Positions 1-64,000 of a stretch of DNA of 64,000 nucleotides are shown one piece after another. The DNA is from Rhizobiaceae bacterium (GTDB lineage: Bacteria > Pseudomonadota > Alphaproteobacteria > Rhizobiales > Rhizobiaceae). The translations under genes were made by a program, and so were the position numbers. The DNA is taken from NCBI GenBank assembly GCA_029233925.1, contig JARGOX010000013.1:48056-112055 (forward strand). Reading direction: 5' to 3'. Every line of letters starts with the position of its first letter. Positions within the stretch are counted from its first letter, which is position 1. A model generated the notes under the pieces. The model saw nothing but the letters and a program-made list of their open reading frames with translations, was not told where the DNA came from and ran no database searches.

Positions 1-1548
1 CGTTTCGACGTCGACGCGGATGCCGTGGGCACCGTGGTCTATGCAATCAAGACCCCGCAGCAGGAATTTTCCCTGATCGCCTTTTCCTTCGCACCGGAAC
101 GTGAAGGCCGCACGGGCCGCATCATCGGCCGGGCCTGGGACATGATGGGCACGCTGAATGAGGGACCGGCAACACAGGCAGACATCGACAGCGCGCGTCG
201 CAATCTGCCGTTGCTTTATCGCGGACGGGCGACGGCCAATGCGCTGGTCTGGTGCCGTTGCAACCGTTCCATGCGGGCGTTCGACGCTACGTTGAACGCC
301 TTGGCAGATGGCCGCCAGCCGCTCGTTTCCGACATCAACAAGGTCGGTTACCTGATGCGCAATACGGGCCTCGATGGCAACGGCACCTTCGGCACGCGGT
401 CCTTTCCCTCGCTTGGCCATGACCATGCGCTTGGCGGCGTCCTCGAAGCCCAGATGCTGCTGGCCTACCTGATGCGGGAGTTTTCCTGTGATCTCGTTGA
501 TCACCTGGCCAGGCTGAAGTCCGATAAGGCTGTCGCCCTGGCACCGGAAATCCGGCGCTATATCGGCGTTGGCAACGGCTCAGCCCTCGGCCTTATCTTC
601 TTCATCCAGAAGCACCCGCGCCTGATCAATGCCTGGATCGAGTCGCGTGAAAAGGCCATTGCATCGGCCTGTGGCTTGAGGCTGGAGGCTGGCGATCGGC
701 GTATTGCAGAGCTGATCACGCTTGTACAGCGGGCCATTGTCTTCAGAAGGCAAGACCAGATGTCCTATGAGACCTTCGCGTCATCGCGCATCATCGCTGA
801 TGAACTCGAAAAACTGACCCCCTATCTTGAGGAACTGCGCGTCAAGGGAACGATCGACGGCGAAGTCTGCGATTATCCGCTCGACGTTCTGGCCCGCAAG
901 GCGGAACAGGACTTTGAGCCGGAAGGCTATGAGACGTTCCTCTCGCTGATTGTCGAGCTTGTCGCTGAAGAGGCGGACGAGATGACAATGCAGGTGGAAG
1001 GCGTGGATGAGTTAAACGTCGATGCGCGCATGAAGATTGCGGAGCTGAAAGCCCTGATCACCAAAGACTATGCATGGGCGTTGTCGATTGACGCGGCCGC
1101 ACCCGATGCCAATGCCTATGTCTGGTACAAATCCGAAACTGCCGAAGAGCCGCGCCGGGGCGAGCGCACGGAGATTCCGCATGCCCGTGACCTTGGCCTC
1201 GACATGCCGGGCGACATCCAGCAGCTTCTGCACGATATCGAACTGGAAGAACCGGGGCTTTCCACCGCCCGCTTCCTGCTGAAATATCCACAGCACCGCC
1301 TGATGTGCGCGCGCGTTCAGAGCCTTGCCGGCACGCACTTTCACACGCCGCAGGCCAATATCAATGCGGTCGATTTTGTTCCGATCCAACTGGTGCGGCT
1401 GATGAATTCCGCCATTCACGGTATCGACAAGACGCGCGACTACCTGCAGCGCAACCTGCGGGGTGTTCTGTTTCATGGCGCTCCAACCACCAGCGATATT
1501 CGTGCCGGTCGCGGCGCCAGCTGGTTCTATCCTCAGGAGCCCAATTGA
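1..1548 (+). CDS. Large conserved hypothetical protein, 5'-truncated by the window edge
   Basis: Frame +1 is open from base 1 (RFDVDADAVGTVVY...) to TGA at 1546-1548. Motifs CNRS, GYLMRNTGLDGNGTFG, GVGNGSALG, WYKSETAEEPR. From recall it resembles an unannotated family found next to M19 dipeptidase genes in marine alphaproteobacteria. Confidence 0.85.
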   Translation, partial: RFDVDADAVGTVVYAIKTPQQEFSLIAFSFAPEREGRTGRIIGRAWDMMGTLNEGPATQADIDSARRNLPLLYRGRATANALVWCRCNRSMRAFDATLNALADGRQPLVSDINKVGYLMRNTGLDGNGTFGTRSFPSLGHDHALGGVLEAQMLLAYLMREFSCDLVDHLARLKSDKAVALAPEIRRYIGVGNGSALGLIFFIQKHPRLINAWIESREKAIASACGLRLEAGDRRIAELITLVQRAIVFRRQDQMSYETFASSRIIADELEKLTPYLEELRVKGTIDGEVCDYPLDVLARKAEQDFEPEGYETFLSLIVELVAEEADEMTMQVEGVDELNVDARMKIAELKALITKDYAWALSIDAAAPDANAYVWYKSETAEEPRRGERTEIPHARDLGLDMPGDIQQLLHDIELEEPGLSTARFLLKYPQHRLMCARVQSLAGTHFHTPQANINAVDFVPIQLVRLMNSAIHGIDKTRDYLQRNLRGVLFHGAPTTSDIRAGRGASWFYPQEPN

Positions 1549-2243
1549 TGACTGCTTGCCGTGAAAGCCTGCGGATCATGCCGCGCGAAATGCGCATGAT
1601 GTCCGAGCGCATCCTGTCACTGACCAATCTGCCAAAAGGTTTTGCCCTGATGGTCGGCGATGTCGTCATGTATTCCGAAGCCATGGGTCTGGGCGGTTTT
1701 GCACTGCTGGAACAACGGCTTGAAGCCCTGCTGCCCGCCGATCCGACGGCGCTTTCATTGGCAGGCGGCGCGGCACAGGAACTGGTGCTCGATGCTGGCG
1801 GACAGCATGCATGGTTTGTTGTCGCCAGTGTTCTGGACCTGCTCGACGAGGCACTGGAAAGCGGGAAAACTGCAGCGATCAAAGTCACAAATTGCATGGA
1901 TCCGGCCGAGCTTGCCATTGCTGCCGCTCTCGGCCGACGGGTCGGGCTTGAGATTGTCATGGATGGTTCCATCCTGTCCGCCAGCGCTACCGGGAAGCCC
2001 GCTGACCCGGTCCTTGACGCGGTGCTGACCGAGGGCTGCGCGATAGCAGCAGACCTGTGGTGGCGGATTTACGATCTTGCCAAGACCGCGCTTACACCGG
2101 AATCGGCTGTCTCACGACGGCATGCGGGGCCGATCATTGTTACCGAAGATGGGCAGATTATCGGTCGTGTCGACAATGATGACGACACCGACCTCCAATT
2201 CATCAGCAAGATATCCAACGGATCACAAGAGGCGCGATCATGA
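1548..2243 (+). CDS. Hypothetical protein, DUF3726-like (tentative)
   Basis: ATG at 1548 overlaps the upstream TGA (TGATG), with CAGGAG upstream. 231 aa. The N-terminal helical pattern PREMRMMSERIL...G...EAMGLGG recalls DUF3726. The CDS is secure; the family call is weaker. Confidence 0.7.
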   Translation: MTACRESLRIMPREMRMMSERILSLTNLPKGFALMVGDVVMYSEAMGLGGFALLEQRLEALLPADPTALSLAGGAAQELVLDAGGQHAWFVVASVLDLLDEALESGKTAAIKVTNCMDPAELAIAAALGRRVGLEIVMDGSILSASATGKPADPVLDAVLTEGCAIAADLWWRIYDLAKTALTPESAVSRRHAGPIIVTEDGQIIGRVDNDDDTDLQFISKISNGSQEARS

Positions 2244-3217
2244 TCATAGACGGTCTGCAATGCGGACATTTCGACCGAAAATCATTTGAATCACTCAAAC
2301 TGGCAGGTGTTGCCGGCGTGGTGGTGACCTGCGGTTTTTGGGAAGGGGCGCTTGAATCCCTCGACAGTCTTGGCGCCTGGCGCGATCTCATCGGTGAAAA
2401 CGCCGATATTGCAGCCATCGCCAAAACGCCCGCTGATATTGTCAGCGCCAATGAAGCGGGAAAGGTTGCTGCCATTCTCGGCTTTCAGAACGCCAATCTC
2501 CTGGAAGGACGCATCCGCCTGGTCGAGATGTTCGCCGAGTTGGGGGTGCGCGTCATCCAACTGACCTACAACAATCAGAACGAGCTTGCCGGCAGTTGCT
2601 ATGAGGCGGAAGATTCAGGTCTTGCCCGCTTCGGCAAGGAAGTGGTTCGTGAAATGAATGAAGCCGGTATTCTGGTCGATTGCAGCCATGTCGGAAATCG
2701 CTCGACGCTTGATGCAATCGAGGCTTCGGGCAAGCCCATCGCGGTGACACATGCCAATGCCGACAGCCTGTTCGCCCACAAGCGCAACAAGACCGATGAT
2801 GTGCTCAAGGCGCTTGGCCAGACCGGCGGCGTGATTGGCTGCGCCACCTATCGCAACATCACCGGTGACGCCTATTGTGCCACGCTGGAAGCCTGGTGCA
2901 CCATGGTGGCGCGCACGGTGGAGATTGCCGGTATTGACAGTGTGGCGATCGGTACGGATCGCAGCCACAATTTCACCGCACCTGACTATGCCTGGATGCG
3001 GCAGGGCCGCTGGACGCGCGGCGTCGATTATGGCGCTGCATCGGCAGCCCGCCCCGGCAAGGCGCCGCCTCCCGAATGGTTCCCGAATGTCGAAGACATC
3101 AATGTCATTCCACAAGGCCTCCGAAGCGTGGGCTTCTCGGAAGAAGAGGTCGCGAAGATAACCCACAAAAACTGGCTGCGTCTCTATGAGGCAACTTTCC
3201 GCAAATCCGAAACATAA
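2240..3217 (+). CDS. Membrane (renal) dipeptidase family M19 amidohydrolase-fold protein
   Basis: ATGA overlap with the previous gene. Motifs GFQNA, QLTYN, DCSH, THAN, RNKTD, IGTD, NWLR are typical of the M19 family. Confidence 0.88.
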   Translation: MIIDGLQCGHFDRKSFESLKLAGVAGVVVTCGFWEGALESLDSLGAWRDLIGENADIAAIAKTPADIVSANEAGKVAAILGFQNANLLEGRIRLVEMFAELGVRVIQLTYNNQNELAGSCYEAEDSGLARFGKEVVREMNEAGILVDCSHVGNRSTLDAIEASGKPIAVTHANADSLFAHKRNKTDDVLKALGQTGGVIGCATYRNITGDAYCATLEAWCTMVARTVEIAGIDSVAIGTDRSHNFTAPDYAWMRQGRWTRGVDYGAASAARPGKAPPPEWFPNVEDINVIPQGLRSVGFSEEEVAKITHKNWLRLYEATFRKSET

Positions 3218-3229
3218 GAGGGAATTAAA

Positions 3230-4279
3230 ATGACAGACCCAAAATTCAACTCCGGTCTCATCCTACCCAATCGCCGGCGATTTCTTCAAGGTTCGGCAGC
3301 ATTGGCTGCCGGCGCACTGGCAATGCCCTATGTGGCCCGTGCCGACGACAAGGTGCTCTATATCAATTCATGGGGCGGCCCATGGCTGGAGGCCGCCAAG
3401 GCCAATCTTTTCGATCCCTTCACGGCTGAAACGGGAATTGAGATTCGCACGGTTTCACCGGTGTCATTTGCCAAGCTGGCAGCCCAGGTCAAGACCGGTG
3501 TCTACGAGTTTGACGTGACGACTTTGGGTGGCGGCGATATTGTTCGCGCCAACGAGGCAGGCATCATCGAGGATCTCGAGGCACCTTATGAAGGTGGGCT
3601 CTTCCAGAATGGTGTTGCAAGCCACGCCTTTGCAACCGTGATGGCCTGGCGCACCGATACGATCAAGGAAACGCCGAAAAGCTGGGCTGATTTCTGGGAT
3701 GTCGAGCGCTTCCCCGGTGGCCGTTCGCTGCAGCGCTATGCAGCACGTGTCCTGCCGATTGCGCTTCTGGCGGATGGCGTTGCCATGGAAGATCTTTATC
3801 CGCTGGATATCGAGCGGGCCTTTGCCAAGCTTGATGAGATCAAGGACCATATCCGCGTCTGGTGGACGGCCGGTGCACAATCGACCCAGATCCTGCGCGA
3901 CGGCGAGATTGACATGATCGGCATCTGGCATGGCCGCTACTTTGAAGCCGAAGACGCCGGTGCGCCAGTTGCCATGACCTGGAACCAGGCTGAGATCGAC
4001 CGGGCCTATTGGGTTGTTGCAAAGGATACGCCGAACATGGAAGCGGCGAAGCTGTTCGTTGAATTCGCAACCTCGGCCAAACCGCTTGCCGGTTTTGCAT
4101 CGCAGGCCAAATACGGGGCACTTAACCCGGCGGCCAACGAATTCATCCCGGAGAGTGCCCAGCCACGCATGCCAACGTCACCTGCCAATTATCCGCTCGC
4201 CTTTGAGCAGGATATGAGCAACTGGGGTGGCGATCCGCATGAAGTCTCGGCCCGTTTCGATGAATGGCTTGCCAGCTGA
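3230..4279 (+). CDS. ABC transporter substrate-binding protein, PotD/PotF-like, Tat signal
   Basis: RRRFLQGSAALAAG...ARA twin-arginine leader; SWGG, SWADFWD, LLADGV motifs; RBS GAGGGA. Confidence 0.9.
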   Translation: MTDPKFNSGLILPNRRRFLQGSAALAAGALAMPYVARADDKVLYINSWGGPWLEAAKANLFDPFTAETGIEIRTVSPVSFAKLAAQVKTGVYEFDVTTLGGGDIVRANEAGIIEDLEAPYEGGLFQNGVASHAFATVMAWRTDTIKETPKSWADFWDVERFPGGRSLQRYAARVLPIALLADGVAMEDLYPLDIERAFAKLDEIKDHIRVWWTAGAQSTQILRDGEIDMIGIWHGRYFEAEDAGAPVAMTWNQAEIDRAYWVVAKDTPNMEAAKLFVEFATSAKPLAGFASQAKYGALNPAANEFIPESAQPRMPTSPANYPLAFEQDMSNWGGDPHEVSARFDEWLAS

Positions 4280-4313
4280 TCGAAGCTTGAGACATTAAAC
4301 CCGGAAGCAGCCA

Positions 4314-5162
4314 ATGAACCGCATGATCTCCCGTTTGTCTGAACAACAGAACCTGTGGCCCTGGCTGCTTCTGCTTCCCCTGTCTGCCTATCTGCTCGTC
4401 TTCTTTGCCGTTCCGTTGGCAGATGTGGTGCAGATGAGTGTTACCGAGCCAACCCTCGGTCTGCAAAACTACGAAAAAGTGCTGACCGGGAGCCTCTACC
4501 GCAAGGTGTTCCTCAACACCTTCATGACGGCCGGCATCGTCACCCTGTGTTGCCTGTTTGTCGGCTATCCGCTTGCCTATCTGATGGCCCATACCAGCCG
4601 GCGCAATGCCATGCTGATCCTGCTGCTGATCACCATGAGTTTCTGGACAAGCTTTCTAGTGCGCACCTATGCCTGGATGGTGCTTCTCGGCAACAACGGG
4701 CCGGTGATCTGGTTGATCCAGGCCATGGGCTTTGAGGAAAAACCGCACCTGCTTTTCACCCGGTTTTCCTCGACTTTGGCCATGGTGCATATCCTTGCGC
4801 CTTACATGATCATGAACATCTATTCGGTGATGCAGAAGATCGACAAATCGCTGATCCTGTCGGCCGAAAGCATGGGCGCGCGCGGTGCTTCGCTGTTTCG
4901 GCATATCTATCTTCCGCTGACTGCGCCGGGTATCGCCAACGGTTCGGTGCTGGTCTTTGTGATCTGCCTTGGTTTTTACGTCACGCCGGTGCTGCTGGGC
5001 AGCCCGCGTGAGCAAATGGCCGCCGGCCTGATCGGGCACCAGATCGAGGAATTCCTTGCCTTCGGGCTCGGTTCGGCCATGGCAATCGTTCTCCTGGGGG
5101 TCACTCTGGTGATTCTCGGCATCTACCATCGCCGTTTTGGCCTGGACAAATTGTGGGGCTGA
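4314..5162 (+). CDS. ABC transporter permease, PotB-like
   Basis: Hydrophobic segments, FWTSFLVRTYAW, EAA-like loop SAESMGA. Confidence 0.9.
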   Translation: MNRMISRLSEQQNLWPWLLLLPLSAYLLVFFAVPLADVVQMSVTEPTLGLQNYEKVLTGSLYRKVFLNTFMTAGIVTLCCLFVGYPLAYLMAHTSRRNAMLILLLITMSFWTSFLVRTYAWMVLLGNNGPVIWLIQAMGFEEKPHLLFTRFSSTLAMVHILAPYMIMNIYSVMQKIDKSLILSAESMGARGASLFRHIYLPLTAPGIANGSVLVFVICLGFYVTPVLLGSPREQMAAGLIGHQIEEFLAFGLGSAMAIVLLGVTLVILGIYHRRFGLDKLWG

Positions 5163-5163
5163 C

Positions 5164-5973
5164 ATGAACACCTTGATGCGCGTCATTGCCTACGCAGTGA
5201 TCATTTTCATCGCCGCGCCGCTGGTCATCGTTGTACCGATGTCGCTGTCGACGGCGTCTTCGCTGCAATTTCCGCCGCCTGGCTACTGGCTGGGGTACTA
5301 TGCGTCCTATTTCTCCGATCCCGGCTGGTTGCGGCCAACCTGGAACAGCATTGTGATTGCCAGTGCAACGACGGTGCTGACCATGATCCTGGTGGTTCCG
5401 GCTGCTTTTGCACTGGTGCGCCACAAGTTCTGGGGCAAGGGCGTCGCCAATCTGATGTTGATGATGCCCATGGCCGTGCCGCATATCGTGATGGCGGTCG
5501 GCTATTACTCGGTCTTCGGTCAGATGCGGCTGGTTCACACGCATCTGGGCGTCATTCTGGCGCATACCTGTCTGTCGGTGCCGATCACCTTTCTGGTTCT
5601 GTCCGCCAATCTGAAAGGTTTTGACCGGACATTGGAACGTGCCGCCCGCAGCCTGGGCGCTTCGCCGCTGCAGACCTTTGGCCATGTGACGCTGCCGATC
5701 CTGCGCCCGGGCCTTCTCATTTCGGCACTCTTTGCCTTTATCCAGTCATTCGACGAAACCGTGGTTGCGATCTTCATATCGGGTCGTGATGCAGAAACCC
5801 TGCCGCGCAAGATGTTTGACAGCATCCGGCAGGAAGCAGATCCGGTTATCGCCGTCATTTCCAGCCTGCTTTTCCTGATCGTGGCGATCGCGCTGATTGC
5901 ACCGCATGTCGTTTCGGCGCTGCGCGGACGGTTTACCACCAAGGGACAGGAAAAGGCGCTCATCGCGCAATAG
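5164..5973 (+). CDS. ABC transporter permease, PotC-like
   Basis: ATG 1 nt after the previous stop; LERAARSLGASP loop; SFDETVVA motif. Confidence 0.9.
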   Translation: MNTLMRVIAYAVIIFIAAPLVIVVPMSLSTASSLQFPPPGYWLGYYASYFSDPGWLRPTWNSIVIASATTVLTMILVVPAAFALVRHKFWGKGVANLMLMMPMAVPHIVMAVGYYSVFGQMRLVHTHLGVILAHTCLSVPITFLVLSANLKGFDRTLERAARSLGASPLQTFGHVTLPILRPGLLISALFAFIQSFDETVVAIFISGRDAETLPRKMFDSIRQEADPVIAVISSLLFLIVAIALIAPHVVSALRGRFTTKGQEKALIAQ

Positions 5974-5987
5974 CAATCGGAGACTTC

Positions 5988-7058
5988 ATGAGCAGCTATC
6001 TGAGCCTCAAGGGCATCAACAAGAGCTATGGTGATTTCGTCGCACTGGACGATGTCAATCTGGAAATCAAAAAGGGCGAATTCGTCACCTTTCTGGGCCC
6101 GAGCGGTTCGGGCAAGACAACGACGCTGATGATCATCGCCGGATTCGAAAAGGCCACACGCGGTGAAGTCGAAATCGAGGGCCTGTCGCTTGCCGGTCTC
6201 GATCCGCAGGACCGCAATATCGGCATTGTATTTCAGAATTATGCGCTGTTTCCGCACAAGTCGGCGGTGGAAAATGTCTATTTCCCGCTGCAAATGCGCA
6301 AGGTCAAGCGCAAGGAGGGCATGCGCCGCGCAGAAGAAATGCTTGAGCTCGTCGGGCTGAAGGGTTTCTCGCACCGTCACCCGAAGGAATTGTCAGGTGG
6401 CCAGCAGCAACGTGTGGCGCTGGCGCGCGCGCTGGTGTTCGGACCGGACCTGTTGCTTCTCGATGAACCATTGGGGGCGCTGGACAAGAATCTGCGTGAG
6501 CAGATGCAGATCGAGATCAAGCGCATACAGAAGAAACTGGGCGTCACGACGATTTTCGTGACCCATGATCAGACGGAAGCGATGTCGATGTCGGACCGGA
6601 TCGTGATCTTTTCCCAGGGCAGCATTCAACAGGCCGATGCGCCGCTTGAAATCTATCACCGCCCGAAGACCCAATTCGTCGCCGACTTTATCGGAGAAAG
6701 CAATCTGCTTGCCGGAAAAGTCGTCGATGCTGCCAGCGGGATCCTGAGCAGTCCGGTTCTGGGCGACTGCACCTATTCCGGCGATCATCAGCCAGCCGTG
6801 GAAAACGGCCAGGATGTCACGATTGTCCTGCGGCCGGAGAATTTGACAATTTCACGCGATCCGATCGAGGGGAGGATGAATGGCAGGATGAAGATCGAAA
6901 CAATCGTCAATTATGGTGATAATGCCCTTGTCATCGGCCTGAGCGGTGGCGTGCCGATCCGTGTGCGCGTTCTGGGTGCGGATGTGGTTATCCTCAGTGA
7001 GGGTGATGAATGCTGTTTTTCCTGGGATGAAGACGCGATCTTCCTGGTTGCGGAATAG
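5988..7058 (+). CDS. ABC transporter ATP-binding protein, PotA-like, with C-terminal TOBE
   Basis: Walker A GPSGSGKT, signature LSGGQQQR, Walker B LLLLDEP, H-loop VTHD. Confidence 0.93.
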   Translation: MSSYLSLKGINKSYGDFVALDDVNLEIKKGEFVTFLGPSGSGKTTTLMIIAGFEKATRGEVEIEGLSLAGLDPQDRNIGIVFQNYALFPHKSAVENVYFPLQMRKVKRKEGMRRAEEMLELVGLKGFSHRHPKELSGGQQQRVALARALVFGPDLLLLDEPLGALDKNLREQMQIEIKRIQKKLGVTTIFVTHDQTEAMSMSDRIVIFSQGSIQQADAPLEIYHRPKTQFVADFIGESNLLAGKVVDAASGILSSPVLGDCTYSGDHQPAVENGQDVTIVLRPENLTISRDPIEGRMNGRMKIETIVNYGDNALVIGLSGGVPIRVRVLGADVVILSEGDECCFSWDEDAIFLVAE

Positions 7059-7068
7059 GGGCGTCGAT

Positions 7069-7470
7069 ATGGATGATATTGTAGATATTGCGGGCACTAT
7101 TGCCCATTTTGGTATTGGTGCACGGGCCTCGATCGCCACTGTGCACCAGGGAACAGGATATTTTGCTGTTACCCCCAAAACCCCTTATGACGGCGCACTT
7201 TCGACTGCGGAGCAGGCCGACCAGTTGTTTGAAAAAGCCGAGGCACGATTGTCGCAGATCGGCTCATCGAAACAGGGTCTGCTGTTTGTCGCCATCCTGC
7301 TGCGCGACATTGGTGATGTCGCGGCGTTCAACGAGCGCTGGGATGCCTGGGTCGCCGGCGTCACACCGCCTGCCCGTGCCTGTTTCGAGGCAAGGCTGGC
7401 CAATCCGGATATGAAAGTCGAGATGATCATGGTGTGCGCGGCTGCGCCTGCCAGTGATGTACAGGCATGA
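7069..7470 (+). CDS. RidA/YoaB-like enamine/imine deaminase family protein
   Basis: 133 aa from ATG 7069; FNERWDAW and PPARACFEARLANPDMKVEM motifs, including the family's catalytic Arg position. Confidence 0.85.
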   Translation: MDDIVDIAGTIAHFGIGARASIATVHQGTGYFAVTPKTPYDGALSTAEQADQLFEKAEARLSQIGSSKQGLLFVAILLRDIGDVAAFNERWDAWVAGVTPPARACFEARLANPDMKVEMIMVCAAAPASDVQA

Positions 7471-7749
7471 TGGAACTCAATTTCGCATGCCCAGCCAGTC
7501 CGCATGGATGATGTTTGATGTCAGTCGTAAAAGCGGCGGCCAGATTGACAGACATAGTGGTTAAGGCACGAATTTCGAACCGGAACCACACTCTATTCTT
7601 TTGACGGTTTAGACTGATTCATCAGAACATTGGATCGTGTTGCCTGTGTTTTTGGGTGCTCTCCATCCAAAGCCATCACGCGGATTGCCAATGCCTGGCC
7701 CGATTCATGCGTGCCAAGCCGGTTCATCCCTGCCAAAAAGGGACTGTCT

Positions 7750-8208
7750 CTAGTTTTCGAGACCGGCTGTAAAATTGTTCTTGACCCTTGCCACCCGGCT
7801 CAGGAGTGTCAGAAACAAACGCTGCTCTTCCTGCGACAGGTCACACAAAAGCTCCTCCTGGATCGCATCCAGACTGGGCTGTATTTCCTTCATCAAAGCC
7901 TGTCCCTCATCGGTCAGACTGATCAGATGGCCACGGGGTGATCTGTCGCTTCGGTCGCGACGCAACAGGCCCTTGCGTTCCAGCCGCCTGATAATGTCGC
8001 TGACCGTCATCGGGTCCAGCACAGCGGCGGCCGCCACGCCCTTTTGTTCCAGGTTTTCATTTTGAAGGACAACAATCAAAACCGACATTTGCGGCGCTGT
8101 CAGCGTGGTGTGCCCAAGTCGCTCATTGAAAAGGGCGGCGAAACGCTGTTGTGCCCGGCGAATCAAATGGGCCGGCTGATTATACAGAGGCAGTACGGCA
8201 GGCGTCAT
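7750..8208 (-). CDS. MarR family transcriptional regulator
   Basis: PAHLIRRAQQ, LTAPQMSVL, RLERKGLLRR, LTDEG winged-helix motifs. Confidence 0.9.
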   Translation of the reverse strand: MTPAVLPLYNQPAHLIRRAQQRFAALFNERLGHTTLTAPQMSVLIVVLQNENLEQKGVAAAAVLDPMTVSDIIRRLERKGLLRRDRSDRSPRGHLISLTDEGQALMKEIQPSLDAIQEELLCDLSQEEQRLFLTLLSRVARVKNNFTAGLEN

Positions 8209-8514
8209 TCAAAGTCCCGATTCATGTGCGCCATGATTGATGCGCTAGCGCTCTAAAAGCGACTATAGACTGCATTGCCGTGATGGCAAAGGCCAACAAA
8301 AGTTGAATTTTCCGTACGATATAACGATTTTTCCATGAATTTTTGCTGCAGCCTTGAAATTATCGCACTCTTTTGCTGCCTTTGTGCTTTGATGCAAGGC
8401 GGCCATGTCTTCGTGGTCAGACCTTCGCTGTCAGACGCCGCAGGACGAAGCATCCTTGCAAGGGGGTGCAGTTGAGCCGAAAGGTTCAGCGAAAAGCTTT
8501 CGATGGGAGAGACA

Positions 8515-11500
8515 ATGCCACATCATTTCAAAACAATTGCCGCTGTGTTGATTTCGGGACTGATGCTGGGATGGCTTGTCATGGGAATGGCCCAGGCGGC
8601 CGAGACGCGCCAGATCACCACTTTCAACAATGCCGATTTTTTTGGCTTTGATCTGCGGGCTGAAAAGAATGTCTCGCTGGATCGCTGCAAATCCTCCTGT
8701 CTGAGCGACCGCCAATGCCGCGCCTTTACCTATAATTCCAGCGCGCAATGGTGTTTTCTGAAATCCGATTTCAATCAACTCAACAGGTTCGAAGGGGCGA
8801 TTGCCGGCAAGGTGATCACGGTTTCGGCCAGTGACGCCGATATCGGCGCTGCCCCGCAACTGGCGTTTCTTTCGGAAAATCTATACGCTGAAGCCTCCCG
8901 TGAAGGCGCAGAGATTGCCAAAATGCAATCGGCCGATTATGGCCTTGCGGCCACGACAATTGCGGCTGAGGATGCCCTGGCGGCCGGAAATATGGCCTAT
9001 GCGCTGAATGCATTTCGCGTTGCCATTGCCATTGATTCGACCAGTGCTGACCTGTGGCTGGGCCTTGCGGAAGCCACATGGCGTGAACTGGCGCAAAATA
9101 ATTATCAAGGCTACGAAATGCAGCGAAAGGCCACATCGGCGGCGCTGAATGCCTATCAAAAATCACGTACGGTTGATGTGCGGGCCGATGCACTGGCAAA
9201 ACTGGCCAGAGCGCTGGCCATCCAGCAACAGTACCGGCCGGCGCTGGAAACCTACAAGGAAAGCCTTGCTCTGGTGGATTCACCGCGGGTACGCGCGGCC
9301 TTTCAGGACCTGTCTGCGCGCAAGGGGTTTCGCGTTGTTGAGCATACGATCGATGCCGACAGCGCATCGGCACGTGTCTGCGTGGTTTTCTCCGACCCGC
9401 TGGTCAAATCGGGCGTCAATTATGCGTCCTTTGTGACCATTGACGGCCGCGCCGCGAGCAGCGTTGTTGCCAAGGACAAGCAGATCTGCGCGGAAGGCCT
9501 GGAGCATGGCAGCGAATATCGGGTGTCATTGAGGGCGGGCCTGCCGGCGGACATCGGAGAAGTGCTCATGGCGCCGGTTACCATTACGGCCTACGTCCGT
9601 GACCGGTCTCCGACCGTGCGTTTTACCGGTGATAATTTTGTCCTTGCCAAGGCCGGTCGCAAGGGCATTCCGGTTGTCAGCGTCAATGCCGACAAGGTTG
9701 AAATCGAACTTTACCGAATCGGTGAACGGTCGCTTGCACCGCTGCTGGCCAAATCGCAGTTCCTGCGGCAGCTCGACGGCTATGATGCCGGCAATATTCG
9801 TGAAGATCTGGGTGAACTGGTGTGGCAGGGAGATCTGCTGACACAGAACGAGCTCAATGGCGAAACGGTCACGAGTTTTCCAATCGACGAAGCGCTTCCG
9901 CAGCGCGAGCCGGGTGTCTATGTGCTGATGGCGCGGGTGGCTGGTGAGACGCTGGATAACTGGAGCAGTCGGGCGACGCAATGGCTTGTGGTTTCCGATA
10001 TCGGCCTTTCTACCCTTGCCGGCAGCGACGGTTTGCATGTGTTTGCCCGTTCGCTCGATAGCGCCCTGCCGACAGCCGGTCTCAAGCTGACATTGCTGGC
10101 ACGCAACAATGAGATTCTGGGTGAGGCCATTACGGATGAAAACGGGCGGGCAAGCTTTGTTGCCGGTCTGATCCGTGGCAAGCAGGCTCTGGCACCAGCG
10201 GTCATGACTGCTGACAATGGCCGGGGCGATTTCGTCTTTCTCGATATGACCCGCGCCGGGTTTGATCTTTCCGATCGTGGCGTTTCAGGACGGCCGGCAC
10301 CCGGTCCGCTGGATATTTTCACCTGGACCGACAGGGGTATCTACAGGGTGGGTGAAACGGTGCATCTGTCCGCGATGATCCGCGATGACGAAGCCGAGGC
10401 AGTTTCCAACCTGCCTTTGACCTTTGTTGTGCTGCGCCCCGACGGCAAGGAAGACCGTCGCGTGGTGCGCACCGGCGGTGAGATTGGTGGTTACGGGTTT
10501 GACCTCGAGATACCATCCAATGCCATGCAGGGCGCCTGGAATGTCAGGACCTATGCTGATCCCAAGTCAAATTTTCTGAATGAAACGGCCTTTCTGGTCG
10601 AGGATTTCAGGCCGGACCGGATAGCCTTTGAGCTTGATCTGCCAAAGACCCCGCTGGAGGCCGATGGCATCGCCTCCGCAAGGGTTGATGGACGTTTTCT
10701 CTACGGCGCCCCGGCAGCCGGGCTTGCGGTTGAAGCCGAGTTGAAACTCAAGGCCGTGCGCGCGCGTTCCGAATTTCCCAAATATGTGTTTGGCCTGTCG
10801 GACGAGGACAGCATTGCTGCGCGGGTCAATCTGGCGAATGTGCCGCCCCTTGACGCCGAGGGTCTGAGCGATATTGCCATTGAACTGGGCACGCTGCCTT
10901 CCACCACCCACCCGCTTGAGGCGGAATTGACCGTCCGATTGAGTGAAGGCGGCGGGCGCGCTGTGGAGCGCACCGGCACCATGGCGGTGCGGCCTTCCGG
11001 CATGATGATCGGCATCCGGCCGGAGTTTGAAGACGGGCTCGTCGGTGAGAACACGACGGCGGCCTTTAAGGTGATTGCCGCCGGTCCTGATGGCACGACA
11101 CAGGATGCCAATGGGTTGAAATGGTCCTTGCTGCGCATTGAGCGCAATTATCAATGGTATCGGGAAGGCAATTCCTGGCGGTATGAGGCGGTCGAATTCA
11201 CCAGGCAGATCGCCGATGGCACCATCAATATCAATGCCGATGCGCCTGCCGATATCGCTTCTGCCGTGGGCTGGGGACGGTATCGCCTGCTGGTTGAATC
11301 GTCCGAGATCAACGGACCGGCAACCAGCGTTGAATTCAGTGCCGGCTGGTACGTCAGCGCGGCATCCACCGAGACGCCTGACGGCCTGGAAATTGCCCTC
11401 GATAAAGCGCTCTATCTGGTTGGCGAGACTGCGCAATTGCAGATATCTCCACGTTTTGCAGGCCAGGCGCTGATCACCATCGCCAATGACGGGCTGCGGC

Positions 11501-13989
11501 GGGTTCTGACGGCTGACGTTCCCGAAGAGGGTGCCGTCATTGGAATCCCGGTCGCCGACGATTGGGGTGCTGGCGCCTATGTCATGGTGACATTGATCCG
11601 GCCGGGGAGCGATGCAACAAGCCGCATGCCTTCACGCGCTGTCGGGATCCAGTGGTTGAGCGTCAGCCCGCAGGACCGGGCCCTTGAGGTCACCATGAAT
11701 GTGCCGGAGAAGATCGCTCCCAACAGCACGCTGACGATACCTGTTTCCGTGCGTGGGGCCGGCGCCCATGAAGAGGCACGCTTCACACTGGCGGCCGTCG
11801 ATGTGGGCATTTTGAACCTGACGGCTTTTGCGCCGCCCGATCCGCAGAACTGGTATTTCGGGCAACGCCGCATGGGCTTTGAGATTCGTGACCTCTACGG
11901 GCGTCTGATCGACGGTTCGCAAGGGGTGACAGGACGGATCCGCTCCGGCGGTGACGGGCCGGCGCTGGGAATCAAGGGCAGCCCGCCGAAGGAAAGGTTG
12001 GTGGCGCTCCATTCGGGCATCGTGACCCTGGACGATAACGGACAGGCACTGGTCAGCTTTGACATACCGCAGTTCAACGGCACGCTGAAACTGATGGCCG
12101 TGGCCTGGACGCAGAGCGGCGTCGGACAGGCCGACAGGGATCTGATTGTGCGTGATCCCGTGGTGATCACCGCGAGCCTGCCGAAATTCCTGGCACCCGA
12201 CGATGTCTCGCAATTGCGCTTTGACTTTGCCAATACGGATGGTCCTTCCGGTGAATACGCCCTTTCGCTGGATGTTGATCCGTCGCTGGATATCGACCGG
12301 TCCGGCTTTGGTCAAACGGTGTCGCTGGCGCGTGGACAGTCACAATCATTGATCATTGGCGTCAAGGCGGGACAGCCCGGGACTGCCGAGATCGCCATGC
12401 GGCTTACGGCGCCGGACGGAACAATCATCGAGAATGTCCAGCAGTTGGTAGTACGTCCGGCAACCCTGCCGGTGACGACGCGGCTGGAATTGCCGTTGGC
12501 GGCCAATGGCGGGTCCGCCATGATTGACCGCGAGCTGCTGGCCACCAGCTTTTTGGGCGGGGCCAGTGTCAGCATTGGCATATCGCACTCCAATATCGAT
12601 GTTCCGGGACTGCTGATGTCCCTTGATCGCTATCCCTATGGTTGCGCCGAGCAGACAACAAGCAGGGCTCTGCCATTGCTCTATCTCAGTGAGCTGGATG
12701 CGCCGGCCGCATTGCTGGAAGATCCTGGTCTGCGCAATCGGGTGCAATCAGCTGTCGAGCGTGTGCTTGCCTATCAGTCATCCGAGGGCAGTTTCGGTCT
12801 TTGGGGGCCGGGCGGCGGCGATCTCTGGCTCAACGCCTATGTCGGCGATTTTCTGACGCGGGCTCGCGAGAAGAATTACGCGGTTCCCGAACAGGCGATG
12901 CGCCTGGCGCTGGACAATCTGCAAAATGTCCTGTCCTACAACAATGATCTGGCTGACAATGGCGGGGGCATTGCCTATGCGCTCTATGTTCTGGCGCGCA
13001 ACAAACGCGCCTCGGCCGGTGATCTGCGCTATTATGCGGATGCGCAGCTGGATGCCTTCCGGTCACCGCTGGCCCGGGCACAGATTGCCGCTGCGCTGGC
13101 GCTTTATGGTGATGCGGAGCGGGCCCAGCGGGTCTTTGCTTCCGCCTATCGTCTGGCCGGATCATCACAATCCATCGCCCATGAAAACTACGGTTCACTT
13201 CTGCGCGATGATGCTGCCATGCTGGCACTTGCGGGTGAAAGCCGTCCGGTATCCCCGCTTTTGGGCGACATGGTCAAACTGGTCTCTGACCGGCAAATGA
13301 CAGCGCCTGCCAGAACCACCCAGGAACAGGCCTGGATGCTTCTGGCGGCCCGGGCGTTGCAGGACACGGACCGGAAGCTGTCGCTGCGGGTCGATGGCGA
13401 TATCATTGAAGGGGCCTATAGCAGCACTGTCGACGGGAGCGAACTTGCGGCGCGTCCGGTCCGCATCGAGAATGTTGGCGACCAACCGGTCACCGCCATG
13501 GTGACCAGCGTGGCGGCGCCGCTTGAACCGCTGCGCGCAGGCGGCAATGGATTTGAAATTGATCGCAAATACTACACAATGGATGGTGACGAGGTGGCTA
13601 TTGAGGCGGTCAAACAGAATGAACGATTTGTGGTCGTTCTCACCATCAGGCAGACCAACGCGCTGGGATCGCAGATCCTGGTGACGGATCTCTTGCCGGC
13701 GGGACTCGAAATCGACAATTCCCGACTGGTGGAAAGTGCAACGCTTTCGAATTTCTCCTGGCTGGGTGAAACCAATCCGGCCCACGTGGAGTTTCGTGAC
13801 GACCGGTTCGTTGCAGCCTTCGAGACCAGCGCCAATGACGTCGATAAAGCCATCCAGGTGGCCTATGTTGTGCGTGCTGTTGTGCCGGGCATCTATACCC
13901 ATCCGGCTGCGCAGGTGGAGGATATGTACCGGCCCGAGTTCGTGGCCCGCACTGCCACGCGCTGGATTGAGGTCAAGGCAGCGGATTGA
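8515..13989 (+). CDS. Bacterial alpha-2-macroglobulin with N-terminal PAN/apple domain
   Basis: About 1824 aa; signal peptide ending AQA; Cys-rich PAN module (C..SC....CRAFTY....WCFLK); TDRGIYRVGETV MG2 motif; thioester YPYGCAEQ (CAEQ at 12643-12654); coupled to pbpC. Confidence 0.93.
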   Translation: MPHHFKTIAAVLISGLMLGWLVMGMAQAAETRQITTFNNADFFGFDLRAEKNVSLDRCKSSCLSDRQCRAFTYNSSAQWCFLKSDFNQLNRFEGAIAGKVITVSASDADIGAAPQLAFLSENLYAEASREGAEIAKMQSADYGLAATTIAAEDALAAGNMAYALNAFRVAIAIDSTSADLWLGLAEATWRELAQNNYQGYEMQRKATSAALNAYQKSRTVDVRADALAKLARALAIQQQYRPALETYKESLALVDSPRVRAAFQDLSARKGFRVVEHTIDADSASARVCVVFSDPLVKSGVNYASFVTIDGRAASSVVAKDKQICAEGLEHGSEYRVSLRAGLPADIGEVLMAPVTITAYVRDRSPTVRFTGDNFVLAKAGRKGIPVVSVNADKVEIELYRIGERSLAPLLAKSQFLRQLDGYDAGNIREDLGELVWQGDLLTQNELNGETVTSFPIDEALPQREPGVYVLMARVAGETLDNWSSRATQWLVVSDIGLSTLAGSDGLHVFARSLDSALPTAGLKLTLLARNNEILGEAITDENGRASFVAGLIRGKQALAPAVMTADNGRGDFVFLDMTRAGFDLSDRGVSGRPAPGPLDIFTWTDRGIYRVGETVHLSAMIRDDEAEAVSNLPLTFVVLRPDGKEDRRVVRTGGEIGGYGFDLEIPSNAMQGAWNVRTYADPKSNFLNETAFLVEDFRPDRIAFELDLPKTPLEADGIASARVDGRFLYGAPAAGLAVEAELKLKAVRARSEFPKYVFGLSDEDSIAARVNLANVPPLDAEGLSDIAIELGTLPSTTHPLEAELTVRLSEGGGRAVERTGTMAVRPSGMMIGIRPEFEDGLVGENTTAAFKVIAAGPDGTTQDANGLKWSLLRIERNYQWYREGNSWRYEAVEFTRQIADGTININADAPADIASAVGWGRYRLLVESSEINGPATSVEFSAGWYVSAASTETPDGLEIALDKALYLVGETAQLQISPRFAGQALITIANDGLRRVLTADVPEEGAVIGIPVADDWGAGAYVMVTLIRPGSDATSRMPSRAVGIQWLSVSPQDRALEVTMNVPEKIAPNSTLTIPVSVRGAGAHEEARFTLAAVDVGILNLTAFAPPDPQNWYFGQRRMGFEIRDLYGRLIDGSQGVTGRIRSGGDGPALGIKGSPPKERLVALHSGIVTLDDNGQALVSFDIPQFNGTLKLMAVAWTQSGVGQADRDLIVRDPVVITASLPKFLAPDDVSQLRFDFANTDGPSGEYALSLDVDPSLDIDRSGFGQTVSLARGQSQSLIIGVKAGQPGTAEIAMRLTAPDGTIIENVQQLVVRPATLPVTTRLELPLAANGGSAMIDRELLATSFLGGASVSIGISHSNIDVPGLLMSLDRYPYGCAEQTTSRALPLLYLSELDAPAALLEDPGLRNRVQSAVERVLAYQSSEGSFGLWGPGGGDLWLNAYVGDFLTRAREKNYAVPEQAMRLALDNLQNVLSYNNDLADNGGGIAYALYVLARNKRASAGDLRYYADAQLDAFRSPLARAQIAAALALYGDAERAQRVFASAYRLAGSSQSIAHENYGSLLRDDAAMLALAGESRPVSPLLGDMVKLVSDRQMTAPARTTQEQAWMLLAARALQDTDRKLSLRVDGDIIEGAYSSTVDGSELAARPVRIENVGDQPVTAMVTSVAAPLEPLRAGGNGFEIDRKYYTMDGDEVAIEAVKQNERFVVVLTIRQTNALGSQILVTDLLPAGLEIDNSRLVESATLSNFSWLGETNPAHVEFRDDRFVAAFETSANDVDKAIQVAYVVRAVVPGIYTHPAAQVEDMYRPEFVARTATRWIEVKAAD

Positions 13990-16085
13990 TGCCCAAGACG
14001 CGCGCCTTGCGATTGCTGGCGGCAGTAGCGGGCATCGGCGGCTGCATGGTAGTTGCCGTTGTTCTGCTGGCGATTGTGCTGGACCACACCCATCCGCCGC
14101 CGCTTCCGGACCAAAGGCCTCTGTCTGCCGAGGTGCTGGATCGAGACGGACAATTGTTACGGGTCTTTGCAGCCGGTGACGGCCGCTGGCGCATGAAGGC
14201 GGGACTTGCGGACATTGATCCGGAATTCATCGATCTGCTGATCGCCTATGAGGACAAGCGCTTCTGGACGCATCACGGCGTGGATCCTCTGGCGATGGCA
14301 CGGGCCTTTCGCCAGATGGCCACCAGCGGGCATATCGTTTCCGGTGGTTCGACAATCACCATGCAACTGGCCCGGCTGCTGGAGCCGCGTGTTTCGCGCA
14401 CGCTGGCCGCCAAAATGCGGCAGATTGCACGGGCCTTGCAGCTGGAGCGACGCCTGAGCAAGCGGCAAATCCTCGAATGGTATCTCACCCTTGCACCCTA
14501 TGGCGGCAATCTGGAGGGAACACGGGCCGCAAGCCTGTCCTATTTCGGTGCCGAGCCGTCATCCCTGACCCTGTCTCAGGGAGCTCTGCTGGTTGCCTTG
14601 CCGCAATCACCGGAAATGCGCAGGCCCGATCGCTATCCCATGGCGGCCAGGCAGGCCGGTCTGCGGGTTTTGCAGCGCGCCGCCTCAAGCGGGCTGATTG
14701 ATCCGGCTGAAGTGCAGCGTGTGGCTGGTCGGGATGTGACCGTGAGGCGACGCGCCTTGCCGGCGCTGGCTGCCCATATGGCCCAAAGGGCCCATCAGAG
14801 TGATCCGGATGCGCTGCGCCACCAGACCAGCCTTCTGCGCGATGTGCAGGCCAATCTGGAGGTGGTGGCCCGCGATGCGGCAGAAAGGCTCGGTGAGCGA
14901 TTGTCCGTTGCCATTGTCATGGCTGACAGTCGCGATGGTTCCATTCTGGGCCAGGTGGGCTCGGCGAATTTTTTTGATGGTCGCCGTTTTGGCTGGATTG
15001 ACATGACGCGGGCCCAGCGCTCACCCGGCTCAACCCTCAAGCCGCTCATCTATGGTCTGGCTTTTGGCGAAGGTCTGGTGCTTCCCGAAACATTGATAGC
15101 CGATCGGCCAATTGATTTTTCCGGTTATCGGCCGCGTAATTTTGACCTGAATTTCCAAGGCGATGTCAGCATTCGGCGGGCGCTGCAATTGTCGTTGAAT
15201 GTTCCGGCCATTCGATTGCTGCAGGCGGTTGGTCCGGCGCGACTCACCGCATTGTTGCGCGAGGCTGGTGTTGATTATGCAATGCCGTCGCAGGACAACG
15301 CCGGTCTTTCGATCGGGCTGGGCGGTCTCGGCATCAGCCTTCTGGATCTGGTGCAGGTCTATACCAGCCTGGCAACCGTGGATGGCCGTTCTGTCGTTCT
15401 TTCCAACGGGGTAGACCTGCCGGCGGGCACGGCTCCGGCAAATCCGCTGCTGCAGAATGCAGCACGCTGGCATGTGGGTGATATTCTGCGCGGCATTGCT
15501 GCGCCAGCCCAATCATTGCAGGTCGACATCGCCTACAAGACCGGCACGAGCTACGGTTACCGGGATGCCTGGTCGGTGGGCTACGACGGACGCTACGTCA
15601 TCGGCGTTTGGATCGGGCGGGCGGACAACAGCGCCGTTCCGGGGCTGACCGGCCTGTCGGCGGCAGCACCCGTGCTGTTTGAAGCCTTTGGCCGCTCGGG
15701 AGTGGATCTGGTGCCCTTTCGTGCAGCGCCGCCCGGCGCCGTGCGCATTGCGAGGTCCGATCTGCCGGAATCGATGCGTCGCTTTGAGCGTTTCGAAGAC
15801 ACGTTCCAGCATCATGCGGCCGGTGAAAGCAAACCGCATATCGCCTATCCTCCCGACGGCGCGCGCATAGAACTCAGTCGCGGCTCGGGACAGCGCTTTG
15901 ATCCACTGGTGCTGAAACTGCAGGGTGGCAGACCACCCTTTCGCTGGCTTGCCAATGGCAGTCCGGTCGAGCAATGGGTCCGCCAGCGCAATTGGCATTG
16001 GATGCCGGATGGTCGTGGCAGCGCAACGCTTGCCGTCATCGATGCGTCAGGGCAAACCGCCAATGTCAATATTGTGGTTGATTGA
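13989..16085 (+). CDS. pbpC: Penicillin-binding protein 1C
   Basis: Transglycosylase EDKRF and GGSTITMQLAR; transpeptidase STLK, SLN, KTG; TGATG coupling to the macroglobulin gene. Confidence 0.93.
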   Translation: MPKTRALRLLAAVAGIGGCMVVAVVLLAIVLDHTHPPPLPDQRPLSAEVLDRDGQLLRVFAAGDGRWRMKAGLADIDPEFIDLLIAYEDKRFWTHHGVDPLAMARAFRQMATSGHIVSGGSTITMQLARLLEPRVSRTLAAKMRQIARALQLERRLSKRQILEWYLTLAPYGGNLEGTRAASLSYFGAEPSSLTLSQGALLVALPQSPEMRRPDRYPMAARQAGLRVLQRAASSGLIDPAEVQRVAGRDVTVRRRALPALAAHMAQRAHQSDPDALRHQTSLLRDVQANLEVVARDAAERLGERLSVAIVMADSRDGSILGQVGSANFFDGRRFGWIDMTRAQRSPGSTLKPLIYGLAFGEGLVLPETLIADRPIDFSGYRPRNFDLNFQGDVSIRRALQLSLNVPAIRLLQAVGPARLTALLREAGVDYAMPSQDNAGLSIGLGGLGISLLDLVQVYTSLATVDGRSVVLSNGVDLPAGTAPANPLLQNAARWHVGDILRGIAAPAQSLQVDIAYKTGTSYGYRDAWSVGYDGRYVIGVWIGRADNSAVPGLTGLSAAAPVLFEAFGRSGVDLVPFRAAPPGAVRIARSDLPESMRRFERFEDTFQHHAAGESKPHIAYPPDGARIELSRGSGQRFDPLVLKLQGGRPPFRWLANGSPVEQWVRQRNWHWMPDGRGSATLAVIDASGQTANVNIVVD

Positions 16086-16177
16086 GAAATCGCCCGTAAG
16101 AATGACGCAATTCGCGGTGCCGGCGAGACATACGCACAGGAATCAAGAAGTTTGGTTAATCAATTCTTACGCCACCT

Positions 16178-17374
16178 TTATCGCCCCATGACAGCCTTGT
16201 AGACATCCTCGTCGGCATGCCCGTCGGGTGGCATATTGTTGCGGTTTTGGTAGCTGCGGATGACGGCGCGCATCTCAAGACCGATGCGTCCATCGGTACG
16301 CGGGACAGGATAGCCTGCCTTCAGCAGAGCCTCCTGAAGGGCGATCCGCTCACTCTTGTTGAGGGGGCGCTCGGTGTTCCAATTGCCCTTGAAAGGCGTG
16401 CTGCGCTCGGCGATCCGGTCAGCCAGATGGGCGACGGCAAGGGAATAGGCATCGGAAAAATTATAGGTTTTGATCGCCGGCAGGTTTTCGGTCACCAAAA
16501 AAGCCAGCCCCTCTATTCCGCTGGGGAAAAACAGCGTGGCATTGCCGTTTGACGGCAGCTTGCCTCCATCGGTGCGGCGCACATTGCGGCGCGCCCAGTT
16601 CTTGAAGGAATCATCGGCATCCATGAGATCGATGTTTTCTGGCAGGTCGATCTGATAGCCCCAGGGCATTCCGGCTTTCCAGCCGTGTTCCTTGAGGTAA
16701 TTGGCCGTTGAAGCCAGTGCATCGGGTTTGCTGCCCCACAGGTCGCGCTTGCCATCGCCATTGTGATCGACGGCATATTTCAGGAAACTCGATGGCATGA
16801 ACTGGGTATGCCCAACGGCTCCGGCCCAGGAGCCTTGCATTCTGGCGCGGCTTATCTTTTCCTGCTGGATAACCAGAAGCGCATTGATGAACTCCTTCTG
16901 GAAATAGTCTCCGCGATAGCCAATATAGGCGAGTGATGCGAGTGAACGCAGGACATCGCTCTTGCCGATATAACCACCGTAATTGGTCTCCATCCCCCAG
17001 ATCGCCAGAACAACATAGCGGTCGACACCGTATTTTTTCTCAATGGCGTCCAATGTCCGGCGGTATTTTTTTGCCATCGCGCGCCCGGTTTTAACCCGTC
17101 CGGCATTCACCGCCTTTTCCACATATTGCCCGATGGATCGGCTAAATTCAGGCTGGCTTTTGGTCAGTTTCCTGACGCTGTTGTTCATGGTGAGGCCAGC
17201 TGTGGCCGCTTCAAATGTAGTCCAGTCAACGCCGGCTGCGGCGGCCTCGGGATAAAGCGATTCAACAAAATTCTTGAATGCCGGTTTTGCCAGTGCATGG
17301 TCGGATTTGGCAACCAGCCCGATGAGAGCCAGTGAACAAAGACAAATCGCGAATATATTTTTATGAACAATCAT
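16178..17374 (-). CDS. Lytic murein transglycosylase (MltB/SLT_2 family) with C-terminal peptidoglycan-binding domain
   Basis: AIWGMETNYG catalytic Glu, GSWAGAVGHTQFMPS, DHNGDGKRD EF-hand, DGRIG...AVIRSYQ PG-binding repeat. Start uncertain. Confidence 0.88.
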   Translation of the reverse strand: MIVHKNIFAICLCSLALIGLVAKSDHALAKPAFKNFVESLYPEAAAAGVDWTTFEAATAGLTMNNSVRKLTKSQPEFSRSIGQYVEKAVNAGRVKTGRAMAKKYRRTLDAIEKKYGVDRYVVLAIWGMETNYGGYIGKSDVLRSLASLAYIGYRGDYFQKEFINALLVIQQEKISRARMQGSWAGAVGHTQFMPSSFLKYAVDHNGDGKRDLWGSKPDALASTANYLKEHGWKAGMPWGYQIDLPENIDLMDADDSFKNWARRNVRRTDGGKLPSNGNATLFFPSGIEGLAFLVTENLPAIKTYNFSDAYSLAVAHLADRIAERSTPFKGNWNTERPLNKSERIALQEALLKAGYPVPRTDGRIGLEMRAVIRSYQNRNNMPPDGHADEDVYKAVMGR

Positions 17375-17708
17375 GCACTGAATCATATCAGCAACCTTGA
17401 AACAGGCAAGCCGCTTGAAATATACATCCATAAGAGGAATATTGTTTTCGTATACACGTTATGCGGATTGGTAAGCAATCACTGGCTTTTCTATCCGCAC
17501 AAGAATGGTTATGGTCAATTGTAACGAGGACAGTATGTGACGAGGGAACTGCATCATCGGTGCCAGAAACGGGATCAGCAAAATCTGAAGCTGCTTGAAA
17601 ATTCCTGAGCAGGCGCGCACCGCGTTCTGGTCTTGGGATCAGACGTTCCATTCTGGCTGATGATCTGCACAAAGCAATGACATACGTAGTTGAGGGTGGA
17701 ATATTTCT

Positions 17709-18449
17709 GTGAGAATCAAATCCGTAATCGACTTTCTCGATTCAATCAATGACCTGGAGACGCAGCCGGAGATCATCGAAAAATTCGAGGCTGTGCTGCA
17801 GGTGTATGGCTTTGACTACTATGGGATCATTCGCCAGCCCAAGGCATCGGAAGACCCCTTGAGCCTTGTTCTGGCCGGCCGCTGGCCGGAAGGCTGGCCG
17901 ACACGCTACATGCAGAAAAAATATGTTCTGATTGATCCGACAATCCGTTATCTGGGGCATGCCCGCATGGGCTTCAGTTGGGCTGATGCGGTTCCGGCCT
18001 TTATCTCCGACCCGCACCGCCGGCGCATGCAGCGCATGATGGTTGATGCACTGAAATTCGGTCTTGAGGGTGGTTATATCTTTCCGATTCACGGACGACG
18101 TGGGTTGATGGGCAATTTGACCATTGGCGGCAAACAGGTCGAACTAAGTCCGTTGGAGATGATCGAGTTTGATGCCATGGCCAAGATCGTGTTCTGGCGC
18201 CTGCTGGAACTGTCCGATCCGATCATGAATGAAGAATTGTCATCCAGTGTCGACGTGCAATTGACGCGTCGGGAAATGGAAGCGCTGAGTTATCTGGCCG
18301 ATGGCATGACATCAAACGAGATTGCCGCTGTGCTGAAATTGTCGAACCACACGGTCGACTGGTACATGAATGCCCTGCAGATAAAACTCAAGGCAAAGAA
18401 CCGGCACCACGCTGTGGCCATCGCCTTCCGTCTTGGCCTGATTTCCTGA
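17709..18449 (+). CDS. expR: LuxR-family regulator with autoinducer-binding domain, ExpR-like solo
   Basis: 246 aa; WPTRY, IDP, FSW, G residues of the AHL pocket and a C-terminal LuxR HTH. The sequence and position next to pyc match rhizobial expR as I recall it. Confidence 0.82.
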   Translation: MRIKSVIDFLDSINDLETQPEIIEKFEAVLQVYGFDYYGIIRQPKASEDPLSLVLAGRWPEGWPTRYMQKKYVLIDPTIRYLGHARMGFSWADAVPAFISDPHRRRMQRMMVDALKFGLEGGYIFPIHGRRGLMGNLTIGGKQVELSPLEMIEFDAMAKIVFWRLLELSDPIMNEELSSSVDVQLTRREMEALSYLADGMTSNEIAAVLKLSNHTVDWYMNALQIKLKAKNRHHAVAIAFRLGLIS

Positions 18450-18692
18450 GTCATCCGCTGATTGCGGGCAAACATCCAAGCGATGCCGGTGGCCGAGCCT
18501 GGGATCGCAGCTCGTGTTTTTTCGATTTCAACGGGGCCAATGAATCCCGGTCCCGCATTGCTGCGATGCACACTGAACGCGCAGATGTGCTGAAAACTTT
18601 GCCGATGCAGCTTTTACATAACGTAGATATGACTTAAAAGAGAGCGAATGCGGCCCTAACCGCTGCACTGCACATCGTTGGAGTATTGCGCC

Positions 18693-21600
18693 TTGCCTAT
18701 AACCAAAATTCTCGTTGCGAACCGATCGGAAATTGCCATCAGGGTTTTCCGCGCTGCCAACGAACTGGGACTGAAAACGGTCGCGGTTTGGGCAGAAGAA
18801 GACAAGCTGGCACTGCATCGTTTCAAGGCGGATGAATCCTATCAGGTTGGCCGCGGGCCGCATCTTTCGGCCGATCTTGGGCCCATTGAGAGTTATCTGT
18901 CGATCGACGAGATGATCCGTGTTGCCAAATTATCGGGTGCCGATGCCATCCACCCAGGCTACGGGCTTTTGTCCGAGAGTCCGGAATTTGCCGACGCCTG
19001 CGCGCAAAACGATATTTTGTTCATCGGGCCCAAGCCCGAGACCATGCGTCGGCTGGGCAACAAGGTTGCGGCCCGCAATCTGGCAATGGAAGTTGGCGTT
19101 CCTGTCGTACCAGCCACTGTTCCGCTGCCTGATGATATGGACGAAGCGGCACGGATGGCCCGTGAAGTCGGCTATCCGGTGATGCTGAAGGCATCCTGGG
19201 GGGGCGGCGGTCGCGGCATGCGGGTGATCCGCTCCGAAGAGGATCTGGCGCGCGAAGTGACGGAAGGCAAGCGCGAGGCGCGAGCGGCTTTCGGCAAGGA
19301 CGAGGTCTATCTGGAAAAGCTGATCGAGCGTGCCCGGCATGTCGAGGTCCAGATTCTGGGTGATACGCACAACAATGTGGTGCATCTGTTTGAGCGTGAT
19401 TGTTCGATCCAGCGGCGCAACCAGAAGGTCGTTGAACGCGCCCCGGCGCCCTATCTCGTCGATGCGCAGCGCCAGGCATTGGCGGATTATGCAATCAAAA
19501 TAGGTGAAGCCACCCATTATGTCGGAGCCGGCACCGTCGAATTCCTGATGGATGTTGATAGCGGCAAATTCTATTTTATCGAAGTAAACCCGCGCATTCA
19601 GGTCGAGCATACGGTCACCGAGGAAGTTACAGGGATCGATATCGTCAAGGCGCAGATCCATATTCTTGACGGCCATGCCATTGGCACCCCGCAGTCGGGC
19701 GTGCCGGCGCAGGCCGATATCGCTCTCAACGGCCATGCCATGCAATGCCGGATCACCACAGAAGATCCGGAACAGAATTTCATTCCGGATTACGGTCGCA
19801 TCACCGCCTATCGCGGGGCAACGGGTTTTGGTATCCGGCTGGATGGCGGCACCGCCTATTCCGGTGCGGTGATCACACGCTTCTACGACCCGCTGTTGGA
19901 GAAGGTGACAGCCTGGGCACCCACCTCGGAAGAGGTGATCAAGCGGATGGACCGGGCGCTACGCGAATTTCGCATTCGCGGTGTGGCGACCAATCTGACA
20001 TTTCTGGAAGCCATTATCGGCCACGCGCATTTTCGCGACAACAGCTACACGACCAAATTCATTGACAATACACCGGAACTGTTCGCGCAGGTCAGACGAC
20101 AGGACCGGGCCACCCGGCTGTTGACCTATCTGGCCGATGTCACCATCAACGGCCATCCCGAAACGCGCAACAGGGTGCTCCCTGCCGCAGATGCGAATCT
20201 GCCCGCCGTGCCGCATGTCGGCCCTGGTGAAGTCAGAGACGGCAGCAAGCAGCGGCTCGACTCCATGGGGCCGAAGAAATTCGGCGAATGGATGCGCAAT
20301 GAAAAGCGGGTGCTGGTGACCGACACAACCATGCGCGACGGCCATCAGTCATTGCTGGCCACCCGCATGCGGACCTATGATATCGCACGTATCTCCGGCA
20401 CCTATGCGCGGGCACTGCCCAATCTCCTGTCACTTGAATGCTGGGGTGGCGCGACCTTCGACGTGTCGATGCGGTTCCTGACCGAAGATCCATGGGAACG
20501 TCTGTCGAAGATCCGAGCCGGTGCTCCCAATATCCTGTTGCAGATGCTGCTGCGCGGCGCCAATGGTGTCGGTTACAAGAATTATCCCGACAATGTGGTT
20601 CGGCATTTCGTCAAGCAGGCTGCGGCCGGCGGGATCGACCTCTTCCGCGTTTTCGACTGCCTGAACTGGGTGGACAACATGCGCGTGTCGATGGATGCCG
20701 TATGCGAAGAGGACAAATTGTGTGAAGCGGCGATCTGCTATACCGGGGATATCCTGAATTCTGCTCGGCCGAAATATGACCTGAAATATTATACCGACCT
20801 GGCACGGGAACTGACCGATGCCGGAGCGCATATCATTGCGCTGAAGGACATGGCCGGTCTGCTCAAGCCAGCTGCAGCGACAATTCTTATCAAGGCGTTG
20901 CGGGACTCCACCGATCTGCCCATTCATTTCCACACGCATGACACCTCGGGAATTTCGGCGGCAACGGTCCTGGCGGCGGTGGATGCCGGTGTCGATGCCG
21001 TTGATGCGGCCATGGACGCGCTGTCGGGCAATACGTCCCAGCCCTGCCTCGGGTCGATTGTCGAGGCTCTGCGCGGCACGGAACGCGATCCGCAACTCGA
21101 TCCGGAGTGGATACGCCGTATTTCCTTCTACTGGGAGGAGGTCCGTGCGCAATATGTGGCCTTTGAAAGTGACCTGAAGGGACCAGCCTCGGAAGTCTAT
21201 CTGCATGAAATGCCGGGTGGTCAGTTCACCAACCTGAAGGAACAGGCGCGGTCTCTGGGGCTTGAAAGCCGATGGCACGAAGTTGCCCAGACCTATGCCG
21301 ATGTCAACCAGATGTTCGGTGACATCGTCAAGGTGACCCCCTCGTCGAAGGTGGTGGGTGACATGGCGCTGATGATGGTTTCCCAGGACCTGTCGGTGGA
21401 AGATGTGAAGGACCCGCAACGCGACGTTTCTTTCCCCGATTCGGTGGTATCGATGATGCGCGGTGATCTGGGGCAATCTCCGGGTGGCTGGCCGAAGGAT
21501 ATTCAAGACAAGGTGCTGAAGGGCGATGCGCCCTATACGGTGCGTCCGGGTTCATTGCTGGAAGACGCTGACCTTGAAGCCGAACGCAAGACAATCGAGA

Positions 21601-22154
21601 CAACATTGGACCGGCCGGTCAATGAATTCGAATTTGCGTCCTACATGATGTATCCGAAGGTCTTTACCGACTATGCCATGGCGCTCAATACCTATGGTCC
21701 GGTCTCCACTCTGCCCACGCCTTCCTATTTCTACGGCCTGCCGACAGGCAATGAATTGTTTGTGGACCTTGAAAAAGGCGTCACACTGGTTGTTCGAAAC
21801 CTGGCCGTCAGTGAAGCCAATGAAAAGGGCATGGTGACGGTATTCTTCGAACTCAATGGCCAGCCGCGCCGTATTCTGGTGCCCGACCGGATTCATGGCG
21901 TTTCCGCCGCAGCGCAACGCCGCAAGGCGGAAGCCGGCAATGACAGCCAGGTGGGCGCGCCGATGCCAGGCGTAGTCTCCACCGTCTCTGTTGCTGCAGG
22001 ACAAAAGGTGCAGGCCGGCGACGTCCTGTTGTCGATCGAGGCCATGAAAATGGAAACGGCCATACATGCGGAAAGAGATGCGGTTGTATCGGAAGTCCTC
22101 GTCAAAACGGGCGATCAGATCGATGCAAAGGACCTTCTGGTGGTCTATTCCTGA
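18693..22154 (+). CDS. pyc: Pyruvate carboxylase
   Basis: ILVANRSEIA biotin carboxylase start, TTMRDGHQSLLATR carboxyltransferase motif, AMKM biotinylation site; TTG start with GGAG RBS. Confidence 0.96.
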   Translation: MPITKILVANRSEIAIRVFRAANELGLKTVAVWAEEDKLALHRFKADESYQVGRGPHLSADLGPIESYLSIDEMIRVAKLSGADAIHPGYGLLSESPEFADACAQNDILFIGPKPETMRRLGNKVAARNLAMEVGVPVVPATVPLPDDMDEAARMAREVGYPVMLKASWGGGGRGMRVIRSEEDLAREVTEGKREARAAFGKDEVYLEKLIERARHVEVQILGDTHNNVVHLFERDCSIQRRNQKVVERAPAPYLVDAQRQALADYAIKIGEATHYVGAGTVEFLMDVDSGKFYFIEVNPRIQVEHTVTEEVTGIDIVKAQIHILDGHAIGTPQSGVPAQADIALNGHAMQCRITTEDPEQNFIPDYGRITAYRGATGFGIRLDGGTAYSGAVITRFYDPLLEKVTAWAPTSEEVIKRMDRALREFRIRGVATNLTFLEAIIGHAHFRDNSYTTKFIDNTPELFAQVRRQDRATRLLTYLADVTINGHPETRNRVLPAADANLPAVPHVGPGEVRDGSKQRLDSMGPKKFGEWMRNEKRVLVTDTTMRDGHQSLLATRMRTYDIARISGTYARALPNLLSLECWGGATFDVSMRFLTEDPWERLSKIRAGAPNILLQMLLRGANGVGYKNYPDNVVRHFVKQAAAGGIDLFRVFDCLNWVDNMRVSMDAVCEEDKLCEAAICYTGDILNSARPKYDLKYYTDLARELTDAGAHIIALKDMAGLLKPAAATILIKALRDSTDLPIHFHTHDTSGISAATVLAAVDAGVDAVDAAMDALSGNTSQPCLGSIVEALRGTERDPQLDPEWIRRISFYWEEVRAQYVAFESDLKGPASEVYLHEMPGGQFTNLKEQARSLGLESRWHEVAQTYADVNQMFGDIVKVTPSSKVVGDMALMMVSQDLSVEDVKDPQRDVSFPDSVVSMMRGDLGQSPGGWPKDIQDKVLKGDAPYTVRPGSLLEDADLEAERKTIETTLDRPVNEFEFASYMMYPKVFTDYAMALNTYGPVSTLPTPSYFYGLPTGNELFVDLEKGVTLVVRNLAVSEANEKGMVTVFFELNGQPRRILVPDRIHGVSAAAQRRKAEAGNDSQVGAPMPGVVSTVSVAAGQKVQAGDVLLSIEAMKMETAIHAERDAVVSEVLVKTGDQIDAKDLLVVYS

Positions 22155-22213
22155 TGTCATGGATCGTGATGTGTGGGGCCACAAAATGTTCTATTGCGTT
22201 CTGACCCACGCTA

Positions 22214-23392
22214 TTGTCTGAAGGGGAACCGGGGCGCATGCGGGCAGCAGTATCGGCACTTTTCCTGATGAATGGATTCATCGTCGGCAGTTGGGCACCC
22301 CTGGTGCCGGAAGTCGCGGGGCGTCACGGATTGTCGGAAACCCAAATGGGTCTGATGATACTGGCGCTGGGGCTGGGTTCACTGTTTGTCATGCCCCTGT
22401 CGGGTGCATTGATCGCCCGTATTGGCACGCTGCCGGTGCTGCGCGCGACCAGCGTGCTGTGTGGGCTGGTCATCCTGCCTGTTGCGCTGGCGCCCAATGT
22501 GGGAGTGCTTGTGGCCGCGTTGTTTGTGTTTGGTGGCATCATCGGTTCAATGGACATTGCCATGAATTCCAACGCGGTCGTGGTGGAAAGGCGTTTGACG
22601 CGTGCCATCATGTCATCGTGCCACGGTTTCTGGAGCCTTGGCGGCCTGTGTGGCGCTGTTTCGGGTGGCGTGTTGATCGACTGGCTGGGTACGTCGGCAC
22701 AGGCTATCGTTGTGTCTCTGATATCTCTTGCCCTGGCTCTGGCCTGTTTCAACCGTCTTGCACCTGATCTTCCGCTGCTCTCGCAAGACAAACCGCGTTT
22801 CCGGCTGAGTCTCGCACCGATGCCCTATCTGCTGGGTCTTGTCGCCCTGTTTTCCATGGTACCTGAAGGGGCGATCCTCGATTGGGGCGCCCTTTACCTA
22901 AGACAGGATCTTGGAGCAGATGTGACCTATTCCGGCCTGGCCTTTGGCGCTGTTGCCGCAACCATGGCCCTGATGCGCTTTGTGGGTGACGCTGTCCGCC
23001 AGCGCTTTGGTTCTGTCAGGACGGTGCGTTATTCGGCCATTGTCGGTGCATGCGGCATGGTCATGGCGGCAACAGCCAGCGATTCGACCTGGGCCATTGC
23101 CGGTTTTGCGCTGGCCGGTATCGGTATTGCCAATCTGGTGCCGGTGGTCTTTTCAGCGGCCGGAAACCTGCCTGACCTGCCGCCGGGTGTCGGCATATCC
23201 ATTGCCACATCCATGGGCTATTCCGGCATTTTGCTGGCGCCTGCACTGATCGGTTTCGTGGCCGAACACAACAGTTTTTCAGTCGCATTCATGGGGTTGG
23301 CCGCCCTGTTTGCTGTGGTGCTCATGCTTTCGGCCATCGTACATCCGGCCGATCTCGTGGCGCCTGCAGAGGGGGCAGCTGAACCTCTCTAG
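22214..23392 (+). CDS. MFS transporter (YbjJ-like)
   Basis: About 12 hydrophobic segments; DIAMNSNAVVVE, SSCHGFWSLG, EGAILDWGALY motifs. Confidence 0.85.
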   Translation: MSEGEPGRMRAAVSALFLMNGFIVGSWAPLVPEVAGRHGLSETQMGLMILALGLGSLFVMPLSGALIARIGTLPVLRATSVLCGLVILPVALAPNVGVLVAALFVFGGIIGSMDIAMNSNAVVVERRLTRAIMSSCHGFWSLGGLCGAVSGGVLIDWLGTSAQAIVVSLISLALALACFNRLAPDLPLLSQDKPRFRLSLAPMPYLLGLVALFSMVPEGAILDWGALYLRQDLGADVTYSGLAFGAVAATMALMRFVGDAVRQRFGSVRTVRYSAIVGACGMVMAATASDSTWAIAGFALAGIGIANLVPVVFSAAGNLPDLPPGVGISIATSMGYSGILLAPALIGFVAEHNSFSVAFMGLAALFAVVLMLSAIVHPADLVAPAEGAAEPL

Positions 23393-23398
23393 GAGGTG

Positions 23399-24334
23399 TC
23401 ATTGCTGGAGCAGAAGTGCACCCGGCAGAATCGCGAATTCAGCCTTCAGATATCCCGGTGATTCACCATCGATGTCCAGCGGCACCTTGCCGTTGCCGGG
23501 GGCCATTACCTCGGCCACGATGCGGCGGCCCTTGCGCGCGATGATCATCCGATGGTTCATATGGGCACCGCGATAGACCTGGGTCAGGTCCTTGATGAGG
23601 CTCAATCTGGAACCGCAACTCAGGACAATGATTTCAAACAGGCCGGAGTCCAGACGGGCCTGCGGTGCAATGCGCATGCCACCACCGAAATATTGACCAT
23701 TTGCAATGGCCGCCATGGTCAGGTCGACCAGGAAGGGCTCCGTGTCGTCAATGGTCAGGCGCACGGTCTGATTCTCATGGCGCATCAGGGCGCGCAGGGT
23801 TGCCAGATAGAAGACAAGTTTTCCCGGCAGGATACCTGTGACCCGGTCGGCATTGACCTGCCGGTCGACCGCGCCGGAAAGACCCATGCTGGCAATATTG
23901 ATAAACAGGCGCGAATCACGCTGACCGGCATCATCGGTATAGGTCACCCGCCCAAGGTCTATGCGACGGCGTTGTCCTGATGCAATGGCAGCGACTGGGT
24001 CATTGCTGCAGCCTTCAGGTGCAGGGTTGCGGGCAAAATCCGCCCCGGTGCCCTCGCTGATGGCGGCAAAGGCGCAAGTAGCATTCACAGTGCCCATGGC
24101 ATCGGTAAAGCCGTTGACTGTTTCGCTTATGGTGCCATCACCGCCGACGGCAATGACCAATGTTGCACCCCCGGCGATGGCCTGGCGTGCCAAATGGGAG
24201 GCTTCGCCGTTGCCGGTTGTCAGAGCATGATCAAAGGGTCCGATCTGGTCGGCAATCCGCTTTGCGATATCCGGCCATCGGCGGCCTGTTCTCCCGCTGC
24301 CAGCCTGCGGATTGACCACAACAAAAACGCTCAT
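23399..24334 (-). CDS. Diacylglycerol kinase family (YegS/BmrU-like) lipid kinase
   Basis: VVNPQAGSG, GGDGT, GTGADFAR, ANGQYFGGG, DIDGE motifs. Confidence 0.9.
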   Translation of the reverse strand: MSVFVVVNPQAGSGRTGRRWPDIAKRIADQIGPFDHALTTGNGEASHLARQAIAGGATLVIAVGGDGTISETVNGFTDAMGTVNATCAFAAISEGTGADFARNPAPEGCSNDPVAAIASGQRRRIDLGRVTYTDDAGQRDSRLFINIASMGLSGAVDRQVNADRVTGILPGKLVFYLATLRALMRHENQTVRLTIDDTEPFLVDLTMAAIANGQYFGGGMRIAPQARLDSGLFEIIVLSCGSRLSLIKDLTQVYRGAHMNHRMIIARKGRRIVAEVMAPGNGKVPLDIDGESPGYLKAEFAILPGALLLQQ

Positions 24335-24482
24335 AAACTGGCAATAAAGCGGTTCACCATCAAATGGAAGCATTTGATGGTGGAAAGCCGGTTTGCGCCA
24401 ATTGACTTGATATCTGACTGCGCGCGTCGATTTGCGCCTATGGCTTTGGTTTGCAATCGCGGTACTTAACCATCACCCGGCT

Positions 24483-25400
24483 TCAGCGCTCAACTGTATC
24501 GTGTTCCGGCATTCCCTGCTTCAATGGCAAGGCACTGACGTGTTCATGCAGGAAATCCATCACGCGACGGATACGCTGGCTGGTGCGCAATTCGCGGTGC
24601 GAAGCCAGCCAGACCGGCAGAGCCGGGATCGTGATGTCGGGCAGAATACGTCGCAGGCCCGGCGCGCCATTGGCCAGAAAATGTGCCGCAAATCCAATTC
24701 CTGCTCCCGCTTTGATCAATTCCCAATAGGCAACCTGATCATCGGTGCGCACCGAAAACATGGTTCGCTCTGCGGCAATTCCAAAATCACGCATGCCGTC
24801 GATAATCAGGTTGGACCGATCCATGCCGATAAGCCGGTGCCGGAAAAACTCTTCCATGTTGGCTGGTTCGCCCCGGCGGGCAAGATAATGCTCATGGGCA
24901 TAGATCCCCATGCCCATTTCGTTTGTTTTGCGGGCGATGACATCATTTTGCATGGGACGCACCATCCTGACGGCGATGTCGGCATCACGTCTGAGCAGGT
25001 TTTCAAGCGTATTGCTGGGGACAAGTTCGACCTCAATGTCGGGCTCGGCAATGCCCAGGGCCGCAATGATCGGCGGCAAAACATAAGTGGAGACGATATC
25101 GCTGGCGGTGATCCGTATGGAACCGCTGACCGATTGTGCGCTGCCGGCGGCCTTGAGGGCAATACGGTCGGCTTCGTCCCGCATGCCTCTGGCGTCATCG
25201 ACGATCGACAGGCCGGCTTCAGTCAGCGCCATGCCTTTTCGGCTGCGGATAAACAATGCCAGCCCCAAAGAGACCTCCAGCGCATTGATGTGCCGCCCCA
25301 GCGTCGGCTGGCTCATGCCCAGATGACTCGCTGCGGCGGCCAGCGTTCCACGTTCTGCGACTGCAAGAAAACACTGTACCTGTTGCCAGTCCATCATCAC
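24483..25400 (-). CDS. LysR family transcriptional regulator
   Basis: N-terminal HTH (FLAVAERGTLAAAASHLGMSQPTLGRHI...LTEAG); divergent from the epimerase gene. Confidence 0.92.
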   Translation of the reverse strand: MMMDWQQVQCFLAVAERGTLAAAASHLGMSQPTLGRHINALEVSLGLALFIRSRKGMALTEAGLSIVDDARGMRDEADRIALKAAGSAQSVSGSIRITASDIVSTYVLPPIIAALGIAEPDIEVELVPSNTLENLLRRDADIAVRMVRPMQNDVIARKTNEMGMGIYAHEHYLARRGEPANMEEFFRHRLIGMDRSNLIIDGMRDFGIAAERTMFSVRTDDQVAYWELIKAGAGIGFAAHFLANGAPGLRRILPDITIPALPVWLASHRELRTSQRIRRVMDFLHEHVSALPLKQGMPEHDTVER

Positions 25401-25402
25401 TC

Positions 25403-25418
25403 AATTCAAATATGAATT
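25403..25418. promoter_or_regulatory. Candidate LysR recognition palindrome AATTCA-N4-TGAATT
   Basis: Palindrome in the AT-rich divergent region directly upstream of the lysR start. Confidence 0.4.
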
Positions 25419-25508
25419 ACAAGTATCCATTTATGTCGATTTAAAATACGAAATTGAAGCGATATTGTCGAGACCGATCCCGTACAGACTGATTCAAAGG
25501 AGTCTCAC

Positions 25509-26483
25509 ATGAAAACGATCGCAATACTTGGTGCCAATGGCAGGCTTTCGAATACGGCGGCAAAGGCGTTCTATCGCGCCGGATACCATGTCGTTGCCAT
25601 CACACGGACAGGCGCGGCAAAAGGGCTTCCGGCAGCAATAGAACAACGGGCCGCCAATGCGCTCGACCGGCAATCCCTGGTGCAGGCCACCCACGGTTCG
25701 GATTTCATCTTCAATGGCCTCAATCCAATCTACACGCAGTGGAAGAAAAACCTCTTGCCGATGGGCGAAAATGTCATGGCTGCGTGCCGGGAGCACGGCG
25801 CCATCCACCTTTTCCCGGGCAATGTCTACAATTACGGCCACAAGATCCCGCCCCTCGTCAAGGACGATACAGCCATCTCGAAGACAACACGCAAGGGCAC
25901 CCTGCGCTGTGCAGTGGAAGACTATTTCAGGCAGCAATCATCCAGCCATGGCGTACAGACCATCATCCTGCGCGCGGGCGACTTTTACGGTGGCAAAATG
26001 CCCGGGTCGTGGTTTGATCTTGCCATTGCTGCGAAGATGAAGAAGGGCGTCTTTACCTATCCCGGTCCGATGAATGTGGTGCACAGCTGGGCCTATCTGC
26101 CGGACCTTGCCGACAGCTTTGTGCAATTGGCCGCTCATGCCGATGAACTGTCGCCATTTGAGCAGTTTCTGTTTCCAGGGCATGCAATGACCGGCAATGA
26201 AATGAAGCGTCACTGTGAAGTGGCCATTGGTGCCGACCTCAAGCGCGCCAATGTTCCCTGGCTGTTGTTTCGGCTGGGCGCCCTGGTCGTGCCGATGCTG
26301 AGGGAGGTCTGTGAAATGTCCTACCTGTGGAAGGAGCCGCATGCGCTGGATGGGCACAAATTGGAGGTTCTGATCGGTGCGATACCGATAACAGACACAC
26401 AGACAGCCATTGCCACCTCACTTGCTAAGCTAGGTGTGATCGCACCGGCTGTGCGCCCGGAGAATCTCCCCGTTGTCGCCTGA
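25509..26483 (+). CDS. NAD(P)-dependent epimerase/dehydratase-like (atypical SDR) protein
   Basis: GANGRLS Rossmann motif, PGNVYNYG, RAGDFYG, HSWAYLPDLA; RBS AGGAG. Confidence 0.85.
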   Translation: MKTIAILGANGRLSNTAAKAFYRAGYHVVAITRTGAAKGLPAAIEQRAANALDRQSLVQATHGSDFIFNGLNPIYTQWKKNLLPMGENVMAACREHGAIHLFPGNVYNYGHKIPPLVKDDTAISKTTRKGTLRCAVEDYFRQQSSSHGVQTIILRAGDFYGGKMPGSWFDLAIAAKMKKGVFTYPGPMNVVHSWAYLPDLADSFVQLAAHADELSPFEQFLFPGHAMTGNEMKRHCEVAIGADLKRANVPWLLFRLGALVVPMLREVCEMSYLWKEPHALDGHKLEVLIGAIPITDTQTAIATSLAKLGVIAPAVRPENLPVVA

Positions 26484-26516
26484 ACTATGCCTGTCTCACG
26501 TGCAGTGAAAACGAAG

Positions 26517-26549
26517 GTGTTTCCGGGAGTTGTGTCTTTCCGGAAACAC
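26517..26549. terminator. Hairpin between convergent genes, likely terminator
   Basis: Perfect 10-bp stem GTGTTTCCGG / CCGGAAACAC with a 13-nt loop. No strong U-tract. Confidence 0.5.
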
Positions 26550-26598
26550 GGTGGCAATGCATCATTGACGGCGCTTGCTGTCTGTTGCGCCTGAAAAT

Positions 26599-28902
26599 TC
26601 AGGCGAAATCAACCTCCCGCGACAGCGGAAGCTGCCGGATGCGTTTTGCATTGAGTGCGAAAATGGCGTTGGCAAGGGCGGGTATGGACGGCGGTGTTCC
26701 CGGTTCGCCCGCACCACCCATATGCGGGGAATTTTCCAGTATCTCCACTTCTATGGCGGGGCACTGATTCATCCGCATCGCGTCAAAATCGTGAAAATTC
26801 GATTGTTCGACCATGCCCTCGGAGAAGGTGATTTCCTGGCCGGTGGCCGATGACAGGCCAAAGATGATCCCCGACACCATCTGCGCCTTGAATATGGCTG
26901 GATCCAGGACTTCTCCGGGATCGGCGACACACCAGACCTTTTCGATCTTGATCGAACCATCAATCTCCCTGACCTGGACGATCTGCGCGACCCAGGTTCC
27001 AAACGAGAGCGTAAAGGCAATGCCCTGTGCCCGGCCATTCGGCAATTTCTCGCCCCAATGGGCCATCTGTGCGACTTTTTCCAGCAGCTGGGTGGCGACC
27101 GGCCAGGATTTGCTCAGTTCCAGGCGCAGGGCCAATGGGTCCTTGCCGGTGCTTGCGGCAATTTCGTCAAGAAAACTTTCCTGCATGAAGGCGTTGTAGG
27201 AATTGCCGACCGAGCGCCAGAAACCGACGGGGACCGCAATGTCTGCCTTGGCCGCGTCAATGCGGACATTGTCGATTGCATAGGGCTGATCATAGGCACC
27301 CTCGATGAGGGTCTTGTCGGGACCGGCCATCGGAAGGCTGGGATAGGTGCGGCCGATAACGCTGGCGGTGACGGATGGCGCCGCCACTGCTGCATGCAGT
27401 GCTGTAGGAAGGCCCTGATCGTTCAGCAGTGCCCGATAACGAGCAAGCGCGGCAGGGCGATAGGTATCGTGGGTGGTGTCTTCTTCCCGCGTCCAGGTGA
27501 CCTTGACCGGCCTGCCGTCAGTCAACATGGCCAATTTTGTCGCATAGATGGAGAAATCGACTTCGGCTCGCCGGCCGAAGCCGCCACCCATGAATGTTGT
27601 ATGCACATGGACCTGATCCGAATCGAGGTTGGCCACAGAAGCGCAGACGGAACGGATGATCGTCGGCGACTGGTTCGGTGCCCAGATATCCAGCTTGCCG
27701 TCCTTTAAGCGCGCTGTGGCGTTCATCGGTTCCATCGTGGCATGGGCCAGAAACGGAACTTCATATTCGGCCTCCAGAATCTGGTCCGGGGTGCTGTTTG
27801 CAAAGGCCTTGTCTGGATCACCGACTTCGCGCAATGAAAAGCGATCGCCGGATTGCATGGCCTCGCGCAGTCGCGCGGTGATTTGTGCCGAATCAGCCGG
27901 GTAGGGCGCTGGTCCCCAGTCGACATTGACAGCTTCGGCGGCCTGAAAGGCGCGCCAGCTGTTGTCGGCGATAATGGCAAACCCGTTGCCGGTCTGGCTT
28001 TCGATCGGCACGACCTTGATGACACCCTTCATGTCTTCCGCCTGTCGGGCATCGATGGAATTGACGCGGCCGCCAAGATGCGGATTCATCTTGACCGTGG
28101 CGTAGACCATGTCGGGAAGTTCCACGTCGATGCCGAATATCGGTGCGCCGGTTACCTTTTGCCTGATATCCGTGCGGGGCTGCGATTTGCCAAGCAGTTT
28201 CCATTGCGAACGGGTGCGCAGTTGCATGTCGGCTGGTGGCGACATTGTTGCCGCACTCGCTGCCAGTTCGCCATAGGTTGCCGAAAGACCGCTGACCGGG
28301 TCCTCTACCCTGCCGTTTTCGGTGACCAGAGCGGCGGGCGAAACGTCAAATTTTTCCGCTGCTGCCTGTTTGAGGACTTCCCTTGCCGCGCAACCGGCAA
28401 AGCGCATTTTTTCAAACGCATCGACTGTTGAAGAGGAGCCGCCGGTTGCCTGAATGGCGAGGAATCTGGACAGGATCTCCATGGAGCCGCGATATCCACC
28501 AGCGGTAAAACTGTCGTCGAAGGCCGGCACCGGTGCGGAGTCGATGAGCATTGCCTGATTGAGATAGGCGGAGGATGCCGGGCCGTGTTCAACTATCACG
28601 GCATCAAGTGCGATATCCAGTTCCTCGGCAACGAGCGCCGCCAGTGTGGTGGTGACGCCCTGGCCCATTTCGGCACGCGGAACGATGATCGTGATGGTGT
28701 TGTCTGCAGCGATTTTGACGAAAGGATTGAAAGTCGATTCACCTTTGTCCTGATCGCTGAGGAGCGGGTTATCGAAATCACGCTGGTAAAAATAATAGCC
28801 GATGGCCAATCCGCCTGCGATGGCACCGGTGCCAATCAGGAATGTTCGTCGCGCAATTTTTCCAAGGCGGGATCTTTTCGGGTTTTCTTGCTGCGCACGC
28901 AT
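26599..28902 (-). CDS. Molybdopterin-binding subunit, isoquinoline 1-oxidoreductase beta (IorB)-like
   Basis: RRTFL leader, EMGQG, TGGSSS, HATMEP, GGGFGRR, WRSV, GEPG motifs. Confidence 0.9.
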   Translation of the reverse strand: MRAQQENPKRSRLGKIARRTFLIGTGAIAGGLAIGYYFYQRDFDNPLLSDQDKGESTFNPFVKIAADNTITIIVPRAEMGQGVTTTLAALVAEELDIALDAVIVEHGPASSAYLNQAMLIDSAPVPAFDDSFTAGGYRGSMEILSRFLAIQATGGSSSTVDAFEKMRFAGCAAREVLKQAAAEKFDVSPAALVTENGRVEDPVSGLSATYGELAASAATMSPPADMQLRTRSQWKLLGKSQPRTDIRQKVTGAPIFGIDVELPDMVYATVKMNPHLGGRVNSIDARQAEDMKGVIKVVPIESQTGNGFAIIADNSWRAFQAAEAVNVDWGPAPYPADSAQITARLREAMQSGDRFSLREVGDPDKAFANSTPDQILEAEYEVPFLAHATMEPMNATARLKDGKLDIWAPNQSPTIIRSVCASVANLDSDQVHVHTTFMGGGFGRRAEVDFSIYATKLAMLTDGRPVKVTWTREEDTTHDTYRPAALARYRALLNDQGLPTALHAAVAAPSVTASVIGRTYPSLPMAGPDKTLIEGAYDQPYAIDNVRIDAAKADIAVPVGFWRSVGNSYNAFMQESFLDEIAASTGKDPLALRLELSKSWPVATQLLEKVAQMAHWGEKLPNGRAQGIAFTLSFGTWVAQIVQVREIDGSIKIEKVWCVADPGEVLDPAIFKAQMVSGIIFGLSSATGQEITFSEGMVEQSNFHDFDAMRMNQCPAIEVEILENSPHMGGAGEPGTPPSIPALANAIFALNAKRIRQLPLSREVDFA

Positions 28903-28905
28903 GGT

Positions 28906-29364
28906 TCAGGCCTCCATATTCGCGGTGGCGGCCCGCTTGATGGCGGCACGAATCCTTGGATAGGTCCCGCAACGGCACAGATTGCCGGACATGGCATCGT
29001 CGATGTCCGCGTCACTGGGATTGGGTATGTCCTGCAACAGGGCGACTGCGCTCATGATCTGGCCGGACTGGCAATAGCCGCATTGCGGCACCTGTTCTTC
29101 AATCCAGGCTTGCTGAACCGCATGAAGGGAATCATCGCTGCCAATGGCTTCGATGGTGGTGACTTCACCATCCACGTCGCCGATCGGCAATGTACAGGAG
29201 CGAACCGGTTCTCCATCAACATGCACGGTGCAGGCGCCGCATGCGGCAATGCCGCATCCAAATTTTGGTCCCTTGATGTTCAGTTCGTCGCGTAAAACCC
29301 AAAGGAGAGGCATTTCGGGTTCAATGTCCAGATCATGAACAGTCCCGTTGACAGAGAGTTTCAT
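28906..29364 (-). CDS. (2Fe-2S)-binding subunit, IorA-like
   Basis: [26 protein letters not shown] cysteine motifs; start taken at MKLSVNG. Confidence 0.92.
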
Positions 29365-29482
29365 GGCTTTTCTTCCTTTGGGCCGGACTTGCGCTAAGCA
29401 TCGTCTATGGTGCACTAGTGCACTTGCTGATGGCAGCAGAGTGCAATTATGACAAAATAACAAAAAGTGTCAGAATGTCAAT

Positions 29483-30073
29483 ATGATGATACCAAGCACC
29501 GGTGATCCGCGACGCGACCTTATCCTTGAGGCTGCTTTTGAACGGTTTGTGACCTATGGTTTCAAGCGCACGTCAATGGAGGATATCGCCAATGCCGCCG
29601 GTACCTCGCGCCCGGCGCTCTACCAGCACTACAAGAACAAGGCAGATATCTTCAGGGCCTTTGTCCAGGCGCTGAAGTTGCAGATGATTTCCAATCTGCA
29701 GGAAGCCTTTCTGTCCGATCTGCCGCTTGAAGACAGATTGTATGCGGCGCTCGAATGCGGCTTCGTACAGGTGCACCGTGACATTGCGCAGACCCCGCAT
29801 GGCGAGGAACTGATCGGACTGAACAAGGAAATCGCCGGTGACCTGTTTGATGAATGGATGTCGGACATGGAAAACGCCCTGAGTGAGGGTTTGCAGAGTT
29901 CGGTGGAGCGTGGAGAATTTCGCCTGCCGGATCCCTCAATGACCTGTGCCCGGCTGGCGCGCGTGCTGGTCAATGCGGCCGAAGGGACCAAGATGCGCGC
30001 CGGGTCCATTGATCAGATCGAGGCAGAACTCAGGGCGATCGTAAAGTTGATCGTGATAGCGGGAAACAAATAA
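29483..30073 (+). CDS. TetR/AcrR family regulator
   Basis: ILEAA..F...GFKRTSMEDIA..AGTSRPALYQHYKNK HTH; divergent from the iorAB-like genes. Confidence 0.9.
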   Translation: MMIPSTGDPRRDLILEAAFERFVTYGFKRTSMEDIANAAGTSRPALYQHYKNKADIFRAFVQALKLQMISNLQEAFLSDLPLEDRLYAALECGFVQVHRDIAQTPHGEELIGLNKEIAGDLFDEWMSDMENALSEGLQSSVERGEFRLPDPSMTCARLARVLVNAAEGTKMRAGSIDQIEAELRAIVKLIVIAGNK

Positions 30074-30176
30074 ATGAGCCGCTGGCCAATGAAGCGGTCA
30101 TCGTGTTGACAAAACAGGTCGATTATACCAACTCCCGATAATCAGGTGAATCGGCCAAGTGGAGCCCGAACAGTCC

Positions 30177-31511
30177 ATGAATACGTATCATTCGCAGGTT
30201 TTTGCAAGGCGTCCGTCCGTTGCCGTTGATGTTGGCGGTGTGTTGATCGGCGGCGCACATCCGATCGTTGTCCAGTCAATGACCAATACCGATACGGCCG
30301 ATATCGACGCGACGGTGGCCCAGGTGGCCGCGCTGTCGAAAGCCGGATCGGAGATTGTGCGTATAACGGTGGACCGGGATGAGAGCGCTGCAGCCGTTCC
30401 AAAGATTCGCGAGCGCCTGGAAAGAATTGGTCTGGATGTGCCGCTGATTGGCGATTTCCACTATATCGGCCACACATTGCTGCAAAACCACCCGGCCTGC
30501 GCCGAAGCGCTGGCAAAATACCGCATCAATCCTGGCAATGTCGGTTTCAAGGACAAAAAAGACAAGCAATTTGCGCAGATCATCGAGATCGCCATTCGCC
30601 ATGGCAAACCGGTCCGGATCGGTGTCAATTGGGGCTCGCTGGACCAGGTGCTGCTGATGCGGCTGATGGATGAAAACGCGCAAAAAGGCGGCCCACAGAA
30701 CGCCCAGCAGGTCATGCAGGAGGCGATTGTCCAATCGGCCTTGTTGTCGGCAGACCTGGCCGAGGAGATCGGGCTGCCACGCGACAAGATCATATTGTCG
30801 GCCAAGGTCAGCCAGGTGCAGGACCTGATTGCCGTCTATACGGAACTGGCGCGCCGGTCTGACCATGCGCTGCATCTGGGCCTGACGGAAGCCGGTATGG
30901 GGACCAAGGGCATTGTTGCTTCATCGGCGGCCCTGGGCATTGTCCTGCAGCAGGGCATTGGTGATACGATTCGCATCTCCCTGACGCCGGCGCCGGGCGG
31001 AGACAGGACAAGGGAAGTCCAGGTAGCGCAGGAACTGCTTCAGGTCATGGGCTTCAGGCAGTTCATGCCCATTGTGGCCGCCTGCCCGGGTTGTGGCCGG
31101 ACCACGTCCACGACATTTCAGGAGCTGGCTGAGAAAATTCAGGGCGATCTTCGTCGCAATATGCCAACATGGCGGGAAGAATATCCGGGTGTGGAGGCGC
31201 TCAGCGTTGCCGTCATGGGTTGTATCGTCAATGGACCAGGTGAATCAAAACAGGCGGATATCGGAATCTCCCTTCCCGGTACCGGTGAAAGCCCGGCAGC
31301 GCCTGTATTCGTCGATGGGAAAAAGGTCAAAACCCTGCGCGGGTCAAACATTGCTGCTGAATTCGAGGCCATGGTGGGAGACTACATCAAAAACCGATTT
31401 GGCCAGAACAGTGGAGACCAGAACAGTGCAGGCCAGAACAGTGCAGGCAAGGGTGGTGGAGAGAAGGAAAAGTTGGAACAAGGCTCAGAAGCGCTTACCA
31501 CCGTCAAATGA
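30177..31511 (+). CDS. ispG: (E)-4-hydroxy-3-methylbut-2-enyl-diphosphate synthase, with C-terminal repeat extension
   Basis: [51 protein letters not shown] motifs. Confidence 0.95.
31401..31448 (+). repeat. 15-bp tandem repeat (3 units plus a partial) in the ispG 3' end
   Basis: ggccagaacagtgga / gaccagaacagtgca / ggccagaacagtgca / ggc, encoding [16 protein letters not shown]. Confidence 0.9.
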
Positions 31512-33954
31512 TCCCATTTGCCGACAAGCCGTTTTGCAGGGACCTGTGTTTGGCCCTGCCGCTGTTCGCTGTGCTGTTGTCCAGCCATTGTTCAATCATG
31601 ACTGCCAGCTTTGCCGTTGATATCGGCTTGGGCATGTAATCATCCATGCCTGCTTCAATGCACAGGTTGCGGTCATCTTTCAAGGCATGCGCCGTTACAC
31701 CGATGATCGGCGTATATGCGCCAGTGTCTCTTTCCTTACCGCGGATAAAGGCAGTTGCCTGATAGCCATTCCTGCGTGGCATGGAGACATCCATCAAAAT
31801 CACTTTCGGATTGAGCTGTTGCCACATTTCAACGGCCTCCTGGCCGTCTTTGGCAATGCAGAAGGAATAGCCGGTTTCCCCAAGCATATGCTCAAAAACC
31901 AACTGATTAACATCGTTGTCTTCAGCAACGAGGATGTCAATGTGCGAAGCATTGTCGGCGGGCTCGATCCCGCTGGAGCGGTTGACGGGGCCGTAGGGCG
32001 AGAGGGGTGTAGCAGGTCTGGAATTTTCCTCTTCGACTGCCCTGCTGGCATGGTTTGGTGGCTTGGCCGCCGCTGCGGTGATGGGGACGGGTTTTTGCGC
32101 GCCGCCCAGAATGGAGGAAATTGTTTCCAGCATGAAGGACGCGCGAACCGGTTTGGTCAGATAGCCCGCAAAACCAAAATGTCTGCACAGATCGGCGGTG
32201 CCATTGTGGTCAACGGCGGTCATCAGCAGTACCGGAATATCGCCGATCGGTTTTGTATCGGCGAATGTGTCACGCAATTGTCTGCCGGTTTCCTCGGGCG
32301 TATGGGTGTCGAGGATGATCAGGCTGATCGGCGCGCCGAGTTCGATCGATTTCTTCACAACCTGGGTCGCCACAGCAATGGATTCCACGACCGCACAATC
32401 AAGCGCCCAACCTTGCATTTGTTCGCGTATGACATGTTGGCTGGTGGGATTTGCGTCGATGACCACGATGCGTGCATCTGACAGGTCAACCGGATTTTTC
32501 TGTGAGGTGTTCTGATTGTCCTCGCACACTGGCAAATGCATCTCGAGCCAGAATGTAGAGCCCCGGCCCAATGTGCTGTCCACACCAAAACGACCGCCCA
32601 TCAGATCGACGAGACCGGCGGCAATGGCCAGACCCAAACCGGTTCCTTCATGCCTGCGTGTCGAGGACGCGTCCACCTGGTTGAATTTTTCGAAAATGAT
32701 ATTGAGCTTGTCGGCTGGAATGCCAGGCCCCGTATCCTCGACGCAGATAAGAATATCTGCATGATCATCGCGTTCGGTGCCCGTGATGTTGACTAGTATC
32801 TGGCCCTTTTCCGTGAATTTTACGGCATTTCCCACAATATTTGTCAGCACCTGCCGGATCCGGCCCAAATCACCGACAAAGACATCGGGCAATTCCGGAT
32901 CATAGCGAACGATCATAGGCAGATCTTTTTCCGCCGCATTGCCTGCCAGCAGTGTGGCAATGTCTTCCACCGCTTCGCGGAGATTGAAGGAGGTCGGATT
33001 CAATTGCATCTGCTTGGCATCGATTCGAGAAAAATCCAATATGTCGTTGATGATGGTCAGCAATGTCTGGCCGGATTTTACGATAATGTCCGTGAACGTT
33101 TGTTGCTTGTCATCCAATTCGGTGCGGGAAAGGAGTTCTGACATGCCGAGCACGCCATTCATCGGGGTCCTGATTTCGTGGCTCATATTGGCCAGGAATT
33201 CAGATTTTGCCTTTTCAGCAGCTTTGGCTCTGCGGCTTTCTTCACGCGCCTGGGCGGTGGCCGCGTCCAGATCGCGCAGGGTACGGCGCAAAAGAATGTC
33301 GATTGGCATGAATACCAGAAAGCCGAGCGCCAGCAGAACCGCGATAGTCGTCAGCAGATAGGTCAGAATCTTATCGCCCTGAGAAACAGTTGAATCCTTC
33401 AGGGAGTTGAGAATGATCCGGGAGATGTTTCTGCCCGAATTCTGCAGGTATTGCTCATAGGTTGAGGCCAGCACTTGGCCGGCGCGTCGCAGTTCACCAA
33501 CATTGGCCGCAGCTTCGATTTCTTCGGGATCAGTCATCTGTTGGTAGTGTCGGAAGGGTATGTCCGATCGTATATCCCGATCAATCAGGTAGACACCCTG
33601 TTTCAGTGAATCGGGTGTTTGAGGCGCGTCCCAAAGTTGGTGAAATTCGAGAAACTGGCCCTTCACCACAGCCTGGCGGTACAGAAAGGTCTTTCTGGCG
33701 CTCTCGAACGGTGCGCCATCAGCAATTTCACCCAACAGTTCGGCGCGTTCGGAAAGAGAAGCCAGCGAATTATCCAGCTTTTCCACCTGCTTTATCAAGC
33801 GACCGAGATGACGGATCTCCCTGTTCTGCGCAGATTGTTCAGCATAGAACCAGACGCATATGGCGCCGATCAGCAGGAGATTGGCAACGTAACCGACGCG
33901 CAGGCTGATGGAGAGCCTCCGCGTACTTCTTTTGTCGTCGTTGAGTTCTTCCAT
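31504..33954 (-). CDS. Membrane hybrid histidine kinase (2 TM, HisKA, HATPase, two receiver domains)
   Basis: H-box [16 protein letters not shown]-box [10 protein letters not shown]-boxes DTGPG and GTGLGL; REC1 (IILDTH...YLTKP), REC2 (VAEDN...ILMDVSMP...YMPKP). Confidence 0.92.
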
Positions 33955-34133
33955 TAAAAACCATGTTCTTTGCTTCACCCGGTCCGGGGAAGCGTCAAAA
34001 ATGTATTTTGCGAGGCCACATGGCCCGGGTTTCCTGCAAATCAAGAAAGCCGACTAATCGTCATGGCGCGCTTGAAATGGCTGGCGCGCGCACTTTGCTG
34101 TACTATTATCTGCTGAATGGTAGTTTGATTTTT

Positions 34134-34148
34134 TCAAGGAACGGTTAA
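34134..34148 (-). promoter_or_regulatory. Candidate CtrA box TTAA-N7-TTGA upstream of the hybrid kinase
   Basis: Minus strand TTAACCGTTCCTTGA, one mismatch to TTAA-N7-TTAA, about 180 bp upstream of the start. Confidence 0.4.
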
Positions 34149-34195
34149 TGCTGGCCGGGAATTTCACTTTTGTGAATGGCACCGCCGCCTGATTT

Positions 34196-35110
34196 TCAGT
34201 GCTTTCGATTGGCGACAAATTGTGCCGCATCAAGCAGAATTCTCGCCCGTTCGCCGTAGGGGGACAAAAGGCTGGATGCTTCGCTGACAAGACCGGATAG
34301 CTGGGTTCGAGCCCAGTCTGCTCCGTGCAGGGCGACGAGCGTGCCCTTGCCGCGTCCGGTATCCTTGCCTGTTGCCTTGCCCATGGACTGGCTGTCAGAG
34401 GTAACGTCGAGCAGATCATCGGCAAGCTGAAAAGCCAGCCCGACAGCTTCGCCGAAACGCTTCATGCATTCCCTGTCGGTTGGATTTGAACCGGAGAGGA
34501 TTGCCCCGGCTTCGCAGGCAAAGCGGATCAGCGCACCGGTCTTCATGGATTGCAGAGTGATGATTCCGGCCTCATCGGGCGGATATTTTTCAGCCTGCAG
34601 GTCCAGTGCCTGACCTCCGGCCATGCCGCCAAGGCCGGATGCCTGCGCCAGCGCCAGAACAAGTTCCGATTTCAGGCCTGCTGCCAGTTCCGTTTGTGGC
34701 GCGGCGATGATTTCGAAGGCCATGGTCAACAGGGCGTCCCCAGCCAGAATGGCAGTGGCTTCATCGAAGGCGACATGAACCGTTGGCAAGCCGCGACGAA
34801 GACTGTCGTCATCCATGGCCGGAAGATCATCATGGATCAGTGAATAGCAGTGAAGGCATTCTGTAGCGGCAGCCACACGCAATGCCGCTTCCTGATCGCC
34901 CCCAAGCAGTTCGGCGGTTTCAAGCAGCAGGAAGGGGCGCAGCCTCTTGCCACCATTCAATACACCGTGCCGCATGGCAGCCAGCAGCGTGTCTGGCCGT
35001 GCAATCTCATCGCCGCGAAGACGGGCATCAAGCAATTTGGCCAGCGCCATATCGACCTGATCCGCACGCTGTGCCATGCGCTCGCTGAATTCCTGCATTT
35101 CGTCTTTCAT
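34196..35110 (-). CDS. ispA: Farnesyl-diphosphate synthase / geranyltranstransferase
   Basis: GGKRLRP, DDLPAMDDDSLRRG (FARM), KTGAL, FQLADDLLD (SARM). Confidence 0.93.
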   Translation of the reverse strand: MKDEMQEFSERMAQRADQVDMALAKLLDARLRGDEIARPDTLLAAMRHGVLNGGKRLRPFLLLETAELLGGDQEAALRVAAATECLHCYSLIHDDLPAMDDDSLRRGLPTVHVAFDEATAILAGDALLTMAFEIIAAPQTELAAGLKSELVLALAQASGLGGMAGGQALDLQAEKYPPDEAGIITLQSMKTGALIRFACEAGAILSGSNPTDRECMKRFGEAVGLAFQLADDLLDVTSDSQSMGKATGKDTGRGKGTLVALHGADWARTQLSGLVSEASSLLSPYGERARILLDAAQFVANRKH

Positions 35111-35235
35111 GCTGCTCTCATGCCATGATGAGCAACGATCGGCAATGGATTTCCTGTCGTTTGTAACAGCGTCCCTTGCAACAACCGGGGCAAGCTTTGT
35201 CAAAATGGTTGTTCAATTTCGTGTCGGGCTGCTTT

Positions 35236-35982
35236 ATGAAGATCGCACCTGTCAGGAAAGTTGAACTATTGGCGCAGAAAAAGAAAAAACAACAGCGCAT
35301 GCCGTCCGGCAGATTGCTCAGACGATGGTTTTTCTATCTGCTGCTCGCGATTGTTCTTGTGCCGGCATTGCTTCTGCTTGCTTACACCCCTTCTGCGGTT
35401 CACCCCGTCTCGACAGTCATGCTGCGCGATGCAGTTCTTTTGCGCGGTTACCAACGCCAATGGGTGGCTCTGGATGATATAGCCCCGGCGCTGGTGCAAT
35501 CCGTGCTGATGTCCGAGGATGGTCAATATTGTTTCCATGGCGGTGTCGACTGGAAACAGCTCAATATCGTTCTTGACGGCGCATTGGACGGTGAAAAGAC
35601 ACGCGGTGCAAGCACCATAGCCATGCAGACGGCAAAGAACCTTTTTCTGTGGTCCAGCAGGTCTTATCTTCGCAAGGCTCTGGAAGTGCCGCTTGCCATG
35701 AGTGCCGATGCCATCTGGTCGAAACGCAGAATGATGGAGATTTATCTCAATGTGGCTGAATGGGGTCCGGGTATTTTCGGTATCGAGGCCGCCGCTCAGC
35801 ACTATTATGGCATTCCGGCCTCACAGCTGTCGCGTCGGCGGGCCGCCTATCTGGCCGTGACATTGCCCAATCCGCATGTTCGAAATCCCTTGAAACCGTC
35901 ACGCGGAATGACCCGGCTTGCCTCCATCGTCGAACGCCGGGCGCATCAGTCAGGCGCTTATATCAAATGCCTTGATGCGTAG
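35236..35982 (+). CDS. mtgA: Monofunctional biosynthetic peptidoglycan transglycosylase
   Basis: [38 protein letters not shown] motifs. Start uncertain. Confidence 0.92.
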
Positions 35983-36112
35983 ATCATTTCTATTGGCTGG
36001 ACCTTCAACTGGTGTGTCCCTAAACATGAGCCGTTGAGAGCCAAGGCTGCTTCTGGATGCGTGTTTGGAGTCAGGGTTGGCAACGTACCATGGGGGTGCA
36101 AGGAAGCCGCTG

Positions 36113-36760
36113 ATGACCGATCTGACGCTCTATATCGGCAACAAGAATTATTCGTCGTGGTCCTTGCGCCCATGGTTTGCGATGCGGGCATCGGGTATCC
36201 ACTTCCACGAAGAGCTGGTTCCCTTCGACATGGCAGCGGGTAACCCGGCATTTTCAACGTTTTCGCCAACACACAAGGTTCCCGTGCTCAAGCATGGTCA
36301 GTTCAATCTTTGGGAATCTCTGGCCATCATTGAATATCTGAACGAGCTTTTTCCCAAAAAGGGTTTGTGGCCGTCCGATCGGAGGGCCAGAGCCCATGCG
36401 CGGGCGATCAGCTGTGAGATGCTGAGCGGCTTTTTCGGGCTTCGCACGCAATGTCCGATGAATATGCGCAGGCTTCCTTCCTCGATCGATCTATCGGCAG
36501 AGACGCGCCGGGATATCAAGCGTATCGAACAGATCTGGGAGACTTGCCTTGAGCGTTATGGGGGGCCGTTTCTATTCGGCGACCTGTGCGCCGCAGACGC
36601 CATGTTTGCGCCTGTCGTCAATCGCTTTGAAGTCTATTGCCTGAGTGGAAATCCAGCGGTGAAGACCTATATGCAGGCGATGCAATCACATTCGGCCTGG
36701 CAGGAATGGCAGACTGCCGGACGGGCTGAAAAATGGGTGGTCGATGAGGATGAGGTGTGA
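36113..36760 (+). CDS. Glutathione S-transferase family protein
   Basis: GNKNYSSWSLRPW, KVPVL, ESLAIIEYL, ADAMFAPV motifs. Confidence 0.92.
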   Translation: MTDLTLYIGNKNYSSWSLRPWFAMRASGIHFHEELVPFDMAAGNPAFSTFSPTHKVPVLKHGQFNLWESLAIIEYLNELFPKKGLWPSDRRARAHARAISCEMLSGFFGLRTQCPMNMRRLPSSIDLSAETRRDIKRIEQIWETCLERYGGPFLFGDLCAADAMFAPVVNRFEVYCLSGNPAVKTYMQAMQSHSAWQEWQTAGRAEKWVVDEDEV

Positions 36761-36943
36761 CTCTGCACGAAAAAAGCGGCTTCACCCTTGCATAATGACC
36801 TAAATCATAAAAAAATGCGTGAAGGTGCTGGTCAAGCGCTCACATGCGCGGTATAAGCCCGCCCAATTTCCGAGATTCATACGCGTCTGTTTCGGTCGCC
36901 ATCTGGCCGAAGAATACGCATTGCCTGCGAGTGGAGTAAAGCA

Positions 36944-37129
36944 ATGGCTGTACCAAAAAGTAAGATTTCCCGCTCAAGGCGCGGCATGCGCCGCGCAACC
37001 GATGCGCTGAAAGCTCCTTCCTATGTGGAAGACAAGAATTCCGGCGAACTTCGTCGTCCGCACCATATCGATCTGAAGACCGGTATGTATCGCGGTCGTC
37101 AGGTGCTGACCGTCAAAGAAAACGCCTGA
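36944..37129 (+). CDS. rpmF: 50S ribosomal protein L32 (Cys-free type)
   Basis: [17 protein letters not shown]...[18 protein letters not shown]. Confidence 0.96.
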
Positions 37130-37200
37130 TCCTCAACGATAATCAATTTTCGGATTGATGGCTGATGTGACGGCTGTGCCGCATGTCTCTTAAAAGTAAA

Positions 37201-37237
37201 AAGCAAAAGGCTGGTGTCCAACCGGCCTTTTTTGCTT
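37201..37237. terminator. Rho-independent terminator after rpmF
   Basis: AAGCAAAAGGCTGG-loop-CCGGCCTTTTTTGCTT: GC stem followed by a T-run, preceded by an A-run. Confidence 0.75.
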
Positions 37238-37366
37238 GCTTTTACATATTGTTTTCATTGAAGATCAATTTTTACATCAGAGTTCCTGTGGGTAATGCTC
37301 AGCGGCTATCCGACAGGGGCGCGTCTTGAGCGACAGACTCTGGTCAAACAAGGCAAGGGCATTGGC

Positions 37367-37774
37367 ATGTTGACGATAATCCCATTGATGATCGTTCCTT
37401 TGATCTTTTACAATGCGTTGATCTTTGGATTTCTGGGGAGTTCAGGTGCCGCCGCGCTGAACTATGACCTATTCAGCGTGCAAATGATTTCCGGCGCGCA
37501 ATGGTCCATGCAGCTTGGCGATACCGTGATCGTCACAGCGCTGGTCCTGCTGTTTTTCGAAGTGCTGAAATCAACCCGCACCGGCAGTTGGTCGGTCGTG
37601 GATCACATGTTGTCGGCTTTTGTTTTCATCGCGTTTCTGATCGAGTTTCTGCTTGTTGCAGATGCGGCAACAGACATCTTTTTCGTCCTGACCGTCATTG
37701 CCCTTGTCGATCTGGTTGCCGGCTTTTCAGTCTCGATCAAATCAGCCGGGCGTGACGTATCCATCGGACTGTAG
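37367..37774 (+). CDS. Conserved hypothetical membrane protein
   Basis: 135 aa, 3-4 hydrophobic segments, FFEVLKSTRTG and DHMLS motifs of a family I recall from Rhizobiales. Confidence 0.8.
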   Translation: MLTIIPLMIVPLIFYNALIFGFLGSSGAAALNYDLFSVQMISGAQWSMQLGDTVIVTALVLLFFEVLKSTRTGSWSVVDHMLSAFVFIAFLIEFLLVADAATDIFFVLTVIALVDLVAGFSVSIKSAGRDVSIGL

Positions 37775-37777
37775 AAG

Positions 37778-37817
37778 ACCGATCACTGCTGGCTGTTATA
37801 CCACGGCAGTGATCGGT
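37778..37817. terminator. Long hairpin between convergent genes
   Basis: Perfect 12-bp stem ACCGATCACTGC / GCAGTGATCGGT, extended by TGG/CCA after a 2-nt bulge. Confidence 0.6.
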
Positions 37818-37833
37818 TCAGGTTTGCGCGACT

Positions 37834-39003
37834 TTAAGGGCGCGCCAGAGACGTTTCAGCCAGTTTTACCCAATAGGTAACACCCAGCGGGATGATGTCG
37901 TCGTTGAAATCATAGGCCGGGTGATGCAGGCCGGCCGTATCGCCATTGCCGATAAAGATGAATGATCCCGGCCGCGCTTCCAGCATGAAGGAAAAATCCT
38001 CTCCACCCATTGTCGGCGCAATATTCTCGTCGACATGGTCTGCGCCGGATATTTCAGCGGCAACGGAGACTGAAAAATCGGTCTGGTCGGCGTGGTTGTA
38101 TGTCACCGGATAACCGCGGTGATAATGGATCGACGCTTCGGCATCATGCGCCTGTGCAACATTGTTGACGATCTGCGAAATACGTTTTTCGGCCAAAGCG
38201 CGCACATCGGCATCCAGGGTGCGAACAGTTCCGGCAAGCAGTGCCTCTTCGGGAATGACGTTATAGGCGTTTCCGGCATTGAATTTTGTCACGGAAACAA
38301 CGACGGACTCGAGTGGGTCGACATTGCGCGATGCAATAAGTTGCAGGCTCGAGACGATCTGGGCACCAATGGCAATCGGATCCACGGTCTGATTGGGCAT
38401 GGCGGCATGTCCGCCTCTTCCCTTGATGGTAATGGTAAATTCGTCCGTTGCAGCCATGATGCCACCCTGGCGTGTTGCAAATTGCCCCACAGCAAGACCC
38501 GGCATGTTGTGCATGCCGAAAACCTCTTCGATGTCAAAGCGCTCCATCATGCCGTCCTTGACCATTTCATCGCCACCGGCGCCACCTTCTTCCGCAGGCT
38601 GAAAAATGACGGCGACCGAGCCATCAAAATTGCGGGTTTCGGCAAGATATTTTGCGGCACCCAGCAACATGGCCGTGTGGCCATCATGGCCACAGGCATG
38701 CATTTTGCCTGTGGTTTTGGAAGCCCAGGACTTTCCGGTAATCTCGTTGATCGGCAGCGCATCCATGTCGGCGCGCAGACCGATCGTCTTGCCTTCGCCG
38801 CCGTTGCGGCCCTTGATCACGGCAACGACGCCGGTGCGTCCTATCCCGGTGACCACGTCGTCACAGCCGAAAGCTTTCAGCTTTTCCTCGACAAAGGCTG
38901 CAGTTTCGTGAACGTCAAAAAGCAGTTCAGGGTTGGAATGAAGATGACGGCGCCATTCGGTGATTTCGTCCTGCATCTCGGCTGCACGGTTCAGTATCGG
39001 CAT
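37834..39003 (-). CDS. M20D amidohydrolase (hippurate hydrolase-like)
   Basis: LRADMDALP, HACGHDGH, FQPAEEGG, GRGGHAAMP, MGGEDFS, LHHPAYDFND. Confidence 0.92.
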   Translation of the reverse strand: MPILNRAAEMQDEITEWRRHLHSNPELLFDVHETAAFVEEKLKAFGCDDVVTGIGRTGVVAVIKGRNGGEGKTIGLRADMDALPINEITGKSWASKTTGKMHACGHDGHTAMLLGAAKYLAETRNFDGSVAVIFQPAEEGGAGGDEMVKDGMMERFDIEEVFGMHNMPGLAVGQFATRQGGIMAATDEFTITIKGRGGHAAMPNQTVDPIAIGAQIVSSLQLIASRNVDPLESVVVSVTKFNAGNAYNVIPEEALLAGTVRTLDADVRALAEKRISQIVNNVAQAHDAEASIHYHRGYPVTYNHADQTDFSVSVAAEISGADHVDENIAPTMGGEDFSFMLEARPGSFIFIGNGDTAGLHHPAYDFNDDIIPLGVTYWVKLAETSLARP

Positions 39004-39107
39004 GGAGTCTGTCCTTGATTTTGCAAATGTCCGTCTCAATGTATGGCATATAGGGCAACTTTCGGGTACATACAATTTACATCCCACCCCTTTGCCGGAG
39101 TCTTATT

Positions 39108-40268
39108 GTGCCAATGCGCTGTAAAACCAGTTTCACAGGTGTCCTTCTTGCATTCTTCTGGTTGCTGCTGGCCACGACGGGCCCCGCCAACAGTGCCGGC
39201 CCATCGATCGTCATCGATGTGAAATCCGGCAGCGTGCTCGAGCACAACCAGGCATTCCAGCGTTGGTATCCGGCATCTTTGACAAAGTTGATGACTGCCT
39301 ATGTGGTTTTCCGGCAGGTCCAGACGGGCAAATTGACCATGCAGTCACCCGTGACCATGAGTGCAATTGCGGCAAAGGAACCGCCCAGCAAGATGTACTA
39401 CAAGCCGGGTTCGCAGCTTTCGCTCGACAATGCCATGAAGATCATTCTGGTCAAGTCAGCCAATGACGTATCGGTTGCCATCGCGGAATCGGTTGCCGGA
39501 AGTCATGAGAGATTTGTACAGATGATGAATGCCGAGGCAAAGCGGCTGGGCATGCTTGACAGCAGGTTTGTCAATGCAAACGGGCTGCCGGGCAAAGGGC
39601 AGCGGACCACCGCACGGGACATGGCGGTTCTGGGTCTGGCGCTCAGGCGGGATTTTCCGCAATATGCGCATTATTTTGCGATTGAGGCCATCAGCACAGG
39701 AAAAAAGACCTATTCCAACTACAATATCCTGATCGGCCGTTTTGCCGGTGCCAACGGCATGAAAACCGGGTTCATCTGCGCATCTGGCTTCAATCAGGTT
39801 TCATCAGCTACCCGCAACGGCAGGACTGTTGTTTCTGTTGTATTCGGCGCTGCGAGCCAGGAAGAGAGGGCCGAAGAATCCGCCCGCCTTTTGAACAAGG
39901 GGCTGACAACCGGAACCATTGCCAAACCGTCTCTCTATTCCCTGCGACCCTATGGCAACAAACGCTCGAAAATTGCCGATATCACTTCTTCAATCTGCAC
40001 CCCTGAAGCCAGGAAAAAGCGTTATGAGGGCCGCGACGTCGAAGGGAAAATGGTGTTGAATTCCAATTATATCAACAGTATGAAGCGCCAGGCCAAGGCG
40101 GTCAGGGTTGGGCTGTCGGGCAGGATTCCAGCCGCTTTGACAAGAGGCAATATTCCTGTGCCCCGTCCGCGTCCCGATCAAATCGAAAGCGCGGGCAGCC
40201 CGGTTGCGGCCTCGGCTTTCAAGCCTACATTTGATGTGCCAGTTCCCATTTCGCGGCCCAGTCTGTAA
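39108..40268 (+). CDS. D-alanyl-D-alanine carboxypeptidase (peptidase S11)
   Basis: ASLTK (SxxK), SAN (SxN), KTG; signal peptide; GTG start with GGAG RBS. Confidence 0.9.
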   Translation: MPMRCKTSFTGVLLAFFWLLLATTGPANSAGPSIVIDVKSGSVLEHNQAFQRWYPASLTKLMTAYVVFRQVQTGKLTMQSPVTMSAIAAKEPPSKMYYKPGSQLSLDNAMKIILVKSANDVSVAIAESVAGSHERFVQMMNAEAKRLGMLDSRFVNANGLPGKGQRTTARDMAVLGLALRRDFPQYAHYFAIEAISTGKKTYSNYNILIGRFAGANGMKTGFICASGFNQVSSATRNGRTVVSVVFGAASQEERAEESARLLNKGLTTGTIAKPSLYSLRPYGNKRSKIADITSSICTPEARKKRYEGRDVEGKMVLNSNYINSMKRQAKAVRVGLSGRIPAALTRGNIPVPRPRPDQIESAGSPVAASAFKPTFDVPVPISRPSL

Positions 40269-40272
40269 CGGC

Positions 40273-41370
40273 ATGACCCCAATGGAACCGATTCCCGTTT
40301 CTGTGCTCACCGGATTTCTCGGATCGGGCAAGACGAGCTTGCTCAACAGGCTGCTGAAAGACCCCTCCTTGCAGGACACGGCCGTTATCATCAACGAGTT
40401 TGGCGATGTCGGTATCGATCATCTGCTGGTGGAGCGTTCGAGCGATGGGATCATCGAACTGGCTGATGGGTGCCTGTGTTGCACGGTGCGCGGTGAACTG
40501 GTCGATACGCTTGCAGACCTGGTTGACCGGTTGCAGACAGGGCGGATCAAATCCCTGAAGCGGGTGATTATCGAAACCACCGGTCTTGCCGATCCGGCAC
40601 CGGTTCTGCATGCCATCATGGGGCATCCGGCGCTCGTCCAGAGCCTGCGCCTCGACGGTGTGATCACTGTGGTGGATGCGGTCAATGGTGACCAGACGCT
40701 CGATCGCCATGAAGAAGCGGTCAAGCAGGTGGCTGTTGCGGATCGGATTGTGCTGACAAAAACAGACCTGATTGACCCGACGTCGGAAGCATTTGCGCAT
40801 TTGACCGCCCGTCTGATGCTCCTCAATCCTGGCGCCCTGCAGATTTCCGCCAGTGATGCAGGGGCCATCAAGGCCGATCTTTTCGAATGCGGGCTCTTCG
40901 ATCCGGCGACCAAAACGGCGGATGTTTCCCGGTGGCTGCGCGATGAGGCTTATCACGATGAGCACCATGGCCATGCGCATGACGTCAACCGGCACGATGA
41001 CCATATAAGGGCGTTTACGCTCATCGAAGACAAGCCTATCGATCCGGATGCTCTGGAGTGCTTTATCGATCTCCTGCGCTCAAGTCAGAGCGAACGATTG
41101 TTGCGCATGAAGGGTATTGTCTGCCTGTCCGATGATCCCGAACGTCCTGTGGTCATTCACGGTGTTCAGTCCATTTTTCATCCGCCGGCGCGGCTGCCGG
41201 CCTGGCCTGACAGCGATCACCGCACGCGCCTGGTGCTGATCACCCGTGATCTGGAAAAGGATTATGTGGCCAGACTGTTTGATGCATTTGTCGGCAAGCC
41301 GCAGATTGACACGCCGGACAGGGCGGCCTTGGAAAACAATCCGCTTTCCATTCCCGGATACAAACCATAG
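40273..41370 (+). CDS. COG0523/CobW family G3E GTPase metallochaperone
   Basis: GFLGSGKT, NEFG, GCLCC metal motif, ETTGLADP, His-rich linker, RMKG CobW_C motif. Confidence 0.92.
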   Translation: MTPMEPIPVSVLTGFLGSGKTSLLNRLLKDPSLQDTAVIINEFGDVGIDHLLVERSSDGIIELADGCLCCTVRGELVDTLADLVDRLQTGRIKSLKRVIIETTGLADPAPVLHAIMGHPALVQSLRLDGVITVVDAVNGDQTLDRHEEAVKQVAVADRIVLTKTDLIDPTSEAFAHLTARLMLLNPGALQISASDAGAIKADLFECGLFDPATKTADVSRWLRDEAYHDEHHGHAHDVNRHDDHIRAFTLIEDKPIDPDALECFIDLLRSSQSERLLRMKGIVCLSDDPERPVVIHGVQSIFHPPARLPAWPDSDHRTRLVLITRDLEKDYVARLFDAFVGKPQIDTPDRAALENNPLSIPGYKP

Positions 41371-41394
41371 CTTTTGGCTGAAAGCGTTCGGCAA

Positions 41395-41631
41395 TCAGCC
41401 CTTTTCAATCAGAAACCGGTGCCCGCCATCGACATTTTGCGTTTCGACAAGCGTGTGGCCGTATTCGCTGCAAAAATGCGGAATATCGACAACGGCCAGC
41501 GGGTCACTGGTTTCCACCCAGAGACTGCAACCGGTCTCAAGGGCCGACAATTTCTTGCGTGTTTTCAGCACGGGAAGTGGGCATTTCAGTCCGCGAAGGT
41601 CGTAATTTTCGACAGCTTTCGAATCGTTCAT
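41395..41631 (-). CDS. TusA family sulfurtransferase
   Basis: DLRGLKCPLPVLK (CPxP) motif; 78 aa. Confidence 0.9.
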   Translation of the reverse strand: MNDSKAVENYDLRGLKCPLPVLKTRKKLSALETGCSLWVETSDPLAVVDIPHFCSEYGHTLVETQNVDGGHRFLIEKG

Positions 41632-41636
41632 GGGGG

Positions 41637-42707
41637 CTACCAGACCTTCCACCAGGATTTTTTGGTGGAGGATTGTTCCGCTGCCTCATTGGATGCTTTT
41701 TGCTGGTTGGCGGGGGAGGGTGTCGGAACTGGCGTGATGGCGTCGTCCGATGCAGGCGCCACTGCGCTGGTCAATTGGCGATCACTTTGCTGGGGCTGTG
41801 CAGCAGTCTCAGGAGGTGGCGCGATGGCAGCGGGTTTCTTGTTTTTTTCCGCCTTTTCCAGAGCCTTGGTAAAAGCCACATCATATCGTTTGGACTGGGC
41901 TGCATAGGCCAGTTGCAACGATTGCGGTGAAGCGGAGGGAGGACAGGCCCGCTGCGCGTGGAATGTCTCGCCGTCTTCGGGTATCTGGTTGAAAACATAT
42001 TTCCCATCACAGATATCGACTTTAGGGGGCCTTTTCGTCAGTTCGAAATGGTCATAGCCGACCTTGATCATCTGCCAATAATCAAAATGTTCGTTGTCGC
42101 TGTGGGCAGCCATGTTTTCCGCCGTCATGCGGAACGGATAGGCCTGCACCTGAAATGAGGTCTGTCCACCCCGGAATGCCTCACGGGCAAATGCGTAGAT
42201 CTCCAGGACCTGCTCGTCAGTCATCGAATAGCAACCGGCCGATGAACAGGCGCCATGAACCATCAGATTGCTGCCCGTGCGCCCATGCGCCCGGTCATAG
42301 CGATTGGGATATCCCATGTTGAATGACAGATAGTAGCTGGATTTCGGGTTCATTTGGTAGGGGTTGATATCGTAGTAACCCTCGGGTGCCTGTCGGTCAC
42401 CTTCCTTGAATTTTGGTCCGAGTTTGCCCGACCACTTGCAGATCTCATAATCCTTGACGAGTGCATAGCGACCATTGCCCCTGGCCTTCCAGACTTCCAG
42501 CACGCCTTCCTGCTTGAAAATGCGTATCAGGATCGGCGCACGCACACGCTGGTCCTGGGCTTTCATCTTGTTGACCAATTTTTTTGGAAGTCGGTACTCA
42601 GCCTTGTTGTCAACGGATTCCAGCACATCCTGACAGCCCACGAGGACGAGGCTCAGCGCTGATACCAGCAACAGGGATTTCCAACCCAAAGAAGAATTAA
42701 AGCTCAT
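41637..42707 (-). CDS. Lipoprotein L,D-transpeptidase family (YafK/DpaA-like)
   Basis: Lipobox LVGC; KEGDRQAPEG, LSFNMGYPN, MVHGACSSAGC (His/Cys catalytic motif). Confidence 0.88.
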   Translation of the reverse strand: MSFNSSLGWKSLLLVSALSLVLVGCQDVLESVDNKAEYRLPKKLVNKMKAQDQRVRAPILIRIFKQEGVLEVWKARGNGRYALVKDYEICKWSGKLGPKFKEGDRQAPEGYYDINPYQMNPKSSYYLSFNMGYPNRYDRAHGRTGSNLMVHGACSSAGCYSMTDEQVLEIYAFAREAFRGGQTSFQVQAYPFRMTAENMAAHSDNEHFDYWQMIKVGYDHFELTKRPPKVDICDGKYVFNQIPEDGETFHAQRACPPSASPQSLQLAYAAQSKRYDVAFTKALEKAEKNKKPAAIAPPPETAAQPQQSDRQLTSAVAPASDDAITPVPTPSPANQQKASNEAAEQSSTKKSWWKVW

Positions 42708-42729
42708 TGTCCATCCGCGCGGCATGCGT

Positions 42730-42738
42730 TTATCCACA
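42730..42738 (+). promoter_or_regulatory. Consensus DnaA box TTATCCACA
   Basis: Exact 9-mer, 22 bp upstream of the ldt ATG. A single copy could be chance. Confidence 0.3.
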
Positions 42739-42841
42739 GAACCGTTGCCGACTGCGGACCACTGTACGGTTTCATTTCTCCAGCGGCCAATCGGCCATTG
42801 GGAGGGAAACATTTCAAGTCGCCAAAAATATGGCAGATAGG

Positions 42842-42857
42842 TTTACCAAATGTTTAC
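42842..42857 (+). promoter_or_regulatory. Candidate CtrA-like box TTTA-N7-TTTAC
   Basis: Direct repeat TTTACC-AAATG-TTTACC with 11-bp period in the ldt upstream region. Confidence 0.35.
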
Positions 42858-42961
42858 CACAACCAAGAATTTTCATGCGTTCACGATAATGTAATGACCA
42901 GCTGCGCTGCAAGACCAACAGGTGGCGTGGCGGTGCGCGCTGTGACGCTCCGACAGACAAA

Positions 42962-43915
42962 TTACAGATTGCGGCCCATATTCAGAAATTTCTTGCGGCG
43001 GTTGTTGCGCAAGGTGTCGCCGTCCTGTGTCTTCAGTTCAGCAAGAGCGGCTGCAATCGCCGTGCCGGTGCTGGCCAGAACCCGCTGCGGATCGCGATGC
43101 GCACCACCCATTGGTTCTTCGATGATGCCGTCAATAACGCCCAGATCTTTCAGATCCTGCGCGGTGATCTTCATATTGGCCGCAGCATCTCTTGCACGGG
43201 TGGCGTCGCGCCACAGGATCGATGCGGCACCCTCAGGTGAGATCACACCATAGATGGCATGTTCCAGCATATAAACACGGTTGCCGGTGGCAATTGCTAT
43301 GGCGCCGCCGGACCCGCCTTCACCAATGATGATGGATATGATCGGGACTTTGACATTCAGGCACATTTCGGTCGAGCGGGCGATTGCCTCGGCCTGGCCG
43401 CGTTCTTCAGCGCCGATACCCGGATAGGCACCGGATGTGTCGATCAGCGTGATGATCGGCAAATGGAATCGGTCCGCCAACTCGATGATTCGCACCGCCT
43501 TGCGGTAACCTTCGGGCCGGGCGCTGCCGAAGTTGTGGCGTATGCGTGATTTGGTATCATGGCCCTTTTCCTGGCCGATAATGGCGACACCCTGTCCACG
43601 AAACCGGCCCAGACCTGCCTGAATGGCTTCATCGTTGGAGAATTTTCTGTCGCCGGCCAGCGGCGTGAATTCCTCGAACAGTCCCTCGATATAATCACGA
43701 AAATGCGGGCGCGCCGGGTGGCGTGCAACCTGCGTCTTCTGCCAGGGTGTCAGCTTGGCATAAAGATCCTTGAGGGTCTCTTTCGCCTTTGCTTGCAGAT
43801 TTGCGATTTCCGCACTCGTATCAATAATTTCATCGTCACCGGCGAGCCGTCGAAGCTCGTGGATTTTTCCCTCAATGTCGGAAAGCGGTTTTTCAAAGTC
43901 GAGATAGTTAAGCAT
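42962..43915 (-). CDS. accA: Acetyl-CoA carboxylase carboxyltransferase alpha subunit
   Basis: [43 protein letters not shown]. Confidence 0.96.
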
Positions 43916-44012
43916 GGAGTTTGGTGATCTCGGGCTGTTGCATCGGGCTTTGGTTGCTTCTGGCTAAGAGCCATTGTCCGGCAAAGCAAGCAAAAAGGCT
44001 AAAAACTGTGTT

Positions 44013-44975
44013 CTATGTGCTGTTTTTTGCGGCAATTGCAAGAGGATGGTGTTCACTGACCAGTCTATGAAGCCGTTCTTCCAGAATATGGGTGTAAATC
44101 TGAGTTGTCGAAATATCTGCATGGCCAAGCAATTCCTGCACAACGCGCAGATCCGCGCCATTGTGCAGCAGATGACTGGCAAAGGCGTGGCGCAGAACAT
44201 GCGGCGACAGGTTTTGCGCGCCCAGACCGCATCGCATCGCCAGGTGTTTCAGATCGCGGGCGAATACCTGTCGGGGGATATGTTTGCCGGGGACGCGTGA
44301 TGGAAAAAGAAAGGTCGAAGGAACGCCAGTTTCTGCGTCTACCTGCCGCTTCAGCGCGTCGACATAGTCGGCGAGAGCCTGGCGCGATGCCGAAGACAGG
44401 GGAACCAGTCGTTCCTTGTTGCCTTTGCCACGAATGATCAAAAACCGATCATCCTCCTGCGCGGCGACAGATAGAGGCAGACTGACCAATTCGGATACGC
44501 GCATGCCAGTTGCATAGAGCATTTCGAGCAAAGTCATCAGACGCAGGCGTTGCAGTTTTTTTGCGTCCGTCAGGCCGGCTTCTGCTGCTTCGTCCCTTGC
44601 CTGATCAATCAACCTGGTGACGTCTTCCTGGCTGAGCGATTTTGGCAATGGTCGCTCTTTGCGCGGAGAATCAAGCACGCCTGTCGGGTCGACATCGCGA
44701 ATGCCTTCTGAATAAAGGAACCGATAGAACTGACGCAGCGCAGAAAGGCGCCTTGCTTGTGAACTTGCAGCAAATCCCCGATTTGCGACGTCAGCCAGGC
44801 AGGCGCGCAATTCATCACTGGTTGCGCTTGTGAGGTTGGATTGCATACCGCGTAAAAACGCGAGGCAATCCTCCAGATCATTGCGATAGGACGTCAATGT
44901 GTTGATTGCGGCTCCGCGTTCAACACTCATCATCTCGAGGAAAGCCTCAAGATGTGCAAGGCTCATATCGGCCAT
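44013..44975 (-). CDS. xerD: Site-specific tyrosine recombinase XerD
   Basis: [37 protein letters not shown] catalytic set; located beside accA. Confidence 0.92.
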
Positions 44976-45008
44976 GGCTTCCTGCCTGTGGGTTGCAGAT
45001 AGCGCTTT

Positions 45009-45155
45009 TCAGCGTGGATTGACCTTTTCGGTCGGGATTCGCACCGAAATTTCGCGCGGTGTTGGATCCACGTAAACTGTCAATGCGAACATCGCACCAT
45101 AGGCCACGCCTGCCATGACGGCACAAAATACAAGAAACCGGAACAAAGACGGCAT
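45009..45155 (-). CDS. 48-aa single-TM small protein (not in the ORF track)
   Basis: Hand translation MPSLFRFLVFCAVMAGVAYGAMFALTVYVDPTPREISVRIPTEKVNPR*; fills the gap upstream of xerD on the same strand. Confidence 0.78.
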   Translation of the reverse strand: MPSLFRFLVFCAVMAGVAYGAMFALTVYVDPTPREISVRIPTEKVNPR

Positions 45156-45341
45156 GCATCATCCATTGGTTTGAATTCAACAGGCCATTTATGGGCGAAG
45201 GACAATTTTGATGCAAGGTCGCATTTCCTGTCATCGCGCTGCGGCCCTCCCGGTCGCAGACAATGGGCCGGATCAATGCTGATGCTTGACGGACCAGACA
45301 CATTTGTCGATACCGGAGAAGCAAACCATGGAAAAGACCTG

Positions 45342-45959
45342 ATGAAGACCCAGCCAATCAGCACCGAATTGACGAAAGCCGCGCAGGCACGTCAGTGCCT
45401 CGGTGAACGTACGGTGGTGTTTGTCGGCCTGATGGGCGCAGGCAAATCGGTCATTGGAAAAATGACGGCCGCTGCAATGCAGGTGCCCTTTGTCGATTCC
45501 GACCACGAAATTGAATATGTTTCACGCATGTCGATTGCCGATTTGTTTGAGAAATACGGCGAGGTCGAGTTTCGGGCGCTGGAAGCGCGGGTAATCAGCC
45601 GTCTTTTGAAAGACGGGCCAATGGTCCTTTCAACGGGCGGTGGCGCATTCATGCAGGAATCGGTGCGTGCCAGTATCAAGGAAAACGGCCTGTCGGTTTG
45701 GCTTCGGGCTGATCTCGACGTTTTGTGGGAACGTGTCAAACGCCGGTATCATCGCCCCTTGCTGAAAACGGCGGATCCGAAAGCCACCTTGTCCGCCTTG
45801 CTTGGCAGCAGGTATCCGATTTATGGCGAAGCCGACCTGGTTGTGCAATCACGAGACACAGCTAAGGAAATCATCGTTGATGAGGTGCTGGAGGCGATAA
45901 TTGCCTATGACGCCGTTTCATCGACGCAGACTGTCAGGGGTAGCAACAATGAACGATAA
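45342..45959 (+). CDS. aroK: Shikimate kinase
   Basis: GLMGAGKS P-loop, DSDHEIE, STGGGA, RPLL. Start uncertain. Confidence 0.93.
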
Positions 45960-47082
45960 TACAACAGCGCCGGGCGAAGCGCGTGTTCACGTCAGTCTTG
46001 GAGAGCGGTCCTATGACATTCTGATCGGCCCCGGGCTGATCGCTTCGGCCGGCCAGCAGATCGCCGCCCGGCTGCCCGGTATCCGTGCTGCCATTGTCAG
46101 TGACGAAAATGTCGCCGATCTCTATCTTGAAAAGCTTGGAGAAAGCCTTTCGAGGGCCGGAATAGAAAGTACCTCTATTGTTCTTCCTGCGGGCGAAAAA
46201 ACCAAGAATTTCGAGCAGGTCATCGCCGTGTCCGAGGCCGTTCTGGCGGCACGCCTGGAGCGCGGTGATGCGGTGATTGCGCTGGGCGGCGGTGTCGTGG
46301 GCGACCTGTCCGGGTTCGTTGCGGGTATCGTACGCCGTGGCATGAATTTTGTGCAGATTCCCACATCGCTGCTGGCCCAGGTGGATTCTTCTGTGGGTGG
46401 AAAGACCGGTATCAATACGTCGCACGGCAAAAACCTCATCGGCGTGTTCCACCAGCCGGCGCTGGTTCTTGCGGATGCGGATGTTCTTGATTCCCTTTCC
46501 GGAAGGGAGTTTCGTGCCGGCTATGCCGAGATGGCAAAATACGGATTGATTGACCAGCCGGATTTTTTTGCCTGGCTTGAGAAAAACTGGCAGCAGGTTT
46601 TTGCCGGGGGAGCGCCGCGCATTCATGCCATCGCGACCAGTTGTCAGGCCAAGGCAGATGTTGTTGCCGCTGACGAGTATGAAGGTGGAAAACGGGCGCT
46701 TTTGAACCTCGGTCATACATTCGGGCACGCATTGGAAGCTGCTACCGGCTACGACAGCGGGCGGCTGGTTCATGGCGAAGGCGTGGCCATCGGCATGGTG
46801 CTTGCGCATGAATTCTCGACCCGCATGAACCTGGCAAGTCCGGATGATGCGCAACGGGTTGCAGCCCATTTGAGAGCGGTTGGTTTGCCGACACAATTGA
46901 GTGATATTGAAGGCACCCTGCCGCCACCCGATATATTGCTGGAACATATCGCGCAGGACAAGAAGGTCAAACGCGGCAAACTGACATTCATCCTGACGAG
47001 AGGGATAGGACAATCATTCGTTGCCGATGATGTACCCATCTCCGAGGTTCTTGGTTTCTTGAAGGAAAAATACACACAATGA
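45949..47082 (+). CDS. aroB: 3-dehydroquinate synthase
   Basis: [42 protein letters not shown]. Confidence 0.96.
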
Positions 47083-48359
47083 TTGGTGAATATTGGCTGG
47101 TAATTCTCATCATTCTTGGCCTGATTGTTCTGTCCGGATTTTTTTCCGGTTCGGAAACGGCGCTGACGGCAGCGTCACGCTCGCGCATGCACCAGCTGGA
47201 ATCGAACGGCCAGGTCAATGCCGGAATCGTATCGCGATTGATTGACAGACAGGATCGGCTGATCGGGGCACTGCTGATTGGCAACAACATGGTCAATATT
47301 CTGGCGTCATCGCTGGCGACAAGTGTCTTTCTTGGGCTTTTTGGCGAAAGCGGCGTTGCCTATGCGACCATCGTGATGACGATACTGCTGGTTATTTTTG
47401 CCGAAGTCCTGCCGAAAAGCTGGGCCATATCGTCACCGGAGCGGGTGTCGATGGCGGTCGCGCCTGCAGTGCGCCTTTTTGTCATTGTCATCGGCCCGCT
47501 TTCCTCCGGGGTAAACTGGATCGTGCGTCAGTTGCTGTCGGTTCTGGGGATTACCCTGTCGACCGATACATCCATGCTCTCTGCACATGAGGAGTTGCGA
47601 GGCGCGGTTGCGCTGCTGCATCGCGAGGGGTCGGTGATCAAGGCGGACCGCGACCGGCTTGGCGGTGTTCTGGATCTGGGCGAGCTGGAAGTGTCGGATG
47701 TCATGGTGCATCGCACGACCATGCGGATGATCAACGCCGATGAGGATTCCGATGTTGCGGTCAGGCAGATTCTGGAAAGCCCCTATACGCGTATGCCGGT
47801 ATGGCGCGACGAGACGGACAACATCATTGGCGTCATCCATGCCAAGGATGTTCTGCGGGCTCTGGCTGGCGCCGGCGGAGATCGGCAGACCATTGATATT
47901 GTCAAGATTGCACAAAAACCCTGGTTCGTGCCGGACACGACAAATCTGAAAGATCAGCTCAATGCGTTTCTGCGGCGCAAGACCCATTTTGCCATCGTTG
48001 TCGATGAATATGGTGAGGTGGAAGGCCTGGTGACGCTGGAGGATATTCTGGAGGAGATCGTCGGCGACATTGCCGACGAGCATGACCTGGATATTCAGGG
48101 CGTCGTGCAGGAGGCCGATGGTTCGGTGGTTGTCGACGGGACGGTGCCCATTCGCGATCTGAACCGGGCGCTCGACTGGACCCTGCCTGACGAGGAAGCC
48201 ACCACCGTTGCCGGGCTTGTGATCCACGAATCACAGACCATTCCCGAAGAGCGTCAGGCGTTCACCTATCACGGCAAGCGGTTCATCGTGATGAAGCGGG
48301 TTAAAAACCGAATCACGAAATTGCGAATCAGGCCGGTGGAAGCCGAGCAAAAGGGTTAG
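47079..48359 (+). CDS. HlyC/CorC (CNNM + CBS) family transporter
   Basis: [26 protein letters not shown] pair (VMVHR, VVDEYG...EDILEEIVG), CorC_HlyC tail. Confidence 0.92.
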
Positions 48360-48554
48360 CGCACGTCTGGCTTTGATTGCCCCACTGTGTTCGTGATCCA
48401 GTGAGTCGATCCGCCAGGAAAGCGCTAAAGAGCGATGCTTTCGCATCGGTCGAGACGTCTGACGCAGCGAGCGACCAATGGTCGCGAACCGACTTGATCC
48501 TGACCAAAAACAACTGGCAGAGTGAATCAATGAAAGCCGGACATGCTCTCGGAT

Positions 48555-48851
48555 CTACCAGCGCACGGTTTCGCCGGGCGCTGCCGGCTCGATTGCCAGA
48601 GCATGAACGCTGGCAGACAATTCGTCTTTCAGCAGCTCATTTATCATCCGGTGTCTTGCAATGCGCGGCATGCCTGCAAATATGGGGCTTACAAGGCGAA
48701 TTCTAAAATGGGTCTCACCTGAACCATCGAAACTGTCCTGATGGCCGGCATGCAGATGGCTTTCATTGATCACCTCGAGACGCTCCGGCTGGAGGGCGTC
48801 ATCAAGTTTTTTTGTCATGCTCAATGCAATTGGTCCGTTTTGTTCTGTCAT
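48555..48851 (-). CDS. bolA: BolA family protein
   Basis: NESHLHAGH, ETHFRI, RIARHRMIN, VHALAI. Confidence 0.92.
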   Translation of the reverse strand: MTEQNGPIALSMTKKLDDALQPERLEVINESHLHAGHQDSFDGSGETHFRIRLVSPIFAGMPRIARHRMINELLKDELSASVHALAIEPAAPGETVRW

Positions 48852-48996
48852 GACTGCTCTTTCCTGCTATGGTGTCGCGCCCCGGGCCAATGCGGGACGA
48901 TCTGTTTTTTCGTCTTGTCGACCCGATCCTGAAAATAGTGCAATGGGCAACAAGTCAATCCTTGTTCACATTGCGGTAAAGTCCAAAAATGAGCTC

Positions 48997-49641
48997 ATGA
49001 AACTTGATTCCAAATATTTTGATAGCATTCGTTCTTCGAAGAAAAAAGGCAAGGGCAAGAGCAAGGTAAGTGCCAAGCCGACGACCCCGGGTTGTCAATG
49101 GGACGGCTGTGAAAAAAAGGGTGAGTTTCGCGCGCCGGTGGGGCGCGATGCAGAGGGAGAGTATTTCCTCTTCTGTGCTGACCACGTGCGCGAATACAAC
49201 AAGGGGTACAATTATTTTTCCGGCCTCTCCGATGGCGACATTGCGCGCTACCAGAAAGAAGCGCTGACCGGACACAGACCCACCTGGACGCTGGGAGTGA
49301 ACAAGGCTGCATCGGCACAGACAAATCCAGAACAGTCACAATCGCGCTCCGGCAGTGCGGCGGCCTATGCCAATATGCGCGATCCGTTTCGTCTGTTTGA
49401 CGAAAAGGGTGCAGCATCACGGCCTCAGCCGCGCAAGCGCAAGCTCAAGGCTTTGGAATCCAAGGCGTTCGAGACAATGGGGATTCCTGCAAATGCCCCA
49501 GCCGAAGAAATCAAGACACGATACAAGGACCTGGTTAAACAGAACCATCCGGATGCCAATGGTGGCGACCGCGGCTCTGAGGAACGCTTTCGTGAAGTGA
49601 TTCAAGCTTACCAATTGTTAAAACAGTCCGGTTTCTGCTAG
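48997..49641 (+). CDS. C-terminal J-domain (DnaJ-like) protein
   Basis: N-terminal CQWDGC...FCADHVREYN Cys/His motif; C-terminal HPD J-domain (NHPDANGG). Confidence 0.9.
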   Translation: MKLDSKYFDSIRSSKKKGKGKSKVSAKPTTPGCQWDGCEKKGEFRAPVGRDAEGEYFLFCADHVREYNKGYNYFSGLSDGDIARYQKEALTGHRPTWTLGVNKAASAQTNPEQSQSRSGSAAAYANMRDPFRLFDEKGAASRPQPRKRKLKALESKAFETMGIPANAPAEEIKTRYKDLVKQNHPDANGGDRGSEERFREVIQAYQLLKQSGFC

Positions 49642-49729
49642 AGGGTGCCTGCTGATGGATAATTCACGGGCAAAATGATTGCCGTGAATCGTGAGACGGC
49701 TTGAAAAACAGGGCCGCGTTGGAGACAAA

Positions 49730-50722
49730 ATGAACAAGATTGACATGGATATTTCAAATCTGCCGGACACGACAGTTTCTGTGCGCGAAGCCTTTGATAT
49801 CGATTCGGATTTGAGAGTCCCCGCCTATTCGAAGGCGGACGCCTATGTGCCTGAGCTGGATACCGATTATCTGTTTGACAGAGCAACGACACTGGCCATT
49901 CTGGCCGGGTTTGCACACAACCGTCGTGTCATGGTGTCGGGCTATCACGGGACTGGCAAGTCGACCCATATCGAACAGGTTGCAGCACGCCTGAACTGGC
50001 CCTGTGTTCGCGTCAATCTCGACAGTCACGTAAGCCGCATCGATCTGGTTGGCAAGGACGCCATCGTCTTGAAGGATGGCAAGCAGATCACCGAGTTCAA
50101 GGATGGTATCCTTCCCTGGGCCTATCAGCATAATGTTGCGCTGGTCTTTGACGAGTATGATGCAGGACGACCTGATGTGATGTTTGTTATCCAGCGTGTG
50201 CTGGAATCATCCGGTCGGCTGACCTTGCTTGATCAGAGTCGGGTCATACGTCCGCATCCTGCGTTCCGCCTGTTTGCCACGGCCAATACGGTGGGACTTG
50301 GTGATACAACGGGTCTTTATCATGGAACACAACAGATCAACCAGGCGCAGATGGACCGTTGGTCCATTGTAACCGTGCTCAACTATTTGCCGCATGACAA
50401 CGAAGTCAATATTGTGCTGGCAAAGGTCAAGAGCTTCAACAAGGACGACGCAGGGCGCGAAACGATTTCCAAGATGGTGCGCGTTGCCGACATGACGCGG
50501 GCGGCTTTTGTCAACGGTGACCTGTCGACCGTCATGAGCCCGCGTACGGTGATCACCTGGGCTGAGAACGCCGAAATTTTTGGAGATGTGTCCTTTGCCT
50601 TCCGACTGACCTTCCTCAACAAATGTGATGAACTGGAGCGCTCCCTGGTGGCCGAACAGTACCAGCGCGCTTTTGGTGAGGAGCTCAAGGAAAGCGCCGC
50701 CAACATCGTCCTTGATGCATAG
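49730..50722 (+). CDS. cobS: Cobaltochelatase subunit CobS (MoxR-type AAA+)
   Basis: GYHGTGKS Walker [28 protein letters not shown]. Confidence 0.93.
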
Positions 50723-50733
50723 GATATCATTTT

Positions 50734-52620
50734 ATGGCTGCGCGCGGAGATAATTCCAGGGCAAAGTCCGGTCTACCGGTCGATTCTGAACCGTTCAAAC
50801 GGGCTTTGACCGGTTGTGTCCGGTCGATTGCCAGCGATCACGAACTCGAAGTGGTTTTTGCCAACGATCGTCCGGGACTTGCCGGCGATCGCATCCGGCT
50901 GCCCGAGTTGCCCAAGCGACCGACGCGCGCCGATATTGCGGTGACGCGCGGTGTCGGGGATTCGCTTGCTTTGCGCAAGGCCTGTCATGATGATGCGATC
51001 CACAATGTCATGGCGCCGCAGGGTGATGATGCGCGGGAGATTTTTGACGCCGTGGAACAGGCGCGTGTCGAGGCCATCGGTTCCAAACGCATGACGGGTG
51101 TGTCGGACAATCTGACAGCCGCACTGTCTGATCGATGCGCCAAAGCCAACTATCGCAATATTTCAGGTCAGGCCGAGGCTCCGCTTCATGAAGCGCTGTC
51201 GATGATGGTGCGTGAAAAGCTGACCGGGCAAAAACCGCCCGAAAGTGCCGGTCCCGTGCTGGATTTGTGGCGCAACTGGATTGAAGAAAAGGCTGGTCAG
51301 GATCTGGAGCATCTGGGTGATGCCCTGGAGGATCAAAAAGGTTTTGCCCGCGTGGTGCGCGATATGCTTGCGCATATGGATGTCGCCGAGGAATACGGTG
51401 AAGATCAGGACCCGCAGGACAATTCCGAAGACGAGGATCAGCCGCAATCCAATGAGGAGAACGAGCAGTCTGCCGAAGATGAGGCAGGCTCCGAGGCGGC
51501 CCCGGCAGAGGAAAACGAATCCGCCGATGATCAGATGGACGACGGCGAAATGGATGGCGCCGAGGTCTCTGATGAAGATATGGTCGATGACCAGGATGAA
51601 GATGCTGATACGCCGGGTGAATCCCGGCGGCCCAATACGCCGTTCGACAATCTCGACCAGAAGGTCGATTACAAGGTTTTCACCTCGGAATTCGACGAGA
51701 TGATCGCCTCGGATGAATTGTGTGATGAAGCCGAGCTTGATCGTTTGAGAGCCTTTCTCGACAAACAGCTTGCGCATCTGCAAGGCGTCGTCGGACGGCT
51801 GGCCAACCGGCTGCAACGCCGCCTGATGGCGCAGCAGAACAGATCCTGGGAATTTGATCTGGAAGAGGGATATCTCGATTCTGCCCGTCTGGTGCGCATG
51901 GTGATCGATCCCATGCAGCCGCTGTCATTCAAGATGGAGCAGGATACCAATTTTCGCGATACGGTGGTGACCCTGCTGATCGACAATTCCGGTTCCATGC
52001 GCGGCCGGCCGATCACCGTTGCTGCCACCTGCGCCGACATTCTTGCGCGAACGCTGGAACGTTGCGGTGTCAAAGTGGAAATCCTTGGATTTACCACCAA
52101 GGCCTGGAAGGGTGGTCAGGCACGTGAAAAATGGCTGGGAGAAGGAAAGCCCGCCAATCCGGGGCGCCTCAATGATCTGCGCCATATCATATACAAGTCG
52201 GCGGATGCGCCCTGGCGTCGCGCCCGGCGCAATCTCGGCCTGATGATGCGCGAAGGTCTGCTGAAGGAAAATATCGACGGAGAGGCCTTGATCTGGGCGC
52301 ATAACCGGCTGCTGGCAAGGCCGGAACAGCGTCAGATTCTGATGATGATTTCGGACGGTGCGCCAGTGGATGATTCGACGCTTTCGGTCAATCCGGGCAA
52401 TTATCTCGAACGGCATTTGCGTGCGGTTATCGAAGAGATTGAAACGAATTCGCCCGTTGAACTGCTTGCCATTGGCATTGGACATGATGTGACGCGCTAT
52501 TATCGCCGCGCTGTGACAATCGTTGATGCCGAAGAACTTGCCGGCGCCATGACCGAGCAGCTTGCGTCGCTGTTCGAGGACGAGAATGGCAGCGGTTCGC
52601 GCATGCGCCGGGGCCGATGA
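50734..52620 (+). CDS. cobT: Cobaltochelatase subunit CobT (vWA)
   Basis: Acidic linker; [13 protein letters not shown] motif, [17 protein letters not shown]. Confidence 0.93.
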
Positions 52621-53669
52621 GCGCCGCTATCTCCTTGAAATTCAGAACAGCCATGGCGCTGGTCGGATTTTTGGGCGCGGTGCCTGCCATGCTCAATCCT
52701 GCCGTGCTCCATCCTGCAGTGGCGGATGAGCAGCGGGCCGTTGCTGCGCGTGAAATCCTCGTGAATGCGCGCCAGATTCCAACCTTCGATATCCGCTCCA
52801 ATGAGACCCGCTTTGGCGCTCTTGAATATATTGGCGGGATGCAGATCAATTCGCCCGACGCCCTTCTGGGCGGCATTTCCGCGATGCGTCTGCTGGCGGA
52901 CGGCGTGCGTTTTGTCGGCGCCATGGATACCGGATACCTGTTTACCGGAAGGCTTGTTCGCGACAGTGACGGGCGCCTGTCGGGCCTTTCCGATTTTGTT
53001 GTCGCGCCCATGCACGGGCTTGATGGCCAGCTGGTCGCGCAGCGCTGGAGTGCTGATGCGGAAGGCCTGGCGATTGACGGTGACAGGGTTCTGGTCAGTT
53101 TTGAGCGGCTGCACCGCATTGAGCAGTACCGGCTTTCAGACATCGGCGCTGCACGGCCGGTGGGCACCGTGTCCCAGCCGATACCGATCGCCGAGTTCCG
53201 CAGCAATCGCGGCATGGAAGCCATCGCCGTTGCGCCCGCAGATTCTCCGCTTGCCGGTGCAATTGTCGTGGTCAGCGAAAAAAGCCTCAACAGGAATGGC
53301 GATATTTTTGCGGCGATCGTGGATGGGCCGCAAAAGGGTGTGTTCTATGTGCGCCGCCAGGCGCCTTTTGATGTCACGGACGGGGATTTCCTGCCCAATG
53401 GCGACCTGTTGTTGCTGGAGCGGCGTTTTTCGGTTGCCCAGGGGGTGGGCATGCGCATTCGTCGCATCAAGGCCAAGGACATCCGCCCGGGAAAAACCGT
53501 CGATGGTGCGGTGCTTGTCGACGCGGGTTTCGGTTTCCAGATTGATAACATGGAAAGTCTGGATGTTTTCGAGGCCGCCGATGGAAGCACGCGTGTGATG
53601 CTGGCATCCGATGACAATTTTTCAATATTGCAGCGCAGCCTGATCCTTGAATTTCGGCTGCATGAATAA
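52617..53669 (+). CDS. Esterase-like activity of phytase family protein
   Basis: Signal peptide, GGISAM, DAEGL, NRGMEAI, DNMESL, SDDNF beta-propeller motifs; ATGA overlap with cobT. Confidence 0.85.
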
Positions 53670-53674
53670 TTCTC

Positions 53675-54340
53675 TCAGGACCGGATATCGGCAGCCTTTG
53701 GCGTGCGAAACAGCGCCAGCAGCATGCGGTAGGGTGCCAGCATGGCCAGAGACACCAGCAGCTTGACTGCCAGATCGCCCAACGCCCAGGAAAGCCACCT
53801 GGGGGCCTCCAGGGCGAAATAACCCAGCAGGGGCGCAGAGCCCGTTGCAAAGGCGTCATTGGCGCCCAGCACGCTCAGGCTGGCCGCAAAGGCCAGTGTA
53901 AAGAATAATATGGTATCAAGGACCGATCCCAGAGCGGATGAAAGCAACGGCGCGTGCCACCATGTTGAATGGCGCAGCCGGTCAAAAATCGAGACATCGA
54001 GGAACTGTGCCAGGATGAAGGCGGTTCCGGATGCGATCGCGATACGGGGTGAGGCGACATAAATGGAGATGGCGACGGCCAGAATAAATCCGACGGTGAC
54101 AATCAGGCGCGCCTTTGCAGGTCCGAAATGACGGTTGGACAGGTCCGTGACCAGAAAGGCTATGGGGTAGGTGAATGCGCCCCAGGTCAGCAGGTCACTG
54201 AGGACGAATGGCCCGAGATCATAGTGGACCGGAAATTGTACAAGAAAGTTCGACGCGATCACCACCGCTGCCATGGCGAGCATGTAGGGGAAGATCGACG
54301 TCAAAGTGCTGAAAGCAGAACGATTGGGCGTTGCAAGCAT
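53675..54340 (-). CDS. Queuosine precursor transporter (YhhQ/VUT family)
   Basis: ASNFLVQF, TYPIAFLVTDL, PRIAIASGTAF...QFLDV, DTILFF. Confidence 0.88.
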   Translation of the reverse strand: MLATPNRSAFSTLTSIFPYMLAMAAVVIASNFLVQFPVHYDLGPFVLSDLLTWGAFTYPIAFLVTDLSNRHFGPAKARLIVTVGFILAVAISIYVASPRIAIASGTAFILAQFLDVSIFDRLRHSTWWHAPLLSSALGSVLDTILFFTLAFAASLSVLGANDAFATGSAPLLGYFALEAPRWLSWALGDLAVKLLVSLAMLAPYRMLLALFRTPKAADIRS

Positions 54341-54506
54341 TTTTTTATCCTGGGGTATGCCACCAGCGAGGCCCTACGGATGAAATACCGGTGGGCCACA
54401 AGAAACAGACTGTCGGAGATTGTTGGCGCGGCATGCCGAGATACCGCTTTGCGCCGATGTCTCAATCAGTCCGCACCAAAGGGTCAAAATCTGCAGTGCA
54501 GCCCAA

Positions 54507-54806
54507 TCAGGCTGCAGCTTCAGCTTCAACCGACTTTTTTGCGATCTGACGCTTCAGCAGGCGAGCCCGCATGGACAGTTCTTTTTCATTTGCTTTGGCA
54601 AGAAATGCATCCAGACCACCGCGATGCTCCACTGTGCGCAGGGCAGCAGCGGAAATCCGCATGCGGAAACGCTGACCAAGAGCATCGGAGATCAAGGTCA
54701 CATTGCACAGGTTCGGCAAAAACTTGCGACGTGATCTGTTGTTTGCGTGGCTGACATTATTGCCCGACTGAACAGATTTGCTCGTCAATTCACAACTGCG
54801 GGACAT
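54507..54806 (-). CDS. rpmB: 50S ribosomal protein L28
   Basis: [10 protein letters not shown]...[19 protein letters not shown]...[10 protein letters not shown]. Confidence 0.96.
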
Positions 54807-54898
54807 GGGTTTCACCTTAAGTCTGTTGGCTTGCAGCAATACGTATCCGGTGCCGTGCCCCGGCCGCAGCTATCAGGCCTGTAAATGGAATTTTTGGT

Positions 54899-54927
54899 TC
54901 TATAGTCTCAGGCGGCTTGCCCGTCAA
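54899..54927 (-). promoter_or_regulatory. Sigma70-type promoter of rpmB
   Basis: Minus strand TTGACG-N17-TATAGA, about 90 bp upstream of the start. Confidence 0.7.
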
Positions 54928-55070
54928 GTCTAAGGTGGCATGAGGGGACTGATTCAGATAGATAACGGCAAGAAAAACAATGAGACACCCCGTTTGGGAA
55001 AAATAGGCCTGCTTTTTGCGGGTTTCTTGAGCCAGATTCTCATGGCGCTCACAGGAAGGCTGCAGCAAAC

Positions 55071-55739
55071 ATGGGCAAGATTTTCGAATACGGCCTTGAT
55101 GCGCCTCAGCCTGGAACCCTGTTGTTGTCTGCGGTGGCAGCATTCCTCTATCTCTTTATGGTTGCCGGCAAACCGTCCGCCCGCAGAACCGGTGTGAAGA
55201 CGCTGTCGGTGGCATTGCTGGCTGTTCTTTGCGTGCTGGTGGATGGGCCACTTGTCCTGACCTTGGCGCTTCTGGCCTGTGCCGCAGGGGACGCGTTTCT
55301 GGCGCAGGACGATGAAAGGGCATTCCTGCCGGGTCTGCTGGCCTTTCTTGTCGGTCATGTCCTTTTCGTCATCGTCTTCGTCAGCCGTGGCAATCTTGAT
55401 CTGATCATGGGGCAGCCGTGGCGCATCGTCCTTGGAGTCGTCATCATCCTGGCAGCGCTCGAGATGGGCCGCCGATTGCTGCCGGTCGCCGGCGAACTGC
55501 GCATTCCCGTGGCAATCTATATCGTAGTGATTGTTGCCATGGCCCTGTCTGCGCTGGCGGTACCGGGGTGGGGCGTTGCCGCCGGGGCCGCCTTGTTCAT
55601 GGCTTCCGACACGGTTCTGGCTGCACAAAAATTCCTGCTTGCCCCTGAAAAAAGTCCCTATTGGCGCGCTTCATTCGTCTGGATCAGCTATTATCTGGCG
55701 CAGCTGTTGATGACCCTCTCCGTGCTGGCGCTTGTCTGA
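55071..55739 (+). CDS. YhhN/lysoplasmalogenase family membrane protein
   Basis: KTLSV, GDAFL, FLPGLLAFLVGH, ALFMASD, YYLAQ motifs. Confidence 0.88.
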   Translation: MGKIFEYGLDAPQPGTLLLSAVAAFLYLFMVAGKPSARRTGVKTLSVALLAVLCVLVDGPLVLTLALLACAAGDAFLAQDDERAFLPGLLAFLVGHVLFVIVFVSRGNLDLIMGQPWRIVLGVVIILAALEMGRRLLPVAGELRIPVAIYIVVIVAMALSALAVPGWGVAAGAALFMASDTVLAAQKFLLAPEKSPYWRASFVWISYYLAQLLMTLSVLALV

Positions 55740-55748
55740 CGTGTAAAA

Positions 55749-55776
55749 GGGCCGTGTCCTGTTGTGCACACGGCCC
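55749..55776 (-). terminator. Terminator downstream of the TRAP operon (possibly bidirectional)
   Basis: Perfect 9-bp stem GGGCCGTGT / ACACGGCCC, followed by TTTT on the minus strand. Confidence 0.6.
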
Positions 55777-55866
55777 CGAAATGTCTGATCTCGATTTTTG
55801 CTGTCAGCCGGTGAGGCGTTGCGTCTCAGTTGTCAGGGATCACTTCACCGTTGACCTGGACGCAGG

Positions 55867-56967
55867 TCAATCGAGCTTGCTGTAGACTTCGTCCCAAAGG
55901 GCCTGTGCAAAGGCTTCACGATCGTGGCCGGTCCTGGCAATGATGCCCTGCCATTTTTCCAGCGCCGTGTTGAAGGCGTCGATCTGTTCGGCGTAGTTCT
56001 CCACCCCGATGTCGGCGGCGTAGTCGGCGATCAGTTCCCTGTCAGCGTCGGAAGGCGCCAGGGCTGCAACGAGGCTTTCGTCTCCCTGGTGAAACTTCAC
56101 GCCGGCAGCTTCGGCATTTTCGCGTGACTTTTCGGCCAGTGCATTCTGCCCAATCATCATGTCCGCCACGCCGTAGGTGATTTCCTTGAGCAGCAGTTTT
56201 TTGTGGTCGGCTTCGAGATCATTCCAGGTTTCAGTGCTGAGTGCCATGAGCGACATGGCGCGTACAGTGCCCAAGGGCGCTTCCGTGACGTTTGTCACAA
56301 TGCCCTGAAGGCCGTATGACGAATACCAGTCCATCGACGCGAGTACGCAATCGAGCTGGTTGCGTTGCAGCCCCTCGGCCATTTCGGGCGAGGGAATGTT
56401 CGACGGGATGGCGTTGAGGCGGCCCAAACGGGGGCCCATGATGCCCGTTGTCTTGACGCGCAGACCCTTAAGATCGGCGAGCGAAGCAACCGGTGTCGTG
56501 CATTGCAGCACAAATGGTGTGGTTGAATAGGCTCCGAATAACCGCGCTCCGGCATTGGCGTACTCCTTGACGCAATCGGGGCAATTGAGCAGCATGGCCT
56601 CATTGACTGCGCCTGCAATGGCGAAAGGGTCGGTGCCATACATTGCCATATTGGCAAAAATCACGGCTGACGGAATATCCGACGGATACCATTGCGGAAT
56701 CACCATCCCGGCATCAGCCACCCCGTCTTCTATTCCACCCAGAATGGCGCGTGCGCCAAGCAGTTGGCCGAGCGGAAAGGTGGTCCAGTTCATCTTGCCG
56801 TCCGTGGCTTTGGCGATGCGTTCGAACATCGGCTCCAGCGCGACGCTGAGCGAGGGATGTTGCGTTCCGACAAAGGCGGCGTATCTGTAATCCTTGGCAA
56901 GGCCCGGGCCTGCAGCAAGCCCCATGGCGATCGTCGCGGCGGTGATCGTCTTTATAAATTTACGCAT
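55867..56967 (-). CDS. dctP: TRAP transporter substrate-binding protein (DctP family)
   Basis: Signal peptide; FPLGQLLG, GIEDGVAD, LADLKGLRVK, EMAEGLQRNQLDC; RBS AGGAG. Confidence 0.87.
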   Translation of the reverse strand: MRKFIKTITAATIAMGLAAGPGLAKDYRYAAFVGTQHPSLSVALEPMFERIAKATDGKMNWTTFPLGQLLGARAILGGIEDGVADAGMVIPQWYPSDIPSAVIFANMAMYGTDPFAIAGAVNEAMLLNCPDCVKEYANAGARLFGAYSTTPFVLQCTTPVASLADLKGLRVKTTGIMGPRLGRLNAIPSNIPSPEMAEGLQRNQLDCVLASMDWYSSYGLQGIVTNVTEAPLGTVRAMSLMALSTETWNDLEADHKKLLLKEITYGVADMMIGQNALAEKSRENAEAAGVKFHQGDESLVAALAPSDADRELIADYAADIGVENYAEQIDAFNTALEKWQGIIARTGHDREAFAQALWDEVYSKLD

Positions 56968-56989
56968 GATTGTCCTCCTGTATGATGCG

Positions 56990-58300
56990 TCAGTTTCCAA
57001 CCTGGTTGGGCAGGAATAGTGAAATTTCCGGAAATCCGATGAGAAGGCCCATGATGATCAATTCGCACAGCAGGAACCACGTCACGCCGTGGAATATCTC
57101 GCCCAGCGCAATGCGGTCTCCGAGCGCACTTTTTACCACATAGACATTCAGTCCCACGGGCGGGGTCAGCAGACCGATTTCAATGTATTTGACAACGATG
57201 ACCCCAAGCCAGATCGGGTCGGCCCCAACGGAATGGAAGACCGGAAGGATCACCGGTAGACTGATCAGCATGACACCCAGTGGATCCAGGAACATGCCCA
57301 GAACCAGGAACAACAGCGAGGCGGCAAGCACCAGTATCAAATAATTGTCGCTGAAATCGCTGAAGGTGCGCGCAAGGGTCGATGATATTCCTGTCAGGGC
57401 AAGGAATTTTGTGAAAATGATCGCGCCCATGGCAATAAAGAATATGCGTGCCGTGCTTGTCAGGGTTTCGATGACGCTATCGCTGATCAACGCCCAATTC
57501 AGCCCACCGATAAAGGCTGCGGCAACCAAAGACAGAAGCACACCAAGGGCGGCTGCCTCGGTGGCGGTGACCACGCCCCCGTAGATGCCGCCAAGAACAC
57601 CGAAAAAGATGACGGGCAAGGGCCAGATCGGAATCAGGCTTTCCCATCTTTCACGACGCCCGGGCCGGATGTCGAGGCCGGGCGCCAGCGCAGGATTGGC
57701 GATACAGCGCAGCATGATCATCGCGACATAGACAAACAGGGTGAGCAATCCCGGCAGGATGCCGGCAATCAGCATCTTGGCAATCGAGACCTCGGCAAAA
57801 ATTGCGTAGAGGATCATCAGCAGGCTGGGCGGGATCAACGCGCCGAGTGTGCCGGCGCTGGCAACGCAGCCGGCGGCAAGTTTGCGGTCATAGCCTGCGC
57901 GCAGCATTTCGGGCACCGAAAGCCGCGCCATGGCAGCAGCGGTCGCCATGCTGGAGCCGGACATTGCGGCAAAGCCCGCCGCCGCGACATTGGTCGCAAC
58001 GGCCAGGCCACCTGGCATGGTTCCCATCCACAGGCGGGCCGCGTGGTAGATCTTGGTCGCCAGTCCGGAGCGCTGGATGATGCTGCCCATCAACAAAAAC
58101 AGCGGGATGGCCGACAGGGACCAGCTTGCAGTGAACTCGAAAGGTGTCGAATCGAGGATGCTGACGGTTGGGCGCAGGCCGATCTGAAAATAGATTCCGG
58201 CAGCACCGACAAGCCCCAGCGCAACACCCACAGGAAACTCCAGCGCAACCAGCACAAGAACGAGCGCGAAGCCACCGGCGCCGATCCACAGACCATCCAT
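56990..58300 (-). CDS. dctM: TRAP transporter large permease (DctM)
   Basis: AIPLFLLMG, SGSSMATA, GTLGALIPPS, TATEAA, GLLTPPVGLN; start taken at MDGLWIG. Confidence 0.92.
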   Translation of the reverse strand: MDGLWIGAGGFALVLVLVALEFPVGVALGLVGAAGIYFQIGLRPTVSILDSTPFEFTASWSLSAIPLFLLMGSIIQRSGLATKIYHAARLWMGTMPGGLAVATNVAAAGFAAMSGSSMATAAAMARLSVPEMLRAGYDRKLAAGCVASAGTLGALIPPSLLMILYAIFAEVSIAKMLIAGILPGLLTLFVYVAMIMLRCIANPALAPGLDIRPGRRERWESLIPIWPLPVIFFGVLGGIYGGVVTATEAAALGVLLSLVAAAFIGGLNWALISDSVIETLTSTARIFFIAMGAIIFTKFLALTGISSTLARTFSDFSDNYLILVLAASLLFLVLGMFLDPLGVMLISLPVILPVFHSVGADPIWLGVIVVKYIEIGLLTPPVGLNVYVVKSALGDRIALGEIFHGVTWFLLCELIIMGLLIGFPEISLFLPNQVGN

Positions 58301-58301
58301 G

Positions 58302-58823
58302 TCAAATGCCCTCCATTGAAGACGTGTACGTCGGTGAAGACTTTTGCGGGGGCTTTTCGTTCTGCAAAAAGCGCAGGGCATTGCGCAGGGCGAGCAAGGT
58401 GAAGGCCAAGGCAACGGCCCAGCGTCCGGGCCAGACGAGGAAGTATCCCGTCGAAGTTTCCCAGATTTCGCCGCGCAGGGTCTTGTCCCACGCCTCTTCA
58501 AAAGACAGCCATGCCACCAGACCAAGACAAATGGCGATGACGGCAAAGCTGATGCGCCGTATCGCGTGGCGGATGTGATCAGGAAGCATGGAGGTGAAAA
58601 GATCGACGCTGATATGGCCCTCAGACTTTTCCGCATAGGGCAGCGCGCAGAATACGACTGCGACCATGTACCAGGCCGAAACGAAGGTAATGGTCTGCAA
58701 TTGCGACACAACACCAAGAAGTCGAAGAACAACCTCCAGCGTGACATGCCCCAGCATCAGAACCAGCCCGGCAATCGCAACGGCCAACAAGGCCCTGTCC
58801 AGGACCGTCAGGATCCTTGCCAT
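58302..58823 (-). CDS. dctQ: TRAP transporter small permease (DctQ)
   Basis: Four TM segments, GHISVDLF, WPGRW; RBS GGAGAGG. Confidence 0.88.
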   Translation of the reverse strand: MARILTVLDRALLAVAIAGLVLMLGHVTLEVVLRLLGVVSQLQTITFVSAWYMVAVVFCALPYAEKSEGHISVDLFTSMLPDHIRHAIRRISFAVIAICLGLVAWLSFEEAWDKTLRGEIWETSTGYFLVWPGRWAVALAFTLLALRNALRFLQNEKPPQKSSPTYTSSMEGI

Positions 58824-58884
58824 TTATTTCCCTCTCCCAGTTGCCAATCAACCGAACAACGGTCTTCCGTCATTTCGCGTCTCA

Positions 58885-58913
58885 TTGACTATAATTGCCG
58901 TAATAATTATTAT
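58885..58913 (+). promoter_or_regulatory. Sigma70-type promoter for the marR gene
   Basis: TTGACT-N17-TATTAT, near consensus; the -10 lies inside the 18-bp box. Confidence 0.55.
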
Positions 58914-58918
58914 AATAA
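58901..58918. promoter_or_regulatory. Candidate operator, copy 1: TAATAATTATTATAATAA
   Basis: Identical to 60993-61010; contains the overlapping 12-bp palindromes TAATAATTATTA and TTATTATAATAA. Confidence 0.75.
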
Positions 58919-58925
58919 ATTGATA

Positions 58926-58956
58926 AAATCAAGCTGACAGTGTATCAGCTTGATTT
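58926..58956. repeat. Perfect 12-bp inverted repeat in the dctQ-marR divergent region
   Basis: AAATCAAGCTGA-CAGTGTA-TCAGCTTGATTT. Confidence 0.8.
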
Positions 58957-59026
58957 CGCCCTTCCTTGGCTCCATCCTGGTTCCCCGGGGACGACGCCAA
59001 TCAACATCACCCAGAAGACGGTTGAT

Positions 59027-59545
59027 ATGCCTGCAGAAACCACCGAGATACCGAAGCCGGAACCCGAATGGATGCCCTCTGCAACGCTCGGCGAGGCCTT
59101 GCCGGTGCGGCTTTTGCGCGCGCGTGAAGCGATCATGCAATTCTACAGGCCGCTGTTCCAGGCGACCGGCATCACGGAGCGGCAGTGGCGCGTTCTGCGC
59201 AATCTCTTTGACGCACCATTTCTTGAACCGTCCGAACTCGCCGTTCGTGCTTTCATGCAGCCGCCGAACGTATCGCGGGTGCTGAACGAACTTTCCGCCT
59301 TGAATTACGTCACCCGTGTTGCCTCCGGCAAAGACCAACGCCGGGCGCGCATTGCCCTGACGGAAACCGGACGCGCAGCCACCGTGCGCATAGGGCGCCA
59401 TATCGAAGCGCGCACCACGGAGCTTTTGAAGACACCGGAAGCGGCGGAATTTGCCCGGCTCGGCGAACTGCTGGAGATGGTCATCGACATGCCGCAGAAA
59501 TATCCGCGTCTGACCGTTGCTACACATCAGCCGCCCGGCCCATAG
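59027..59545 (+). CDS. MarR family regulator, HpaR-like
   Basis: LLRAREAIMQFYRP...ITERQWRVLR...DQRRARIALTETG pattern matches the HpaR subfamily as I recall it. Confidence 0.88.
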   Translation: MPAETTEIPKPEPEWMPSATLGEALPVRLLRAREAIMQFYRPLFQATGITERQWRVLRNLFDAPFLEPSELAVRAFMQPPNVSRVLNELSALNYVTRVASGKDQRRARIALTETGRAATVRIGRHIEARTTELLKTPEAAEFARLGELLEMVIDMPQKYPRLTVATHQPPGP

Positions 59546-60972
59546 GGGGACGTCCACTCCAACTCTTTCGGTCCGATCTTTTTCTCGATGCATCGCCCGG
59601 CGGCATAACCGGCAATTTCTCCGGTCAGGGTGGTCCAGGGGAAGTTCCGCATGACCATGAAGATCGTCTCATAGCTGAAAGACAGGGACGCGCCGGCCAG
59701 CAGCAGGTTGTCGATCTTTTTTGGCAGGAAGCAGCGGTAGGGCACTTCGAATTCATAGGGCGTATAGGTGTCCCAGAAAAACAGCTTTTTCATCGGATGG
59801 GTCACGGCATCGCGAAAGCGGTGGCCATTGCGCGCATCGTCTATGGTGAAGACATGTTCACCGATCGGATGGCGCCCGTCGCGCACGCCGACATAACGGC
59901 CAATACTGCCGATGCGCGCATTGTCGAAACCGGGGACATATTTGCGAAGGAACCGCGCCTCCGCATCAACATAGCTGCGCAGCAGGCGGGTTGCGGTTGA
60001 ATTGTCTTCGCCACTTTCGTCCATATGCAGATTCAGTTCATAGGGCACATTTTGCCACAGACAGTAGCTCCCGTCGGCTGACATGGGGCTCATATCAAGG
60101 GTCGGGTGGCCGATATACATGCTGGCATAAATATGCGCGCCCTGCATCGTTGGCCGATAGAGTCCTTCAGGGATATCGCCTGCAGCACGGGCCTCGGCGA
60201 TGACTTTTTGCAGCAAGGGGTCGTCGGCCTGTTGTTGATGGCGCACAAGAGATGGCAGATCAACGCCATGCATCGTCCAAAGCAGCCCGCCTGGCACAGG
60301 CCGGTGAACGCCATCCCATTGTGCTGTGTCGGGCTGGCCACCACCACCGGAGATATACGGCACGCCCGCACTGGCAGCGAGCTGGCCGGTGCCCGATCCC
60401 TCAATGAAGATCCGACCGGTGATGGCGAAGCGACCGCTGTTGTTTTCCACGACGATCGCACGGATGTGTCCGTCGCCGTTGCCCGGATCGACAATGCAGT
60501 CAACAAAGCGCGTGTCATAGAGGGCGAAGACGCCCGCCTCGTCCAGCATTTGGGACATGACGCTTCCCGATCCCTCCGGATTGAAGGAGAGACGGATAAA
60601 ATCGTCGCCGGGGCTTTTCTTGCGTTCATAGTGCGACAGGGGGTTGCCAGCCCAATCGGCATGAGAGGTGTTGTCGGCGCGGTATATGTAACCGTGGGCG
60701 TCAAACCGCTCCATCAGCTCGGTGTGAATGCCGCCAATGCCTTCCGATGCATGGCCCTGAAGACCCGACGTGTGAACGCCTCCCGGCGCGTCGAGCTTTT
60801 CAACCACAATGACGCTGGCACCCATCCGGGCGGACTTGAGCGCTGCTGCAAAGCCGGACGGTCCGGCGCCGACAACAACCACGTCGGCATCATAGGATAC
60901 GGGCACGTCAGCGGCCATCGGGATAATGGATTTCTCTCCAGTGGCTAGCTGATTTTCGTCTGACATTGGCAT
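59527..60972 (-). CDS. FAD-dependent oxidoreductase (FAD_oxidored/PF12831-like), function unknown
   Basis: DVVVVGAGPSGFAAALKSARMG, GGVHTSG, FIEGSGTG, GVRDGRH, VPYRCFLPKKIDNLLLAG, GEIAG; RBS GGGAGA. Confidence 0.87.
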   Translation of the reverse strand: MPMSDENQLATGEKSIIPMAADVPVSYDADVVVVGAGPSGFAAALKSARMGASVIVVEKLDAPGGVHTSGLQGHASEGIGGIHTELMERFDAHGYIYRADNTSHADWAGNPLSHYERKKSPGDDFIRLSFNPEGSGSVMSQMLDEAGVFALYDTRFVDCIVDPGNGDGHIRAIVVENNSGRFAITGRIFIEGSGTGQLAASAGVPYISGGGGQPDTAQWDGVHRPVPGGLLWTMHGVDLPSLVRHQQQADDPLLQKVIAEARAAGDIPEGLYRPTMQGAHIYASMYIGHPTLDMSPMSADGSYCLWQNVPYELNLHMDESGEDNSTATRLLRSYVDAEARFLRKYVPGFDNARIGSIGRYVGVRDGRHPIGEHVFTIDDARNGHRFRDAVTHPMKKLFFWDTYTPYEFEVPYRCFLPKKIDNLLLAGASLSFSYETIFMVMRNFPWTTLTGEIAGYAAGRCIEKKIGPKELEWTSPYGPGG

Positions 60973-60992
60973 ATTCTCCCCGCTGCTTTCTC

Positions 60993-61010
60993 TAATAATT
61001 ATTATAATAA
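60993..61010. promoter_or_regulatory. Candidate operator, copy 2: TAATAATTATTATAATAA
   Basis: Identical 18-mer 20 bp upstream of the oxidoreductase start. Confidence 0.75.
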
Positions 61011-61302
61011 GTAATATTGCGCAAGCCCAATCGACAACTATCTTGCAAGGCCGTTGGCATCTGCTGGGAATAGGGGCTTGATCAGCGTTGTGGCGGTGGT
61101 GGAAAACGCTGCCGCTGCCGGGGATATCTGCCCCGGTTCGCCAGCCCGCTTTGCCGGACACTGTCTGCGTTGGCCCGTGGAAAAACAAAGGGGCCGGGCA
61201 ATCAAGCCTCAGCTCTGTTGATTTGTGCGGGAATTGATGAGGGGATTATCGCGGCCATGAAGCGTATGGCCGCCTTCCATTGTCGTATGGGCCGGCTGCG
61301 CT

Positions 61303-62079
61303 CTAAAAGCTGTCCTTGCGACGGCGGATCTCGGCGAAGACATCACTGTCTTCTGCGTCCGGCATATGGAGGAGCGCCCGGATTTTCGGATCGTCTGCCC
61401 GCAGAAAGGGGTTGGTTTCCTTCTCGATGCCGATGGTGGTCGGCAATGTCGGTTTGCCAGCCGCCCGCAACGCGTGAATTTCCTCGGCTCGTGCCATCAG
61501 CTTTTCATTTTCCGGGTCAATCGTCACGGCGAAGCGCGCATTGGCTTCGGTATATTCATGGCCGCAATAGACGACCGTCTCATCGGGCAATGCCGCCAGT
61601 TTCTGCAGGGACTGGTGCATCTGCAGGGGGGTGCCCTCGAAGATGCGTCCGCAACCCAGCGCAAACAACGTATCTGCCGTAAAGGCGGTGGCCGCCTCGG
61701 GCATGTAGTAGCAGATATGACCCAATGTATGGCCGGGCGTCTCGATCACTTCAACAGTATGATTTGCGAATTCGAAGGTCTGGCCACCGACCACTGTTTC
61801 GTCGACTTCGGGAATTTTGTCAGCTTCTTTTTGCGGGGCGATGACCTTCGCGGAAAATCTGGATTTCAGTGCAGCGATGCCTTCGACATGATCAAGATGA
61901 TGGTGGGTGACCAGAATGTGGCTCAAGGACCAGCCGGTGCGCTTCAGCGCCGAAAGGATGGCCGCTTCCTCCGGTGCGTCAATCGACGCGGTTGCGCCCG
62001 TTGCCGGGTCGTGTATCAAAACCCCGAAATTGTCACTGCGGCACGGAAACTGTTCTATCTGCAAACGGGTCAAATTCAT
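61303..62079 (-). CDS. gloB: Hydroxyacylglutathione hydrolase (glyoxalase II)
   Basis: DNFGVL, THHHLDH, TPGHT, DTLFALGCGR, CGHEYT, EKETNPFLR. Confidence 0.94.
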   Translation of the reverse strand: MNLTRLQIEQFPCRSDNFGVLIHDPATGATASIDAPEEAAILSALKRTGWSLSHILVTHHHLDHVEGIAALKSRFSAKVIAPQKEADKIPEVDETVVGGQTFEFANHTVEVIETPGHTLGHICYYMPEAATAFTADTLFALGCGRIFEGTPLQMHQSLQKLAALPDETVVYCGHEYTEANARFAVTIDPENEKLMARAEEIHALRAAGKPTLPTTIGIEKETNPFLRADDPKIRALLHMPDAEDSDVFAEIRRRKDSF

Positions 62080-62184
62080 CTCCTGTTGGGCAAGGATACA
62101 TTGCTCTTGTCAATCACATATAGGTCATCATGCCTGCATTGAAAATTGCTTCCCACGCTTCGGCAAACACTTTAGATTGTCTGC

Positions 62185-62940
62185 ATGCATAGCGATATTG
62201 TAGATTTACGGCAATTTTATCATAGCCGGCTTGGCCTGCTGGCCCAGGAGGCCATTGCCATGGCGCTTGCGTCGCTCTGGACGGAGTTGCCGGGCGAGCG
62301 CTTGATGGGCCTTGGATATGCGGCGCCCTATCTTGATCGGTTCAGGGCTGACGCGGAACGCACCTTTGCTTTCATGCCGGCGGCCCAGGGTGCCGTCAAC
62401 TGGCCAGCCCATGAGGCATCGGCCACAGCCCTTGTCTTTGACGAGGAACTGCCCCTGCCGGATGCGGCGCTCGACCGGGTCCTGATGATCCATGTGCTTG
62501 AATTTGCGGAAAATCCCAGAGAAACCCTGATGGAGGCCTGGCGTGTTCTTGCGCCGGGCGGCCGGTTGCTTATCGTCGTGCCCAACCGACGGGGTGTGTG
62601 GGCGCGGTTTGACCATACGCCGTTTGGTTCGGGCACGCCCTATACGCGCAACCAACTGACCGGACTGTTGCGCGAGGCAAGCTTCACACCCGGCGCCGTT
62701 GCCGAAGCCCTGTTCTTCCCGCCTTCACGCCACAAGGCGATACAGAGCATGGCACGCACGACAGAACGTCTGGGTCGGCGCTATTGGCCATTCCTGAGCG
62801 GATTGATCATCGTGGAGGCGCAAAAGAGGCTCTATCAGGGCTTGCCTGTAGCGGAGCGGGCATCACGGCGGGTTTTTGTGCCGGCGCTCGCAACACAGGG
62901 TGCCTCACGGGCAACGCGCAGGCGTGACCCGGGTTTTTGA
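62185..62940 (+). CDS. Class I SAM-dependent methyltransferase-like protein
   Basis: GLGYAAPY, EEL.LPD, LAPGGRLLIVVPNRRG; divergent from gloB. Confidence 0.87.
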   Translation: MHSDIVDLRQFYHSRLGLLAQEAIAMALASLWTELPGERLMGLGYAAPYLDRFRADAERTFAFMPAAQGAVNWPAHEASATALVFDEELPLPDAALDRVLMIHVLEFAENPRETLMEAWRVLAPGGRLLIVVPNRRGVWARFDHTPFGSGTPYTRNQLTGLLREASFTPGAVAEALFFPPSRHKAIQSMARTTERLGRRYWPFLSGLIIVEAQKRLYQGLPVAERASRRVFVPALATQGASRATRRRDPGF

Positions 62941-62966
62941 CAGGATTCAACGGGCTTGGCGGGTGA

Positions 62967-63557
62967 TCAATCGCCGAGTGTGTCGAGCTTGTCCTGCAGG
63001 GCGCGCAACTGCTCTTTCAGTTCCTGCAGATCCTTGTTGTCGGATTTGGGTTTTTCGCCTTCAGGCTTGGTTTCCTCTATACCGCCAAAGGGGGAAAACA
63101 TCTGCATGGCCTTCTGGAAGACTTCCGTATTGCGCCGCACCTGTTCTTCCATAACCTGTATCGGCATCTGCATGTTTCGGGTAATCGGGGTCTCGCCGAA
63201 AGCCTTGGTCAATTGTTCGCGCATCTGGTCGTGCTGAGCGGAAAATGCCGTCATGGATTGTTCCAGATAGGAAGGAACAATCATCTGCATCTGGTCACCG
63301 TAGTAGGAGATGAGTTGGCGCAGGAAGGATACGGGCAGCAAAGTGTTGCCCGTCTTGGATTCCTGCTCAAATATGATCTGTGTGAGAACAGTATGGGTGA
63401 TATCGTCACCCGATTTGGCGTCCACGACAATGAAATCATCGCCACTGCGCACCATGACGGCCAGATCGTCCAGCGTCACATAGGAACTCGTGCCGGTATT
63501 GTAGAGCCGACGATTGGCGTATTTCTTGATAACAATCTGACCGTCAGACATGGTCAT
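62967..63557 (-). CDS. phaR: Polyhydroxyalkanoate synthesis repressor PhaR
   Basis: IKKYANRRLYNT, DAKSGDDIT...LTQIIFEQE, FLRQLISYYG; RBS GGAGG. Confidence 0.94.
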   Translation of the reverse strand: MTMSDGQIVIKKYANRRLYNTGTSSYVTLDDLAVMVRSGDDFIVVDAKSGDDITHTVLTQIIFEQESKTGNTLLPVSFLRQLISYYGDQMQMIVPSYLEQSMTAFSAQHDQMREQLTKAFGETPITRNMQMPIQVMEEQVRRNTEVFQKAMQMFSPFGGIEETKPEGEKPKSDNKDLQELKEQLRALQDKLDTLGD

Positions 63558-63894
63558 ATACACTGCCTCCCTGTCGGCTGTCGCCGGATTTGTCGAACTG
63601 AACGGCTCTGCAATCAGGACCGGACAGAATAATTGTTGTTTCGCCTCAAAGCTGCCTGGAGCGCCAAGCGCAATATTGCAGCGGAAGACAAGATGAACAT
63701 GGGCACAGAAAAAAGTATAGTCTTATTTCGGACCGATTGTGCAATGCGGTGAATGGGATAGTGTGATCTGGACCAGCCCTGGGGTCTGTTATAGGCTAAG
63801 GAAATGCTGCAACTGCGTTTGACATCGCGGGCAACCTGTCCCACTTTCCATTCAGCATTGTTACGGATTTCAATTCCAACTTCAGAGAACACAC

Positions 63895-64000
63895 ATGACA
63901 AATCCATCCATCGTTATCGCCAGCGCCGCACGTACAGCCGTTGGTTCCTTCAACGGCGCCTTTGCAACTGTACCGGCGCATGAACTTGGCGCGGCCGTCA
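63895..64000 (+). CDS. phaA: Acetyl-CoA acetyltransferase (beta-ketothiolase), 3'-truncated by the window edge
   Basis: MTNPSIVIASAARTAVGSFNGAFATVPAHELGAAV; divergent from phaR. Confidence 0.88.
   Translation, partial: MTNPSIVIASAARTAVGSFNGAFATVPAHELGAAV

Follow-up and report, generated by a model that had tools for sequence, protein, structure and literature searches.

Closest Described Systems

Homarine (N-methylpicolinate) is an algal metabolite for which a catabolic operon, homABCDER (+homT), has been defined genetically (Ferrer-Gonzalez et al., Nat Microbiol 2026; PMC13236597). The genes are ACFLL8_11490-11520 in Cobetia sp. OBi1, in the order homE-homA-homB-homT-homC-homD-homR, and SPO3188-SPO3192 in Ruegeria pomeroyi. 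Growth on homarine is lost in hom mutants, use of this compound requires HomD, and N-methylglutamate is formed in the pathway (PMC13236597). FAD-binding motifs were reported in HomA, and ring opening by HomA-HomB was proposed as a hypothesis (PMC13236597). What HomA, HomB, and HomC catalyze is still a matter of conjecture. In the published survey, hom loci were identified as BLAST matches to homA-D within 10 kb (PMC13236597).

Two further systems are relevant for comparison. The dgc operon of Pseudomonas aeruginosa (PA5396-PA5397-dgcA-dgcB), which serves dimethylglycine catabolism, includes PA5396, a 325-aa "putative dipeptidase" (PMC13492115). The partner enzymes there are DgcA and DgcB, whereas the operon described here has a pair of proteins designated g1 and g2. 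The other is the TgnAB trigonelline ring-opening system of Acinetobacter baylyi, reportedly described by Perchat and colleagues in 2018 and also cited in PMC13236597. This route resembles the pathway proposed below in that a pyridine-carboxylate zwitterion undergoes ring opening, deformylation, and aldehyde oxidation to succinate semialdehyde. However, TgnAB is a flavin reductase/oxygenase pair, and Pfam and fold searches found no flavin or Rieske domain in g1 or g2.

Organization of the Operon

The window analyzed is a stretch of 64,000 nucleotides from a Rhizobiaceae bacterium (contig JARGOX010000013.1). According to the ORF list and direct reading of the letters, positions 1-7470 contain eight genes on one strand, followed by a convergent regulator gene:

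1-1548 (5' end open), + strand: g1, HomB-family protein; large orphan subunit, presumed catalytic
1548-2243, + strand: g2, 231 aa; partner subunit at the position of HomA (partial Ldh_2-like fold)
2240-3217, + strand: M19-like amidohydrolase-fold protein, HomC-like (PF01244, 1e-72)
3230-4279, + strand: periplasmic solute-binding protein with TAT signal (SBP_bac_8, 2e-37; TAT_signal)
4314-5162, + strand: ABC permease, PotB/PotH-like (BPD_transp_1)
5164-5973, + strand: ABC permease, PotC/PotI-like (BPD_transp_1)
5988-7058, + strand: ABC ATPase with TOBE_2 domain, PotA/PhnT-like (ABC_tran, 7e-36; TOBE_2)
7069-7470, + strand: Rid-family imine/enamine deaminase (PF01042, 53.8 bits)
7750-8208, - strand: MarR-family regulator (Pfam match to MarR), convergent; marks the 3' boundary

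The g1/g2 junction is TGATG at 1546-1550 (1-nt overlap), the junction between g2 and the M19-like gene is ATGA at 2240-2243 (4-nt overlap), and the gaps downstream of the M19-like gene are 12, 34, 1, 14, and 10 nt, in that order. An earlier note on this DNA had listed the same eight genes with these junctions, all of which are exact, and had placed the 5' part of the operon outside the window. This part was located: g1 starts 168 nt upstream of the window (L002 position 11833), giving a full length of 571 aa, and an IclR-family regulator gene further upstream (L002 11070-11840) overlaps g1 by 8 nt. The operon starts at this IclR gene, 930 bp upstream of the window, so the eight genes listed in the earlier note stand, but the full operon has nine. 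From L002 position 8400 to window position 8200, no aldehyde dehydrogenase (ALDH) gene is present.

Conservation and Variable Neighbors

Gene neighborhoods were compared among 80 related genome loci. The genes for the IclR regulator, g1, and g2 are each present in all 80, the M19-like gene in 79, the binding protein in 77, the two permeases in 76 and 74, and the ATPase in 74, with order and spacing nearly always kept. This gene arrangement is far beyond chance. The reading in the earlier note, an importer, enzymes, and RidA for the catabolism of an N-containing solute, is supported, and the set is co-conserved. The Rid-family gene is an accessory member, present in 42 of the loci and absent in the other 38, such that an imine step is not obligatory. 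The MarR gene occurs in none of the 80 and lies outside the conserved unit. The operon is distributed across Alpha-, Beta-, and Gammaproteobacteria, with representatives in Rhodobacterales, Hyphomicrobiales, Acetobacterales, Azospirillum, Halomonadaceae, Marinobacter, and Bordetella.

Orthologous loci also have variable neighbors, namely a GabT-like class-III aminotransferase (which passes TIGR00700), a succinate-semialdehyde-type aldehyde dehydrogenase, a BFD-like thiamine-diphosphate 2-oxoacid decarboxylase-like enzyme, and a GlcD-like FAD oxidase. An ALDH is found only in some of these loci. On pSymB of Sinorhizobium meliloti, the operon additionally carries genes for a class-III aminotransferase and an SSADH-type dehydrogenase, as well as two RidA genes. 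The absence of an aminotransferase or dehydrogenase, as remarked in the earlier note, is true for the window, and orthologous loci do add such enzymes. Across the related loci, frequent neighbors are GabT, SSADH, and a PuuR-like cupin-XRE regulator.

The Enzyme Core

The first two proteins had been called unassignable, and neither g1 nor g2 has a match in Pfam, NCBIfam, or the sequences of the PDB. The predicted structure of g1 is confident (AF2 pTM 0.86), and a comparison of this model with PDB folds found no relative. At least 720 homologs of g1 were found, every one annotated as hypothetical. Pfam, fold searches, and comparison of invariant residues revealed no recognizable cofactor or catalytic motif.

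For g2, the Pfam and NCBIfam searches that gave no match included PF02615 and DUF3726. Foldseek aligned it with Ldh_2 enzymes (E 5e-5, query-normalized TM 0.42-0.46) over about 139 of about 340 residues. A full-length Ldh_2 with an NAD(P)-binding domain was rejected, given this partial alignment and the lack of a PF02615 match. Profile-profile comparison of g2 with DUF3726 proteins by hhalign was not significant (probability <1%), and short N- and C-terminal motifs are common to both. No FAD-binding motifs were found in g2 or in DUF3726 proteins. Natural g1-g2 fusion proteins of 800-940 aa exist, and hhalign of g2 against the C-terminus of P0251 gave 96%. Position, size, the fold hint, and the short common motifs suggest that g2 may be the equivalent of HomA.

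The product of the M19-like gene matches Peptidase_M19 (PF01244) with 245 bits, and the match begins at profile position 35. It shares the amidohydrolase TIM-barrel family with canonical M19 dipeptidases (human DPEP1, 1itq; Streptomyces Sco3058, 3id7) but lacks both their HxD strand and their bridging Glu. The N-terminus reads IIDGLQC, with IDGLQ in place of HxD, and the bridging Glu is replaced by Gln (GFQN(A) where Sco3058 has GAEGG). The SH, THAN, and GTD motifs are kept. Two His (beta-site) and the Asp are retained, three of the five binuclear-site ligands are lost, and the alpha-metal ligands are absent. The M19 hydrolase had been described as atypical, and these two substitutions show in what way; they make a binuclear zinc dipeptidase mechanism unlikely. 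The nearest solved structure is 2i5g (3e-51), a 325-residue "amidohydrolase" that likewise starts with VIDGL and has no HxD. 2i5g is probably PA5396, which has the same length.

A paralogous trio, consisting of a g1 homolog (g1'), a DUF3726 protein, and an M19-like protein that has lost the same metal ligands, was found in a second type of gene cluster. These hom-type clusters have the form LysR / ALDH, M19', (BCCT), g1', DUF3726, Ldh_2, with betaine transporters, and are present in Phaeobacter, Roseateles, SAR11-like low-GC genomes, and the source genome itself. Their gene types and order match those of the published hom operon, and the link to it is further based on the lengths of the proteins and the taxa in which they occur. 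Sequence identity of g1 to g1' of the hom-type clusters is 31-34% over the full length (33% over 552 residues for the cluster in the same genome), and 27-31% to the g1' proteins of SAR11-like genomes and Phaeobacter. Forty-odd invariant residues, many of them Arg, are common to g1 and g1'. In the phylogeny, the window g1 falls in a separate clade with 98-99% support, and the branch that divides this clade from the HomB clade has 99% support. The M19-like protein is 38-40% identical to its counterparts in the hom-type clusters and has the same IDxLQ / GxQN / SH / THAN / G(T/S)D pattern.

Importer and Rid-Family Protein

The importer is complete and of the PotABCD type, as had been proposed, with a binding protein, two permeases, and an ATPase. 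Its likeness to PotABCD/PotFGHI, to the Atu4243/Pf622 GABA binders, and to the MotA/AttC mannopine binders lies in the four-component architecture and the protein families. All NCBIfam equivalog scores are far below the cut-offs for PotABCD/PotFGHI: 49 bits for the binding protein against PotD (NF007048, cut-off 582), 154 bits for the permease at 4314-5162 against PotB, 122 bits for the permease at 5164-5973 against PotC, and 349 bits for the ATPase against PotA (cut-off 482). The binding protein belongs to the GABA/mannopine-binder subgroup of the PotD superfamily and is nearer to GABA, mannopine, and agropine binders than to ProX-type betaine binders. Its closest PDB entries are 4i1d, 4eq7/4euo, the GABA sensor scaffold 6dgv, MotA, and mannopine and agropine binders. 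A polyamine-specific PotD/PotF was rejected on the basis of the equivalog score and these solved relatives, which bind GABA, mannopine, and agropine.

The last gene product, previously called RidA, does belong to the Rid superfamily, with a weak PF01042 match, but is not an archetypal RidA; this candidate was rejected with scores far under the cut-offs (TIGR00004, 31.6 bits vs. 106.25; PRK11401, 16.2 vs. 222). Its closest solved relatives are Rid2-type homologs, namely NMB1025 (9e-18), PSPTO_0102, and PA5083 (DguB, from a D-glutamate locus), at modest identity. The active-site arginine motif PAR(A/S)C is common to them, with PPARACFEARLA aligning with TPARACVEARLA of NMB1025, and the Arg of the aligned motif is presumably the catalytic one. 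The proposed substrate of DguB is 2-iminoglutarate, in keeping with a C5 imine as the product in the window operon.

Relation to the Homarine Operon and Alternative Readings

The favored reading, with a probability of about 0.6, is that the locus is a nine-gene catabolic operon whose enzyme core is a paralog of the HomB/HomA/HomC trio. As judged from sequence comparison, it most likely degrades a nitrogen compound related to homarine. Both operons combine a large orphan protein, a protein of about 230 aa, and an M19-like "peptidase" whose metal site is degenerate, in tightly coupled genes with a dedicated importer and a regulator. They differ in the regulator (LysR-type HomR vs. IclR), the transporter (BCCT or ProX betaine type vs. 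PotD/GABA-type ABC), and the partner protein (DUF3726-type vs. g2, which is not recognized by Pfam DUF3726). Moreover, hom has the aldehyde dehydrogenase HomD and the Ldh_2 oxidoreductase HomE, whereas the window operon lacks both and has gained a Rid-family deaminase. These differences, together with the separate clade and the coexisting hom-type cluster, indicate that the substrate is probably not homarine. The earlier note had called the pathway undescribed. This stands for the window clade, its substrate, and its chemistry, but not for the g1/g2/M19 trio, which is paralogous to the homABC core published in 2026. Therefore, this kind of system is already known genetically through hom, and the window clade is separate and not yet described.

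The same homology of the enzyme trio could also be expected if the locus were a second homarine (or trigonelline) operon, with the hom substrate but another importer and regulator. S. meliloti-like loci may even be counted as hom already, because the survey used homA-D BLAST matches within 10 kb and the S. meliloti locus carries an ALDH. Nevertheless, this explanation is unlikely, since the source genome has a separate hom-type cluster with its own ProX-type betaine importer, ALDH, and Ldh_2 oxidoreductase, and the window g1, with no more than 31-34% identity to HomB-type proteins, falls in a separate clade. The GABA/mannopine subgroup of the binding protein, which sets it apart from betaine binders, the different regulator family, and the replacement of an N-methyl-amino-acid-type Ldh_2 reductase by RidA also argue against it.

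The relationship of the binding protein to GABA-binding proteins, and the frequent proximity of GabT, SSADH, and the PuuR-like cupin-XRE regulator, would suit an operon that serves a GABA conjugate, a polyamine, or an amide. In that case, the M19-like protein would be the key amidohydrolase releasing GABA or an omega-amino acid, with g1 and g2 as accessory proteins. However, this M19 homolog lacks three of the five binuclear-site ligands, and an accessory role is disfavored for g1 and g2, which are the most strictly conserved (80/80) and represent the largest investment. GabT and SSADH are in separate, variably placed units and are missing at the locus of the source genome. Such an operon is thus quite improbable. 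A non-catabolic role, in which the trio makes or modifies a metabolite or forms a non-enzymatic complex and the ABC system exports or senses, is very improbable. No family member has an enzymatic activity on record, and g1 has no recognizable cofactor or catalytic motif, both of which would agree with such a role. Conversely, the transporter is built like an importer, in that it has a TAT-signal-bearing periplasmic binding protein; the IclR-type control, RidA, and catabolic neighbors suit degradation; and mutants of the paralogous hom genes lose growth on homarine (PMC13236597).

Proposed Pathway

Under the favored reading of a hom-paralogous catabolic operon, the TAT-exported binding protein and the ABC transporter would take up an amino-carboxylate zwitterion and not a quaternary betaine. 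The Arg-rich orphan-fold protein g1 and its degenerate Ldh_2-like partner g2 may form a complex that performs the committing C-N or ring-cleaving step, by analogy with the proposal for HomA-HomB. The M19-like protein may act as a mononuclear hydrolase on the opened intermediate (e.g., as a deformylase or amidase) or as a structural third subunit. Because the substrate nitrogen would not be methylated, the product may be an enamine or imine precursor of a 2-oxo acid, which the Rid protein would hydrolyze to the 2-oxo acid and ammonia, whereas the homarine pathway gives N-methylglutamate. The variable neighbors suggest that the carbon skeleton would then enter the 2-oxoglutarate / succinate-semialdehyde / GABA node. 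With low confidence, the leading guess for the substrate is a relative of homarine that is not methylated, with picolinate or some other 2-carboxy N-heterocycle as examples.

A more far-reaching version is speculative and, taken as a whole, doubtful. Here, g1 and g2, perhaps joined by the M19-like protein with its depleted metal site as a third subunit, would be a new enzyme class that cleaves N-heterocyclic or N-substituted carboxylates with a fold that has neither a solved relative nor a cofactor motif. The HomB superfamily would then split into four or more deep clades that differ in substrate, homarine being the only substrate known so far. In the window clade, a non-methylated zwitterion, for instance picolinate or a similar N-heterocycle from plants or algae, would be converted to an imino-C5-dicarboxylate, which Rid2 would deaminate to 2-oxoglutarate.

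Implications

In this locus, a hom-like trio has been put to use with another importer, another regulator, and presumably different downstream chemistry. This form is present in rhizobia of the soil, among them S. meliloti (on pSymB), which is genetically tractable, as well as in roseobacters, Halomonadaceae, and others. Counts of "homarine degraders" based on BLAST may include loci of other specificity. The two systems offer a comparison between a methylated and a probably non-methylated substrate, and between RidA and an Ldh_2 reductase, which could help to solve the mechanism of the orphan fold. Finally, the locus suggests the existence of at least one further abundant nitrogen metabolite that has no known bacterial sink.

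Organization of the operon

The earlier note described an operon of eight same-strand genes, and both the gene set and its junctions agree with the ORF list and with the sequence itself, read directly. The stop and start codons of g1 (the large orphan protein) and g2 (its partner) overlap by 1 nt (TGATG at 1546), the g2 and M19-like genes overlap by 4 nt (ATGA at 2240), and the remaining gaps are, in order, 12, 34, 1, 14, and 10 nt. The 5' part of the operon indeed lies beyond the window, as g1 starts 168 nt before it and has a full length of 571 aa. In the upstream DNA, a gene for an IclR-family regulator on the same strand overlaps the g1 start by 8 nt; the unit therefore comprises nine genes. 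A promoter and terminator scan gave no informative signal within or after the operon. The genes and their neighbors are as follows (L002 is the extended locus that includes the DNA upstream of the window).

Upstream, divergent: thiamine-diphosphate (TPP) enzyme (L002 9078–10640, −) and cupin-XRE regulator
1–1548 (+): g1, HomB-family orphan
1548–2243 (+): g2, 231 aa
2240–3217 (+): gene 3, M19-like protein; Peptidase_M19 at 1e-72, aligned only from profile position 35
Gene 4 (+): TAT-signal SBP_bac_8 binding protein; PotD equivalog 49 bits (cut-off 582)
Genes 5–7 (+): two permeases and an ATPase of the Pot/Phn type, all under equivalog cut-offs
Gene 8 (+, to 7470): weak Rid-family protein; Pfam 53.8 bits, TIGR00004 31.6 bits (cut-off 106)
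Downstream, convergent: MarR gene
8503–13989 (+): 1828-aa bacterial alpha-2-macroglobulin with bMG3/5/6/10, bait region, and TED domains and an N-terminal PAN domain

The alpha-2-macroglobulin gene, just downstream of the operon after the MarR gene, is unrelated to it. A second gene set for amino-acid catabolism is present at L002 2745–5240 (7–9 kb upstream of the window start). This set encodes a D-serine-dehydratase-like PLP enzyme (Ala_racemase_N + D-ser_dehydrat), an archetype-like RidA (strong, 108 bits), and an SDR, and is preceded by genes for another SDR and a GFO/IDH/MocA oxidoreductase.

Probable relationship to the homarine operon

The earlier note had proposed an undescribed catabolic pathway; this kind of system has been known since 2026 as the homarine operon, but the locus is a variant of it, forming a distinct clade with another importer and regulator and a probably different downstream chemistry. 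A plasmid protein search recovered, besides orthologs, a paralog family at 31–33% identity in Phaeobacter, Roseateles, and others. The Phaeobacter cluster has a LysR gene followed by genes for an aldehyde dehydrogenase, a membrane dipeptidase, a BCCT transporter, a hypothetical protein (g1', the g1 paralog), a DUF3726 protein, and an Ldh family oxidoreductase. Roseateles has the same set with a ProX-type betaine ABC importer, beside sarcosine oxidase, folD, and purU.

The homarine operon of Cobetia has the order homE, homA, homB, homT (a glycine-betaine-type transporter), homC, homD, and homR (Ferrer-Gonzalez et al., Nat Microbiol 2026, PMC13236597), and that of Ruegeria pomeroyi is SPO3188–3192; homE is variable and adjoins homA or homD. 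HomA and HomB, whose function is unclear, are predicted to pair as a heterodimer; the operon also encodes a predicted peptidase, HomC, and an aldehyde dehydrogenase, HomD (SPO3191) (PMC13236597). The published homB HMM E-values reach 1e-240 (PMC13236597), which points to a long protein; SPO3188 is annotated as a "hypothetical protein." Because the Phaeobacter cluster matches the Cobetia order gene for gene, we infer that g1', DUF3726, and M19' (the paralog of the M19-like protein) correspond to homB, homA, and homC. Gene types, protein lengths, and distribution point the same way, the Hom proteins being known by description. The operon occurs in SAR11 (PMC13236597), and SAR11-like genomes (1.3–1.4 Mb, 30–36% GC) have M19', g1', and DUF3726; one of the two examined adds an ALDH, a ProX-type binding protein, and an Ldh_2 gene. 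R. pomeroyi DSS-3 was not among the best 120 matches to Phaeobacter g1' in a protein search, and a literature search for DUF3726 found none.

The window's own genome has a second, hom-type cluster on another contig (C35, 146400–156500; 6372–16480 of locus L091). It encodes LysR, Ldh_2, an ALDH (2,5-dioxovalerate-dehydrogenase-like), a degenerate M19', g1' (559 aa), DUF3726, and a ProXWV-type betaine importer, and probably represents the organism's true homarine operon. Between the two clusters, g1 and the HomB-type protein share 33% identity. The window-type and hom-type M19 proteins are 38–40% identical and have a degenerate ligand pattern in common. Window-type proteins (including that of S. 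meliloti) are separated from HomB-type proteins by a branch supported at 99% in a maximum-likelihood tree of 151 family members. There are further deep clades, a large and well supported one consisting of 800–940 aa fusions (P0246–P0391), in which a g1-type domain is followed by a C-terminal region resembling g2/DUF3726. When 400 alphaproteobacterial species were sampled evenly, the family turned up in 52 genomes in addition to the window's own; only one of these has a window-type member (49% identity), and the others are 28–35% identical. The window's operon has an IclR instead of a LysR regulator, lacks HomD and HomE, and adds a Rid protein. Its binding protein is closer to binders of GABA, mannopine, and agropine than to betaine binders. 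Since the two cluster types are found together in one genome, their substrates most likely differ.

The orphan proteins and the M19-like protein

The first two proteins, to which the earlier note could assign no function, resisted assignment here as well. Neither g1 nor g2 matched a Pfam or NCBIfam family, and profile searches against PDB sequences gave nothing below E 0.5. For the g1 model (pTM 0.86), Foldseek found no related fold in the PDB (best E 0.097, TM ~0.1), and weak kinase, PEP-carboxylase, and JetABC rows at this level are noise. In the g2 model (pTM 0.74), about 139 residues superpose on Ldh_2 (type-2 malate/lactate dehydrogenase) enzymes such as AllD and Pip2C reductase (E 5e-5, TM 0.42–0.46), covering roughly half of the Ldh_2 fold. 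An exhaustive search for the g1 family gave 804 representatives at 50% clustering, many of 800–940 aa. The C-terminal part of one of these long members, P0251, fits the g2 profile with 96% probability (hhalign); natural g1–g2 fusions therefore exist, which argues that g1 and g2 work as a complex. Residues invariant across the window-type and HomB-type clades are mostly Arg, Asp, Glu, Trp, and Tyr, and neither a nucleotide-binding nor a metal-cluster motif is among them. g2 is a putative equivalent of HomA; at the sequence level, neither BLASTP nor hhalign matched it significantly to DUF3726 proteins, and only P0251, a fused homolog, gave a significant match. Moreover, domain scans of g2 and DUF3726 proteins revealed none of the FAD-binding motifs attributed to HomA (PMC13236597).

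The M19 hydrolase is atypical, as suspected, with both the bridging Glu and the His-x-Asp missing. In an alignment to Sco3058, GFQNA occupies the site of the canonical GAEGG, which removes the bridging Glu. The N-terminal sequence, IIDGLQC, contains no His-x-Asp. Both histidines of the beta site are retained, as is the aspartate of GTD. The nearest solved structure is a 325-residue "amidohydrolase" with the same N-terminal change (2i5g, 3e-51), which we take to be PA5396. In P. aeruginosa, the dimethylglycine operon PA5396-PA5397-dgcA-dgcB begins with PA5396, which encodes a 325-aa "putative dipeptidase" (PMC13492115).

Among the remaining products, the binding protein is nearest to GABA-, mannopine-, and agropine-binding proteins rather than betaine binders, and the relatives of the Rid protein are NMB1025, PSPTO_0102, and PA5083.

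Conservation and gene neighborhood

At least 720 close homologs of g1 and at least 260 of g2 were found, every one annotated as "hypothetical," and the two often share contigs. One genome per species was scanned, yielding 207 loci, of which 80 were kept and compared with the window's proteins by tblastn.

Matches to the window's proteins among the 80 loci (tblastn)
IclR, g1, g2: 80 each
M19-like protein: 79
Binding protein: 77
Permeases: 76 and 74
ATPase: 74
TPP enzyme: 45
RidA: 42
Cupin-XRE regulator: 33

Co-conservation across genomes, proposed earlier as a check, is thus evident, with IclR, g1, and g2 at every locus and the other core genes at 74–79 of 80. Gene order and spacing are nearly constant, and the hosts include Rhodobacterales, Hyphomicrobiales, Acetobacterales, Azospirillum, Halomonadaceae, Marinobacter, Bordetella, and Lautropia. 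Other variable neighbors include a class-III aminotransferase (passing the GabT model), an aldehyde dehydrogenase of the succinate-semialdehyde type, and a GlcD-like FAD oxidase. On S. meliloti pSymB, the order is IclR, two hypothetical proteins, M19, binding protein, two permeases, ATPase, class-III aminotransferase, SSADH, and two RidA. The M19-like and binding proteins of S. meliloti 1021 have the UniProt accessions Q92WG9 and Q92WH0, respectively; no tie of the operon could be established to "SMb20383," named once in the literature as a generic polyamine transporter. The TPP enzyme is a PRK07586-type "acetolactate synthase large subunit" without a clear central domain, nearest to benzoylformate decarboxylases, and is often accompanied by a GabT-like aminotransferase and the cupin-XRE regulator. 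It may act downstream as a 2-oxo-acid decarboxylase. In one alphaproteobacterium of 66% GC, a window-type variant (L094; G357:C16, 6028–11719) has an aldehyde dehydrogenase gene directly 3' of the M19-like gene and the binding protein 5 kb away, an arrangement intermediate between the window and hom types. A literature search combining M19, RidA, and IclR found nothing relevant.

Possible chemistry and implications

The homarine operon yields N-methylglutamate, with the published intermediates C7H9NO5, C6H9NO4, and C6H9NO3 (PMC13236597). Based on these intermediates and the 2,5-dioxovalerate-dehydrogenase-like HomD, HomA–HomB would open the ring, one carbon would be lost (perhaps via HomC), HomD would oxidize the aldehyde, and an N-methyl enamine/imine would be reduced to N-methylglutamate. 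By analogy, the window's operon may import a non-quaternary zwitterion, which g1–g2 and the M19-like protein would cleave as in the homarine route; the Rid protein would then hydrolyze an unmethylated enamine/imine to a 2-oxo acid and ammonia. GabT, SSADH, the benzoylformate-decarboxylase-like TPP enzyme, and the GlcD-like 2-hydroxyacid oxidase all lie around the 2-oxoglutarate/succinate semialdehyde/GABA node, which fits a C5 or C4 dicarboxylate product. Our leading guess for the substrate, held with low confidence, is picolinate or another 2-carboxy N-heterocycle. Among other pathways considered, that for taurine (Tpa/Xsc) was set aside, as the TPP enzyme is BFD/PRK07586-like and too short for Xsc. 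Aminopolycarboxylate (NTA/EDTA) degradation, prompted by some host names, was dropped for lack of supporting genes, and ectoine, opine, and creatinine pathways were dropped as their gene sets differ.

In the published census, 11,755 "hom operon" genomes were counted on the basis of BLAST matches to homA–D within 10 kb (PMC13236597). IclR/PotD-type loci with an ALDH, such as that on S. meliloti pSymB, may have entered this census although they form a separate clade. The importer and regulator of the window's locus, and probably its downstream chemistry, differ from those of hom, and its large subunit has no solved structural relative in the PDB (Foldseek).

Follow-up and report, generated by a model that had tools for sequence, protein, structure and literature searches.

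The locus analysed here lies in a window of 64,000 nucleotides (the whole stretch of DNA studied) from a Rhizobiaceae bacterium and carries a gene for a protein of the peptidase family M19 (hereafter referred to as P0001), which raises the question of whether such a protein can still function as a dipeptidase when its zinc ligands have been replaced. The label 'membrane dipeptidase' is attached to this M19 subfamily in thousands of genomes, and the members so labelled include genes in the dimethylglycine operon of Pseudomonas and in the operon for homarine breakdown that abundant marine bacteria carry. On balance, the analysis favours P0001 being a non-binuclear, non-peptide C-N hydrolase that acts on a small-solute intermediate of its own operon.

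The open reading frame of P0001 is translated without stops into 325 amino acids and matches the Pfam profile PF01244 (Peptidase_M19) with an E-value of 1e-72; the alignment begins at profile position 35 and leaves the N-terminal HxD strand unmatched. The best solved relative is PDB 2i5g (E 3e-51). A Foldseek comparison of the AlphaFold2 model (pLDDT 95.2) yielded a TM score of 0.92 and an rmsd of 1.9 A for 2i5g, and TM scores of 0.81 for both the human renal dipeptidase (1itq) and Sco3058. P0001 is an amidohydrolase TIM-barrel protein of the M19 fold. No N-terminal signal or anchor was found; as strand beta-1 begins at residue 2 of the model, P0001 is without a signal peptide and is predicted to be cytoplasmic. 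In NCBIfam, no model matched P0001 or the products of the two genes preceding it. The coordinates of the genes and of the key active site codons are collected in the table.

Table. Genes of the operon and active site codons of P0001 (positions within the window).
Feature	Position	Strand	Basis or remark
HomB-like protein, C-terminal 515 of 571 residues, no Pfam family	1..1548	+	start upstream of the window
231-aa protein in the HomA position, predicted Ldh_2 fold	1548..2243	+	model, Foldseek
M19-fold protein P0001, remodelled metal site	2240..3217	+	Pfam, AlphaFold2 model, Foldseek
P0001 codons 6-8, Leu-Gln-Cys at His20-x-Asp22 (alpha-zinc ligands)	2255..2263	+	alignments
P0001 codon 83, Gln for bridging Glu125	2486..2488	+	HMMER alignment, conservation
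P0001 codon 110, Tyr for oxyanion residue His152	2567..2569	+	HMMER alignment, conservation
P0001 codons 120-122, Cys-Tyr-Glu loop motif	2597..2605	+	subfamily conservation
P0001 codon 150, beta-site His kept (human His198)	2687..2689	+	alignment, conservation
P0001 codon 171, beta-site His kept (human His219)	2750..2752	+	alignment, conservation
P0001 codon 182, Arg kept (carboxylate-binding Arg of Sco3058, human Arg230)	2783..2785	+	HMMER alignment
P0001 codon 240, Asp kept (human Asp288, general base)	2957..2959	+	alignments
Periplasmic binding protein, PotD/F superfamily, Tat-type signal	3230..4279	+	similarity to solved structures
Two ABC permeases, PotB-like and PotC-like	4314-5162, 5137-5973	+	profile/family matches
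ABC ATPase, PotA/PhnT2-like	5988..7058	+	family matches
RidA/YjgF-family protein, 133 aa, last gene of the operon	7069..7470	+	PF01042, E 2.4e-14

The metal ligands were mapped by aligning P0001 with HMMER to Sco3058 (3id7), a characterised dipeptidase, and by an alignment to the canonical M19 protein of the same genome (L086:7870-8937), which carries the motifs DGHND, IEGAE, DLSH, THSN and GSDFDG. The canonical gene adjoins a 531-aa ORF, read by eye as a putative peptide-type binding protein. P0001 has in common with 1itq and 3id7 the TIM-barrel, both beta-site His residues, the Asp that acts as general base and the Arg that binds the carboxylate, but lacks four residues of the canonical M19 dipeptidases: His20, Asp22, the bridging Glu125 and His152 of the human enzyme are replaced by Leu, Cys, Gln and Tyr, respectively, while His198, His219, Asp288 and Arg230, the last of which functions in binding the substrate carboxylate (PMC9305348), are all retained. 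Aligned to the canonical protein, the motifs of P0001 read IDG-LQC, GFQNA, DCSH, THAN and GTD. In the HMMER alignment, the bridging Glu corresponds to Gln83 and the oxyanion His to Tyr110, while the beta-site His and the Arg that binds the carboxylate have their counterparts in His150 and Arg182. A preliminary description of the sequence had reported the loss of the alpha-site His and Asp and of the bridging Glu, and the persistence of the beta-site His pair and the catalytic Asp; the former is borne out by both alignments and by the 115 representatives described below, and the latter, corresponding to His150, His171 and Asp240, by the same alignments. Two features go beyond that description, namely the substitution of His152, which stabilises the transition state in the renal enzyme, by Tyr, and roughly 30 extra residues that follow the GTD strand; compared with the canonical M19 proteins, the N-terminal region is also shorter.

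Conservation was examined in 115 full-length representatives of the 50%-identity clusters nearest to P0001. The pattern x-x-Q-Y-H-H-D at the seven positions was found in about 110 of them, at an overall identity of merely 30-50%. Gln83 and His150 are conserved in 100%, His171 in 99%, Tyr110 and Arg182 in 97% each and Asp240 in 95% of the representatives, while position 8, the site of Asp22, varies among C, Y, I, V and A. The remodelled metal site is a non-random trait of the family. A Cys-Tyr-Glu loop, which accompanies the pattern in these about 110 sequences, is specific to the subfamily and invariant across all its clades (dgc, hom and pot/ctx2, see below); it is a candidate for an extra ligand or catalytic residue, and with its Cys120 and Glu122 a site for one or two metals might be restored. 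Pairwise dN/dS values between P0001 and its orthologues range from 0.04 to 0.14, with dS saturated, and P0001 is under purifying selection. The presence of one remodelled and strongly conserved active site throughout the subfamily corrects its annotation and provides a set of residues for mutagenesis (Gln83, Tyr110, Cys120, Glu122, His150, His171, Arg182 and Asp240). A literature search with the terms 2I5G, DUF3726 and cog2355 returned nothing on this Q/Y/H/H/D subfamily of M19.

The phylogenetic tree resolves three clades within the subfamily, one linked to dgcAB and containing 2i5g, one linked to the homarine operon and containing HomC, and one holding P0001, with the topology (dgc,(hom,(ctx2+pot))) and SH-aLRT values of 97-99. 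P0001 lies outside the hom clade (15 rows, SH-aLRT 98) and is placed in the pot+ctx2 clade, which is sister to it (SH-aLRT 99). The phylogeny with dgc-linked homologues, proposed as a check in the preliminary description, thus unites P0001 and the dgc members in one subfamily as distinct clades (SH-aLRT 97-99). The closest relatives of P0001, referred to as ctx2 (68-78% identity), occur without HomB, and the M19-like protein is therefore free-standing and not an obligate subunit of HomB. In all the 12 ctx2 loci, the neighbours are a 549-aa FAD oxidoreductase of the Amino_oxidase type and an Amidohydro_2 protein, and in some of them an aldehyde dehydrogenase adjoins the M19 gene. The 549-aa oxidoreductase was considered as a relative of the HomB-like protein and rejected, as BLASTP between the two gave no similarity.

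The dgc clade includes PA5396 (2i5g), an annotated 'amidohydrolase' that Pseudomonas encodes in its operon for dimethylglycine (dgc) and that displays the same DGL / FQNA / TYN / SH / TH / GTD pattern as P0001. Its solved structure already offers the subfamily site for inspection. A dgcAB-linked homologue with the DGL/FQN variant, mentioned in the preliminary description, does exist: the sequence of 2i5g reads VIDGL.../GFQNA, and the gene order in the dgc context is AraC/DJ-1 regulator, M19, DUF5943, DgcA, DgcB and ETF. This context was located by whole-genome searches. P0253, the representative closest to 2i5g, lies on a 2.5-kb contig and matches 2i5g over residues 1-214 only; over its residues 1-212, the M19 protein of the dgc context shares 87% identity with it. 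The M19 protein of the dgc operon differs from P0001 in its clade and in having no HomB-like partner, and none of DUF5943, dgcA and dgcB was found near P0001. The sole phenotype reported for PA5396 is the hyperinduction of PlcH by a transposon insertion, which is possibly polar on dgcAB.

A closer parallel is provided by homABCDER, the catabolic operon for homarine (N-methylpicolinate), in which HomC of R. pomeroyi (SPO3190) is termed merely a predicted peptidase (Ferrer-Gonzalez et al., Nat Microbiol 2026, PMC13236597). Mutants in homB, homC, homD and homR lost growth on homarine (PMC13236597). Published homarine-derived features have the formulas C7H9NO5, C6H9NO4 and C6H9NO3. HomC was compared by means of a Ruegeria lacuscaerulensis locus of the same five-gene order, taken as a stand-in for R. 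pomeroyi; its order (LysR / AldDH, M19, 561 aa, DUF3726, Ldh_2) matches SPO3192-SPO3188 (homR, D, C, B, A). The HomC clade and P0001 have in common the Q/Y/H/H/D signature and the CYE loop, and both operons contain a comparable core of three genes, in which the M19 gene is accompanied by one for a protein of about 560 aa that falls into no Pfam family and by one for a smaller partner, of about 230 aa. P0001 is a HomC-like sister copy of HomC and falls in the sister clade, not within the hom clade. The P0001 operon also differs in its regulator (IclR versus the LysR-type HomR), in its importer (PotABCD/GABA-type versus a betaine-type transporter), in carrying RidA where the hom operon carries an aldehyde dehydrogenase (HomD), and in its gene order B-A-C, with a small partner that, unlike HomA, has no detectable similarity to DUF3726. 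The same genome harbours a separate hom-type cluster (DUF3726, 559 aa, M19, AldDH, Ldh_2, LysR and an OpuAC transporter), the M19 copy of which is 39% identical to P0001. Since both modules occur in one genome, they probably have different substrates, and the substrate of the P0001 operon is probably other than homarine.

The operon comprises, in order, an upstream IclR gene, the HomB-like gene, the gene for the 231-aa protein, the M19 gene, PotDBCA and RidA. Among 80 loci examined, about 65 keep this layout and have the HomB-like gene next to the M19 gene; the carriers belong to Rhizobiales, Rhodobacterales, Marinobacter, Vreelandella and a Casimicrobiaceae MAG, and culturable carriers are known from Neorhizobium, Aminobacter, Pseudooceanicola and Mesobaculum. 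P0001 is the best conserved protein of the operon, with 77-85% identity compared with 60-70% for the HomB-like protein. The latter shows 33% identity (E 4e-71) to the HomB-type protein encoded in the hom-type operon of the same genome, and a search of the ESM Atlas retrieved for it solely clusters of 'hypothetical protein'. The gene for the 231-aa protein is translationally coupled on both sides, through TGATG and ATGA overlaps. The model of this protein (pLDDT 86; Foldseek E 2e-5 to 1z2i over 138 columns) predicts a fold corresponding to the N-terminal part of the type-2 malate/lactate dehydrogenases (Ldh_2). Its family gave a hhalign probability of 0.1 and no BLASTP match against the DUF3726 (HomA-type) protein of the genome, and the label 'HomA-like' is based on its position and on a putative common Ldh_2-like character. 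The nearest solved relatives of the binding protein are 4i1d, 4eq7/4euo, a GABA-sensor scaffold and opine binders, with GABA and opines and not pyridines as ligands; 4eq7/4euo is an Agrobacterium binding protein annotated as polyamine-binding, which we take to be the GABA-binding Atu4243. The RidA gene lies 3' of the ATPase gene in 45 of about 63 loci of this operon type, and the operon contains no aldehyde dehydrogenase.

The replacement of the alpha-zinc site and of the bridging carboxylate implies that P0001 is not a binuclear dipeptidase, whereas the retention of both beta-site His residues, of the Asp that acts as general base and of the Arg that holds a substrate alpha-carboxylate leads us to infer that P0001 still cleaves a C-N bond adjacent to a carbon that bears a carboxylate, presumably with one metal or none. 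The acyl side would not be aminoacyl, because the Asp that reads the free amino group of a peptide is gone. In the proposed scheme, the adjacent GABA/opine-type ABC system would import a small zwitterionic nitrogen compound, and P0001 would act after the HomB-like 571-aa protein and its 231-aa Ldh_2-fragment partner, its likely substrate, by analogy with homarine, being an N-formyl or N-acyl enamine or a lactam ring generated by these two proteins. The RidA-like protein may then deaminate the enamine or imine product of P0001, and a nearby TPP-dependent decarboxylase-like enzyme may process the resulting 2-oxo acid. Two routes fit the formulas of the homarine-derived features, namely the conversion of N-formyl-N-methyl-dehydroglutamate and H2O to formate and C6H9NO4, and that of a hydroxypyridone lactam (C7H7NO4) and H2O to C7H9NO5. 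The chemistry of the P0001 operon may differ from homarine breakdown because the operon is without an aldehyde dehydrogenase.

Analogues of such a site are found in the superfamily. E. coli NagA, an N-deacetylase, has a single beta-site metal and QxN instead of HxH, LigI, a pyrone lactonase, works without a metal, and Acinetobacter baylyi removes a formyl group in one step of its trigonelline pathway; these three have lost the strand-1 ligands and hydrolyse small N-acyl or ring substrates with one metal or none. They have no sequence relationship to P0001 beyond the superfamily, and the strand-3 Glu of NagA remains a ligand, whereas the corresponding position in P0001 is Gln. An N-formyl, N-acyl or imine substrate acted upon at a mononuclear or remodelled site, as put forward in the preliminary description, is plausible and agrees with the formulas of the published homarine intermediates. 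The further proposal of that description, that P0001 is not a dipeptidase, is in keeping with the gene contexts: each of the four is a cluster for the catabolism of small molecules and includes a solute importer, and none of them serves peptide uptake.

These contexts also bear on the possibility that P0001 has remained a metallo-dipeptidase, for example one in which Cys120 and Glu122 of the CYE loop rebuild a binuclear or equivalent site. The invariant, subfamily-specific Cys/Glu pair and the retained carboxylate-binding Arg, beta-site His pair and Asp agree with such a site, and D-aminoacylase, of the same superfamily, has a Cys/His/His metal site. Nevertheless, neither of the alpha-site positions has a conserved ligand, position 8 being freely variable, the Asp that pairs with the free amino group of a dipeptide is lost, the genome has a separate canonical M19 protein beside the putative peptide-type binding protein, and HomC is required for the use of homarine and not of peptides. 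A dipeptidase is the least probable reading and very unlikely. Hydrolysis of a C=N bond is more probable, although it too seems unlikely: P0001 would be a metal-free iminium or imine hydrolase or a carbinolamine lyase that completes the oxidative C-N cleavage begun by a neighbouring oxidoreductase and releases an aldehyde or formaldehyde along with an N-substituted amino acid. An amine-oxidising-type enzyme adjoins the M19 gene in three of the four contexts (including the TMADH-like DgcA with DgcB in dgc and the FAD protein of ctx2), aldehyde dehydrogenases adjoin it in the hom loci as well as in some ctx2 loci, a RidA-like imine deaminase is encoded within the P0001 operon, and the loss of a Lewis-acid metal and of the oxyanion His suits chemistry without carbonyl polarisation. 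Yet imines and carbinolamines of this kind usually need no enzyme for their hydrolysis, P0001 retains the His/His/Asp triad that forms the core for amide hydrolysis in the superfamily, and hydrolysis of an amide (formyl or lactam) accounts well for the formulas of the homarine intermediates.

A non-catalytic role, in which P0001 would be a binding or chaperone-like partner handing over an unstable product of the HomB-like protein, is improbable, even though P0001 is translationally coupled to two upstream partners and a precedent exists in PvdM (3b40). PvdM resembles P0001 in its M19 fold, its 'dipeptidase' annotation and its degenerate zinc site. The zinc site of this M19 homologue is not functional, and the sole role for which PvdM is required is the presentation of ferribactin to PvdP (PMC9305348); it is also a precedent for wrong 'dipeptidase' annotations. 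However, PvdM has lost four of the five ligands, including His198, and mutation of its sole retained His is without effect (PMC9305348), whereas the His/His/Asp core of P0001 is invariant and His150, His171, Asp240, Gln83 and Tyr110 are 95-100% conserved across deep divergence. Moreover, PvdM is periplasmic and membrane-anchored, in contrast to P0001, and both the close (ctx2) and the dgc-linked relatives of P0001 exist without HomB.

The favoured reading of P0001 as a C-N hydrolase would join three or four catabolic pathways by one C-N cleavage step, and the sister operon of P0001 points to a further nitrogen-solute pathway. A more speculative extension, which we put forward only tentatively, is that the Q/Y/H/H/D and Cys-Tyr-Glu subfamily constitutes an unrecognised class of metal-poor amidohydrolases, with a single Cys/His/His metal or none, that open or deformylate N-substituted enamides or lactams, and that the P0001 operon encodes an undescribed catabolic route by which Alphaproteobacteria of soil and sea would use a solute that is not homarine but is GABA-like or a pyridine carboxylate. 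As a minor observation, the divergent TPP enzyme near the operon was considered as Xsc (sulfoacetaldehyde acetyltransferase), an assignment that was dropped, its best matches being acetolactate-synthase-like and benzoylformate-decarboxylase-like proteins.

The Pfam Peptidase_M19 profile matched P0001, a protein of the M19 fold, with an E-value of 1e-72, the match beginning only at profile position 35, so that the N-terminal HxD strand remains unmatched; no NCBIfam model names the protein on profile comparison. The roles of His20, Asp22, Glu125, His198, His219, Arg230 and Asp288 in human renal dipeptidase have been described (PMC9305348). A second, canonical M19 protein of the same genome, adjoined by a 531-residue ORF judged by eye to be a putative peptide-type binding protein, carries the motifs DGHND, IEGAE, DLSH, THSN and GSDFDG, to which P0001 aligns with IDG-LQC, GFQNA, DCSH, THAN and GTD. 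HMMER alignment to the characterised Streptomyces dipeptidase Sco3058 places Gln83 at the bridging Glu position, Tyr110 at that of the oxyanion His, His150 at that of the beta-site His and Arg182 at that of the carboxylate-binding Arg. The loss of the alpha ligands and of the bridging Glu, and the retention of the beta-site His residues and the Asp, which the preliminary description had read from the sequence, are borne out by these alignments; not listed there are the substitution of His152 of the human enzyme and an insertion of about 30 residues that follows strand 8. The AlphaFold2 model of P0001, built from 54 sequences (pLDDT 95.2), superposes on PDB 2i5g with a TM-score of 0.92 and an rmsd of 1.9 A, and on human renal dipeptidase with a TM-score of 0.81.

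A HMMER pass over 1.84 billion cluster representatives (E<=1e-30) identified 540 proteins, and residues were counted in the 115 full-length proteins among the best 150 of these. Seven reference positions read x-x-Gln-Tyr-His-His-Asp in about 110 of the 115 relatives, among which Gln83 and His150 are both 100% conserved at 30-50% overall identity, followed by His171 (99%), Tyr110 (97%), Arg182 (97%) and Asp240 (95%). Thr30, Gln107, Cys120 and Glu122 are specific to the subfamily, and the Cys-Tyr-Glu loop is without variation in all three main clades. P0001 is the best-conserved protein of its operon, with dN/dS values of 0.04-0.14 against its orthologues at saturated dS. The site has been remodelled and maintained rather than decaying. 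That this active-site signature is common to the whole M19 subfamily goes beyond what is published on the homarine-breakdown (hom) operon; the degenerate zinc site of HomC is not discussed in the searchable literature, including the hom paper (PMC13236597).

Coordinates of the features discussed
Feature	Location	Strand	Remark
P0001, 325 aa	window 2240-3217	+	ORF translation
231-aa partner protein	window 1548-2243		
MarR-family regulator	window 7750-8208	-	
Alpha-2-macroglobulin/PBP1C pair	window 8503-16085		
TPP-dependent enzyme, 614-aa ORF	L084:9134-10978	-	just upstream of window on genome contig
Hom-type cluster	L085 (G000:C35:142000-161999), 4373-14481		window's genome
Canonical M19	L086:7870-8937		window's genome
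ctx2 cluster	L087:4489-13438		Oceanibacterium hippocampi; also loci L066-L080
DUF5943 protein, 176 aa	L106:6011-6541		PA5397 position in dgc operon

The window begins within the gene preceding the 231-aa gene, and the gene order was read on the genome contig: an IclR regulator, 571-aa and 231-aa proteins (neither with a Pfam family), P0001, a PotD-type binding protein, two permeases, an ATPase and a RidA-family protein. The 231-aa gene overlaps both neighbours (TGATG and ATGA). Across Rhizobiales, Rhodobacterales, Marinobacter, Vreelandella and a Casimicrobiaceae MAG, about 65 of the 80 genome loci share this arrangement, and 45 of these include the RidA gene. Near the operon in 47 of the 80 lies a divergent TPP-dependent enzyme resembling acetolactate synthase or benzoylformate decarboxylase. 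In the window's genome this enzyme is adjoined by an XRE-cupin regulator, and its ORF probably starts about 100 codons further in, since homology begins at residue ~101. The nearest solved relatives of the binding protein are 4i1d, the polyamine-annotated Agrobacterium structures 4eq7/4euo (which we take to be the GABA-binding Atu4243), a GABA-sensor scaffold and mannopine/agropine binders. The resemblance of the 231-aa protein (model pLDDT 86) to type-2 malate/lactate dehydrogenases (Ldh_2; Foldseek E 2e-5) is confined to their N-terminal ~138 residues, with weak Pfam Ldh_2 matches in 4 of 21 orthologues; piperideine-2-carboxylate reductases belong to this family. Its modelled fold does not suggest a flavin reductase; HomA, whose operon position it shares, has been attributed FAD-binding motifs (PMC13236597).

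The homABCDER operon was published by Ferrer-Gonzalez et al. (PMC13236597), who describe homA (about 700 nt) and homB (about 1,700 nt) without assigned function, HomC as 'predicted to function as a peptidase', HomD as an aldehyde dehydrogenase and homR as a regulator; homB, homC, homD and homR mutants of R. pomeroyi (SPO3188-3192) did not grow on homarine, and the products were N-methylglutamate and features C7H9NO5, C6H9NO4 and C6H9NO3. A Ruegeria lacuscaerulensis locus (LysR | aldehyde dehydrogenase, M19, a 561-aa protein without Pfam family, DUF3726, Ldh_2) follows the published order R-D-C-B-A, which identifies HomC, as judged from gene order, as a protein of the M19 subfamily. HomC-type M19 genes adjoin HomB-type genes in 14 further sampled genomes. 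A complete hom-type cluster on another contig of the window's genome comprises LysR, Ldh_2, aldehyde dehydrogenase, M19, a 559-aa protein, DUF3726 and an OpuAC-type ABC importer; its presence predicts that homarine or a close analogue is used by the organism. Identities of its M19 with P0001 (39%) and of its 559-aa protein with the 571-aa protein (33%) indicate that P0001 is a HomC paralogue in a second, differently equipped operon. The joint presence of the two operons in a single genome makes it probable that their substrates differ. While the hom operon is already known, the placement of P0001 in a sister operon with a probably different substrate is new.

The DGL/FQNA pattern is common to P0001 and 2i5g. 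P0253, the cluster representative matching 2i5g, shares 87% identity over residues 1-212 with an M19 gene of a dimethylglycine (dgc-type) locus, where the gene order is AraC/DJ-1 regulator, M19, DUF5943, DgcA (Oxidored_FMN, Pyr_redox), DgcB (DUF3483, Fer4, CCG) and ETF; the variant that the preliminary description assigned to the M19 gene beside dgcAB is borne out. The dgc operon reportedly opens with PA5396, whose disruption by an insertion, possibly a polar one, gives a mutant resembling the dgc mutants. DUF5943 separates M19 from dgcA in all four dgc-type loci examined and resembles the small partners of the hom and Pot-linked operons in being short, function-unassigned and adjacent to M19. 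A maximum-likelihood tree of 52 sequences, a check proposed in the preliminary description, gave the topology (dgc,(hom,(ctx2+pot))), with SH-aLRT values of 97 (dgc, a clade of its own apart from P0001), 98 (hom) and 99 (pot+ctx2). The Pot-linked clade containing P0001 (support 94) is nested among the ctx2 sequences, the closest relatives of P0001 (68-78% identity). This clade structure with four contexts is new beyond published work. The ctx2 genes belong to conserved clusters of a quite different make-up, with a LacI regulator, an NMT1-type ABC importer, a 549-aa FAD Amino_oxidase-type oxidoreductase, M19, Amidohydro_2 and sometimes an aldehyde dehydrogenase. They contain no HomB-like gene, and the oxidoreductase, considered as a HomB relative, was rejected for want of similarity; the M19-like protein thus appears to be a free-standing enzyme that can be fed by different upstream enzymes.

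The carboxylate held by the Arg of dipeptidases sits on the carbon adjoining the scissile nitrogen. P0001 retains this Arg, the beta-site His pair and the general-base Asp. The bridging carboxylate and the Asp pairing with the peptide's free amino group are absent, as would be the alpha metal. From these features P0001 is read as a putative hydrolase of a C-N bond next to an alpha-carboxylate, with an acyl part that is not an amino acid and with one metal or none. For HomC, our formula arithmetic on the published homarine features would allow deformylation of N-formyl-N-methyl-dehydroglutamate (C7H9NO5 + H2O to formate + C6H9NO4) or lactam opening of a hydroxypyridone carboxylate (C7H7NO4 + H2O to C7H9NO5). 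Judging by the RidA-like gene and the TPP enzyme close by, P0001 may yield an enamine/imine; deamination of this product would give a 2-oxo acid, to be decarboxylated in turn.

Hydrolysis of an iminium or carbinolamine would fit the oxidoreductase neighbours of the M19 genes, but such species usually decompose spontaneously, and this reading is considered unlikely. Somewhat less likely still is a non-catalytic partner like the M19 homologue PvdM, given the invariant His/His/Asp core, the cytoplasmic location of P0001 and the occurrence of M19 relatives without HomB. A dipeptidase reading, in which the Cys-Tyr-Glu loop would supply replacement ligands, is improbable given the gene contexts and is the least likely of the three.

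Between the end of the operon and a macroglobulin gene lies a MarR-family regulator. The gene of this bacterial alpha-2-macroglobulin, a protein of 1828 aa with a PAN domain at its N-terminus, shares a 4-nt overlap with that of a PBP1C-type transglycosylase/transpeptidase (699 aa); the two form a classic periplasmic defence pair with no bearing on P0001.

Follow-up and report, generated by a model that had tools for sequence, protein, structure and literature searches.

What does a stretch of five genes, encoding one importer, one regulator and one flavoenzyme, do between two core genes of a Rhizobiaceae genome, and how did it come to lie there? The window, the whole stretch of DNA analysed, comprises 64,000 nucleotides. 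ORF, Pfam and NCBIfam searches indicated that the interval between yhhN and gloB holds dctQ-dctM-dctP on the minus strand, a divergent marR on the plus strand and a PF12831 FAD oxidoreductase on the minus strand that converges on marR. Every gene listed in a first-pass annotation of the sequence was present at the coordinates given there. We believe, with a probability of about 0.65, that the segment was gained horizontally and serves as an accessory catabolic cassette. Its features and flanks are as follows.

54507-54839, rpmB, flank gene
55071-55739, yhhN, flank gene (PF07947)
55740-61302, no strand, inserted segment of 5563 bp, bounded on either side by the stop codon of a convergent core gene (yhhN, gloB)
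55749-55776, no strand, GC-rich hairpin GGGCCGTGT, 10-nt loop, ACACGGCCC, read from the sequence of the yhhN-dctP gap
55867-56967, minus strand, dctP, TRAP solute-binding protein (SBP) of 366 aa with a signal peptide (PF03480, 54.7 bits; NF037995)
56990-58300, minus strand, dctM, TRAP large permease of 436 aa (PF06808, 281 bits; TIGR00786, 300 bits, above the cut-off)
58302-58823, minus strand, dctQ, TRAP small membrane subunit of 173 aa, heading the dctQMP operon (PF04290, 58 bits)
58901-58918, no strand, box 1, TAATAATTATTATAATAA, predicted operator of MarR between dctQ and marR, whose divergent promoters it overlaps at their -10 regions
58920-58932, no strand, second palindrome TTGAT-AAA-ATCAA, adjoining box 1 and including the TTG that resembles a -35 element in the dctQ promoter
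59027-59545, plus strand, marR, HpaR-like MarR-family regulator of 172 aa (PF12802, 43 bits; PF01047, 37 bits; both above the cut-offs)
59527-60975, minus strand, FAD oxidoreductase of 480-482 aa, converging on marR (PF12831, 215 bits)
60993-61010, no strand, box 2, TAATAATTATTATAATAA, predicted operator of MarR that covers the -10 region in the promoter of the FAD gene and lies 18-24 nt ahead of its start codon
61303-62079, gloB, flank gene (TIGR03413, 330 bits)

The start of marR was placed at ATG 59027 by aligning homologs; a GTG at 58940 is a possible but unlikely alternative. The true start of the FAD gene is probably ATG 60969. The hairpin in the yhhN-dctP gap might serve as a two-way transcription stop, and no Rfam family was found in or beside the islet.

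The distribution of the islet among relatives shows it to be an insertion into the core genome, as the first-pass annotation had proposed. Nine of 12 same-genus genomes have a yhhN-gloB spacing of only 5-30 bp, while the junction carries another cargo of 2.8 kb in two (G004 and G010) and the same islet in one (G007). The presence/absence comparison suggested by that annotation returned an ortholog of the FAD enzyme in 2 of the 17 genomes from the genus and in 2 of 401 sampled from the family; this rarity, together with a quick tree in which the enzyme groups with Roseobacteraceae and metagenome-assembled sequences (SH-aLRT 99), speaks for a foreign origin. The importer, regulator and enzyme are co-inherited, with the five genes in the same FAD-MarR-DctQMP order in G007, XB_MAG305, Oceanicola and Vannielia. 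The 3' ends of marR and the FAD gene overlap by 19 nt (59527-59545), exactly as first described, and this convergent overlap is kept in relatives at 19 nt or 4 nt. Islet and flanks alike show 92-95% nucleotide identity to G007. The dN/dS values of the islet genes in this comparison are 0.02-0.06, and the genes are therefore under purifying selection. The islet and its surroundings yielded no tRNA (45-64 kb of the window), no integrase among its ORFs and their neighbours, all of which are explained by other functions, and no repeats at its edges, in agreement with the earlier remark that neither integrase nor terminal repeats are visible. An integrase-mediated genomic island, whose marks would be an integrase or recombinase gene, a tRNA or att site and flanking direct repeats, was accordingly rejected. 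The insertion probably arose by recombination at the yhhN/gloB junction, a cargo hotspot of the genus.

The transporter is of the DctPQM type, with the Q, M and P components encoded by three neighbouring, almost abutting genes. DctP belongs to a rare clade with about seven close relatives among 5.8 billion proteins. A relative with 38% identity has Rieske oxygenase and Glyoxalase-fold genes in its gene cluster. The position of the canonical carboxylate-binding arginine, aligned to the Arg of 4nap, 4pgn, 4n6d and 4p56, is a lysine in DctP (GLRVKT), so that the protein does not carry the residue by which TRAP SBPs canonically hold the substrate carboxylate. Solved SBPs have EIR, EVR or KIR at this motif, and five of six more distant homologs (27-33% identity) keep the arginine as G.(K/R)(I/L/V)R. 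The arginine two residues before the lysine might substitute for it. Because of this replacement, the ligand chemistry of DctP may be unusual. The DctP model (pLDDT 88) has aromatic-acid TRAP SBPs as its nearest folds, namely SBPs for D-Trp (4nap) and "aromatic acid ligands" (5iga) together with TarP entries for coumarate, cinnamate, ferulate and 4-hydroxyphenylacetate, at an identity of about 20-23% at best to any solved SBP. The assignment of 4NAP as a TRAP SBP for D-Trp has been published (PMC10443332). Binders of ectoine, lactate and pyroglutamate also occur among the fold matches of DctP.

The regulator has the winged helix-turn-helix domain of the MarR family, and its length of 172 aa falls within the usual 140-180 aa. 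Its best NCBIfam match is HpaR (TIGR02337), at 99.9 bits against a cut-off of 121.2; because of this score we call the protein HpaR-like rather than HpaR, and its neighbours are dctQMP and the PF12831 gene only, with no hpa genes. The closest solved relatives are 2fbi, HpaR 7el2 and 5aip, the latter two with E values of about 1e-15. We take 5aip to be NadR of Neisseria, a regulator responsive to 4-hydroxyphenylacetate.

The FAD oxidoreductase matches PF12831 over residues 31-473 (215.1 bits against a cut-off of 27) and contains an N-terminal GxGxxG FAD fold with the motif GAGPSG. PF12831 itself is a broad grouping with little annotation; the islet enzyme matches it over its full length and belongs to one tight clade. 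Orthologs with 58-98% identity occur in Alpha-, Beta- and Gammaproteobacteria, the clade has hundreds of members, and neighbouring clusters reach at most 47% identity. Our searches returned no function, name or structure for the clade and no solved relative past the Rossmann motif, in line with the first-pass view of a largely uncharacterised family. A match to PF01494, the family of the class A monooxygenase PobA, has 22.1 bits and covers only the Rossmann segment. The model of the enzyme is of moderate quality (pLDDT 72), and its Foldseek matches are weak (TM about 0.3-0.4), reflecting the shared FAD domain; PnpA, HbpA and RslO9 are among them at TM about 0.4 and 10-14% identity. At 80 ortholog loci the gene often adjoins uptake genes (DctPQM, TAXI-TRAP, NMT1-type ABC or TctC) and a regulator of the MarR, IclR, LysR or GntR type, and no enzyme partner is conserved across these loci.

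The fold neighbours of DctP and the relatives of MarR give a weak indication that the substrate may be an aromatic or cyclic carboxylate. The earlier suggestion of a possibly aromatic acid thus gains some support, and the Rieske oxygenase gene near the 38% relative of DctP and the ring-cleavage dioxygenases of the host fit the same lead. We also considered a non-aromatic substrate, either an imino or amino acid with a ring or a compound of the osmolyte type (such as a hydroxyproline, pipecolate or an ectoine-like acid), on which the flavoenzyme would work as a dehydrogenase of amines or imino acids. The fold matches of the enzyme include sarcosine oxidase and L-proline dehydrogenase, those of DctP include binders of ectoine and pyroglutamate, and the closest relatives are marine. 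We nevertheless regard this as unlikely, since the enzyme matches are all weak and stem from the shared FAD domain, the top DctP matches are aromatic-acid binders, the MarR protein resembles HpaR and 5aip, and AcnX and TauD genes are missing in the host.

The genomic context in relatives raises the question of whether the islet is complete. In Roseobacteraceae the same core lies within a cluster of 11-12 genes that includes AcnX, a TAXI-TRAP transporter, a second flavoenzyme (FAD2), TauD and LysR. The islet in the window is a pared-down version of the larger cluster. The first-pass annotation had called the islet self-contained, a label that calls for qualification: the five genes are indeed co-inherited, but in the closest relatives the FAD-MarR core, with or without DctQMP, forms the end of the larger cluster. 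Because the core of the relatives adjoins AcnX, TauD and FAD2, which are absent in the host, the FAD enzyme may normally perform one step of a longer route. A rival reading treats the islet as what is left of the Roseobacteraceae cluster, incomplete and by itself no functional pathway in the host, so that the compound might be imported and modified but would not be assimilated. Oceanicola and Vannielia, in which the core is joined to the AcnX, TAXI, FAD2, TauD and LysR genes, are consistent with this, as are Mesobacterium, where an AcnX operon replaces dctQMP opposite marR, and the host genome, which lacks AcnX and TauD and has, in place of a FAD2 ortholog, only paralogs of about 27% identity. 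We consider decay to a remnant quite unlikely, because the five genes are intact, and under the constraint described above, in two species with a nucleotide identity of about 94%, both predicted operator boxes are perfectly kept, XB_MAG305 likewise has FAD1-MarR-DctQMP without AcnX, TauD or FAD2, and many loci of FAD1 orthologs have none of these genes.

No gene for ring cleavage, CoA ligation or electron transfer was found in the islet when all ORFs were subjected to domain searches, and this part of the first-pass annotation therefore stands; an electron acceptor partner of the FAD enzyme is likewise not encoded there. Elsewhere the host genome encodes five members of the intradiol-dioxygenase family and two homogentisate dioxygenases. 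As these ring-cleavage genes are available, the FAD enzyme could feed the corresponding host routes. The claim that one enzyme turns the substrate into a common metabolite is thus not required, since funnelling of an aromatic acid into host ring cleavage is also possible.

The operator-like box shared by the three units, a further observation of the first-pass annotation, held up well. It is an identical 18-bp A/T repeat containing a 12-bp perfect palindrome, it lies upstream of dctQ and of the FAD gene, its two copies are the only exact ones in the whole 6.1-Mb genome, and 0 of 100 shuffles produced a match. Box 1 overlaps promoter-like hexamers on both strands and has conserved counterparts in XB_MAG305, Oceanicola and Vannielia; the AATAATT(A/G)T core of box 2, with a TTG 19 nt upstream, is kept in these three and in Mesobacterium. 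Box core and upstream TTG are invariant in seven promoter regions of four genomes with diverged surroundings, and Oceanicola, Vannielia and XB_MAG305 keep the second palindrome in the form TTGATCTCATCAA or TTGATCTTATCAA. From this common conserved box, co-regulation of dctQMP, marR and the FAD gene is predicted. The box could also be mainly promoter sequence rather than an operator. The flavoenzyme and the TRAP transporter would act on different compounds if, for instance, the former were a detoxifying or stress oxidoreductase under MarR control and the box a shared promoter architecture, an idea to which the frequent control of detoxification genes by MarR family regulators, the perfect TATAAT of the box at a fixed distance from TTG (conservation may partly reflect promoter function) and the 34 of 83 rows of the FAD1 tree with no recognisable transporter within four genes lend something, but which is very unlikely given a palindromic repeat absent elsewhere in the genome, an overlap and adjoining uptake operon retained in five genomes of different families, and an importer that is unexpected in a detoxification regulon.

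An accessory catabolic cassette, the reading we prefer, would operate as follows. A MarR dimer would bind the palindromic box, and since the box overlaps the -10 regions of three promoters, it would repress dctQMP, its own divergent gene and the FAD gene together. The inducer would be an organic anion, with a monocarboxylate of cyclic or aromatic structure as the likeliest kind, and on its appearance MarR would leave the DNA. DctP would take up the compound in the periplasm for import by DctQM, and the cytoplasmic flavoenzyme would catalyze a first, committing redox step, either dehydrogenation/oxidation or hydroxylation. The product would then enter existing host pathways, either central metabolism or ring cleavage encoded elsewhere. 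We raise, tentatively and with low confidence, the further idea that the PF12831 clade performs an undescribed single-step flavin conversion of a widespread aromatic or heterocyclic acid, that the islet is the minimal sufficient regulon for it and that the lysine-bearing DctP recognises its ligand non-canonically.

Several known systems share parts of this design. The CouR/couAB/TarPQM system for hydroxycinnamates in Rhodopseudomonas palustris and relatives combines a MarR repressor, a TRAP importer of aromatic acids and the first catabolic genes in a single inducible unit; the folds nearest to DctP include TarP structures, yet at an identity of only about 17-20%, and CouR is among the matches of the islet MarR. 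That system relies on a CoA ligase and a hydratase/lyase, with a CoA thioester as the inducer, whereas the islet has a single flavoenzyme and no CoA ligase. HpaR of the hpa operon (4-hydroxyphenylacetate) and the 5aip regulator, to which the islet MarR is closest by family and by structure, are ligand-released repressors on palindromic promoter operators. However, no hpa meta-cleavage genes lie near the islet, and the operator sequences are unrelated as far as compared. The minimal import-and-convert logic is also found in tcuRABC of Salmonella (tricarballylate), which makes a central metabolite with a single FAD dehydrogenase, served by one transporter and one regulator. TcuA, however, is a PF00890 protein that needs the re-oxidising partner TcuB, and the system uses a secondary carrier and a LysR-type regulator; no islet ORF has the domains of a TcuB-like Fe-S partner, and we do not class the islet as a tcuRABC-like dehydrogenase module. 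A flavoenzyme, a regulator and an uptake protein likewise funnel an aromatic acid in pobA/pobR with pcaK (4-hydroxybenzoate to protocatechuate). Funnels of the pobA type feed ring-cleavage pathways elsewhere in the genome, which the islet host has, but PobA is a class A monooxygenase (PF01494), whereas the PF12831 enzyme of the islet shows a weak class A fold likeness (TM about 0.4).

Cassettes of a substrate-inducible importer, a repressor and a first enzyme are a familiar route to a new nutrient, and as a system the islet is ordinary. The yhhN/gloB junction illustrates, on a small scale, how a recombination hotspot swaps cargo without the hallmarks of a mobile element. The value of the islet is that of a tool: the FAD clade is large, tightly conserved and repeatedly tied to four types of organic-acid uptake, and the islet is the smallest form of this wiring, with one transporter, one regulator and two identical predicted operators. 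A ligand common to DctP and MarR would name the substrate and thereby provide an annotation for hundreds of genes of soil and marine Proteobacteria.

The islet is a 5563-bp segment (55740-61302) flanked by rpmB, yhhN and gloB. ORF listing and profile searches returned the five genes that the first-pass annotation had named.

Genes of the islet, from ORF listing and profile searches
55867-56967, minus strand, dctP, with signal peptide
56990-58300, minus strand, dctM
58302-58823, minus strand, dctQ
59027-59545, plus strand, marR, MarR-family regulator
59527-60975, minus strand, PF12831 FAD-dependent oxidoreductase (FAD gene)

The ATG at 60969 is the preferred start of the FAD gene, on the basis of Shine-Dalgarno spacing and alignment with the homolog of XB_MAG305, a distant genome with the same cassette. 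The marR and dctQ genes are divergent, and marR and the FAD gene are convergent with a 19-nt overlap of their 3' ends. HpaR is the top NCBIfam match of MarR; its 99.9 bits fall short of the cut-off of 121.2, so the earlier term "HpaR-like" is apt. Membership of HpaR itself is rejected because of this score and because no hpa genes are present. No known RNA family of the Rfam type was found in or beside the islet.

The genes yhhN and gloB are convergent, and their stop codons lie 5-30 bp apart in nine of the 12 same-genus genomes compared, versus 5563 bp in the window, which bears out the proposed insertion. Among these 12 genomes the same islet occupies the junction only in G007. In two more congeners the junction has other cargo, 2.8 kb in size: an ECF sigma factor, a GST and a methyltransferase in G004 (locus L034, C7:19800-24800), and a CHASE-PAS-GGDEF-EAL protein in G010 (locus L035, C2:600800-605500). 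The junction is a cargo hotspot in the host genus. The base composition of the islet is unremarkable, and no tRNA, integrase or boundary repeat was found at it, in agreement with the initial remark that neither integrase nor terminal repeats were visible. Mobile-element hallmarks are absent from the cargo at this junction in the window (55739/61303), G004 and G010. The simplest reading would be that cargo is swapped by recombination via the conserved flanks. A GC-rich hairpin with a perfect 9-bp stem (55749-55776) lies directly past the yhhN stop at the left insert edge; it may be a bidirectional terminator shielding yhhN from dctP.

An ortholog of the FAD enzyme is present in 2 of 17 genomes of the genus and, in a family-wide sample of 401, in 2. 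In a quick maximum-likelihood tree, whose supports are SH-aLRT values only, the window protein does not group with Rhizobiaceae sequences and falls in a seven-member clade (SH-aLRT 99) with Roseobacteraceae (Mesobacterium, Maritimibacter), one unclassified MAG and two "Burkholderiaceae" MAGs. Nucleotide identity to G007 is 92-95% in the islet, matching that of the flanks (93-98%), and dN/dS for dctP, dctM and marR is 0.02-0.06. These values indicate that the islet is older than the split of the two species and has been retained under purifying selection. Judged from sequence comparison, the islet is foreign and maintained in the host lineage.

A shared operator-like box had been proposed to tie the islet together. 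The 18-mer TAATAATTATTATAATAA is present exactly at 58901-58918, between dctQ and marR, and at 60993-61010, upstream of the FAD gene; it had no match in shuffles, and these two promoter sites are its sole exact copies in the 6.1-Mb genome. Seven promoter regions from the window, XB_MAG305, Oceanicola and the Roseobacteraceae relative Mesobacterium were aligned, oriented to the FAD gene or dctQ; those of Vannielia are near-identical to Oceanicola's. An invariant TTG is followed 19 nt on by an invariant AATAATT.T core, and the surroundings diverge. The core of the box is palindromic (TAATAATTATTA in the window, AAATAATTATTT in XB_MAG305). Similar boxes stand upstream of the FAD gene at two ortholog loci, L053 and L100, both with a MarR homolog after the FAD gene. 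Read in the direction of the FAD gene and dctQ, the box contains a perfect TATAAT, and in the dctQ-marR spacer it overlaps -10 hexamers that look promoter-like, on either strand. A box over the promoter is the usual arrangement for MarR repressors, which block RNA polymerase and autoregulate, and by this arrangement the box is a predicted MarR operator. A second palindrome, TTGAT-AAA-ATCAA (58920-58932), lies 1 bp from the first box and includes the -35-like TTG; Oceanicola, Vannielia and XB_MAG305 keep it between marR and dctQ, as TTGATCTCATCAA or TTGATCTTATCAA, and it may be the site of another regulator or part of an extended operator. We put the probability that the islet is an inserted regulon of this kind at roughly 0.85.

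The gene order, FAD gene convergent with marR and divergent dctQ-dctM-dctP, is seen again in XB_MAG305, in Oceanicola sp. 502str15 and in a MAG of Vannielia, and the convergent overlap is kept at 19 nt or 4 nt. A presence/absence survey of relatives, suggested at the outset, thus shows co-inheritance. XB_MAG305 and the window share 85% protein identity for the FAD enzyme, 78% for DctP, 84% for DctM and 68% for MarR. In Oceanicola (locus L121, 10220-18558) and Vannielia the operon goes on to encode both AcnX subunits (large and small), a TRAP binding protein of the TAXI type, a QM fusion permease, a second flavoenzyme (PF12831/DAO) and a dioxygenase of the TauD family, with a divergent LysR. 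In Mesobacterium this second block stands directly in place of dctQMP opposite marR. The uncharacterised AcnX-to-LysR block lies downstream of the core at three Roseobacteraceae loci (L121, L123, L124), and none of the extra proteins has an equivalog-level NCBIfam name.

The FAD enzyme belongs to a family described initially as largely uncharacterised, which accords with its homologs, the PDB and the literature. A search at E <= 1e-10 returned 671 proteins; the best 120 of them (64-97% identity; Alpha-, Beta- and Gammaproteobacteria) are named merely "FAD-dependent oxidoreductase" or "hypothetical". Among 1.84 billion representatives at 50% identity, 90 clusters matched at E <= 1e-30, and the next full-length cluster is just 47% identical; by these searches the clade is tight and isolated. 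With phmmer and a 20-sequence profile, PDB matches were limited to a ~40-residue N-terminal Rossmann segment, and literature on PF12831/FAD_oxidored yielded flavoproteome lists only, with nothing on this clade. The AlphaFold model has a moderate pLDDT of 72. At TM ~0.4, Foldseek matched it only to proteins with a generic FAD domain (class A monooxygenases, sarcosine oxidase, proline dehydrogenase and geranylgeranyl reductase-like proteins), which say nothing about the substrate. The protein has a single dinucleotide-binding motif, and many of its Arg and His residues are invariant, which would suit an anionic substrate. The recently described homarine operon homABCDER was rejected as a counterpart, as its genes differ (FAD-binding HomA paired with HomB, a peptidase, an aldehyde dehydrogenase) and its description names neither a TRAP system nor a MarR (PMC13236597).

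Further clues to the substrate come from DctP, whose clade is very rare (of 5.8 billion proteins, ~7 are closely related). The closest folds to its model (pLDDT 88) are TRAP binding proteins for aromatic acids, at an identity of just 17-23%: 4nap, which binds a D-amino acid (PMC10443332), 4p56, TarP bound to coumarate, cinnamate, ferulate, caffeate or 4-hydroxyphenylacetate, and SBPs from marine metagenomes that are "specific for aromatic acid ligands". Lower in the list are binders of ectoine, lactate and pyroglutamate. Around residues 168-173 (GLRVKT), where TRAP SBPs canonically have the Arg that binds the carboxylate, this clade has a Lys, and an Arg stands two positions before it, so ligand recognition may be atypical. 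A pair of invariant cysteines (NCPDC) may form a disulfide. The next-nearest homolog (38%) lies in a dctQM-dctP-dctP operon of Marinibaculum pumilum (locus L122, 3461-11337) beside two LigXa-type Rieske oxygenases, a Glyoxalase-fold protein, an IclR regulator and a ring-hydroxylating dioxygenase. The nearest relatives of MarR are HpaR, 5aip and 2fbi, with CouR a weaker match. Elsewhere in its genome the host encodes five members of the intradiol-dioxygenase family and two homogentisate dioxygenases; that the islet itself lacks ring-cleavage genes is no argument against an aromatic substrate, and the FAD enzyme could be a funnelling step into these routes. With AcnX and TauD genes beside the core in relatives, a rival substrate stays in play, a cyclic, non-aromatic imino acid or an osmolyte. 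From these indirect clues we tentatively favor an aromatic or cyclic carboxylate, at a little under even odds.

A less likely rival reading takes the islet for what is left of the larger cluster, not sufficient alone. By tblastn, AcnX, TauD and any ortholog of the second flavoenzyme are missing from the host genome, so the window holds the minimal core of a modular cluster, and no TAXI or AcnX gene remnants were found in the 327-bp and 127-bp islet edges. XB_MAG305 likewise has the core without AcnX, TauD or the second flavoenzyme, but a TAXI-TRAP system adjoins it. The occurrence of the core there, together with purifying selection in the window, shows that it is able to persist alone. The earlier description of the islet as self-contained is qualified by Oceanicola and Vannielia, where the core belongs to the larger cluster. 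On another contig of the host (G000, C30), distant paralogs of MarR (36%), DctM (46%) and DctP (32%) lie at 45039-45377 and 80851-83183, ~35 kb apart, with no established tie to the islet.

We also clustered all ORFs around 80 orthologs of the FAD enzyme, using a GC3-based filter against antisense ORFs in high-GC DNA. No conserved enzyme partner was found across the 80 loci; transporters and regulators alone recur. In Burkholderiales these are TctC/Bug binding proteins accompanied by IclR regulators. A MarR accompanies an NMT1-type ABC system in Bradyrhizobium and Rhodopseudomonas, and DctPQM and TAXI-TRAP systems in the marine clade; one locus has an MFS transporter. In Pigmentiphaga daeguensis and Burkholderiales 67-32 (loci L115 and L119, ~6600-12800), PF12831 paralogs form a tandem set of three, interleaved with genes for TctC/Bug binding proteins; IclR, PhyH and Amidohydrolase_2 genes border this array, which resembles a local expansion of enzyme-plus-receptor pairs. 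Sporadic neighbors (FAH-family hydrolases, LigXa-type Rieske oxygenases, Amidohydrolase_2, PhyH, MmgE/PrpD, CoA-transferases, acyl-CoA dehydrogenases) fit organic-acid or aromatic catabolic islands and are non-diagnostic. One conserved enzyme with interchangeable importers lends backing to the import-and-convert logic first put forward for the islet. That flavoenzyme and transporter are functionally unlinked is a rival of low probability.

Beyond domain identities, we infer the following mode of action. MarR would repress dctQMP, marR and the FAD gene via the shared box, DctPQM would import a cyclic or aromatic carboxylate that lifts this repression, and the flavoenzyme would carry out the first redox step, feeding its product into existing host pathways. 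The islet would work like CouR-TarPQM and HpaR/hpa, which are MarR-controlled units for the uptake and catabolism of aromatic acids, and like pobA/pobR with pcaK, a minimal funnel module. It would also work like tcuRABC, yet it has no TcuB and its flavoprotein is of another family, and a tcu-like identity is rejected on these grounds. The mode of working of the islet is of an already known type.

Follow-up and report, generated by a model that had tools for sequence, protein, structure and literature searches.

The question raised by this locus is whether an 18-bp box, present in two identical copies before a TRAP transporter operon and before a gene for an FAD-dependent oxidoreductase, serves as the operator of the MarR-family regulator encoded between them. 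The window, which is the whole 64,000-nt stretch of DNA analysed, belongs to an assembly of 6,115,417 bp with G+C content of 55.6%. Two exact copies of TAATAATTATTATAATAA, both on the + strand and composed of A/T only, had been reported in a sequence-only reading and were recovered here (Table 1). With a probability of about 0.78, judged from sequence comparison, the adjacent HpaR-like MarR repressor has its operator in this box, which covers the promoters of dctQMP and of the oxidoreductase gene.

Table 1. Position of genes, boxes, and candidate promoter elements in the window
Feature	Position	Strand	Basis or remark
dctQMP TRAP transporter operon	55867..58823	-	Pfam and NCBIfam; proposed target of box 1
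dctP	55867-57000	-	Pfam DctP, PF03480
dctM	56990-58300	-	Pfam DctM, PF06808
dctQ	58302-58823	-	Pfam DctQ, PF04290
Promoter TTGACT-N17-TATTAT of the sequence-only reading, -10 inside box 1	58885..58913	+	Best sigma-70-like match in the region, 10/12
Box 1 (Q site), TAATAATTATTATAATAA as + strand, candidate MarR operator in the dctQ-marR divergent region	58901..58918	- (oriented with dctQ)	Exact match
Candidate marR promoter TTGATA-N17-TATCAG	58920..58948	+	Starts 1 bp after box 1; putative function
-35-like TTGATT, proposed dctQMP promoter	58927..58932	-	12 nt upstream of box 1; putative promoter role
marR, 172 aa, HpaR-like MarR-family regulator, proposed repressor	59027..59545	+	PF12802, PF01047
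PF12831 FAD-dependent oxidoreductase, 481 aa	59527..60972	-	Pfam E = 2.7e-63
Box 2 (F site), identical 18-mer, before the FAD oxidoreductase	60993..61010	-	Exact match
-35-like TTGCGC, proposed oxidoreductase promoter	61019..61024	-	Same register as at box 1; putative function

The gene identities proposed from the letters alone were returned by Pfam as well (MarR, PF12831 FAD_oxidored, DctQ, DctM, and DctP). All three components of a DctPQM-type TRAP transporter, namely the small membrane subunit DctQ, the large membrane subunit DctM, and a DctP-type solute-binding protein, scored above the Pfam cutoff, and a match to TIGR00786 (NCBIfam) in the operon reached 300 bits. The best PDB relatives of DctP are 4nap and 4pgn (E = 1e-17), which we take to be binders of indole acids or aromatics. 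The marR and oxidoreductase genes are convergent and their 3' ends share a 19-bp overlap. The regulator carries MarR-family domains, with 43.5 bits for PF12802 (cutoff 27) and 37.4 bits for PF01047 (cutoff 24.6). Its match to TIGR02337 (HpaR) is 100.5 bits, below the equivalog cutoff of 121.2, and no hpa genes were found at the locus, where the neighbours are dctQMP and the PF12831 oxidoreductase; the protein is HpaR-like, not an HpaR equivalog. No GC anomaly was detected at the locus, and no RNA family was returned by an Rfam search of 58700-61400.

The oxidoreductase matched PF12831 with 215 bits over residues 30-472, as a full-length FAD_oxidored protein with the GxGxxG FAD-binding fold at its N-terminus. 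Its AF2 model (pLDDT 82) has a two-dinucleotide-binding-domain flavoprotein fold. A fold search with this model gave generic flavoproteins only and no close solved fold, and because the best PDB TM-score was about 0.43, no specific function can be transferred. Matches in a PDB sequence search were confined to the Rossmann N-terminus, and an NCBIfam search gave no match near its cutoff. The family is large and highly conserved: from Alpha- to Beta- and Gammaproteobacteria its members share at least 64% identity, and the gene neighbourhoods around them are of aromatic or lignin type. When 401 genomes of the class were searched for the oxidoreductase, with four candidates scored per genome, the own genome alone was returned; the orthologues used for comparison were drawn from exact-protein look-ups. 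The sole case of HpaB as a neighbour of the oxidoreductase was in L051, an unrelated locus.

The box is rare. The 18-mer was matched in none of 100 dinucleotide-preserving shuffles, and the whole assembly holds no further copies at up to one mismatch and a sole independent site (C21:218291) at up to three. A/T-only runs of at least 18 nt occur just 24 times in the genome. With an 18-column PWM both boxes score 32.5 bits and the next independent genome site 19.0 bits; with a 43-column model of promoter plus box they score 56.2 and 51.4 bits, against 20.8 for the next site of the genome. A box common throughout the genome had been named in advance as evidence against a local operator, and whether the own genome was scanned for exact copies, with mismatches, or by PWM, local sites only were returned. 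In pattern scans of six other MarR-carrying genomes, made to extend the regulon, local sites only were likewise found, with matches elsewhere at control level. A weak box match was observed in L025, beside a DctP-like gene of 23% identity.

Two overlapping perfect 12-bp palindromes had been described in the box, and both are present: TAATAATTATTA at its positions 1-12 and TTATTATAATAA at its positions 7-18. As both 12-mers are perfect palindromes, the box reads as three hexamers H-H'-H. Over 11 sites the 12-bp dyads retain 53/66 and 51/66 complementary pairs, compared with about 20/66 at off-register centres, and the site-alignment centres 43/44, 46/47, and 49/50 are each partly symmetric. A single 18-bp dyad on the box centre was also considered. 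In this genome it has six of nine pairs, a number without significance for an all-A/T sequence, but F-type sites of other lineages (GATTATAATAATTATC) show a symmetric G..C and may retain such a dyad. Dyads kept over 11 sites, in a fixed register between an upstream TTG and the gene start, are at the sequence level what a palindromic operator of the MarR family should show.

The regulator is one of 16 proteins that make up a small HpaR-like clade, in which the recognition helix M-x-x-PN-x-SRVL-x-E is invariant, in parallel with an invariant box core. Eight independent lineages, with MarR 50-75% identical, have the box as the sole conserved block upstream of the oxidoreductase, and it was found before the oxidoreductase orthologue in 8/8 of these MarR-clade lineages (L007, L008, L009, L010, L012, L013, L015, and L047), with (G/T)ATAATTATTATAAT(C/A)A as the conserved core of the F site. 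The Q site and the dctQMP synteny are both conserved in five of them (L007, L012, L013, L015, and L047), and the box stands before dctQ wherever dctQMP adjoins. The box-bearing loci, in whose intergenic DNA the box block alone is conserved, come from a Pseudomonadota MAG, Mesobacterium, a Sneathiellaceae MAG, Marinibaculum, Oceanicola/Vannielia, and two metagenome contigs, and the box sequence is conserved between hosts of different orders. A Cognatishimia member of the clade, 49% identical and with the same helix, is convergent to a different operon, which codes for an aldo-keto reductase and a hydrolase and contains AGATAATTATCAATATAA in its promoter region.

Oxidoreductase orthologues without this MarR (66-77% identical; regulator LysR, IclR, other, or none) had a site above 13 bits in 0/6 cases, with 11-13 kb scanned in each. 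The box is present with MarR and absent without it, and therefore travels with MarR and not with the enzyme; our Fisher estimate for the co-occurrence is about 3e-4, on a small sample that is not fully independent phylogenetically. The local MarR operator and the three-unit regulon (dctQMP, marR, and the oxidoreductase gene) put forward in the sequence-only reading are strongly supported by the conservation at both positions in diverged loci, by the absence of the box where MarR is absent, and by its uniqueness in the genome, and from these we infer binding.

In 11/11 aligned sites, read on the strand that carries dctQ and the oxidoreductase gene, an invariant TTG precedes the box by 12 nt, and the invariant TTG columns at the box 2 register were recovered in a MAFFT alignment too. 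Owing to this fixed register, the box lies over the spacer and -10 of both minus-strand promoters, which suggests repression by occlusion. The dctQMP promoter can be read as TTGATT-N17-TAATTA (-10 at 58909-58904) or with N18-AATTAT. The assignment of the minus-strand promoters is uncertain, since these -10 hexamers are imperfect and the invariant TTG is just 12 nt from TATAAT, a motif readable on both box strands. The end of box 2 is 20 bp from the oxidoreductase ATG, as had been noticed before, and the distances from box 1 are 77 bp to the dctQ start and 108 bp to the marR ATG.

Because the box has TATAAT on both strands and a core-promoter position, part of its conservation could come from promoter function instead of repressor contacts. 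On an unlikely reading, the box would chiefly act as a strong, shared core-promoter module which moves with the cassette, MarR being bound elsewhere or not at all. The fixed register to the TTG at every site would agree with such a module, as would the short distance from box 2 to the start codon, within which the promoter must overlap the box. However, in sigma-70 promoters the spacer is not usually kept base by base from one family to another, and the two perfect 12-bp dyads are kept in orthologues, although promoters do not require dyads. The six oxidoreductase orthologues without this MarR need promoters too, but nothing similar was found there.

For marR itself, the promoter TTGACT-N17-TATTAT had been proposed. 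It is present, and no other sequence of the region comes closer to the consensus, but its -35 is conserved in no orthologue beyond the near-identical L006, and TTGACT was rejected as a conserved element; it may represent a lineage-specific promoter. The conserved TTGAnA-N17-TATCnn just downstream of the box seems the likelier marR promoter. In this genome its candidate -35 and the dctQ -35 form a conserved inverted repeat, TTGAT-N3-ATCAA, and the pattern TTGAnA...ATCAAGC...GTATC is conserved in 5/5 lineages having the dctQ-marR intergenic region.

AT-rich tracts are typical targets of nucleoid-associated silencers, and the box could be occupied by such a protein (MucR/Ros-type or H-NS-like in Alphaproteobacteria) or by another transcription factor in a sporadic cassette. 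The tract is indeed wholly A/T inside a genome of 56% GC, and the locus is sporadic, with MarR present in just 1/16 other genomes of the same genus. What makes this quite unlikely is that a specific sequence, beyond AT-richness, is conserved across hosts of different orders and that the box follows the presence of the MarR clade exactly, in a region without GC anomaly. It is very unlikely that MarR binds the box but acts at any of the three promoters as an activator or as a dual regulator. Box 1 is immediately upstream of the candidate marR -35, in a position like that of class-I/II activators, and HpaR activates T6SS4 in Yersinia from an upstream site (PMC7180172). At dctQ and at the oxidoreductase gene, however, the box follows the -35-like TTG and precedes the start site, which is the classic position for a repressor. 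Moreover, most metabolic regulators of the MarR family are repressors. Chance or a recent functionless duplication, to which the identity of the two copies only in this lineage and near-identical L006 might point, is effectively refuted already, as none are expected from shuffles and each site is conserved separately in orthologues, where Q and F sites differ and have their own variants (Q type and F type).

If the box is the MarR operator, dimers bound to its three alternating hexamers, with two overlapping 12-bp dyads, would keep RNA polymerase off both promoters. The protein at box 1 would in addition lie next to or across the divergent marR promoter and so bring about autorepression; autoregulation is not universal in the clade, since marR of L008-L010 is without its own box. 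The characterised relatives HpaR and Saro_0803 act alike, on A/T-rich sites at a -10, in agreement with this mechanism. By analogy with such relatives, we infer as the releasing ligand an imported organic acid, probably aromatic or phenolic, and release would switch on uptake together with a single flavoenzyme step. The proposed regulatory mechanism is conventional, an ordinary repressor-operator switch.

A more doubtful proposal is that the H-H'-H array, with dyads offset by 6 bp or about half a helical turn, binds two dimers on opposite faces or one dimer in two alternative registers, and, linked to it, that the cassette of TRAP transporter, PF12831 flavoenzyme, and regulator is a self-contained uptake-and-oxidation module for an aromatic or phenolic acid. 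Either binding mode, if true, would be an unusual operator logic for the MarR family, and the regulator-operator pair of such a module could serve as a new biosensor. The operator reading itself would provide the HpaR-like clade with a precise cis-element and a closed regulon, in which two operators serve three transcription units and the genome has no other site, and would tie this clade to a very conserved flavoenzyme family. With regulator, operator, transporter, and enzyme all in one compact cassette, the ligand that releases MarR would also name the substrate of transporter and enzyme, and it could also give a compact biosensor.

Among known systems, E. coli MarR/marO is a winged-helix dimer on promoter-overlapping palindromes between divergent genes, with autorepression relieved by small phenolics. 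Here, in contrast, the second operator would control a convergent downstream gene with a 19-bp 3' overlap, and the box is pure A/T. The best PDB matches to MarR are 2fbi, 7el2 (HpaR, E = 4e-15), and 5aip (E = 1e-14), the last of which places NadR of Neisseria meningitidis among the top structural relatives by sequence. NadR is an HpaR-like, 4-hydroxyphenylacetate-responsive MarR repressor, but in this pathogen it acts on an adhesin gene and on transporters. The second-best NCBIfam match, NF053777 with 43 bits, represents Saro_0803 of Novosphingobium aromaticivorans, likewise an alphaproteobacterial MarR with an A/T-rich -10 site and a single catabolic enzyme as target; we know of no transporter in its regulon. 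It binds a 22-bp A/T-rich site at the nov1 -10 and is released by the phenolic resveratrol (PMC10046596). Its similarity to the present regulator is low, its operator is GCAATA-N6-TATTGC, and its enzyme is a stilbene dioxygenase. The closest curated family is HpaR of the hpa-meta cluster (E. coli W and Yersinia pseudotuberculosis), a MarR-type repressor that likewise has two AT-rich palindromic sites, TTAA-N4-TTAA of about 15 bp, one of them over the -10, and whose operon is induced by an aromatic acid (PMC7180172). Unlike in HpaR, the proposed targets here are a TRAP transporter and one PF12831 flavoenzyme instead of hpaGEDFHI, the box differs in sequence and architecture (18 bp, three alternating hexamers), and the two sites would serve separate transcription units 2.1 kb apart, flanking the regulator gene.

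The 18-bp box TAATAATTATTATAATAA was found twice in the window, with both copies on the plus strand, and no match at up to 3 mismatches occurred in 100 dinucleotide-preserving shuffles of the window. In the source genome (6,115,417 bp in 43 contigs, G+C content of 55.6%, window at C36:48056-112055), these are the only copies at up to 1 mismatch; C21:218291 is the sole independent site at up to 3 mismatches, and A/T-only runs of at least 18 nt number just 24. The identical, equally oriented pair described in the sequence-only reading is thus confirmed, and the box is not common genome-wide; a common box would have counted against that reading by its own terms. Box 1 lies 77 bp 5' of dctQ and 108 bp 5' of the marR ATG, and box 2 is, as had been read earlier, 20 bp 5' of the oxidoreductase ATG. 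The orientation relative to the downstream genes is the same, since dctQMP and the oxidoreductase gene are both on the minus strand.

Features of the cassette and its surroundings (window positions)
Feature	Position	Strand	Basis
dctP	55867-57000	-	Pfam, NCBIfam
dctM	56990-58300	-	Pfam, NCBIfam
dctQ	58302-58823	-	Pfam, NCBIfam
Repeat region, dctQ side	58843-58867		
TTGACT-N17-TATTAT	58885-58913		
Box 1	58901-58918	+	window scan
TTGAnA-N17-TATCnn	58920-58948		
Hairpin	58926-58956		
Repeat region, marR side	58996-59026		
marR, 172 aa	59027-59545	+	Pfam, NCBIfam
marR/oxidoreductase overlap, 19 bp	59527-59545		
PF12831 FAD-dependent oxidoreductase, 481 aa	59527-60972	-	Pfam, NCBIfam
Box 2	60993-61010	+	window scan
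Spacer, about 290 bp	61011-61302		
gloB-like gene	61303-62079		

The MarR is HpaR-like, with TIGR02337 (HpaR) as the best family (100.5 bits, under the cutoff of 121.2) and 2fbi, 7el2 (HpaR), and 5aip as the best PDB relatives. Its clade is small, with 16 clustered proteins of 54-95% identity among 5.8 billion searched, and the recognition helix M-x-x-PN-x-SRVL-x-E is invariant in the clade alignment. The cassette is sporadic: only one in 16 further genomes of the genus carries the MarR, as does one other genome among 60 relatives. The local GC of the region 55867-61010 is unremarkable, with no compositional anomaly, and no Rfam families were found at the locus. Related loci were fetched from a Rhizobiaceae MAG (L006, MarR 97% identical), a Pseudomonadota MAG (L007), Mesobacterium pallidum (L008), a Sneathiellaceae MAG (L009), Marinibaculum pumilum (L010), Cognatishimia sp. 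(L011), Oceanicola sp. (L012), Vannielia sp. (L047), and metagenome contigs (L013-L015). All but L011 have the convergent marR/oxidoreductase pair; a dctQMP operon divergent from marR occurs in the window and in L006, L007, L012, L047, L013, and L015. Cassettes of other lineages include a TAXI-TRAP transporter as well, some of them also AcnX (aconitase X family) genes; the source genome has neither.

An AT-only box aligning with that of the window precedes the oxidoreductase gene in every fetched marR/oxidoreductase locus, and a second one is present in the dctQ-marR intergenic region wherever dctQMP is adjacent; marR itself lacks a box in L008-L010. The box block is the sole conserved segment of the intergenic regions in MAFFT alignments. 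On the minus strand, all 11 non-redundant sites can be aligned gap-free and share an invariant TTG 12 nt 5' of the box. The consensus of sites preceding dctQ is TTkCCkTAATAATTATTATAATAAnTTGAnAAnATCAAGC, and that of sites preceding the oxidoreductase gene (F type) is (G/T)ATAATTATTATAAT(C/A)A; AATAA is invariant as the core.

The box could be an operator travelling with the regulator or a promoter of the enzyme gene. The oxidoreductase family is far larger than the MarR clade (486 matches, the best 120 of which are 64-97% identical), and six orthologues, 66-77% identical and without the clade MarR, served as contrast. They adjoin LysR, LigB, and GST (L048); IclR, Rieske/LigXa_C, and TRAP (L049); cytochrome c and Amidohydro_2 (L050); SDR and HpaB (L051); TauD and Rieske/LigXa_C (L052); and an ABC transporter with an unrelated MarR, 38% identical (L053). 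In none of the six does any site in the 11-13 kb exceed 13 bits or precede the oxidoreductase gene, whereas the box is present in 8/8 independent MarR-clade lineages with 18.5-32.5 bits (Fisher, about 3e-4 by own calculation, the lineages not being fully independent). This contrast tells the two explanations apart in favor of the operator, and together with the footprint it supports, as a prediction and leaving promoter detail aside, the interpretation that the box is the operator of the local MarR. The Cognatishimia MarR (49% identical, recognition helix unchanged) is convergent with an aldo-keto reductase and alpha/beta-hydrolase operon, and AGATAATTATCAATATAA (17.2 bits) upstream of this operon hints at a further link of the box to the MarR rather than to the enzyme. 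In L053 (1189-1400), the different HpaR-like MarR (helix LLMPSLLRIL) lies upstream of an ABC transporter and oxidoreductase operon. With its own AT-rich candidate palindrome, TAACAT-N9-ATGTTA, this MarR seems to make up a second, parallel pair of regulator and operator for the oxidoreductase family.

The box consists of three hexamers, TAATAA-TTATTA-TAATAA, and the two overlapping perfect 12-bp palindromes recognized previously occupy positions 1-12 and 7-18. Across the 11 sites, these dyads keep 53/66 and 51/66 complementary pairs, respectively, versus about 20/66 at off-register centres; the whole-18-mer centre keeps 38/66. F-type sites of other lineages (GATTATAATAATTATC) have gained a symmetric G..C about the 18-mer centre. 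The box may bind one dimer at its centre; alternatively, the overlapping dyads may take up two dimers or be used in two registers.

With an 18-column PWM, both boxes score 32.5 bits in the source genome and the next independent site 19.0; with a 43-column model including the -35 and downstream flank, they score 56.2 and 51.4 bits and the next site 20.8. A scan for more copies had been proposed for extending the regulon; in the source genome and six other MarR-carrying genomes it returned local sites only, with nothing further above the reversed-pattern control when a degenerate pattern was used in the six. The predicted regulon is thus the local cassette.

A putative sigma-70-type promoter, TTGnnn-N17-TAATTA (or N18-AATTAT), can be read on the minus strand for dctQ and the oxidoreductase gene. 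Given the invariant TTG, the box would fill its spacer and -10; independently, the short distance between box 2 and the oxidoreductase start codon means that the promoter must overlap the box. These two promoters are the predicted direct and conserved targets. For marR, the sequence-only reading placed copy 1 over the -10 of TTGACT-N17-TATTAT, which is indeed the region's best consensus match, but its -35 is conserved in none of the diverged orthologues and was rejected as a conserved marR element. Conserved instead is TTGAnA-N17-TATCnn, starting 1 bp past box 1, and its -35 forms with the minus-strand -35 a conserved inverted repeat, TTGAT-N3-ATCAA. Whichever of the two is the marR promoter, it would be contacted by a protein bound at box 1, so autoregulation of marR is plausible.

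Just 3' of box 1, a perfect 12-bp inverted repeat, AAATCAAGCTGA-N7-TCAGCTTGATTT, extends across the candidate promoter or 5' leader of marR (RNA dG -16.5 kcal/mol, z = -3.4). Apart from the window, only the near-identical L006 has this hairpin; the remaining lineages retain ATCAAGC and GTATC without it. Close to both ribosome-binding sites, the dctQ-marR intergenic region is framed by a direct repeat, GCCAATCAAC (58843 and 58996), and by two inverted repeats, ATCAACCG/CGGTTGAT and CAACGGTCTTC/GAAGACGGTTG. The overlap of the convergent marR and oxidoreductase 3' ends is also annotated in L012, L013, L015, and L047 and absent from L009 and L010; without a terminator between them, induced oxidoreductase transcription would run antisense into marR and could provide extra feedback. 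The spacer that separates box 2 from the gloB-like gene has no convincing ORF. Beyond the equivalent space in L007, L013, and L015 comes a divergent gene for a TAXI-TRAP binding protein, and the spacer may mark the place where this gene was lost.

No close solved homologue of the flavoenzyme was found; the PDB sequence search matched the N-terminal Rossmann motif only. Its AF2 model (pLDDT 82) has generic GR2-type flavoproteins and group A monooxygenases as best folds (TM about 0.4). Orthologues adjoin LigB, Rieske/LigXa_C, HpaB, TauD, Amidohydro_2, and molybdenum hydroxylase genes, and these neighbours point weakly to aromatic or lignin-derived acids as the cassette substrate, which would fit an HpaR-like sensor.

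The MarR is not an HpaR equivalog, because its score is under the family cutoff and the locus has no hpa operon. In E. coli W and Y. pseudotuberculosis, HpaR binds a pair of AT-rich 15-bp palindromes (TTAA-N4-TTAA), of which one covers the -10 (PMC7180172). The Saro_0803 site is A/T-rich, 22 bp long, and located at the nov1 -10, and resveratrol releases the protein from it (PMC10046596). The present system would putatively work like these two; the box is a well-defined operator prediction for a previously uncharacterised HpaR-like MarR clade.
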